Shown: piece after piece, positions 1-30,473 of the stretch | How the letters are laid out: each line of letters starts with the position of its first letter | How positions within the stretch are numbered: the first letter of the stretch is position 1 | Assembly: GCA_038203565.1 (NCBI GenBank) | Contig: JBBRDV010000012.1 | Coordinates: forward strand, 1-30,473 | Reading direction: 5' to 3' | Source of the DNA: Atribacterota bacterium | Lineage (GTDB): Bacteria; Atribacterota; Phoenicimicrobiia; Phoenicimicrobiales; Phoenicimicrobiaceae | DNA length: 30,473 bases | Notes under the pieces: generated by a model | Seen by the model: the letters and a program-made list of their open reading frames with translations, nothing else | Database searches by the model: none | What the model was told of the DNA's origin: nothing | Translations under genes and position numbers: made by a program

Positions 1-48
1 CAAGATTTAAAAGAAGATTTTAAGAGATTAAAAGAGAAGGTAGTATAG
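1..48 (+). CDS. 3' end of an upstream gene (partial, unknown function)
   Basis: Frame 1 reads QDLKEDFKRLKEKVV* with TAG at 46-48, 1 nt before the ATG at 50. Confidence 0.5.
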   Translation, partial: QDLKEDFKRLKEKVV

Positions 49-49
49 A

Positions 50-2456
50 ATGGTGTTAAAAGAGGTTTTAGATATCGAAAGATTAAAAGAATATTTAGAT
101 TTAATCATAAAGAGGAATACGGAAAAACAAAATCTTATCGGTTGGGTATTAGCCAAAGATATTCAGCGAAGGAAATTATTAGAAATTGGTGCTAAATATT
201 TCCTGCCGTTACTCAAGCCATTTTACTTGAATCAGTCTGTGAACAGCTGCCGATTTTCATCGAACCAGGAGAGATTTTTGCTGGAACAGAAGAAGATGCT
301 TTTTCAGCAAGTTATGCCTTAATTAACCCTGCTTTTCGGATAGAAAGTTTCCAGGGGTATAATGATGAGATGGCTTTCTATGATGATGTAAAAGCAGGTG
401 AGAAAATTTCTGATATTGAAATAACCGAGCAAATGATTGAGAATAACCGAATATTCTGGAGCAGGCACCCCTCTGTAATAAAGATAAGAGATATATATAA
501 AGACACTGGAAACCAAACTAAAGAAGCAGTATATTTTGTGGAAAGGGTTACTGGTCATACCATTCCTGGTTTTGAGGAGGTTCTGGAAAAAGGATTAGAA
601 AATATAATTATAGAATTAAAACAAAATAAAAAAAACTTCCGGATAAGAGCGATTATTTTGACAGTATGATAAAGACTTTACAATCGGCTATAATTTTAGC
701 TGACCGTTATAGTAAATTGGCCTGGCAAAAGTCTGAACAGGAAAAGGACCCGACAAGGAAGAAAGAATTACAATTAATAGAAAAGACCTGTCATAAAATC
801 CCTGGTCAAGGTGCAGAAAATTTATATGAAGCCTTACAATCTTATATTTTGCTCTGGCAGGTGATGAATTTGGAACAACTTCCTAATCCTTACGCCTTTT
901 CCGTGGGGAATTTGGATAGGATAATGCAGCCCTATTATAAGAGAAGTAAGATTTCTAAAAAATTAGCAGTGCAATTGATACGCCATTTTTTGGCCTTTTT
1001 TGAAGTGGGAGATAGAGATTGGGCTATTTCTCAGAATATTATGGTAGGCGGCTCAGAGGTTAAAGGTAATGATTTATCCAATGATATGACTTATATTATA
1101 TTAGAGGCTTATCACCAGTCCAATCGACCTCAGCCGAATTTTTTAGTTAGGATGCATTCTCATACACCGTTTAAATTTTATCGGGCAATATCAAAATTTA
1201 TGTTTAATTTTGGACATAGTTCGCCTTCTTTTCTTAATGATATAGCAGTATTTTCTGCCTTAAAGGAGAAAGGTATTGCCGAAGAGGAATTAAAAGATTA
1301 TGCTCTTGCCGGTTGTCAGGAACCCTTAATTAAAGGCAAAGAGACCGGGAACACCACCAATAGCTGGTTGAATCTGGCTAAAGTTTTAGAAATTTCTTTA
1401 AATGATGGGTATTCATTAATTACCGGAGAAAAGTTAGGTCCTTCTTATGAAGAATTGGGGTTGAAAGAGAATCCCTTTAATTCTTTTACGGAAACAAAAA
1501 AAATTTATTATCGCTATCTGAATTTTTTTATTGAGAAGATGGTGCAGGCAGCCAATAAATGTACTGAGGCCCTTTCTTTATTACCGGTTCCTTTTGCTTC
1601 TGCTTTTATGGGTGGAGGAGAGACTGGAATCGATATGAGAGATTGCAATAGCGGTCTGGGGACAAAATATAATGCTTCTGGCTGCTTGATTCATGGCTTA
1701 GGGGCCCCTGCTGATTCCTTGGCTGTGATCAAATATCTCTTCGATTCTGATTCTAAAATAATATTTTCCCTGAGTGATTTGATTGCTGCCCTGAAGAGAA
1801 ATTTTGAAGGATTTGAAGAATTGCGAAATATTATCCAAAAAGTTCCCAAATTTGGGAATAATATTCTTTATGCTGATAAAGAAGCAGTAGAATTAGTAAA
1901 GATAGTTAGTGAAAAAATTAATCGGCAAAAAAATCCCTTCGGTAAGAATTTTGCTGCTGATTGGAGCAGTCCCAGTACTAATCTACTTTATGGATACTGG
2001 ACCGCAGCTACGCCTGACGGAAGAAAAGTGCGGGAAGATTTAAGCTTTGGTCTTGATCCTTCTCCGGGGATGGCTACCAATGGTCTTTTAACCAGAATTC
2101 TTTCTCAATCAAAATTAAATTATGAAATTATGACCGGTGGTTCGGCAGCAGCGATGAGTATTAACCCGGAAAATATTAAAGGAATGAATTTAAAACAAAA
2201 AGCCCAATACCTTAAGGATATTATCAGCGCTATTTTTAATTATTCTGCTGAAGGTAAAGGGCAAGGATTGGGTTATGTTTATTTTAATGTATTTTCTTCT
2301 GAACAATTATTAGATGTAGCTGAACACCCCGAGAAGTATCCTTATCCGGTTATAGTAAGAATTCACGGCCAATATGGTGATGCCCGAAAATTATCTCCCG
2401 ATATTTTAAAAAAGGACATTATCCCTCGCTTAGATCCGGGGTCAGTTTCTTTTTAA
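50..2456 (+). pseudogene. Glycyl radical enzyme (PFL/PflD-like superfamily), split by two -1 frameshifts; about 802 aa when rejoined
   Basis: Frame 2 from 50 joins frame 1 near 196-200 (FPAVTQAILLESVCEQLPIFIEPGEIFAG, GRE N-terminal pattern) and runs on through ORF 370-669 (VTGHTIPGFEEVLEKGL). An A8 run at 628-635 shifts to frame 3 (KLPDKSDYFDSMIKTLQSAIILADRY). Cys loop AGCQEP, PKFGNN, ATPDGR and C-terminal VRIHGQY are present. Confidence 0.85.
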
Positions 2457-3240
2457 GAAATATTTACTTTAATCCCTTTGCTTTTTATTATCTTAGCTAA
2501 GGCTGTCATCTTTCGATTAGAAGGAGGCATAAGATGTAACAAAGGATAGTCTTTTCCTAATGCTTTCCATTTATAGATCCCTTGTCTTCCATACTTTAAC
2601 AGTTCTACCTTGAGTCCGTCTTTCATAGGAGAAAGAAAATTGGCAATTTCTTGAAAATTCTCTTCTGAATCATTATGTCCCGGGATAACAGGAATTTCTA
2701 TCCATAAATCTTTTCCAACCTCATAGGTTTTTTTGATGTTATACAATATTTGTCTATTATCTTTCCCCACCAATTTCTGGTGTCTTTGTGGATTTATATG
2801 TTTTATATCACAGAAAATTAAATCCAGATAGGGGAGGGATTTAATAAACTGAGGAGATGAACCGTTGGTTTCAACTGCAGTAGAAAAATTAAAATATTTA
2901 AGACCTTTAAGAAGTTCAAAATAGAAATTCCATTGGGCGGTGGTTCTCCTCCAGAAAGAGTTACTCCATAGGGAAGATTGTCTTTGGAAAATCTTTGGTA
3001 AGGTAAGATTTCTTGAATAAATTCTTCTACGGTAACTTCCTTACCAATAATTTCTTTAGAGCCATCTTCGTAGGTTAATTCGGTCTTTCCGAAGGGTATG
3101 CTTTCCGGGCTGCCACACCAGGGACAGCAGAAGTTACGGCCTTTGAAATAGACAATACTTCTCCATCCCGGGCCTTCTTTTGAGGCACCAGGTTTTATAT
3201 TTATAATAATACCTTTAGCATTTTCTTTATATTTATTCAT
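2453..3240 (-). pseudogene. Glycyl-radical activating enzyme (radical SAM, short PflA type), frameshifted; about 262 aa when rejoined
   Basis: EGPGWRSIVYFKG-RNFCCPWC-GSPES and GVTLSGGEP; a 1-nt shift near 2940-2944 restores TAQWNFYFELLK...TAVETNG...LDLIFCDIKH, continuing into ORF 2453-2773 (IPVIPGHND, VELLKY, KWKALG). Confidence 0.88.
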
Positions 3241-3355
3241 CAGAGTTCCTTTTTATTTTAATTGCCTAAATTTTAGTATATTATTTTACTTTTATCAAAA
3301 AAATATTTATTTTTCTTCCGGATGTTTTAAAAAATATTAGTATTTTACTTTTAAT

Positions 3356-3385
3356 AAAAGAGGATTTTTTAATATTTTTCAGAAT
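3356..3385 (+). promoter_or_regulatory. Putative sigma-H-type promoter (AGGA-N17-GAAT)
   Basis: aaaagAGGAtttt...caGAATa matches the B. subtilis sigH consensus; the same 13-mer and spacing recur at 6742-6771. Confidence 0.5.
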
Positions 3386-3590
3386 ATAACCTATGTGTAG
3401 AAAGCGCACAAAAAGGAGCCTGTTGGATATCAACAAAGTGATTTAACCAGTAAAACAGGGCTTTGTTCTTTGATACAAAATAATTTATTTGAAGATTAAC
3501 TTTTTATCAAAAAAATAATTTGCTTTAATAGTTTTAATTGATTAAAATGATAAAAAACTTATTTTTAATTATTGGAAAGGACGGGTAAAT

Positions 3591-3749
3591 ATGGTGGATA
3601 GAGCAAAAGTTTATTTCACAGATTTAAGGGCGAAACCAGGAAAGAATTTGCTAGATAAATTAAAAAAATTAGTTTTAGAGGCCGGGATTAAAGAGATTGA
3701 TTTTCATGTTCACATTGATACCAAAATTCTTTTCTTTATATTTTGTTAG
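3591..3749 (+). pseudogene. Truncated N-terminal fragment of a DUF362-family Fe-S protein
   Basis: MVDRAKVYFTDLRAKPGKNLLDKLKKLVLEAGIKEIDF resembles the DUF362 N-terminus; RBS-like aaggacgg upstream; similarity ends near 3704 and the frame stops after 52 aa. Confidence 0.7.
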
Positions 3750-3763
3750 GACAGGAGACAAGT

Positions 3764-4411
3764 ATGTTTAAGGATTTTAAAGATACACTAATAATTCTGG
3801 TAAGACATGGAGAATGTGAAGGGAATATTAGGGGGATGTTTAGAGGGAGGACAGACTTCCCTTTAAATAAAAGAGGGCTTATTCAAGCCCAAGATTTAGC
3901 TCGGGAATTGAAAAATTTTCCTCTTAAACATATTTATACCAGCCCCCTGTCTCGAGCCAGGCAGACGGCAGAGGCGATTAGCCGACAATGTAGGGTGGAA
4001 GTTAAGATAGAAGAGCGATTTAACAATATCGAATTAGGGAGCTGGGAAGGACATTATAAGAAAGAAATTGAAGAACAATATCCTGAGGAATGGAAACTCT
4101 GGGTGGGTAATCCCGAGAAACTTCAAGTAGAGGATATGGAGACTCTTTATGAGGTACAGAAGAGGGCTAAGACCTGTCTGGATAACTTGGTTTCCAAGCA
4201 TAAAGGAGAGACTTTAGCCGTAGTTTCTCACCGGGCAGTGCTCAAGCCTCTTATAGCTGCCTGCCTGAATATCGCCTCACCCTATTTTTGGAGGATTCAT
4301 TTAGATACTGCTTCTTACAGTCTTCTTTCTTATAAAGAAGGCAGAGGATATTGTCTAATACAATTGAATCAAACTAAACATTTAAAAGAATATGTTATCG
4401 AGTGGATATAA
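3764..4411 (+). CDS. Histidine phosphatase family protein (phosphoglycerate mutase/CobC/PhoE-like)
   Basis: RHG motif, SPLSRARQTA, ELGSWEG, VVSH; AGGAG RBS before ATG 3764. Confidence 0.9.
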   Translation: MFKDFKDTLIILVRHGECEGNIRGMFRGRTDFPLNKRGLIQAQDLARELKNFPLKHIYTSPLSRARQTAEAISRQCRVEVKIEERFNNIELGSWEGHYKKEIEEQYPEEWKLWVGNPEKLQVEDMETLYEVQKRAKTCLDNLVSKHKGETLAVVSHRAVLKPLIAACLNIASPYFWRIHLDTASYSLLSYKEGRGYCLIQLNQTKHLKEYVIEWI

Positions 4412-4420
4412 AAAAGAAAA

Positions 4421-5323
4421 ATGAAAATTAATTCTAGTAAACCAATAACTCAAAAATATAAAACATATATTGGATATTTAGAAGGTACCGTATCTGTTAT
4501 TATGAATACTATTCTTTTTGGCTTAAAATACTGGGTAGGAATTAGGACTTTTTCTATAGCCATAATTGCCGATGCCTGGCACACTCTCTCGGACACCCTT
4601 ACTTCCCTGGTGGTTATTATAGGTTTCAAAGTGTCATCCAAGCCAGCTGATAAGAAACACCCCTTTGGTCATGGTAGAGCAGAGGTGATTAGTTCTATTA
4701 TCATAGGAACTTTGCTACTTGTTGTAGGTATTAATTTCTTATTTGCATCAATTCATAGATTTAGAAATCAACAATCCGCCTCTTTCGAGATGCTTGCAAT
4801 TATAATGTTTACTATTTCAGTAATAGTAAAAGAAGGATTAGCTCAATATTCTTTTCGGCTCGGGAAAAAAATTAATTCCCAATCACTTAAAGCAGATGGT
4901 TGGCATCATAGAAGTGATGCAATAGTCTCTATGATGATTTTGGTAGGGATCTTTGTAGGAGATTATTTCTGGTGGATAGATAGTATAATGGGTATCTTAG
5001 TATCTTTAATGATATTTTATACTACTTATATAATTTTAAAAGAATCAATAAGTACTTTAATTGGAGAAGAACCGAATGAGACTTTTAAAGCAGATATTAA
5101 AAAAATTGTAACTCGGAGTATTTCTCACGATGTTAGCTTACACCATTTACATTCTCATATATATGGAGATAGCAAAGAATTAACCTTTCATATAAGATTG
5201 CCTGCAGATATGAAATTAGAAGAAGCTCACAAAATAGCAGAAAAGTTGGAAAAAGAGATAAAAAATGAAATGGATATTGATACTACCATCCATATAGAAC
5301 CAATTATCCCAATAAAAAGATAA
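4421..5323 (+). CDS. Cation diffusion facilitator (CDF) transporter, FieF-like
   Basis: ADAWHTLSD, KPADKKHPFGHGRAE, ADGWHHRSD, C-terminal EAH...IHIEP. Confidence 0.93.
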   Translation: MKINSSKPITQKYKTYIGYLEGTVSVIMNTILFGLKYWVGIRTFSIAIIADAWHTLSDTLTSLVVIIGFKVSSKPADKKHPFGHGRAEVISSIIIGTLLLVVGINFLFASIHRFRNQQSASFEMLAIIMFTISVIVKEGLAQYSFRLGKKINSQSLKADGWHHRSDAIVSMMILVGIFVGDYFWWIDSIMGILVSLMIFYTTYIILKESISTLIGEEPNETFKADIKKIVTRSISHDVSLHHLHSHIYGDSKELTFHIRLPADMKLEEAHKIAEKLEKEIKNEMDIDTTIHIEPIIPIKR

Positions 5324-5375
5324 AATGTAACCAAAATATATCTATGTATAAGGTATTAATCGAGCTTTACCAACC

Positions 5376-5410
5376 GTAGTAGCGGAGGACACGACAAGCC
5401 GTGTCCCTAT
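5376..5410. repeat. Degenerate GTAG-type REP-like palindrome
   Basis: Hairpin ggacacg-acaagc-cgtgtcc (5387-5406) followed by cta and preceded by gtag; GC-rich patch in an AT-rich spacer. Confidence 0.45.
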
Positions 5411-5451
5411 AGGAAAGGCCAAGTATTAAAAAAATTAGAAAGGAAAAGAGT

Positions 5452-6657
5452 TTGAAGTTAAGATATAAGATTTTCACCATTTTTTTCTCCATACTGATAT
5501 TCACTTCTCTTTTAATTTGTATAGCCGGTGCCAGTACAGATATCCGGGAAGTGATAAATCAGTTCCCGGGATTTTCGGGAGTTCTGATAAAAGACTTAAA
5601 CACTCAGGAAGTACTATTTTCTCATAATGAAGATAAACTTTTCACCCCGGCATCTCTTACTAAAATATTTACCCTGCTTTCCGCTCTAGGAATCTTAGGT
5701 GAGGAGTATGTTTATCAGACTTCCTTTTACTTTTCCAGCACTGTTCCCGGAGAGATAAACGGAGACCTGTATATAGTAGGCAGCGGAGACCCCACTCAGC
5801 CCCCGGAAGTAATCAGAAAGATAGCAGATGATCTGGTGCAAAAGTTTAGTATCAGGCATATCTCTGGAGATATTGTATTGGATAATTCAAAGTTCTTGCC
5901 CGAAGAGTTTTTAGGAAGGGGATGGATGTGGGATGATAAAAATCCCCTGATCGGAGCATTAACTGTAACGGGATATAAAGTCAAGGAAAAACAGAATTCT
6001 TATCTTGATACTATGCCTTTTCTTTGGGGAAATATTTTTTCTCAAGAACTATCTAAAAAAGGAGTCAAGATAAAAGGGAATATTCGGATTGGAAAAACCC
6101 CAGAGGATCTAAAAGTAAAGTATATTTATTATTCTGATACTCTGGATAAAATACTGGTTTATATGATGAAAAAGAGCGATAATCAAAGTGCTGAAAATAT
6201 TTTTCGTACTCTGGCTCAGAAGAATAATTCTGGAGAGGCATCTACTATTGCTCGGGCTATTGCCTCTTTAGAAGAAGTTATTGGTACAGCTCTGGGTTTA
6301 GAATGGGGAAAAGATTACATTCTAGTGGACGGCTGTGGTCTGTCTGAATATAATCTTACGACCCCTGCCCATCTGGTTAAAGCAATTACTTACCTTTACC
6401 AGAAATACGACTTTAAGATACTGGATTATTTTGCCAGTACCAAAGAAAAAGGGACTTTAAAAGAACGTCAACCTTTTCAGGTATGGGGCAAGACTGGCAC
6501 TTTATCCTCGGCTTCAGCACTGGCTGGCTTATTACAGACCAAAAATATGAGATGGGTAGTTTTTTGTCTTATGGAAAATAATTTTATATTTATAGAAGAT
6601 GAGAATGACCCCAAAACTTTTGAAAACAGAATAATAGAATACATCTACAATTTGTAG
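5452..6657 (+). CDS. dacB: D-alanyl-D-alanine carboxypeptidase/endopeptidase (peptidase S13, PBP4)
   Basis: Signal peptide; SxxK (PASLTK), GSGDP, SxN (SDN), DGCGLS, KTG. Confidence 0.9.
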   Translation: MKLRYKIFTIFFSILIFTSLLICIAGASTDIREVINQFPGFSGVLIKDLNTQEVLFSHNEDKLFTPASLTKIFTLLSALGILGEEYVYQTSFYFSSTVPGEINGDLYIVGSGDPTQPPEVIRKIADDLVQKFSIRHISGDIVLDNSKFLPEEFLGRGWMWDDKNPLIGALTVTGYKVKEKQNSYLDTMPFLWGNIFSQELSKKGVKIKGNIRIGKTPEDLKVKYIYYSDTLDKILVYMMKKSDNQSAENIFRTLAQKNNSGEASTIARAIASLEEVIGTALGLEWGKDYILVDGCGLSEYNLTTPAHLVKAITYLYQKYDFKILDYFASTKEKGTLKERQPFQVWGKTGTLSSASALAGLLQTKNMRWVVFCLMENNFIFIEDENDPKTFENRIIEYIYNL

Positions 6658-6741
6658 CATTACAGCGTGCTGCGCTTTAATGTGCTTGATTTAAGATAAA
6701 GTAATGAAAATAAATAAATAATCGACAAAAATTACACATAA

Positions 6742-6771
6742 AAAAGAGGATTTTGTAAAGTAATGTAGAAT
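6742..6771 (+). promoter_or_regulatory. Putative sigma-H-type promoter upstream of the lytic transglycosylase
   Basis: aaaagAGGAtttt...gtaGAATa with 17 nt between AGGA and GAAT. Confidence 0.5.
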
Positions 6772-6881
6772 ACTAATATATAAAGGTCAAATACTTGAGC
6801 GATATTCACATTATAAAAATCATGTTTGTCGAATATCTGTATAAAAATTAAAATGAAAATAAGGGCGGATAAGCGGATAAA

Positions 6882-9185
6882 ATGAAAACTGCAATGATAT
6901 TTTTTTTAATAATAATTTTAACCATCAGTTTAATGGGAGCAGATATTGCTTTGGCCAGTAATAATGAATTGACTGAACTTGAAGCCCAGCAGCTGAAGAT
7001 ATTAAAGCTTTCCAAAGTAGTAGAAGAACAACCTTCAAATATTAAACTAAAAGAAGACATAGAAAACTATAAGGTGGGATTGGAATTATACCAACAGAGC
7101 AATTACCAGCAAGCCATTTCCAAATTGCTAAAGGCAAAATATCCCACCCTAAATTTACCTTTTTATATTAAATCCCAACTCATATTAGGGGACTGTTATA
7201 GAAAAATTGAAGATTGGGATAGTGCGATAGAAGTTTATAAAAACTTAGTAATAGATGACCCTATTTTGACTGATTATTCCCTCTTTTTTCTGGCTGAAAC
7301 CTATAGATTTAAAGGTGAAAATCACGAATCTATAGCTGCTTATAAACGAATGATAGAGAATTTCCCTCAAAATCTGATTATTTCAGAAGCCAATTACCAG
7401 ATAGCTCAAAATTATCGCGAATTAAAAGATATAAATTCTGCTCTAATTTATTATAAAAATATCTTAAAAGATTCACAGGATGACCAGCTTAAAGGAAAGG
7501 TTTTGCTTGAGCTTTCTGAGATATACTGGCAAGAAAAAAAATATATTGATTCTCTTAACTGTTTATATGAGATATTGGATGAAGGTTATAAACTTGAAAG
7601 GAATTCAGAACCAGAAGAGTTATTGGTTAGATATTTTAATAAGATTCAAGAAGATATAAAAGATATACAGGTTCCTTACCCTATAATGGTAAAATGTGCC
7701 GATATTTTATTTAAATATCGGCAGTATAGTTTAGCCGAGGATTTATATGGCGAAATCATTGAAACCTTTCCCCAGGCCTCCGATATTGCAGAAATTTATT
7801 ATAAAAAGGCAAGGTCTTTATATTACAAAAAGGAATATAAGGAAGCCTTTGATCAGTGTGAGGAGATTATCCTAAAATTCCCCTCTGGAGAAATTGTTAT
7901 TAAAGCAAATTATCTTGGCGGCAACTCTCTGCGTACTTTGGGTGAGCGTTATTTGGCGATAGATAGGTATGAAAAAATTATTGAACAATATCCTGAAAGC
8001 TATTATGCCCGACAAGCTTATCTGCGTCTGGTAGAATCTTATTTTCAGTTGAAAGAAACAGAGAAGGGGATTTCTCTATGGAAAGAATTGATCAGTAAAT
8101 ATCCTGATAGCGATGAATCAAAAACTGCTCTATGGGATTTAGCTCGATACTATAACAACAATAATGCTGATTCTCAGGCGTTAGATTACTACCGAGAATT
8201 ATCAGATAGATTTTCTCAAAGTAATTTGGGGGATGATGCCTTATACTGGAGAGGAAAAATTTTAGAAAGTATAGGTTCAGATGAAGAGTCAAAAATTGTC
8301 TACGAAAAACTTATTCGGGAATATCCTTTGAGTTATTATACTGAAAGAATTACAGAACAGAGAAGCGATATTAGCTTTATTTGGCCTGCTTTTGTCTCTG
8401 AGACAGAAGATTTTATAGATTTAGAGGAATTTTTTAAAAAGTATGATAAAATTGAGGGGAAAGGTCAGCTGTCATTACTTAAAGCAGAATTATTTGAAGA
8501 GATTAGTTTTTATAAAGAGGCAATAGTTGAATTAAAGGGAAGCTTAAATTACTATTCCGGAAACCTCTTTTTATTATTTAAGCTAAGTGATATTTATAAA
8601 AAGAATAAGGATTATTACGATTCTTTAAATTATACAGAAATAATTTTTAATTATTTAGAAGATAATCATCAATTAGAGGAATTACCCCTTGAATTATGGG
8701 AACACCTTTACCCGGCTTATTTTGAAGATATGATTAGAGAATATGCCTTAAAATATGAAATAGACCCCTTACTCGCCCTGGCTATGATAAGAGAGGAGAG
8801 TCGATTTAATGCTTGGAATGAATCTGTGGCTGGAGCTCGAGGATTGATGCAGATAATCTTTTCTACCGGAGAATGGATTGCCCAAAAGTTAAATTTTGAA
8901 GATTTCAATGGTGAAATGCTCTTTGACCCCGAGAATAACATTAATTTGGGTTGCTGGTATATCGGTTATCTAAAAGAAAGATTTTTAAATGACCCTATTT
9001 TAATAATTTCGGGTTATAATGCCGGCCCAGGCACAACCAGTAAATGGTTAGAGCAATATGATAGATCTGACCTGGATAATTTTGTGGAAAATATTCCCTA
9101 TTCTGAGACCAGAGAGCATATAAAAAAAGTAATGAAATCTTACCAGATGTACAAAAGATTGGCGCAGGTTTTAAGCGAAGGGTAG
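6882..9185 (+). CDS. slt: TPR-repeat soluble lytic transglycosylase (Slt-type)
   Basis: Signal peptide, many TPR-like repeats, C-terminal SLT domain IREESRF / GARGLMQI / YNAG / IPYSETREH. Confidence 0.9.
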   Translation: MKTAMIFFLIIILTISLMGADIALASNNELTELEAQQLKILKLSKVVEEQPSNIKLKEDIENYKVGLELYQQSNYQQAISKLLKAKYPTLNLPFYIKSQLILGDCYRKIEDWDSAIEVYKNLVIDDPILTDYSLFFLAETYRFKGENHESIAAYKRMIENFPQNLIISEANYQIAQNYRELKDINSALIYYKNILKDSQDDQLKGKVLLELSEIYWQEKKYIDSLNCLYEILDEGYKLERNSEPEELLVRYFNKIQEDIKDIQVPYPIMVKCADILFKYRQYSLAEDLYGEIIETFPQASDIAEIYYKKARSLYYKKEYKEAFDQCEEIILKFPSGEIVIKANYLGGNSLRTLGERYLAIDRYEKIIEQYPESYYARQAYLRLVESYFQLKETEKGISLWKELISKYPDSDESKTALWDLARYYNNNNADSQALDYYRELSDRFSQSNLGDDALYWRGKILESIGSDEESKIVYEKLIREYPLSYYTERITEQRSDISFIWPAFVSETEDFIDLEEFFKKYDKIEGKGQLSLLKAELFEEISFYKEAIVELKGSLNYYSGNLFLLFKLSDIYKKNKDYYDSLNYTEIIFNYLEDNHQLEELPLELWEHLYPAYFEDMIREYALKYEIDPLLALAMIREESRFNAWNESVAGARGLMQIIFSTGEWIAQKLNFEDFNGEMLFDPENNINLGCWYIGYLKERFLNDPILIISGYNAGPGTTSKWLEQYDRSDLDNFVENIPYSETREHIKKVMKSYQMYKRLAQVLSEG

Positions 9186-9249
9186 ATGAAATGGTTTTGT
9201 TGAACTAAAAAAAGGAGGTAGAAGTTCGATACGGCGAACTTAAGAACAA

Positions 9250-9582
9250 ATGACGAGTAAAGTAAAAGCTCAACTTTTTTGTCTTCACTGTAACAAAGAA
9301 ACCAATCATGCCATTACCTATAAAGGTGAATATTTAGAAGATATTAAGTGTAGTATTTGCGGAAACGAAATTAGAATTAACCGGGAAAAATTATTAGAAA
9401 CTTACACTGCGGATTTTATAGATAGAGTGTTAACCAAGCCTCAACGAATAACTGAGGAGATAAAAAAAGATCTATCTCATTTTCTAAAGTCTATGCCCAT
9501 CAGAATTTTGACTAAGCCTTATCGGGTTGCCCGGGAGATAGGAGATATGCTGCATAAAGAAAAGGATAAAAGCGGAAGGTGA
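9250..9582 (+). CDS. Conserved hypothetical protein with Zn-ribbon (CLHC...CSIC)
   Basis: 110-aa ORF with two CxxC pairs and repeated R(V/I)LTKP motif. Confidence 0.75.
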   Translation: MTSKVKAQLFCLHCNKETNHAITYKGEYLEDIKCSICGNEIRINREKLLETYTADFIDRVLTKPQRITEEIKKDLSHFLKSMPIRILTKPYRVAREIGDMLHKEKDKSGR

Positions 9583-9587
9583 AAAAT

Positions 9588-9661
9588 TAATTAGCCAATT
9601 GGCCAATTATTTAGTCGATATAAAAAAAATTGACAAAGTTAGTAAAAAACAATAATATAAT
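9588..9661 (+). promoter_or_regulatory. 22-bp imperfect palindrome plus sigma70-type promoter
   Basis: taattagccaattggccaatta (9588-9609, one mismatched pair); TTGACA 9630-9635 with TAATAT at 17-nt spacing. Confidence 0.5.
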
Positions 9662-9698
9662 ATAGAAAAATCAGCATAAATCAAGGAAGGTTTAGGAG

Positions 9699-9877
9699 GT
9701 GGAAGAATATTTAACTGCAAAACAAGTAGCGAAATGCTTACAGGTAAAACCTTTTACTGTCTATCAATGGGAAAAACCAAAAAGATTCCAGCGGTTAAAA
9801 TTGGAAGAATCTGGCCTTTCAAAAAGGAGGTTATTGATAGTTTTTTAGAAAAGAAACCTGAGAAAAATAAGAAATAG
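9699..9877 (+). pseudogene. Excisionase-like HTH_17 DNA-binding protein, frameshifted
   Basis: GTG start, MEEYLTAKQVAKCLQVKPFTVYQW, then a frame change in the A-rich tract 9772-9783 to KIPAVKIGRIWPFKKEVIDSFLEKKPEKNKK*; absent from the ORF track. Confidence 0.78.
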
Positions 9878-9960
9878 CTGCTAAGTTGCCTGAGGAAAAT
9901 TCTTAATTATTTATTTTTTACTTCATTTTTGGTTATCAATTTATGAACACAGGAGGATAG

Positions 9961-11424
9961 ATGATGCATGTAGCGCAAAAACATAATAGAGATAAGAAAA
10001 ATTCCATTATATTTTTAACTCTACTTTTATTGTTTATCTTTTCTATTGCTTTTTACTCTTTTGCTGATAATAATGATGAATTTATTACACATGAAGTCAC
10101 GAATGGTGATACGCTCTGGAGCCTCTCTAAAGAATACAATGCACCCTTAAAATTAATCGTAGCTATTAATAATGTTGAAGATGAAGATACTTTATCCATC
10201 GGTCAGATAATTAAAATTCCTCAAGATAATCTACCTGCCGCTGATTATACCTTGCATACGGTAAAAAAAGGAGAGACTTTATGGTCAATTGCCCAAGAAT
10301 GTAATCTTTCTATAAATCAAATTATTACCGCCAATAATCTAGCTAATTCAGAATTAATTTCCATTGGACAGCAGATAGAAATTCCCTCTTCTAAAAGTAC
10401 TGCCCCTGAAACAAATATTATTACCCAGCAAGTTATTGATAAAAAGAATAGTAACATGAATAATAATATCAGTCCGCCCGAAAACGCAGAACCGACTATT
10501 TATACAGTTAAAGCAGGTGATAATTTATGGAATATTTCTCGAAAATACGGCGTTTCAGTAGCAGTTATTACTGATATAAACAACCTCAAGGATAAAGATC
10601 TTTTATCACCTGGTCAAAAAATAGAAATCCCAGCAATAGGGGGGGGAGTTTCTAATTCTAATCAGAAACAGGAACCTACCATTATAAATTATACCGTGGC
10701 AAAAGGGGATAATCTATGGAGCATATCCCAGAGATATGATGTCAATATGAGTACCATTATTTCTACCAATAATTTAAAGGAAATATCCCGGCTATCTATA
10801 GGTCAAAAATTGAAGCTGCCGATAACTAATATGGATATTGCCCAAGCAGAAGGATATAGCCAGGACACTGAAGCAGAGGAAATAATTTATTATGTAAAAA
10901 AAGGAGAAAATCTTTGGAGTATTTCGCGCGAATATAATGTAAAATTAGAAGCTATTATCGCAGCCAATAGAATTACTGATGCTTCCAGAATTTCTGCAGG
11001 GCAGGCATTGAGAATTCCCAATATACCCGGTACCCGCAGTAATATATATAACTTTATCTGGCCGGTAAGAGGAAGAATTACTTCTTCTTATGGGATGAGA
11101 GTTGTAAGCGGAAGGAATGATTTCCATGCTGGCATAGATATCGGAGGTGCTTCCGGGACTAATATAGTTGCTGCTGAGAGCGGTAAAGTAACCTATGCTG
11201 GTTATATGCGAGGATACGGTAATGTAATTATCTTAAGCCATAATGGTGGATATTCTACGGTATATGGTCATAACTCGGTAAATTTAGTGAAGGAAGGCCA
11301 GAGTATCAAAAAAGGCAGTGTAATCGCTAAAATGGGAAGAACTGGAAATGCTACAGGTACCCACCTTCATTTTGAAGTAAGGTTAAGTGGTAAACCGGTT
11401 AATCCTCTACCATATTTACAATAA
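9961..11424 (+). CDS. Peptidoglycan endopeptidase with five LysM domains and a C-terminal M23 domain
   Basis: Five (H/Y)xVxxG(D/E)xLWx(I/L) repeats; M23 motifs HAGID and TGTHLHFEVR; N-terminal hydrophobic segment. Confidence 0.93.
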   Translation: MMHVAQKHNRDKKNSIIFLTLLLLFIFSIAFYSFADNNDEFITHEVTNGDTLWSLSKEYNAPLKLIVAINNVEDEDTLSIGQIIKIPQDNLPAADYTLHTVKKGETLWSIAQECNLSINQIITANNLANSELISIGQQIEIPSSKSTAPETNIITQQVIDKKNSNMNNNISPPENAEPTIYTVKAGDNLWNISRKYGVSVAVITDINNLKDKDLLSPGQKIEIPAIGGGVSNSNQKQEPTIINYTVAKGDNLWSISQRYDVNMSTIISTNNLKEISRLSIGQKLKLPITNMDIAQAEGYSQDTEAEEIIYYVKKGENLWSISREYNVKLEAIIAANRITDASRISAGQALRIPNIPGTRSNIYNFIWPVRGRITSSYGMRVVSGRNDFHAGIDIGGASGTNIVAAESGKVTYAGYMRGYGNVIILSHNGGYSTVYGHNSVNLVKEGQSIKKGSVIAKMGRTGNATGTHLHFEVRLSGKPVNPLPYLQ

Positions 11425-11568
11425 GTAAATTATTTTTTTTAAGCCATTCATTTATCTTTAATCAAATCCGAATTCGCAACCATAACACAATAAGAAAAAA
11501 AGGAGGAAAATTATTTACAATAATCAATTGAGTAGGTTAATTAAAAAGCATTATAAAGGAGAATAAAT

Positions 11569-13203
11569 ATGAAAAGTAAATTGTTTTTAATTCTTTTGTT
11601 AACAGTAGGATTAGTATTTAGTGTAGTTGGAGCTTCTTCTGCAAGCGGTACTCTGGTATTTGGTAGTAGCGGTGATGTCTCGGGATTAGACCCTGCAGAC
11701 GTAACCGATGGAGAATCAATCCAGAGGATGGATAACATTTTTGAGGGATTAGTGGAATTTGAATCAGGTTCTACATTGATAAAACCTTGCTTGGCTACTT
11801 CCTGGGAGACATCTGCAGATGGGACAGAGATTGTTTTCCACTTAAGAGAAGGGGTTAAATTCCATGATGGCACAGACTTTAATGCAGATGCAGTGGTCTT
11901 TTCTTTTGCCCGCCAGTACGATACCGCCCATCCTTACAATCAATATGGTGAGTGGCCCTATTGGGGATATATGTTCTATGATATAGATAGAATGGAGAAG
12001 ATTAATGACTTTACGGTAAAACTTGTTTTAAAAAGACCAAATGCCTCTATTATGACCAGTTTAGCCATGTTTACGGTTTGTATTGTAAGCCCGACCAATG
12101 CCGAAAAATATAAAGAAGATGCCTTTAAAAATCCCTGCGGAACCGGTCCTTTTAAGTTTGTCGAATGGGTAAAAGATGACCATATTACCCTGGAAGCAAA
12201 TGAAAACTATTGGCGGGAAAGGGCCAGTTTGGATAAATTAATCTTCAAAGTTATTTCTGACCCTTCAGCCAGACTTATGGCTTTAGAAGTGGGCGAAGTA
12301 CAGGGAATAGAATATCCCAATCCAGCTGACTTAGACAGAATAAAGGCTAATAAAGATTTGAAACTTTTAACCGAACCAGGAATGAATGTCGGTTATATGG
12401 CTATGAATGAGGGATATGGATACATCGATGAAAATAAAAATGGTGTTCGTGATCTTGATTCAGAGCCTTTGGTTAAAACTCCGGGATATTTTGAACCCCT
12501 TACTAAAAAGGAAGTGAGACAGGCAATTAATCTGGCCATTGATAAACAATCGATAGTGGATAATCTTTATATGGGGACAGCCATTAAAGCTAAAAATGGA
12601 ATGCCTCCCTTTATGTTAGGGTACAATGATGATGTAGTAGATTATCCCTATGATCCTGCGAGAGCTAAAGAGTTGTTAGCTAAAGCCGGCTACCCGGATG
12701 GTTTTGAAGTGACTCTATATGTCATGCCGGTATCCCGGCCGTATATGTTCGATCCTCCCAAGATTGGGGAAGCGATTCAGAGCTATTTAGCGGCAGTGGG
12801 TATCACTGTAAAATTCTATCAGGTTGATTGGGGAACCTATCTACAGGAAACCATGGAAGGAAATCACCAGATGTGCCTTTTAGGGTGGACAGGGGATAAC
12901 GGAGATCCGGATAATTTTATGAATGTATTATACGGAGCGAATGCCTGTTCTATTGGTACTGCTGGAAATTATGCCTTCTATACGGATAATACTAACCAGG
13001 AATTGCTTTCCGCAGCTTTAGCCACTTATGATGAAGAAAAGAGAGCAGCCTATTATAAGAAGGCTCAGGAAATGATTCACGAAGATGCCGGTTGGGTTTA
13101 TCTGGCTCATTCAAATCAAAATATGGTCTTTAAAGCAAATGTAAATGGTTTTGTAATTAATCCCACTAGTAGATATTTTTTCTACCCGGTAGTAATAGAA
13201 TAG
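11569..13203 (+). CDS. dppA: Dipeptide/oligopeptide ABC transporter substrate-binding protein (SBP family 5)
   Basis: LATSWE, LREGVKFHDGTDFNADAVVFS, GTGPFKF, VRQAI, GWTGDNGDPDNF. Confidence 0.92.
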   Translation: MKSKLFLILLLTVGLVFSVVGASSASGTLVFGSSGDVSGLDPADVTDGESIQRMDNIFEGLVEFESGSTLIKPCLATSWETSADGTEIVFHLREGVKFHDGTDFNADAVVFSFARQYDTAHPYNQYGEWPYWGYMFYDIDRMEKINDFTVKLVLKRPNASIMTSLAMFTVCIVSPTNAEKYKEDAFKNPCGTGPFKFVEWVKDDHITLEANENYWRERASLDKLIFKVISDPSARLMALEVGEVQGIEYPNPADLDRIKANKDLKLLTEPGMNVGYMAMNEGYGYIDENKNGVRDLDSEPLVKTPGYFEPLTKKEVRQAINLAIDKQSIVDNLYMGTAIKAKNGMPPFMLGYNDDVVDYPYDPARAKELLAKAGYPDGFEVTLYVMPVSRPYMFDPPKIGEAIQSYLAAVGITVKFYQVDWGTYLQETMEGNHQMCLLGWTGDNGDPDNFMNVLYGANACSIGTAGNYAFYTDNTNQELLSAALATYDEEKRAAYYKKAQEMIHEDAGWVYLAHSNQNMVFKANVNGFVINPTSRYFFYPVVIE

Positions 13204-13234
13204 AAAAACTCTCTTAGTTTGAATTTTCCTAAAT

Positions 13235-13302
13235 GGGAAGGGGTAGCTTAGTTGCCCCTTCCCCGAGTAAAATTAAAATGTGCCTGCAAGGGCACTTTTT
13301 TT
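13235..13302 (+). terminator. Two hairpins after dppA, the second an intrinsic terminator
   Basis: gggaaggggtagc-tta-gttgccccttccc, then gtgcc-tgcaag-ggcac followed by T7. Confidence 0.75.
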
Positions 13303-13308
13303 ATCTTA

Positions 13309-13336
13309 TTGCATTTTAATGGTTAAAAAGTATAAT
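13309..13336 (+). promoter_or_regulatory. Putative internal sigma70 promoter for dppBCDF
   Basis: TTGCAT-N16-TATAAT immediately after the terminator. Confidence 0.5.
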
Positions 13337-13374
13337 AGTATAAGTATAATTAAAAAAAAGATAGGGATGAGTAG

Positions 13375-14379
13375 ATGAAGTGGTATATTACCAAAAGATT
13401 ATTCATGTTAATCCCGGTACTATTAGGAGTATCTATTCTCGCCTTTTCTTTGATTCGTTTAGCTCCCGGTGACCCGGCAGTAACCATAGCCGGACAACAT
13501 GCCTCTCCCCAGGTTATCAGTGCTATCAGAGAAAAATACGGGTTAAATAAACCCCTCACTACACAATATTGGATCTGGCTGAAACAGGTTTTACATGGGG
13601 ATTTGGGACGTTCCATCGTCTCTAATGAATTCGTAGCCAAGGAAATATTGGAAAGATTTCCCAATACAATCGAACTGACAATGTTATCCATGTTTTTTGC
13701 TATCATTGTAGGTTGTATTGCCGGGATTATCTCTGCTTCGAGGCAGTATTCGATTTTTGATTATAGTATTATGGGGCTTGCCCTTTTTGGCGTATCAATG
13801 CCTGTTTTCTGGTTGGGAATTATGTTAATGATGATTTTTGGTGTTTGGTTGAGATGGCTTCCCATCAGTGGGCGCATAAGTATGATGATTTCTTTCCAAC
13901 GAATTACCGGTTTTTACCTCCTGGATAGTCTCATGACCGGCAATTTCGCAGCTTTCATAAGTTCACTTCGTTATTTAATTTTACCTTCCATTGCTTTATC
14001 TACTATTCCGATGGCTACCATTGCCCGGGTAACCAGGTCGAGTATGTTAGAAGTATTAAGACAGGATTTTATAAGAACTGAAAGGGCTAAAGGATTATCA
14101 GAGAGAATGGTCATCTATAAACATGCGGTAAGAAATGCTATGATTCCGGTCATTACCGTAATCGGATTGAATTTTGGCTTACTGCTTGCCGGAGCTATCT
14201 TGACAGAAACAGTCTTTTCCTGGCCCGGAATAGGCAGATATGTGGTCAACGGAGTAACTATGAGAGATTATCCTGTAGTACAGGGGTGTGTATTGTTTTT
14301 TGCTTTAATGTTTGTAATCGTGAATTTAATAACCGATATTTTGTATCTTTATATTGATCCAAGAATTCATTACGGATAG
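13375..14379 (+). CDS. dppB: Peptide ABC transporter permease
   Basis: PGDPA, GDLGRS, SMPVFWLG, EAA loop DFIRTERAKGL, ETVFSWPGIG. Confidence 0.93.
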   Translation: MKWYITKRLFMLIPVLLGVSILAFSLIRLAPGDPAVTIAGQHASPQVISAIREKYGLNKPLTTQYWIWLKQVLHGDLGRSIVSNEFVAKEILERFPNTIELTMLSMFFAIIVGCIAGIISASRQYSIFDYSIMGLALFGVSMPVFWLGIMLMMIFGVWLRWLPISGRISMMISFQRITGFYLLDSLMTGNFAAFISSLRYLILPSIALSTIPMATIARVTRSSMLEVLRQDFIRTERAKGLSERMVIYKHAVRNAMIPVITVIGLNFGLLLAGAILTETVFSWPGIGRYVVNGVTMRDYPVVQGCVLFFALMFVIVNLITDILYLYIDPRIHYG

Positions 14380-14386
14380 GAAAAAA

Positions 14387-15268
14387 ATGAAAAGAACAAG
14401 AGAGACTAAAACCCATGAATTGGTAAGAAGGCTTAAATATAATAAATCAGCAGTCTTTGGCTTAGCAATTATTGTCATACTGATTTTATGTGCCTTATTA
14501 GCTAATTATATTGCTCCCAATAACCCTACTCCTTCTCCTCCGGAACTTTTCAAGGCTTTAAAACCGGGATTCTGGAGCGAAGATAAAGTGGAAGGTATGC
14601 CCTTAGGGGCTGATGCCCTGGGAAGATGTATTTTAAGTCGAATTCTCTTTGGTGCCAGAGTCAGTTTAACTGCTGGTTTTGTAGCAGTGGGAATTGCTAT
14701 GGTTTTAGGTATAACTTTCGGAACGGCAGCTGGCTATTATGGCGGTTGGGTGGATGCAGTTATTATGAGAATTGTAGATATTATGTTTGCCTTTCCTGCC
14801 TTGTTACTGGCTATTGTCATTGTAACCGTTCTGGGTCAGGGATTGGATAAAGCCATGATAGCAATAGGTATAGTCTATACCCCCCAGATGGCCAGGATTA
14901 TCAGAAGCTCGGTACTCTACATTAAAGAGATGGAATATATCGAAGTCCAAAAAGCAATCGGCTCGAGCGATGCAAGAATTATTTTTCGCCATGTTCTACC
15001 CAATAGTATAGCCCCGGTCATTGTATACGGCACCTTGATGTTAGCCTCTGCCATTTTAGACTGTGCAGCTCTTGGTTTTTTAGGGTTAGGAGCTCAACCT
15101 CCCACTCCGGAATGGGGTGCTATGCTCTCTAAAAGCTATTCCTATATTGTAAGTGGCGCATGGTGGGCAGCAACATTTCCCGGACTAGCGATATTATTTT
15201 CGGTTATAGGTCTCAACCTATTAGGAGACGGTTTAAGAGATATTTTAGACCCCCGGCTTAAAACTTAA
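14387..15268 (+). CDS. dppC: Peptide ABC transporter permease
   Basis: LGADALGRCILSR, RHVLPN, LGFLGLGAQPPTPEWGAML, GDGLRDILDP; ATG 14387 preferred to 14354. Confidence 0.92.
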   Translation: MKRTRETKTHELVRRLKYNKSAVFGLAIIVILILCALLANYIAPNNPTPSPPELFKALKPGFWSEDKVEGMPLGADALGRCILSRILFGARVSLTAGFVAVGIAMVLGITFGTAAGYYGGWVDAVIMRIVDIMFAFPALLLAIVIVTVLGQGLDKAMIAIGIVYTPQMARIIRSSVLYIKEMEYIEVQKAIGSSDARIIFRHVLPNSIAPVIVYGTLMLASAILDCAALGFLGLGAQPPTPEWGAMLSKSYSYIVSGAWWAATFPGLAILFSVIGLNLLGDGLRDILDPRLKT

Positions 15269-15300
15269 TGGTGTACCACCAGGATAAAACAAGGCAAGAT

Positions 15301-16284
15301 ATGAAAACATTACTGGAAATAAAAAATTTAAAAACTCATTTTTTTACCCATGAGGGAACAGTAAAGGCTGTAGATGGAGTCAGTTTTAAAATTAATCAAG
15401 GGGAAACTTTAGGACTTGTAGGAGAATCCGGAAGTGGTAAGAGTGTTACTGCCTTGTCGATTATGAGATTGATTCCTCATCCTCCGGGAAGGATTGTGGG
15501 GGGAGAAATACACTTCGAGGGCAGAGACCTCTTAAAATTAGAGGATAAAGAAATTAGAAAGATAAGAGGGAAGAAAATATCAATGATCTTCCAAGAACCC
15601 ATGACTTCATTGGACCCGGTATTTACCATTGGATATGAAATTGGAGAAGTTATTCAATTGCATCAGGGATTAAATAAAAAAGAGGCCAGAAAAAAAGCCA
15701 TAGAGATATTGAAAATTGTAGGGATACCGGATGTAGAGAAGAGAATAGATAATTACCCTCATGAGTTATCCGGGGGGATGAGACAGAGAGTGATGATTGC
15801 CATGGCTCTATCATGTAATCCCACTTTACTTATTGCTGATGAACCTACAACTGCCCTTGATGTTACCATTCAAGCTCAGATTTTAAGATTAATTAATGAA
15901 TTAAAAGGCGAATTTGGAGCATCGGTTATGTTAATAACCCATGATCTGGGAGTCATTGCGGAAATGTGTGATAATGTAGCGGTAATGTATGCCGGGCATA
16001 TTGTAGAATATACAGATGTATATACACTTTTTAACAACCCCCTTCATCCTTACACTAAAGGCTTAAGTAAATCAATACCCCGAATGAATATTGATGTAGA
16101 ACATCTTGATGCTATTCCGGGTATAGTCCCTAATCTCCTTGATTTGCCTTCAGGATGTCCATTTCACCCCAGATGTGATTTCAGTTTTAAAAGATGTGTT
16201 GAAGAGATGCCAGAACTGATAGAGATAGAAAATTCTCATCTGGTAAAATGTCATTTAATCAAGGGGAGGATAAGGAGTAAATAG
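15301..16284 (+). CDS. dppD: Peptide ABC transporter ATP-binding protein
   Basis: [26 protein letters not shown]-terminal GCPFHPRC; alternative start at 15268. Confidence 0.93.
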
Positions 16285-16289
16285 GTAGA

Positions 16290-17252
16290 ATGGAAAAATC
16301 GGTAGAAGTTAAAAATCTAAAAAAATGGTTCTGGATAGGCAAATCACCTTTAGATAAAAAAAAGGCAGTTAGGGCGGTAGATGATGTAAGTTTTTATGTG
16401 GGGAAGAAAGAAGTTCTTGGCCTGGTGGGAGAATCAGGATGCGGAAAAACGACCTGTGGGAAAACTATACTAAGAATATTAGATCCAACAGAAGGCAAGA
16501 TCTATTTTAATGGTCAGGAAATAACTCATTTAAGAAAAAAAGAGATGATCATGATTAGAAGAAAGATGATGATTATCTATCAGGACCCCTTTGGTTCCCT
16601 CGATCCCAGAATGACTATAGGAGCAACTATTAATGAACCAATGGAAGTACATAAGATTGGTTCTAAAAAAGAACGAGAAGAGAGGGTCATTGAGATTATG
16701 GAAAAGGTTGGTCTTCTTCCAGACCAGGTAAACAGATACCCTCACGAATTTAGCGGCGGCCAAAGGCAGAGAATAGGAATTGCCAGAGCTTTAGCCACTG
16801 GTCCGGAATTTATTGTTGCCGATGAATGCGTTTCTGCTTTGGATGTTTCCATTCAAGCCCAGATTATTAATTTATTACAGGATTTACAGAAAGAATTCGG
16901 ATTGACCATTTTATTTGTAGCGCATGATTTAAGCGTAATAAAACATATCTGTGATAGAGTTGCAGTCATGTATTTAGGTAAGATAGTAGAGACTGCCCCA
17001 AAAAGAGAATTATTTAATAACCCTAAGCACCCCTATACCCAGGCATTGCTTTCCGCCATACCCATTCCCGATCCTAAATTTAGAAAAAAAGGTCAAATTT
17101 TAATGGGTGATGTTCCCAGTCCGGTAAATCCTCCTTCCGGATGCCGATTCCATACCAGATGTTCTTATGTAAAAACTGTATGTAGAGAAGAAGAGCCGGA
17201 ACTGAAATGTTTCGAAAATAATCACTATGTAGCCTGCCATCTATTTTTTTAG
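16290..17252 (+). CDS. dppF: Peptide ABC transporter ATP-binding protein
   Basis: GESGCGKT, FSGGQRQR, HPYTQALL, GCRFHTRC. Confidence 0.93.
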   Translation: MEKSVEVKNLKKWFWIGKSPLDKKKAVRAVDDVSFYVGKKEVLGLVGESGCGKTTCGKTILRILDPTEGKIYFNGQEITHLRKKEMIMIRRKMMIIYQDPFGSLDPRMTIGATINEPMEVHKIGSKKEREERVIEIMEKVGLLPDQVNRYPHEFSGGQRQRIGIARALATGPEFIVADECVSALDVSIQAQIINLLQDLQKEFGLTILFVAHDLSVIKHICDRVAVMYLGKIVETAPKRELFNNPKHPYTQALLSAIPIPDPKFRKKGQILMGDVPSPVNPPSGCRFHTRCSYVKTVCREEEPELKCFENNHYVACHLFF

Positions 17253-17366
17253 ATGATTAGATAAAATTAATACTTATATTTTTACTAATTATTCACATTG
17301 TTAGTGTAAACTTTAGTGGGGTAGTTAGAGAAAGATTAGAGGAATAAAAAGATACGAAAGATAGTT

Positions 17367-17395
17367 TTGTATTTTTAGTAAAAAAATGGTATAAT
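17367..17395 (+). promoter_or_regulatory. Sigma70 promoter of carD (extended -10)
   Basis: TTGTAT-N17-TATAAT with TG at 17387-17388. Confidence 0.6.
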
Positions 17396-17447
17396 GTTAA
17401 AAAATAAAAAGATAGGAAGTGATTAACGGGTTTAAAAAATCCAAAAA

Positions 17448-17960
17448 ATGTTTAAAATCGGTGATAAAGTATCTCACCCTTCCTTTGGGGTTGGAGACAT
17501 TGAAAAGATAGAAGAAAAGAAAGTATTGGGGCAAAAAGAAAAATACTATATTCTAAAATTAATGGTAAACGAAATGACTTTAATGGTTCCAATAAATAAA
17601 GCTGAAGAAATTGGCTTAAGGTATATTATTGACCCTGAAACTGTACCAGACGTTTTAAACGTGTTAAGCGATAGAATAGACGATGAAATGCATGAAAATT
17701 ATAAGCAGAGGATAAGATCTCAAACAGAAATGGTTGATAGTGGAGATATCTTAAAAGTAGCTCAGGTAGTAAAAAACTATACTCATCGAGGTACTGAAGA
17801 AAAATTATCTTCCACAGAGCGAGGATTATTCGAGAGAGCTCGCAAGATCTTAGTAGGTGAAATTAGTACTGCTTGCAATATTGAAAAAAATAAAGCAAAA
17901 TATATAATTAAGGAAGCAGTTAGCAAAGGGGATATAAGCAGGCAGACAAAAAGTCATTGA
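17448..17960 (+). CDS. carD: CarD family transcriptional regulator
   Basis: MFKIGDKVSHPSFGVG, LMVP...IGLR, SGDI...LSSTER..FERARKILVGEI. Confidence 0.9.
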   Translation: MFKIGDKVSHPSFGVGDIEKIEEKKVLGQKEKYYILKLMVNEMTLMVPINKAEEIGLRYIIDPETVPDVLNVLSDRIDDEMHENYKQRIRSQTEMVDSGDILKVAQVVKNYTHRGTEEKLSSTERGLFERARKILVGEISTACNIEKNKAKYIIKEAVSKGDISRQTKSH

Positions 17961-17998
17961 AAAAATCAAATTGCTAAAAATTTAATATTAAATGAAAA

Positions 17999-18038
17999 AT
18001 AAAATAGAGCCCATGGTTCTCCATGGGCTCTATTTTAT
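17999..18038. terminator. Perfect 18-bp stem hairpin, probable terminator
   Basis: ataaaatagagcccatgg-ttct-ccatgggctctattttat. Confidence 0.7.
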
Positions 18039-18069
18039 AGGAAATATAACAAAAAGGAGAAATGTTATT

Positions 18070-18936
18070 ATGACTAAGGTTATTGATGGAAGAAGAATAG
18101 CTAAAGAGATTAATGAATCTTTAAAGGCAAAAGTAGAAAATTTTATTAATGAACATAGAATAACCCCTAAATTAGCAGTAGTCATGGTAGGAGGAGACCC
18201 GGCATCCTTATTTTATGTAAAGATGATTGCTAAATCCTGCGAAAGAGCTTCTATTGACTTTGAAAAACATAGTTTGCCTTCCGAAACCACCGAAGAAGAA
18301 CTCTTAAAACTCATAGACAATTTAAATAAGAATAAAAAAGTAAGTGGGATTATAGTGCAAGTACCACTTCCCAAGCATATAAACCAGGAGCGGATCCAGG
18401 AAGCAGTAAATCCTTGCAAAGATGTAGATTGTTTTAACCCTATAAATATGGGAAGACTGGCTTTAGGTAAACCGGAGTTTTTACCTTGCACGCCTTATGC
18501 AGTATATGAATTAATAAAGAGAGAAAATATTGTTGTAGAGGGAAAACATACCGTTATCTTAGGAAGGAGTAATATTGTAGGAAGACCAATGGCCCTCATA
18601 CTTCTCCAGAAAAAGCAGTATGCCAATGCTACTCTTACCATCTGTCATTCTCGAACTAATGATTTAAGTTACTTTACTCGTCAGGCAGATATTCTAATTG
18701 CTGCAGTAGGAAAACCAGAGATAATTAAAGGGGATATGGTAAAAGAAGGAGTAGTAATTATAGATGTGGGGACTAATGAGGTAGAAGGAAAATTGGTGGG
18801 GGATGTAGCTTACGAGGAAGTCTGGGATAAAGCATCTATCATTACTCCGGTTCCCGGAGGAATAGGACCGATAACTAATGTTATGCTGATGCAGAACACT
18901 TTAAAAGCAGCGGGAAATTTAGTCGTTAGTGAATAG
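18070..18936 (+). CDS. folD: Methylenetetrahydrofolate dehydrogenase (FolD family)
   Basis: IDGRRIA, GIIVQVPLP, KDVD, PCTP, GRSNIVGRP, TPVPGGIGP; AAGGAG RBS favours ATG 18070 over 17992. Confidence 0.93.
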   Translation: MTKVIDGRRIAKEINESLKAKVENFINEHRITPKLAVVMVGGDPASLFYVKMIAKSCERASIDFEKHSLPSETTEEELLKLIDNLNKNKKVSGIIVQVPLPKHINQERIQEAVNPCKDVDCFNPINMGRLALGKPEFLPCTPYAVYELIKRENIVVEGKHTVILGRSNIVGRPMALILLQKKQYANATLTICHSRTNDLSYFTRQADILIAAVGKPEIIKGDMVKEGVVIIDVGTNEVEGKLVGDVAYEEVWDKASIITPVPGGIGPITNVMLMQNTLKAAGNLVVSE

Positions 18937-18952
18937 CCTGTGCGTGCCCAAA

Positions 18953-19000
18953 GTAGGATAGGCGTTCCCCGTTTTCACGAGGGCAAGCTCGACTGTCCTA
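18953..19000. repeat. GC-rich REP-like nested hairpin between convergent folD and mnmG
   Basis: gtaggatag...ctgtccta outer stem enclosing ccccg-ttttca-cgaggg. Confidence 0.4.
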
Positions 19001-20872
19001 TTTTTTCATTCTTTTTATCTTTTCAATATTTATCATTAAGGTGGCGATGTCTGAAGGGGTTATTCCGGGAATTCTTTTAGCCTGGCCCAAAGAAATTGGC
19101 TGCACTTCTGAGAATCTCTCCTTGCCTTCATGGGATATACCATGCATATTAAAATAATCGATATTTTTAGGTATTTTATAATTCTCTAATTTCTTAAATT
19201 TTTTTACCTGAATCTCTTGTCGTTTAATATATCCTGCGTATTTTATTTGAATTTCAACTTGCTCAGTTACTTCGGCAGGTAATTCTGGTCTGTTAGGATC
19301 GATAGAAGTAGTTTGATTGTAAGTTATCTCAGGCCTGGTAAGCAAAGCAGCCAAAGTAGCGGCCTCAGATAGAGGGGTAGTACCCAATTTATTTAGTAAT
19401 TCATTTACTTTTTGGGTGGCATGAATTATTACTTCTTTTAATCTTTCCTTTTCATGTTCAACCAGTGTTTTTTTATTCAGAAATTTTTTATATCTTTGTT
19501 CTGAGATTAACCCCATCTTATAACCATAAGGAGTAAGTCTCAAATCAGCATTATCCTGTCTTAATAAAAGTCTATATTCAGCCAGTCCGGTTCTTAAACG
19601 GTACGGCTCAGTCACACTTTTTGTAACTAAATCATCTATCTCCACAGCAATATAAGCTTCTGAGCGGTCCAGGATTAAGGGCTCCTTATTACGTGACAGC
19701 TTTACTGCATTTATGCCCGCCAGCAATCCTTGTTCAGCTGCCTCTTCATATCCCGAAGTTCCATTAACCTGTCCGGCCAAAAATAATCCTTTAATTGCTT
19801 TAGTTTCTAAAGAGTATTTTAATTGATTAGGATATATAATGTCATATTCAATGGCATATCCATAGCGGATAATCTTACAATTTTCTAAGCCTTCAATGGT
19901 GTGCAAAGCTTCCTGCTGGGTATCAGCAGGTAAACTGGTAAAAAATCCCTGTAAATATATTTCTTCAGTATTATGCCCCTCTGGTTCTAAAAATATCTGA
20001 TGAGATTCTTTTTCGGGGAACCTAATTATCTTATCTTCTATAGAGGGACAATATCTGATAGCTGCACTTTGGATGGTACCATTAGAGAGGGGCACTCTAT
20101 GGATATTATCTTGGATTATCTGATGAGTTTTTTGATTAGTGCGGGTCATAAATACCGAAAAATCCTTATATATTTTCCCTTTGTTTTCAAAAGAAAAAGA
20201 CAGAGGAATATCTGCACTTTTCTGTTCTTTCATCTTGGAGAAATCAACCGTTCTTCTATCTATCCGAGGAGGAGTGCAGGTATTTAATCTTCCGACTTTA
20301 AAACCCAGCTCTTTAAGATTTTCTGCCAGATCAATTGAGGCAAATTCACCGGCTCTTCCCGCTGAATAGGTAGTTTTGCCAATATAAATTTTGCCATTTA
20401 AAAATGTTCCGTTAGTTAAAATTACCGTAGGGGAAGAAAATTCTAAACCACTTTTAACTATTACTCCTTCTACCCGACAATTATTTACTATTAATTTTGT
20501 TACCATCTCCTGTTTTAAATCTAAATTTATTTGGATTTGGAGAGTGTGTATCATTTCCTGAGTATATAATCTTTTATCTATCTGTGCCCTTAGAGCCCAC
20601 ATAGCCGGACCTTTGCTGGTGTTTAACATTCTTATATGAATAGTAGCTTTATCGGTATTTTTAGCCATTTCTCCGCCTAAGGCATCAATTTCTCGGGCTA
20701 CATGTCCTTTTCCCGGACCTCCTATAGATGGATTACAGGGCATTAGCGCAACATTGTCTATATTGGAAGTAATGAGGAGTGTTTTTGCCCCCATTCTGGC
20801 AGTAGCCAGAGCGGCTTCACAGCCAGCATGGCCGGCACCTACTATAATTACCTCATATTGATATCGCTTCAC
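18998..20872 (-). CDS. mnmG: tRNA uridine-5-carboxymethylaminomethyl(34) synthesis enzyme MnmG
   Basis: GAGHAGCEAA, CNPSIGGPGKG, RYCPSIEDK, GYAIEYD, AGQVNGTSGYEEAA; GTG start with AAGGAG RBS. Confidence 0.95.
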   Translation of the reverse strand: MKRYQYEVIIVGAGHAGCEAALATARMGAKTLLITSNIDNVALMPCNPSIGGPGKGHVAREIDALGGEMAKNTDKATIHIRMLNTSKGPAMWALRAQIDKRLYTQEMIHTLQIQINLDLKQEMVTKLIVNNCRVEGVIVKSGLEFSSPTVILTNGTFLNGKIYIGKTTYSAGRAGEFASIDLAENLKELGFKVGRLNTCTPPRIDRRTVDFSKMKEQKSADIPLSFSFENKGKIYKDFSVFMTRTNQKTHQIIQDNIHRVPLSNGTIQSAAIRYCPSIEDKIIRFPEKESHQIFLEPEGHNTEEIYLQGFFTSLPADTQQEALHTIEGLENCKIIRYGYAIEYDIIYPNQLKYSLETKAIKGLFLAGQVNGTSGYEEAAEQGLLAGINAVKLSRNKEPLILDRSEAYIAVEIDDLVTKSVTEPYRLRTGLAEYRLLLRQDNADLRLTPYGYKMGLISEQRYKKFLNKKTLVEHEKERLKEVIIHATQKVNELLNKLGTTPLSEAATLAALLTRPEITYNQTTSIDPNRPELPAEVTEQVEIQIKYAGYIKRQEIQVKKFKKLENYKIPKNIDYFNMHGISHEGKERFSEVQPISLGQAKRIPGITPSDIATLMINIEKIKRMKK

Positions 20873-21023
20873 CTTTTCAGTTTCTCCTTTATTTTGAGAT
20901 ACAGCTGTAAAAGTTTAAATTTTGCTTTGCATATTCTAATATATTTTCTTATTTCCTGCAAGTAAAAAATAATTGGGTATTAAGATTTTACCTGATACTT
21001 TAGTTTTTTCTGTTAGTTTTTTC

Positions 21024-21052
21024 TTGCCTGAAAAAAAATATTGTGTTATACT
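21024..21052 (+). promoter_or_regulatory. Sigma70 promoter of tRNA-Ser(GCT)
   Basis: TTGCCT-N17-TATACT with extended TG, 7 nt before the tRNA. Confidence 0.65.
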
Positions 21053-21059
21053 TTTAAAT

Positions 21060-21153
21060 GGAGAGATGACCGAGTGGCCGAAGGTGGTTGCCTGCTAAGC
21101 AATTGAGCGGGTTAAGGCCTGCTCCGAGGGTTCGAATCCCTCTCTCTCCGCCA
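21060..21153 (+). tRNA. tRNA-Ser(GCT)
   Basis: GGAGAGA/TCTCTCC acceptor stem, anticodon loop CT-GCT-AA, long variable arm, GGTTCGAATCC, G73-CCA. Confidence 0.96.
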
Positions 21154-21279
21154 TTTCTTATAAGTTAAGAGGGCTGCTCTATTGCACGATTTAAGAGAAA
21201 ACTGCAGTATTTTTTATTACGCTATTGGTAAAACCAAAACAGATTATTCATTATTTATTCTAACTGGAGATGTTAAAAA

Positions 21280-21318
21280 TTGTCTCAACCTTTTGCAAGG
21301 TGGCGGCAATTTTTTTAT
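21280..21318 (+). terminator. Possible intrinsic terminator
   Basis: ttgtctcaacctt-ttgc-aaggtggcggcaa followed by a T tract; imperfect stem. Confidence 0.45.
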
Positions 21319-21367
21319 TAATGAGATAGAAAGTATTTAAAATATTATCTTAAAGGGAGGAGAAATT

Positions 21368-22021
21368 ATGAGATTAGATAGAGGTGATTTTGAAACGGAA
21401 AATTTAATTGTTTGGGAGAAAACTATCAGAGAATTATTTCCGATAGCTATCCCAAACAATTGCCTTTGGAAGAGTATTGATAGTGTAATTTCAATTCTTA
21501 ACAAATTAGGTTCTGTAGATAATTTAAATCATACTTTATTTCCCGTTGGTGGAGGCCATGATATAATAAGGGTAGAAAGATCAACTGAGAAAGAGACTAT
21601 TGAATTAAGAACTCCTCATTCAGTCAGAATTGTAAAACCAAAAGTATTAGAATTTAATTATTTTACCAATCATATAGAATGGACTTACTTTCGATTAGAA
21701 ACCGGAGGATTAAAACCCATCACTCCTAATCTTGATTTATCTTTGATTAAAGAAAAATTAACTGAGATAGAACCAGGTCATTATCTAGAAAAAGAAATAT
21801 GGGAAAAAGGTTATCTGGGATATAATGAAAAGAATAATAGAATTCTACTGCCGAAAAGTGCAAGGATAGTCTCCAGATATTTTAGAGGTTCATTTGTTAT
21901 ATTTCCCAAAAGTTCTCCTTATAACAAAAATCATGCTACCTATGATGCCAGACACGATCGGATGAATAGTAAAAAGTTTAGGCAATATATTGAAAAATGT
22001 ATAATAGAATTTAACGAATAA
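21368..22021 (+). CDS. Hypothetical protein, resembling the non-catalytic C-terminal domain of some bacterial Ser/Thr kinases
   Basis: 217-aa ORF with strong GGAGG RBS; NLNH..FP.GGG.D, W.YFRLE, GSFVIF.K.S.YN, TYD.RH motifs (recalled similarity, not searched). Confidence 0.6.
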   Translation: MRLDRGDFETENLIVWEKTIRELFPIAIPNNCLWKSIDSVISILNKLGSVDNLNHTLFPVGGGHDIIRVERSTEKETIELRTPHSVRIVKPKVLEFNYFTNHIEWTYFRLETGGLKPITPNLDLSLIKEKLTEIEPGHYLEKEIWEKGYLGYNEKNNRILLPKSARIVSRYFRGSFVIFPKSSPYNKNHATYDARHDRMNSKKFRQYIEKCIIEFNE

Positions 22022-22073
22022 AGAGTTAAATCAAAAATTAATTATAACTTAATCTATTCAAATAGGAGGGTGA

Positions 22074-22781
22074 ATGACTATGAGTATCCATATCGGAGCA
22101 AAAGAAGGGGAGATTGCCAGTACAGTTTTACTTCCCGGAGACCCCTTGAGGGCAAAATATATAGCGGAAAATTTCCTTATCTATGCTGTCTGTTATAATG
22201 AAGTACGCGGCATGTATGGTTATACCGGAACTTATAAAGGGAAAAGAATTTCTGTCCAGGGGACAGGTATGGGTATACCTTCTATATCGATATATGTAAA
22301 TGAACTTATTACAAATTACAGGGCTAAAAATTTAATCCGAATCGGAAGCTGTGGTTCTATACAGGCAGATATAAAAATAAGAGATGTTATTTTAGCTATG
22401 AGTGCCTCAACGGATTCGAATATTAACAAGATACGCTTTTATGGTATGGATTATGCTTCTACTGCAAATTTCGACCTTTTAAAAAAGGCTTATGATGTGG
22501 CCTTTAAAAAAAATATCCCGATAAAAGTAGGAAGTATTTTGACTACTGATACTTTTTATAACGATGATCCTAATTCCTGGAAGCACTGGGCAAATTATGG
22601 AGTATTAGCGGTAGAAATGGAAACAGCTGCTTTATATACTTTAGCCGCAAAGTTTAAAGTGAATGCACTTTCGATTTTAACTGTTTCTGATAGTTTGGTA
22701 ACCAGAGAAGAGACCACTTCAGAGGAACGGCAGAAGACCTTTAACCAGATGGTCGAGGTTGCCCTGGAATTAGCAGAATAG
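22074..22781 (+). CDS. deoD: Purine nucleoside phosphorylase (DeoD type)
   Basis: [37 protein letters not shown]. Confidence 0.95.
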
Positions 22782-22837
22782 CTAAAATTAATCTAAAATA
22801 TAAATAGATAATTAAGATTAAAAGAAATATAACCAAA

Positions 22838-23644
22838 GTGCAAGATAAAATGGATTTAAATTTATCTTTCTTGAGGTATCTTATGGATAGAAATTTACAA
22901 CAGCGATTCTGGGAAATAGATTTCCTGCGGGGAATTGCCATAATAATGATGGTACTTTATCACTTACTTTATAATCTGCACTATTTTGCTCATTATAATG
23001 TCAATGTATACTCTGGTTTTTGGATGTATTTTGCGCGCACAACTGCCACGACATTTATTTTTTTAGTCGGAGTATCCCTTAGTGTTAGTTTTTCCAGGAC
23101 TAAGAAAATTCATAAGGATAGAAATAAATTATTCATGAAATATTTTCGAAGAGGCTTGAAGGTATTTTCCTGGGGTTTAATGATCACTTTAGTAACCTGG
23201 GTTTTTTTGCGAGAAGGTTTTGTAATTTTTGGTATACTTCATCTTATCGGAATTTCCATTATTTTAGCTTATCCTTTTCTTAAACTTCGCTATTGGAATC
23301 TATTAGTTGGATTATTTTGCATATTTTTAGGTGCATATTTAAAGGGTTTAGTTTTTAATTTTTATTGGTTATCCTGGTTAGGGTTTAGGCCAGCTCAATT
23401 TTATTCAGTTGACTATTTTCCCCTTTTACCTTGGTTTGGAGTGGTTTTAATAGGCATATTTTTTGGTAATTTACTCTATTCAGATTGTTCTCGGAGATTT
23501 CAACTTGTTGATCTTTCTTTCTTTTCAGGGATAAAAGTTTTCTGTTTTTTAGGGAAGCACTCCTTATTAATTTATTTGCTCCATCAGCCCTTAATAATTG
23601 CAGTGCTCTTTATTTTAGGCATGGCGAATATGAATTTATTATAA
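22838..23644 (+). CDS. DUF1624 / heparan-alpha-glucosaminide N-acetyltransferase-like membrane protein
   Basis: RFWEIDFLRGIAIIMMVLYH, FGILHLIG, DYFPLLPWFG, LGKHSLLIYLLHQP; true start may be ATG 22883. Confidence 0.85.
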   Translation: MQDKMDLNLSFLRYLMDRNLQQRFWEIDFLRGIAIIMMVLYHLLYNLHYFAHYNVNVYSGFWMYFARTTATTFIFLVGVSLSVSFSRTKKIHKDRNKLFMKYFRRGLKVFSWGLMITLVTWVFLREGFVIFGILHLIGISIILAYPFLKLRYWNLLVGLFCIFLGAYLKGLVFNFYWLSWLGFRPAQFYSVDYFPLLPWFGVVLIGIFFGNLLYSDCSRRFQLVDLSFFSGIKVFCFLGKHSLLIYLLHQPLIIAVLFILGMANMNLL

Positions 23645-23674
23645 TCTTGTAAAAATGAAATTACAGCAAATAGA

Positions 23675-25084
23675 TTATTTAAGATTTCTTACTATTTTAT
23701 TGAATTGATCTCCCCGGTCAAATTCATTTTTAAACATCCCGAAACTGGCTGCTGCAGGGGAAAGAAGAATAAGGTCATTTTTTTGGGCTTGTTGCAGGGC
23801 TATTTCGACCCCCACCTTAAGATTGGATGTTTGGATAATTTTTTCTGAATCAAGATGATTTTTTAAGGCAGAAAGTATTTTTAAAGAAGCATCATAATCG
23901 GGGTGTTGTAGGAGGATAATCTTTTTAATTTTTTTATTTTGTCCGATAGCTATCCCAAAATTTTCATAATTTAATTTTTTATCTTTGCCGCCAAGAATTA
24001 AGACAATAGACTGTTTGGGAAAAGATTCTAAAGCGGCTAAAGTTGCTTCCGGAGTGGTGGCACAGGTATCATTATAAAATTTAATTCCTATAAATTCCCC
24101 AATAAATTCTAATCTATAAGGAATTCCGGGAAATTTTTTTAAGGCCTTTAGAATAATTTCACCTGGGATATTATGTATAAAACCTACTGTGCTTGCTGCT
24201 AAAATATTTTCCAGATTGTGTGATCCGGGTAAAGGGAGATCGGAAATTTTAGCAAAGGCTGTTTTATGTTCTTCTAATTGAAAGACCAATTCATCATTTT
24301 CTAAATAACATCCTGGTTCTATCTTTTCTTTCGCACTGAACCAGTAAATCGGCAAGCTGGTTTCTTTTTTAATTTTAATAGTCTCTTCATTATCATAATT
24401 TAATACCAGATTATCATTTAGGTTTTGATGCTTAAAGATTAATTTTTCTGATCGGACGTACTCTTTATAATTGGGATAGCGGTCTAAGTGGTCAGGCAGG
24501 ATATTAGTTAAAACTCCAGTTTTAGGTTTAAATTTACGGTCTTTTATCCCCTCCATCTGCCAGGTAGATATTTCTAAGATTACCCAGGTTTGAGGTTTGA
24601 TTTTTCCTAAAATATCTAAAACGGAGATACCGATATTACCGGCTAAAATTGTATCTTTTTTAGCTTCTTTAAAAATATGATAGATAAGTTGAGATACCGT
24701 GCTTTTCCCTTTAGTTCCGGCAACGGCAATGATATTTTTAGAAGGACAAAGCTGAAAGAAAAGATCCAAGTCGGTTTTAATAGGAATTTTATGTTTCCGA
24801 GCAATTTTTAAATACTTTGAATTATGAGCAACAGCCGGGTTTTGAATTATCATATCTGTATTGATAAAATCTTCTTCCCGGTGTCGGCCCAGGATATATC
24901 TAACATCAAAGTTTTTTAATTTTTCTAAAGAAGGTCCAAGTTCTTCTTCAGTTTTTAAATCTGTAACTAAAATTTTAGCACCCGCTTTTGTTAAAAACCG
25001 GGCAACTCCTAAGCCACCTTGATTTAATCCTAATCCCATTATAGTGATTCTTTTATCTTTTAGGTCTCGTAGTTTTTTTAGCAT
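23675..25084 (-). CDS. murD: UDP-N-acetylmuramoyl-L-alanine--D-glutamate ligase
   Basis: GTKGKST, LEISTWQ, PDHLDRY, YNDTCATT, LGGKDK, LLSPAAASFGMF...RG. Confidence 0.93.
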   Translation of the reverse strand: MLKKLRDLKDKRITIMGLGLNQGGLGVARFLTKAGAKILVTDLKTEEELGPSLEKLKNFDVRYILGRHREEDFINTDMIIQNPAVAHNSKYLKIARKHKIPIKTDLDLFFQLCPSKNIIAVAGTKGKSTVSQLIYHIFKEAKKDTILAGNIGISVLDILGKIKPQTWVILEISTWQMEGIKDRKFKPKTGVLTNILPDHLDRYPNYKEYVRSEKLIFKHQNLNDNLVLNYDNEETIKIKKETSLPIYWFSAKEKIEPGCYLENDELVFQLEEHKTAFAKISDLPLPGSHNLENILAASTVGFIHNIPGEIILKALKKFPGIPYRLEFIGEFIGIKFYNDTCATTPEATLAALESFPKQSIVLILGGKDKKLNYENFGIAIGQNKKIKKIILLQHPDYDASLKILSALKNHLDSEKIIQTSNLKVGVEIALQQAQKNDLILLSPAAASFGMFKNEFDRGDQFNKIVRNLK

Positions 25085-25254
25085 CTAAAATATAAACCCT
25101 TCCCCCCCCATTCTTTTTTAATAAAATTAATCAAAGACTTACTTTCTAAATATAACAAAATTAAACTAATATTTCAATTAAAACAATTCATTGTGCCCCC
25201 TTCACCTGAATCCTAGTTTTTTTACGCGATACTCGATACTTTATTTTAATAAAT

Positions 25255-25283
25255 TTGACTAAGAATATAAATTATAATAAAAT
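25255..25283 (+). promoter_or_regulatory. Sigma70 promoter of tRNA-Arg-tadA-tRNA-Ser
   Basis: TTGACT-N17-TAAAAT. Confidence 0.55.
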
Positions 25284-25309
25284 CAATAGGGAAATTTTAT
25301 TTTAATAAG

Positions 25310-25386
25310 GCGCCCGTGGCTCAAATGGATAAAGCAACTGACTACGGATCAGTAGATTGGGGGTTCGAGTCCCTCCGGGCGCGCCA
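25310..25386 (+). tRNA. tRNA-Arg(ACG)
   Basis: GCGCCCG/CGGGCGC acceptor stem, anticodon loop CT-ACG-GA, GGTTCGAGTCC, CCA end; 77 nt. Confidence 0.95.
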
Positions 25387-25420
25387 ATATTAATACTTCC
25401 GGAAAGTCTTCATTAAAAAT

Positions 25421-25882
25421 ATGCCAAAAAATAATGGTAAAGATATTAGCTTGATGCAAGAAGCCTTGAAAGAGGCAGAAATTGCTTATTCCCGCCAGGA
25501 AATACCAATTGGAGCAGTAGTTGTTTACCAAAATAAAATAATTGCCCGAGCTCATAATCGAAAAGAAGAATTACAGGATCCTACTGCTCACGCTGAAATC
25601 TTAGCCCTGCAGCAAACTGCTCGATATTTCGGAAGCTGGCATTTAGAAGATATAGATCTTTATGTTACTTTAGAACCTTGTCCGATGTGTGCCTATGCTA
25701 TGCTTCAAGCCAGAATTAAAAGATTAATTTTCGGTACTTTTGATCCTAAGGCTGGAGCAGCAGGCAGCATTATCAATATTGTACAGGATAAGAGATTTAA
25801 TCATCAAATAGAAGTAGTAAGCGGTGTTTTAGAAAAGGAATGTAGTTTAATTTTACAAAAATTCTTTCAGGAAAGACGATAA
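25421..25882 (+). CDS. tadA: tRNA adenosine(34) deaminase
   Basis: EIPIGAV, DPTAHAE, TLEPCPMC, DPKAGA, FNH. Confidence 0.95.
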   Translation: MPKNNGKDISLMQEALKEAEIAYSRQEIPIGAVVVYQNKIIARAHNRKEELQDPTAHAEILALQQTARYFGSWHLEDIDLYVTLEPCPMCAYAMLQARIKRLIFGTFDPKAGAAGSIINIVQDKRFNHQIEVVSGVLEKECSLILQKFFQERR

Positions 25883-25889
25883 TTTAATT

Positions 25890-25984
25890 GGAGAGGTGGC
25901 TGAGTTTGGTTGAAAGCGCTCGACTCGAAATCGAGTAGGCAGGTAGTCCCTGTCTCGCGGGTTCGAATCCCGCCCTCTCCGCCA
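25890..25984 (+). tRNA. tRNA-Ser(CGA)
   Basis: GGAGAGG/CCTCTCC acceptor stem, CTCGA-CT-CGA-AA-TCGAG anticodon arm, long variable arm, G73-CCA. Confidence 0.96.
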
Positions 25985-26125
25985 GTTGGAAAATGCGGCA
26001 TTTTGCACCATCACTCACCAGCATTCATCCGTTGGTTTACGGTTTCTAAAAACTGCCAAAGAACCTGAAAAAATGTTTGCTCGAACTTCATTCTGGGCTA
26101 AAAGCGGGCTTCCCTCATTTTTAAT

Positions 26126-26191
26126 TTGATTGAATTCATAAAATCTGATAGTATTATATTGAAAGAATAGCAGAACACTTTTATACTATCA
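26126..26191 (+). promoter_or_regulatory. Tandem sigma70 promoters overlapped by a 9-bp inverted repeat
   Basis: TTGATT-N17-TAGTAT (26126-26154) and TTGAAA-N17-TATACT (26159-26187); TGATAGTAT 26146-26154 / ATACTATCA 26183-26191. Confidence 0.55.
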
Positions 26192-26204
26192 AATAATTGA
26201 AAAT

Positions 26205-26411
26205 ATGGCAACAGAAATTAACATAGGCGAGAATATAAAGAAGTATCGAAATAAGCAGAGATTATCCCAAGAGGGTTTTGCTAAAAAGTCTGGCGTGAAA
26301 TACACTACCCTGACCAAAATTGAGAGCAATGTAATTAAAAAGCCTTCCGTGCTTATCATGGCAAAATTAGCTAAGTCATTAGGCGTTTCAATTGAGGATT
26401 TAATCAAGTAA
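26205..26411 (+). CDS. XRE-family HTH regulator (controller-protein-like)
   Basis: IGENIKKYR...LSQE..AKKSGV....LTKIES...KPS....KLAKSLGVSIEDL. Confidence 0.9.
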   Translation: MATEINIGENIKKYRNKQRLSQEGFAKKSGVKYTTLTKIESNVIKKPSVLIMAKLAKSLGVSIEDLIK

Positions 26412-26416
26412 TAAAT

Positions 26417-28228
26417 ATGCCAAAATTAAAAGATATCCCAAAAATAGATCGCCCAAGAGAAAGATTTATAAAAAAGGGGCCTGATGCACTTTCCAAAAGT
26501 GACCTTTTAGCTATTTTGCTTGGAAGTGGGATTAAAGGAAAAAATGTTCAAAAACTTGCTCAACAAATAATAAGTAAATTTGGCAAAAAATTCTTGGATA
26601 TAAGCATTGCTGATCTGTTGAAGATTTCAGGAATTGGACAAGCAAAAGCGTTGCAGGTTATATCAGCAATTTCTTTAGTGAAAAGATTTTACGAAGAAAA
26701 TCACACAACTGATATTGTTATTAAAAATTCAAAAGATGTTTTATCTCTTACTTATGATTTACAGGATAAGAAAAAAGAATATCTTGTGTGTTTATACCTG
26801 AACGCAAGAAATGTTTTAATAAAAAAAGAAATAATTAGCATCGGATTACTTGATAAAAGTTTATTACACCCAAGAGAAATTTTTTATCCAGCTGTTGAGT
26901 TAAATTCCGCAAGTATCATTTTAGTACATAATCATCCAACAGGAGATCCAACTCCGAGCGAAAAAGATAGTGGGATGATTGAAAGAATTGTTCAGGCAGG
27001 CGGGATAATGGGGATTTCTGTTATCGATTTTATTATTACTGCAAGGAATGGAAATTGTAGTTTTTATGAAATCTTGAGGGGTCGCGATCAAACCGTTGAT
27101 TATGTTGCTGAAGGCGTACAGGGAACATTATTTAATCTATTAGAAATAAAAAAACCAACTTATGAGGTAAGCGCGGAAACAATCAAGGAAAATTACTTTT
27201 ATATTCCTCAAGTAAAAAAAAATCATGTCCAATTACAGAATCGTAGATATGTTGGCAGTAAGCATAAGCTAATAAAGTGGATTTTTTCCATTATCAATAA
27301 AGAGTGCGAAGGAAACTCTTTTGCTGATGTTTTTGCAGGAACAGGAATTGTGTCAGCTATAGCTGCAAAACATTTCAGAGAGATTATACTAAACGATTTC
27401 CTTTATTCAAATTATACAATTTATCAAGCTTTTTTCGGCATTGGTGAGTGGGATCAAAATAAAATTGATAATATTATCAAAAATTATAACAATATTTACG
27501 GTGAAGATCTGGAAGACAATTATTTTTCAAAGTGTTTTGGGGGTAAATATTTTAGTCAAAATTCATCAAAGATTATTGGTTTTATTAGAGAAAACATAGA
27601 AGAAAACAAAAACAATCTTACTGAGAAAGAATACCACATACTCATTGCTTCATTACTGTATGCTGTTGATAAAATTGCTAATACCGTTGGTCATTATGAT
27701 GCTTATTTTAAAAAGGATTTTTTAAAAGATGATTTTTTTATGAAGCCGATTGATCCTATTAGCGTCAAAAATGTTTCTATTTTTAGAGAGGATACCAACA
27801 TTTTAGTAAAAAAAATAAAAGTAGATATTGCCTACATTGATCCACCTTATAACTCTAGACAATATAGCAGGTTTTACCATGTTTTAGAGACATTAACTAA
27901 ATGGGATAAGCCAAAATTATATGGAGTAGCATTAAAGCCGGAGCCAGAAAATATGAGTGATTATTGTAAAACTCAAGCTAAAAATAAGTTTGCTGAATTG
28001 GTAAAAGATATTAATGCTAAGTATTTGGTCGTGTCATATAATAATACTTACGATTCGAAAAGTAATTCATCGAGAAATAAAATTACACTCCAAGAAATCG
28101 AAAAGATTTTGAACACAAAAGGAAGAACTAAGATTTTTGAAAAGAGTTATAGACATTTCAATGCCGGAAACACAAATTTTAATAACCACAAAGAATATTT
28201 GTTTGTAACTAAGGTTAATTATGAATAA
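26417..28228 (+). CDS. RadC (UPF0758, HhH+JAB) fused to a D12-class N6-adenine DNA methyltransferase
   Basis: N-half: RPRER...LLAILLGSG, GIGQAKA, HPREIF, HNHPTGDPTPSEKD. C-half: NRRYVGSK, DVFAGTG, YIDPPYN. Confidence 0.9.
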   Translation: MPKLKDIPKIDRPRERFIKKGPDALSKSDLLAILLGSGIKGKNVQKLAQQIISKFGKKFLDISIADLLKISGIGQAKALQVISAISLVKRFYEENHTTDIVIKNSKDVLSLTYDLQDKKKEYLVCLYLNARNVLIKKEIISIGLLDKSLLHPREIFYPAVELNSASIILVHNHPTGDPTPSEKDSGMIERIVQAGGIMGISVIDFIITARNGNCSFYEILRGRDQTVDYVAEGVQGTLFNLLEIKKPTYEVSAETIKENYFYIPQVKKNHVQLQNRRYVGSKHKLIKWIFSIINKECEGNSFADVFAGTGIVSAIAAKHFREIILNDFLYSNYTIYQAFFGIGEWDQNKIDNIIKNYNNIYGEDLEDNYFSKCFGGKYFSQNSSKIIGFIRENIEENKNNLTEKEYHILIASLLYAVDKIANTVGHYDAYFKKDFLKDDFFMKPIDPISVKNVSIFREDTNILVKKIKVDIAYIDPPYNSRQYSRFYHVLETLTKWDKPKLYGVALKPEPENMSDYCKTQAKNKFAELVKDINAKYLVVSYNNTYDSKSNSSRNKITLQEIEKILNTKGRTKIFEKSYRHFNAGNTNFNNHKEYLFVTKVNYE

Positions 28229-29126
28229 TAAAATCAAAAGATCTCCACTGTTTTATGTTGGAGATAAATACAAGTTAATGAAGCAATTAATTAATTTATT
28301 TCCGCAAGAAATAGTTAACTTTTATGAACTATTTGTGGGCGGAGGCACTGTATTTTTAAATGTTGAAGCAAAAAGATATTATTTAAACGATATAGATAAA
28401 AAACTTATTAATATACACAAATTTTTAATCAAAAATTCTAATAATTCAAACAATTTTTTTAAAAATGTTGAAAAAATAATACTTGAATATAATTTATCTA
28501 GGTCATATAAGGAAGATATAATTCCGGATTCGCTAAAAAAAGAATGGAAAAAAACTTATTTTGCTAGATTCAATAAAGAAGGATATGAAAAGCTGAGAGA
28601 GAGTGTCAATAATAATAGAAAAAATGACCCTTTGATTTTGTATATTTTACTTATATATGGTTTTAATAGAATGTTGAGATTTAATGGCGGGGGCAAATTT
28701 AATCTGCCGGTGGGAAATGTTGATTTTAATAAAAATGTTGTTAATGCTTTAAATAATTACTTTGGTTTTGTACGTGATAAAAAAATGACATTAAGTTCAA
28801 AAGATTTTAGAAAGTTTTTTTCTGAAAAAAAATATTCAAAAAACGATTTTGTTTATTTAGACCCTCCTTATTTAATAACTGCGAGCGAATACAATAAATT
28901 TTGGAATGAGAAATCTGAATCTGATTTATTAGACTTAATTGATAAATTAAATAAAAAAGGCGTTAAATTTGCATTATCAAATGTAACCCATTATAACGGA
29001 AGCAAAAATGAGTTATTGATTAAATGGATGAAAAAATACAAAACACATAAGATAGAGAGCAATTATATTAGTTATCACAATAACAGTAAAAAGGAAATTA
29101 AAGAGGTATTGATTACTAATTATTAA
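28221..29126 (+). CDS. Dam-family (D12) N6-adenine DNA methyltransferase
   Basis: RSPLFYVGDK, ELFVGGG, LNDID, FNLPVG, YLDPPY, FALSN, EVLITNY; 8-nt overlap with the upstream gene. Confidence 0.92.
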   Translation: MNNKIKRSPLFYVGDKYKLMKQLINLFPQEIVNFYELFVGGGTVFLNVEAKRYYLNDIDKKLINIHKFLIKNSNNSNNFFKNVEKIILEYNLSRSYKEDIIPDSLKKEWKKTYFARFNKEGYEKLRESVNNNRKNDPLILYILLIYGFNRMLRFNGGGKFNLPVGNVDFNKNVVNALNNYFGFVRDKKMTLSSKDFRKFFSEKKYSKNDFVYLDPPYLITASEYNKFWNEKSESDLLDLIDKLNKKGVKFALSNVTHYNGSKNELLIKWMKKYKTHKIESNYISYHNNSKKEIKEVLITNY

Positions 29127-29129
29127 ACT

Positions 29130-30473
29130 ATGAAAAAACGTCAATCTGAATACAAACCGTTGTTGTTTACTACGACACTTAGAAATCCTGAGCGATTAAA
29201 GGATTTTTTAACCATTTTTAGTGGATATGATGGCGAAATTTTGACGAATGAGGTTGTTGTGAAGGTCGCTAAAACCCTCATTCAAAAGGGGTTATATCAA
29301 CCTATGAAAGTTTCGCAAAGCATAAGAGATAAATGGGAAAACGAAATAGAATTAAGCGAAGCAGAATCCGAACGTGTACTTGCTGACAATCCGCAAAGTC
29401 ACAAAGAAGCAGGTTTTGATAAGGGTTGGGCATCAAGGTTTGATACTTGGTTCAAAATAGCCAAAGAATTGGGTTTTGTATGGTATTGGCAAAACGAGAA
29501 AATAGAGTTTTCGGAAAGCGGAAAAATGTTACTGGACAAAGAAAAACCCGAAAACGAACTAATGGTTTTTGCTAATGCTTTTGCTAAATATCAACGCCAC
29601 AATCCATTTCGCAGAGTTTTGAATAAAAATGTACCTTTGATTCTACTTATTCAGACAATCCAACTTTTAAACAAAGACCAAGATTTTAACGGTACAGGTA
29701 TTTCAAAATTAGAAATCCCTTTGTTGTTGTGTTGGAAAAATGATAATGCAGAAAGTCTATATCAGGAAATCAAAAAATTGCGAAAAAAATATGGCTATTC
29801 GCCAAGTAATGAAACGATTTTAGAGTTTTGTTACAGTTTATTAAATGAGACTAAACGGGACGATAATTCAATTTTAGGCGACTATCCTGATGATTTTATT
29901 CGCAAAATGCGTTTGACAGGTTTAATTTCTTTGCGTGGCGGTGGTCGTTTTATTGACATCAACACAAAAGAAATAGCAACAGTAGATTATATTTTGAAAA
30001 ATTATATTTCTTACCCAAATTTTACTTCTGAAAAACATTTTTTTGAGTATATCGGAACAGTTGATAATAATCTGATTGCAACGCTTTCAGTCTATAGGGC
30101 GCCTGTTAGAATCACAGACAAGGAATTAGAAAAATGGGTAAAACATTATGAATGGGAAACTATTAAAACTGAAATGCTCAATTTGGCACAAAAAAAATCT
30201 TCCGGAGATGACATCTTAAAAGTAATAGAACAACCTTTGCGTTTAGAGTTTTTGACTTCCTTAGCTATTCTAAAAAAACTGCCAAATGTAATAGTAAAGC
30301 CTAATTTTATTTCAGATGACGAAGGTTTGCCTACAAGTTTTGCATCAGGTGGCAATCCCGATATTGAATGTTTGGAAAATAAAGATACGGTTTTGGTAGA
30401 AGTTACACTTTTAACAGGTACACAACAGCACATCAGAGAATCATTTTCGGTACGAAGACATTTAGAAGAATAT
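29130..30473 (+). CDS. AlwI-family type II(S) restriction endonuclease (partial, runs off the window)
   Basis: Open for 448 codons from ATG 29130 (missing from the ORF track): KPLLFTTTLRNPER, HKEAGFDKGWASRFDTW, R.TGLI, DDEGLP..FASGGNPDIE...VEVTL. Confidence 0.85.
   Translation, partial: MKKRQSEYKPLLFTTTLRNPERLKDFLTIFSGYDGEILTNEVVVKVAKTLIQKGLYQPMKVSQSIRDKWENEIELSEAESERVLADNPQSHKEAGFDKGWASRFDTWFKIAKELGFVWYWQNEKIEFSESGKMLLDKEKPENELMVFANAFAKYQRHNPFRRVLNKNVPLILLIQTIQLLNKDQDFNGTGISKLEIPLLLCWKNDNAESLYQEIKKLRKKYGYSPSNETILEFCYSLLNETKRDDNSILGDYPDDFIRKMRLTGLISLRGGGRFIDINTKEIATVDYILKNYISYPNFTSEKHFFEYIGTVDNNLIATLSVYRAPVRITDKELEKWVKHYEWETIKTEMLNLAQKKSSGDDILKVIEQPLRLEFLTSLAILKKLPNVIVKPNFISDDEGLPTSFASGGNPDIECLENKDTVLVEVTLLTGTQQHIRESFSVRRHLEEY

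Follow-up and report, generated by a model that had tools for sequence, protein, structure and literature searches.

The cassette and its surroundings

The window, that is, the whole stretch of 30,473 nt of Atribacterota DNA analysed here, ends within a restriction-modification (R-M) operon whose first methyltransferase gene (26417..28228, + strand) was delineated from the ORF list, Pfam matches and alignment as a single open reading frame of 603 aa with an ATG start and zero internal stops. The encoded protein consists, in this order, of a complete RadC with its HhH head and JAB domain, a linker of ~ 50 aa and a Dam-type (D12) adenine methyltransferase. The N-terminal HhH head of RadC (UPF0758_N; Pfam PF20582, E = 1.5e-22) occupies aa 5–78 (26429..26650, + strand), its JAB/MPN+ domain (PF04002, E = 1.5e-33) aa 102–218 (26720..27070, + strand), and the methyltransferase, hereafter M1 (27203..28228, + strand), is an N6-adenine DNA methyltransferase of the D12 class with a Pfam match over aa 278–540 (PF02086, E = 6.1e-35). 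The linker (aa 221–262; 27077..27202, + strand) is the least conserved part of the protein and was modelled by AlphaFold with lower confidence (pLDDT 56–77) than the flanking domains (85–98). The original prediction, made from the sequence alone, of one uninterrupted 603-aa frame joining a complete RadC through a linker to an N6-adenine methyltransferase was borne out by the ORF list and the three Pfam matches, as was its XRE-M1-M2-REase operon (HTH_3, two D12 genes and RE_AlwI by Pfam).

M1 contains the motifs FAGTG and DPPY, both invariant in an alignment of the window protein with 31 related fusions (168 of 341 M1 columns invariant), and its fold resembles those of EcoDam, DpnM and T4 Dam. 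Overlapping it by 8 nt is the gene for M2 (28221..29126, + strand), a second D12/Dam-family adenine methyltransferase of 301 aa (PF02086, E = 1.6e-30; TIGR00571 dam, 147.6 bits against a cut-off of 114.85), in which DPPY is likewise present. The gene that follows (29130..30473, + strand) encodes the first 448 aa of an AlwI-family type IIS restriction endonuclease up to the contig end (RE_AlwI PF09491, E = 2.9e-38; 132.5 bits on these 448 aa against a cut-off of 23.1). Its full length is 555 aa in the 97% relative L003, and it displays a weak sequence match to the catalytic region of N.BspD6I and to the small subunit. Where the sequence of related loci continues, M2 follows the fusion in 31/31 and the endonuclease in 28/28. 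On these assignments, M1 is presumably one of two strand-specific adenine methyltransferases of a mobile AlwI-family type IIS cassette (RadC-M1, M2 and R, with an optional XRE gene); the locus, originally put forward as a candidate for an undescribed system, is instead an ordinary AlwI-family type IIS R-M cassette, as indicated by RE_AlwI and the two D12 genes. An LPO_1073/Abi_alpha-like gene located after R in L003 was considered as a further part of the cassette and rejected, being found in 1 of 40 loci. Analysis of 5-mer avoidance across the 1.97-Mb genome revealed no strongly avoided word: the lowest observed/expected ratio was 0.70 (GGCCC/GGGCC), with GAGTC at 0.87 (rank 27 of 512) and GGATC at 0.91 (rank 43), and no recognition site was indicated.

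Directly upstream of the fusion gene lies a gene for a 68-aa XRE-family HTH protein, a putative controller of the operon (26205..26411, + strand; Pfam HTH_3, E = 5.2e-15). It is preceded by a candidate sigma-70-like promoter (26159–26187; TTGAAA, 17-nt spacing, TATACT), which is a consensus match only, as promoter-like sites were about as numerous in the sequence (24) as expected from shuffles (23.1). Overlapping this site is a 19-nt inverted repeat (26143..26194, + strand; 79% complementary), a candidate operator. With this XRE protein as query, a homologue was detected near 10 of 33 fused loci, adjoining the fusion in five and ~ 0.86 kb upstream in five; in 5 of these 10 loci a DUF4357 gene lies between the two. 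Given these figures, an ImmR/ImmA-like repressor/protease pair of XRE and JAB was set aside. The contigs of relatives part from the window sequence upstream of position 26382.

Further upstream, a 153-aa ORF (25421–25882; Pfam MafB19-deam/dCMP_cyt_deam_1) was identified as tadA and is followed by a tRNA-Ser (cga) gene (25890..25984, + strand; ARAGORN), ~ 200 nt 3′ of which the cassette starts; tadA holds the same position in L003. In that relative, a perfect 24-nt direct repeat (4891–4914 and 13466–13489) bounds an 8.5-kb block containing the cassette, and the window has a copy resembling this repeat (D2) in 22 of 24 nt at 26096..26119 (+ strand). A second copy in the window genome would fall past the contig end.

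Integrity, distribution and conservation of the fusion

At the junction of RadC and M1 (27060–27240), contigs from two DNA-library and two RNA-library runs bridged the region without a gap and without a stop, as had been expected from the window sequence; these contigs come from other studies, and their listed substitutions create no stop. The RNA-library contigs crossing the junction originate from two studies, and the presence of DNA in such libraries is possible. A search for the combination of RadC with MethyltransfD12, including its neighbours, demonstrated that the fusion recurs widely and is not unique to this assembly. All of the best 120 database clusters (76–97% identity, 566–630 aa) carried PF04002, PF02086 and PF20582 together, 33 of 40 genomic loci were fused, and a frame of 600–605 aa was open from a common start in 31/31 complete fused loci. 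The hosts of fused loci are diverse uncultured microbes, which by record title include Atribacteria, many CPR lineages, Nitrospirae, Planctomycetes, Gammaproteobacteria, Desulfobacterota, Firestonebacteria and Margulisiibacteriota, among others. The 120 clusters, the 31 open loci and the bridging contigs rule out both a misassembly and the recent loss of a stop codon. Collectively, the data support the conclusion that the fusion is real, old and selected, and more than a neighbourhood.

At the N-terminus of the fusion, mean column identity was 0.88 for aa 1–95 in the window protein and 31 related fusions, compared with 0.74 for the linker, where 7 of 42 columns were invariant. Ratios of non-synonymous to synonymous substitution (dN/dS, 107–111 pairs) were 0.052 for the HhH part, 0.048 for JAB, 0.107 for the linker and 0.033 for M1, with synonymous sites near saturation (pS 0.63–0.71). 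As read from these ratios, the RadC part is shown to be under strong purifying selection.

The head scores as a genuine RadC (NCBIfam equivalog NF000642, 206.8 bits against a cut-off of 180), and its JAB domain matches PDB 2QLC in both sequence (E = 4.1e-22) and fold (TM 0.90). The metal-site residues of this domain are E121, H171-x-H173, S181 and D184; in the window protein and 31 related fusions the glutamate, both histidines and the aspartate are invariant, and the serine is kept in at least 90%. All five were invariant in 15/15 sequences of fused and free RadCs, which agrees with the earlier description of the JAB motif (E/HxH/S/D) as intact. The replacement of the usual 'LDHII' by 'IDFII', also reported at the outset, is indeed present (V-I-D-F-I-I, aa 202–207). 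This H-to-F change, found in 8 of 15 aligned rows, marks a sub-clade and lies outside the metal-site motif, and was therefore discarded as a sign of inactivation. The genome also encodes a free RadC of its own (C64), 34% identical to the fused head.

A portable head on different methyltransferases

Heads of this kind were not confined to the D12 class. Three C5 methylases (P0130, P0138 and P0141) bear a RadC 55–63% identical to that of the window, and further RadC heads were seen on D12 (P0122), C5 (P0232) and N6_N4 (P0209) enzymes. In a quick tree with SH-aLRT support only, in which 24 of 39 inner branches are unresolved, the fused heads formed a clade of their own, separate from free RadCs, and comprised two or more lineages, in which D12 and C5 partners are intermingled. 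In one locus (L079), the head is 70–78% identical to the window fusion family, and M1 merely 45–47%. Sequence comparison thus shows the RadC head and linker to behave as a portable module, with D12, C5 and N6/N4 partners, that has been swapped between M1 lineages. A metagenome scan with the RadC-C5 fusion P0141 returned 24 loci, of which 23 were headless C5 methylases; the sole RadC head among them (L079) sits on a D12 M1.

Headless relatives of the cassette also occur. In two loci (L038 and L040), the M1, M2 and R genes are intact and there is no RadC within 7 kb, and in a third (L039), where the cassette is decaying, RadC has undergone an in-frame internal deletion and a separate gene with HTH_17 and Peptidase_S24 domains lies immediately upstream of the remnant. 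M1 homologues of 35–55% identity carry other domains at their N-terminus, namely HTH_3 (P0124, P0131 and P0201), LexA_DNA_bind with Peptidase_S24 (P0155) or Peptidase_S24 (P0128), and in plasmid operons of cultured Firmicutes M1 is headless or HTH-like-headed. Because headless relatives retain M1-M2-R, the head is an accessory. The proposal that RadC is a working part of the system is accordingly upheld in part: selection and recurrence on three methyltransferase families speak for it, while L038 and L040 indicate that it is not obligatory, and the roles suggested for it in DNA scanning, processing or control would each go a step beyond these observations.

A clamp-binding-like motif in the linker

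Alignment revealed a clamp-binding-like QxxLF motif in the linker (Q235-G-T-L-F239; 27119..27133, + strand), with Y229-V-x-x-G just before it. Across 32 sequences, Y229, Q235 and F239 were invariant and L238 was present in at least 90%. The published beta-clamp-binding consensus, QL(D/S)LF, tolerates variation, and such motifs are described as sitting in flexible regions (PMC6511837). The window motif agrees with it at Q1, L4 and F5, and has G rather than L at position 2.

The broader pattern Q..[LMIF]F, picked after inspection of the data, was present in 7 of 9 representatives of RadC-methyltransferase fusions (absent from P0141 and P0209). None of five tailed free RadCs had it, nor did M2 or R. 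Among 87 headless M1 homologues, five matches were found, all of them 15–38 aa before the core, against 0.97 expected, and five or more were reached in 3 of 2000 shuffles; counting just the headless homologues with an N-terminal extension, the motif occurred in only 5 of 58. The regions that hold it are flexible or terminal: in the window protein it lies in the linker between two domains, and headless homologues have it 15–38 aa ahead of the core or right at the start of the protein. One locus without RadC (L037) retains 'VQGTLF', two others (L040 and L041) begin 'MEIQRSFF', and the LexA-like-headed P0155 has a canonical QLPLF between head and core.

Complex prediction was performed with linker residues 221–262 and two copies of the genome's own DnaN. 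The score of 0.55 (runs of 0.55, 0.55 and 0.51; best of three controls 0.00) lends weak support to an interaction: it passes a mark that 116 of 157 solved complexes also passed, as against 2 of 215 mismatched pairs, but falls within the range of 0.60 or under, which held only 18 of the 157 solved complexes together with both passing mismatches. In this range a prediction fails more often than it holds, except where the guess was already likely. Contact agreement between runs was at least 46% and partner pLDDT at least 42. Because clamp-peptide complexes have already been solved, the pass may reflect mere likeness to them. Docking of the QxxLF linker on the beta clamp, as modelled here, is put forward as tentative, with the balance of probability somewhat against it. 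In the AlphaFold model of the fusion itself, the placement of the head relative to M1 was not reliable (pTM 0.61).

Possible roles of the RadC head

Since the fusion has been kept open under selection and recurs on three methyltransferase families, RadC appears to work together with the methyltransferase, and a functional coupling of the two is in our judgement probable. As to its nature, we lean towards an accessory head kept by selection, which would link M1 to DNA under synthesis or uptake, a reading to which we give a slightly better than even chance. Head and linker would bring the methyltransferase to nascent or newly entered DNA, with the HhH part gripping DNA without sequence specificity and QxxLF in the flexible linker docking on the beta sliding clamp, so that sites on such DNA would be methylated ahead of cutting by the endonuclease. 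The JAB domain would probably act there on a nucleic-acid substrate, in keeping with the view published by Iyer and co-authors.

The head might alternatively be a regulatory or establishment device that sets the timing or amount of methyltransferase versus endonuclease on entry into a cell, with JAB perhaps serving as a LexA-like peptidase. This would fit the HTH_3, LexA_DNA_bind and Peptidase_S24 domains that M1 homologues carry at the position of RadC, the HTH_17/Peptidase_S24 gene beside the RadC remnant of L039 and the 80-aa HTH-like head of a staphylococcal plasmid M1; RadC and LexA both combine a DNA-binding part with a peptidase-fold part, and HTH-headed methyltransferases such as M.SsoII are known to autoregulate. 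An operator-specific repressor, however, would be poorly served by HhH DNA binding without sequence specificity, the locus already has, upstream, an XRE gene of its own and a candidate operator, and the low frequency of XRE genes near fused loci means that there is no constant XRE/JAB pair. RadC is moreover considered by Iyer and co-authors to lack the groove of peptidase JABs (in the portions consulted of PMC5512222). On balance, we regard a regulatory head as rather unlikely.

A second alternative is a counter-defence or establishment passenger: the head would help the cassette, or whatever carries it, to spread, perhaps by acting on single-stranded DNA as it enters or against resident restriction, and would take no part in restriction itself. 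RadC has been described joined to the anti-restriction protein ArdC, to primases and to helicases on conjugative elements (PMC3239186, PMC5512222), within 'RadC/ArdB antirestriction' modules on defence islands (PMC12458937) and adjoining DUF3085 on broad-host-range plasmids (PMC12826799). The cassette itself is patchy: within the window's own family it was present in 2 of 30 genomes, and its carriers belong to many phyla. The direct searches for a mobile carrier nevertheless spoke against a passenger: none of 37 pattern matches on viral contigs encodes a relative of the fusion, 0 of 2362 plasmid records matching part of the fusion protein do so over at least 80% of its length, and the loci inspected had no genes for conjugation or integration next to the fusion. 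The head is, in addition, tied specifically to a methyltransferase. We consider this explanation improbable.

It is very improbable that an upstream RadC was fused once and frozen neutrally, doing just its ordinary job. The headless relatives with intact ORFs and the genome's own free RadC (C64) would be compatible with such an accident, but three unrelated families of methyltransferase bear such a head, and the heads themselves fall into two lineages or more. The head was also swapped between M1 lineages in L079, forms a clade apart from free RadCs and has been under strong purifying selection, albeit measured with saturated synonymous sites. The three families, the head swaps, the separate clade and the purifying selection together argue for repeated selection of the RadC-methyltransferase combination. 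Least probable of all is a self-processing polyprotein, in which JAB would cut the linker to release RadC and M1 and the fusion would serve co-expression only: JAB/MPN+ domains are metallopeptidases elsewhere, mobile elements have polyvalent proteins that are processed by peptidase domains (PMC5512222, in part), the catalytic residues are intact and the linker is flexible, but the linker has no Gly-Gly-type site, its conserved residues resemble a docking motif and, according to the same portions of that paper, binding of ubiquitin-like tails is not expected of RadC JABs.

The coupling of M1 to DNA under synthesis or uptake can be extended to a bolder proposal, in which RadC is a replisome factor: the head, together with the QxxLF linker on the clamp, would turn adenine and cytosine methyltransferases into fork-coupled 'maintenance' enzymes, a counterpart of DNMT1-PCNA, and JAB would work on nascent or incoming DNA. 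We think it unlikely in this full form, though its consequences would be considerable, since the RadC family would gain a cellular place of action. Should the linker dock on the clamp, M1 would be the first known bacterial restriction-system methyltransferase coupled to the replisome. Irrespective of this, a conserved, selected and repeatedly re-made fusion ties RadC to one easily assayed reaction, site-specific DNA methylation, and the three-gene cassette offers a practical handle on RadC function: the kinetics of methylation, the degree of self-restriction and the success of establishment in naive cells can all be read out. Were the head dispensable in all such assays, the association would reflect mobility, not mechanism.

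Comparison with known systems

Most bacterial lineages, and numerous plasmids and prophages, carry RadC, which takes its name from a repair phenotype that has since been disputed. Papers of 2025–2026 still term it a 'putative nuclease' in the parts consulted (PMC11981726, PMC12826799). Published fusions join RadC to HhH, ArdC-N/ArdC, a DnaG-type primase or a DinG/Rad3 helicase ('RadC-like DinG'; PMC3239186, PMC5512222, PMC11981726, each in part); like the fusion described here, they pair RadC with a DNA-handling enzyme on mobile or conflict DNA, with function deduced from context. The portions consulted of their main text mention no DNA-methyltransferase partner inside an R-M operon, and the supplementary architecture lists may hold one. 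In the literature outside subscription journals and supplements, no paper was found on a RadC-methyltransferase fusion or on a clamp-bound restriction methyltransferase.

Compared with free RadC/YicR (UPF0758; PF20582 + PF04002; PDB 2QLC), the fused head has both domains and the full E...HxH...S..D signature in common. Free-standing RadCs, however, are ~ 220–245 aa long, with a range of 218–275 aa among the representatives compared, and 39–50% identical to the fused head, which forms the N-terminal third (aa 1–220) of a 603-aa enzyme, reads D-F instead of the usual D-H at aa 204–205 and belongs to a clade that contains fusions or fragments only.

The rest of the cassette resembles AlwI-family type IIS R-M systems, with which it shares RE_AlwI, a pair of D12/Dam-type methyltransferases, each presumably serving one strand of an asymmetric site, and the order M1-M2-R; the difference lies in the complete RadC at the N-terminus of M1. 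AlwI, MlyI, PleI and N.BstNBI are type IIS relatives within this family, and N.BspD6I/R.BspD6I are the solved ones. A particularly close counterpart from a cultured bacterium is encoded on a mobilizable plasmid of Staphylococcus epidermidis (NZ_CP069955.1), where an M1 57% identical over aa 273–600 is followed by a Dam-family M2 and then by an annotated 'AlwI family type II restriction endonuclease'. This M1 (412 aa) differs in having an 80-aa HTH-like head with no Pfam match, no RadC and no QxxLF. Similar operons are present on plasmids of Enterococcus, Lactococcus and Macrococcoides.

C-protein-controlled R-M operons have a small HTH controller that usually precedes R and whose operator lies at the controller's own promoter. 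The window has the 68-aa HTH_3 protein and, overlapping a promoter-like site, an inverted repeat that may be its operator, but XRE here precedes the methyltransferases and was detected near only 10 of 33 fused loci. The HTH- and LexA-like-headed M1 homologues have their extra domain at the same N-terminal place as RadC, but these heads are sequence-specific DNA binders, unlike the HhH of RadC, which additionally brings JAB.

In eukaryotes, the PIP box of DNMT1 binds PCNA, resulting in clamp-tethered maintenance methylation. Although the protein families are unrelated to the window fusion, and clamp binding in the latter is a weakly supported prediction, the analogy extends to the arrangement of the parts: a Q-x-x-hydrophobic-aromatic motif situated in a flexible region N-terminal to the methyltransferase domain, as in the window M1.

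The RadC-methyltransferase fusion and its occurrence

The gene at 26417..28228 of the window (+ strand) was shown to be the first methyltransferase (M1) of an AlwI-family type IIS restriction-modification cassette, carrying a selected, portable RadC head with its catalytic motif intact. Its open reading frame starts with ATG and encodes 603 aa with no internal stop (ORF listing). Pfam placed the RadC N-terminal HhH domain (UPF0758_N) at aa 5–78 (E = 1.5e-22), the RadC JAB domain at aa 102–218 (E = 1.5e-33) and a D12-class N6-adenine DNA methyltransferase at aa 278–540 (E = 6.1e-35), and the fusion scored 206.8 bits against the NCBIfam RadC equivalog model (cut-off 180). The sole solved structure matched by sequence was 2QLC, a RadC JAB domain (E = 4.1e-22), which superposed on the JAB part of an AlphaFold2 model of the fusion (72-row alignment, mean pLDDT 85.2, pTM 0.61) with a TM of 0.90. 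The C-terminal part of this model has a fold like those of EcoDam, DpnM and T4 Dam, and aa 221–262 (pLDDT 56–77) lie between two confident domains. 'IDFII' is read at aa 202–207; the D-H to D-F change is outside the metal site and marks one sub-clade (8/15 rows of the RadC alignment). The original prediction described fusion and operon correctly in each detail checked, 'IDFII' included.

RadC and D12 domains were both present in 120/120 best matches among 5.8 billion protein clusters (566–630 aa, 76–97% identity). Scanning one genome per prokaryotic species yielded 40 loci: 33 with the fusion, two starting inside M1, four with headless M1 and one wreck. A frame of 600–605 aa was open from a common start in all 31 complete fused loci (L004 and L010, both cut by contig ends, were excluded from this count). 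Carriers, as labelled, included Atribacteria, Firestonebacteria, many CPR/Patescibacteria lineages, Nitrospirae, Planctomycetes (Brocadiaceae among them), Gammaproteobacteria, Desulfaltia, Eubacteriales and Margulisiibacteriota; one 2.3-kb carrier contig was binned as Nanoarchaeota, a bin that is not trustworthy. The RadC-M1 junction was spanned gaplessly by contigs from public sequencing runs of other studies, two of DNA (X2 record 10, 26382–27690; X9 record 15, 26213–29200) and two metatranscriptomic (X16 record 2, 26661–28167; X17 record 6, 26974–27787), and the substitutions listed for these contigs created no stop codons. This shows that the junction is intact in independent samples and confirms the earlier observation of a fusion without a stop across it. 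The metatranscriptome contigs are at most compatible with transcription, since RNA libraries can hold DNA. An assembly artefact or one-off fusion was ruled out by the cluster matches, the open frames and the junction-spanning contigs together.

Gene content and genomic setting of the cassette

A 68-aa XRE/HTH_3 gene (26205–26411) lies directly upstream of the fusion, and a second D12/Dam-family methyltransferase (M2, 28221–29126) directly downstream with an 8-nt overlap. The RE_AlwI endonuclease (R) follows from 29130, with 448 aa present before the contig ends inside the gene; the full-length enzyme has 555 aa in the 97%-identical relative L003. Where the sequence goes on, M2 came after the fusion in 31/31 loci and an AlwI-family endonuclease after M2 in 28/28. 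Endonuclease identity to R fell into three classes, about 80–96% (18 loci), 50–57% (7) and 26–31% (3), and the methyltransferases held at 76–84%. With the window's XRE as query, a homologue adjoined the fusion in five fused loci and lay about 0.86 kb upstream in five more. A 282-aa DUF4357/RAMA gene, absent from the window, immediately preceded the fusion in 10 loci (L012:6150–6995 and nine others) and stood after R in two, L017 and L038, one cassette of the two being RadC-less. As each is present in some loci only, the XRE and DUF4357 genes are optional companions.

The cassette is an accessory element: of the 30 genomes from the window's own family, two yielded the full fusion, namely the window's own (G000) and G031, which belongs to another genus and matches at 97%, and the others, several of them incomplete, gave a free RadC at 34–47% identity or no match. 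A free RadC is also encoded by G000, on contig C64. In the window the cassette is preceded by tadA and tRNA-Ser(cga), and G+C drops from about 0.37 to 0.25–0.30 across the cassette. Downstream of tRNA-Ser in L003, two identical direct copies of a 24-nt sequence (4891–4914 and 13466–13489) flank 8.5 kb. Between them lie XRE, RadC-M1, M2 and R, together with an LPO_1073/Abi_alpha-like gene and a few ORFs of metabolic appearance, and no integrase was found there. The left copy is found in the window at 26096–26119 (22/24 nt), and the window stops before the right copy. An inverted repeat just before XRE (26143–26161 / 26176–26194) may be the operator and overlaps a promoter-like site (26159–26187), both being consensus matches only. 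Three runs from other studies gave contigs that align with the window from 26382 onward and all differ from it upstream; a recombination boundary therefore falls within the 3'-terminal part of the XRE gene, 35 nt ahead of the start of RadC. The XRE gene of L003 (5000–5202) was matched in two frames (aa 1–50 and aa 50–68), suggesting a frameshift or assembly error.

Two further features of G000 were recorded. On contig C86 (L105:5782–6036), just after purN/purD/purH-like genes, another RadC-like N-terminal start (HhH), the third in this genome, extends for 85 aa (48% identity to aa 4–80 of the fusion) and runs off the 6-kb contig; the genome has two JAB matches only, so that any JAB part of this start would lie outside the assembly. 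GATC is strongly under-represented (7188 observed vs 13068 expected from trinucleotides, O/E 0.55), a possible sign of a further GATC-specific system at some other place in G000.

Selection on the RadC part and its recurrence as a methyltransferase head

In an alignment of the window with 31 relatives, column identity averaged 0.88 for HhH, 0.85 for JAB, 0.74 for the linker and 0.89 for M1, with respective dN/dS values of 0.052, 0.048, 0.107 and 0.033 (Nei-Gojobori, 107–111 pairs with whole-gene dS of 0.05–1.5). Synonymous sites were near saturation (pS 0.63–0.71, all 496 pairs), which, with the low dN/dS, makes this an old, constrained fusion family and no recent accident. E121, H171, H173 and D184 were invariant in this set and S181 was present in at least 90%; all five were invariant in 15/15 fused and free RadCs.

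When 1.84 billion representatives clustered at 50% identity were searched exhaustively and the matches run through Pfam, a second, divergent RadC-D12 fusion emerged (P0122, 40% identical). The RadCs nearest to the window's head (55–63% identity) were joined to C5-cytosine methylases (P0130, P0138, P0141), and two further heads belonged to P0232, a C5 enzyme, and P0209, an N6_N4 enzyme; identity was 39–50% for free RadCs, which measure 218–275 aa. A rapidly built tree covered 42 RadC domains and left most deep branches unresolved; in it, a 10-row group held fusions or fragments only (SH-aLRT 92), P0122, P0232 and P0243 formed a second fused-head group (support 100), P0209 stood apart, and D12 and C5 partners were interleaved. 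Head and enzyme have different histories, because the head at locus L079 is 70–78% identical to the window's family and its M1 only 45–47%, its endonuclease 26%. This repeated joining of one kind of head to three methyltransferase families gives the best support for a functional link between RadC and DNA methylation.

M1, M2 and R are all intact in L038 (M1 76% identical) and L040 (68%), and no RadC was found within 7 kb of either cassette. L037 has lost RadC and kept the linker. In L039, RadC is reduced in frame to about 10 residues from its start and about 30 from its end, within a decaying cassette (6386–13560) in which insertions of about 1.3–1.6 kb interrupt both M1 and R; directly upstream lies a separate HTH_17 + Peptidase_S24 (LexA-like) gene. 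Cultured Firmicutes plasmids carry the same operon with M1 headless or HTH-like-headed (57% identity), and distant M1 homologues have HTH_3, LexA_DNA_bind + Peptidase_S24, Peptidase_S24 or an AAA_21 ATPase at the head position. Judged from these gene comparisons, RadC is not indispensable to the cassette and, given the headless cassettes and the other domains at the same position, is one among several alternative N-terminal accessories. Among individual representatives, P0155 has M1 fused to an entire LexA-like repressor, with DNA-binding domain and S24 peptidase, followed by QLPLF; P0128 carries an S24 peptidase and P0152 an AAA_21 ATPase.

The linker motif and the sliding clamp

Within the otherwise variable linker, Y229, Q235 and F239 were invariant and V230, G233 and L238 were present in at least 90% of sequences (window and 31 relatives), giving the motif Y-V-x-x-G-x-Q-x-x-L-F. 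Bacterial clamp-binding motifs are described in a passage of PMC6511837 as having a loose consensus QL(D/S)LF and lying in flexible regions; unlike this consensus, the window's motif lacks L at position 2. The pattern Q..[LMIF]F, picked after the data were seen, occurred in linkers of 7/9 RadC-methyltransferase representatives (D12 and C5), in 0/5 free RadCs with tails, and in neither M2 nor R. It was found five times (QLPLF, QRTLF, QGRLF, QLALF, QSSFF) in the N-terminal extensions of 87 RadC-less M1 homologues (3249 residues) vs 0.97 matches expected from shuffles, 3/2000 of which reached five. All five lie 15–38 residues before the catalytic core (37 in the window), and only 5/58 M1 homologues with an N-terminal extension have the pattern. 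L040 and L041 start with 'MEIQRSFF', and L037 retains 'VQGTLF'.

A predicted complex of aa 221–262 and a pair of DnaN chains (beta sliding clamp) from the same genome scored 0.55 (runs 0.55, 0.55 and 0.51; contact agreement at least 46%, partner pLDDT at least 42), the best of three controls reaching 0.00. The mark for this score is reached by 116/157 solved complexes and 2/215 mismatched pairs; just 18/157 solved complexes, plus both passing mismatches, pass at 0.60 or below. The prediction lends weak support to linker-DnaN binding, and the pass may reflect likeness only, because clamp-peptide complexes have already been solved. We regard docking of QxxLF on the clamp as conceivable, if rather doubtful.

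Proposed working and comparison with known systems

We propose that the RadC head and linker would bring M1 to DNA in synthesis or newly arrived, with the HhH part making sequence-independent DNA contact and QxxLF perhaps docking on the clamp. Sites would thereby be protected before R cuts, and the JAB domain might perform some further step at the same place. The rivals are all less likely; in the foremost of them RadC would be a regulatory or establishment head, like the HTH and LexA-like heads at the same position on other M1 homologues. Behind it come a counter-defence passenger serving spread, in line with the patchy carriage of the cassette, then a neutral frozen fusion, against which the low dN/dS of the RadC part speaks, and a self-cleaving polyprotein, which the intact JAB motif would allow. 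The original view of RadC as a working part of the defence system is partly supported: the head is selected, conserved and portable, but it is no necessity, since headless relatives dispense with it.

According to a passage of a 2025 review (PMC11981726), RadC-like DinG has yet to be studied; RadC is still a 'putative nuclease' in a 2026 paper (PMC12826799), and a section of a 2025 preprint (PMC12458937) lists 'RadC/ArdB antirestriction systems' on defence islands. No published RadC-methyltransferase fusion or clamp-bound restriction methyltransferase was found in the open-access main texts searched; the architecture lists that supplement the Iyer papers may include such a fusion. In public databases the fusion proteins stand as 'DNA repair protein RadC' or 'adenine-specific DNA-methyltransferase'. 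The fusion makes RadC function approachable by experiment, and the LexA-like, S24 and AAA_21 methyltransferase heads may merit separate study. The locus had been put forward as a candidate for an undescribed system; it is instead a restriction system of ordinary type whose first methyltransferase bears an unusual, conserved RadC head.
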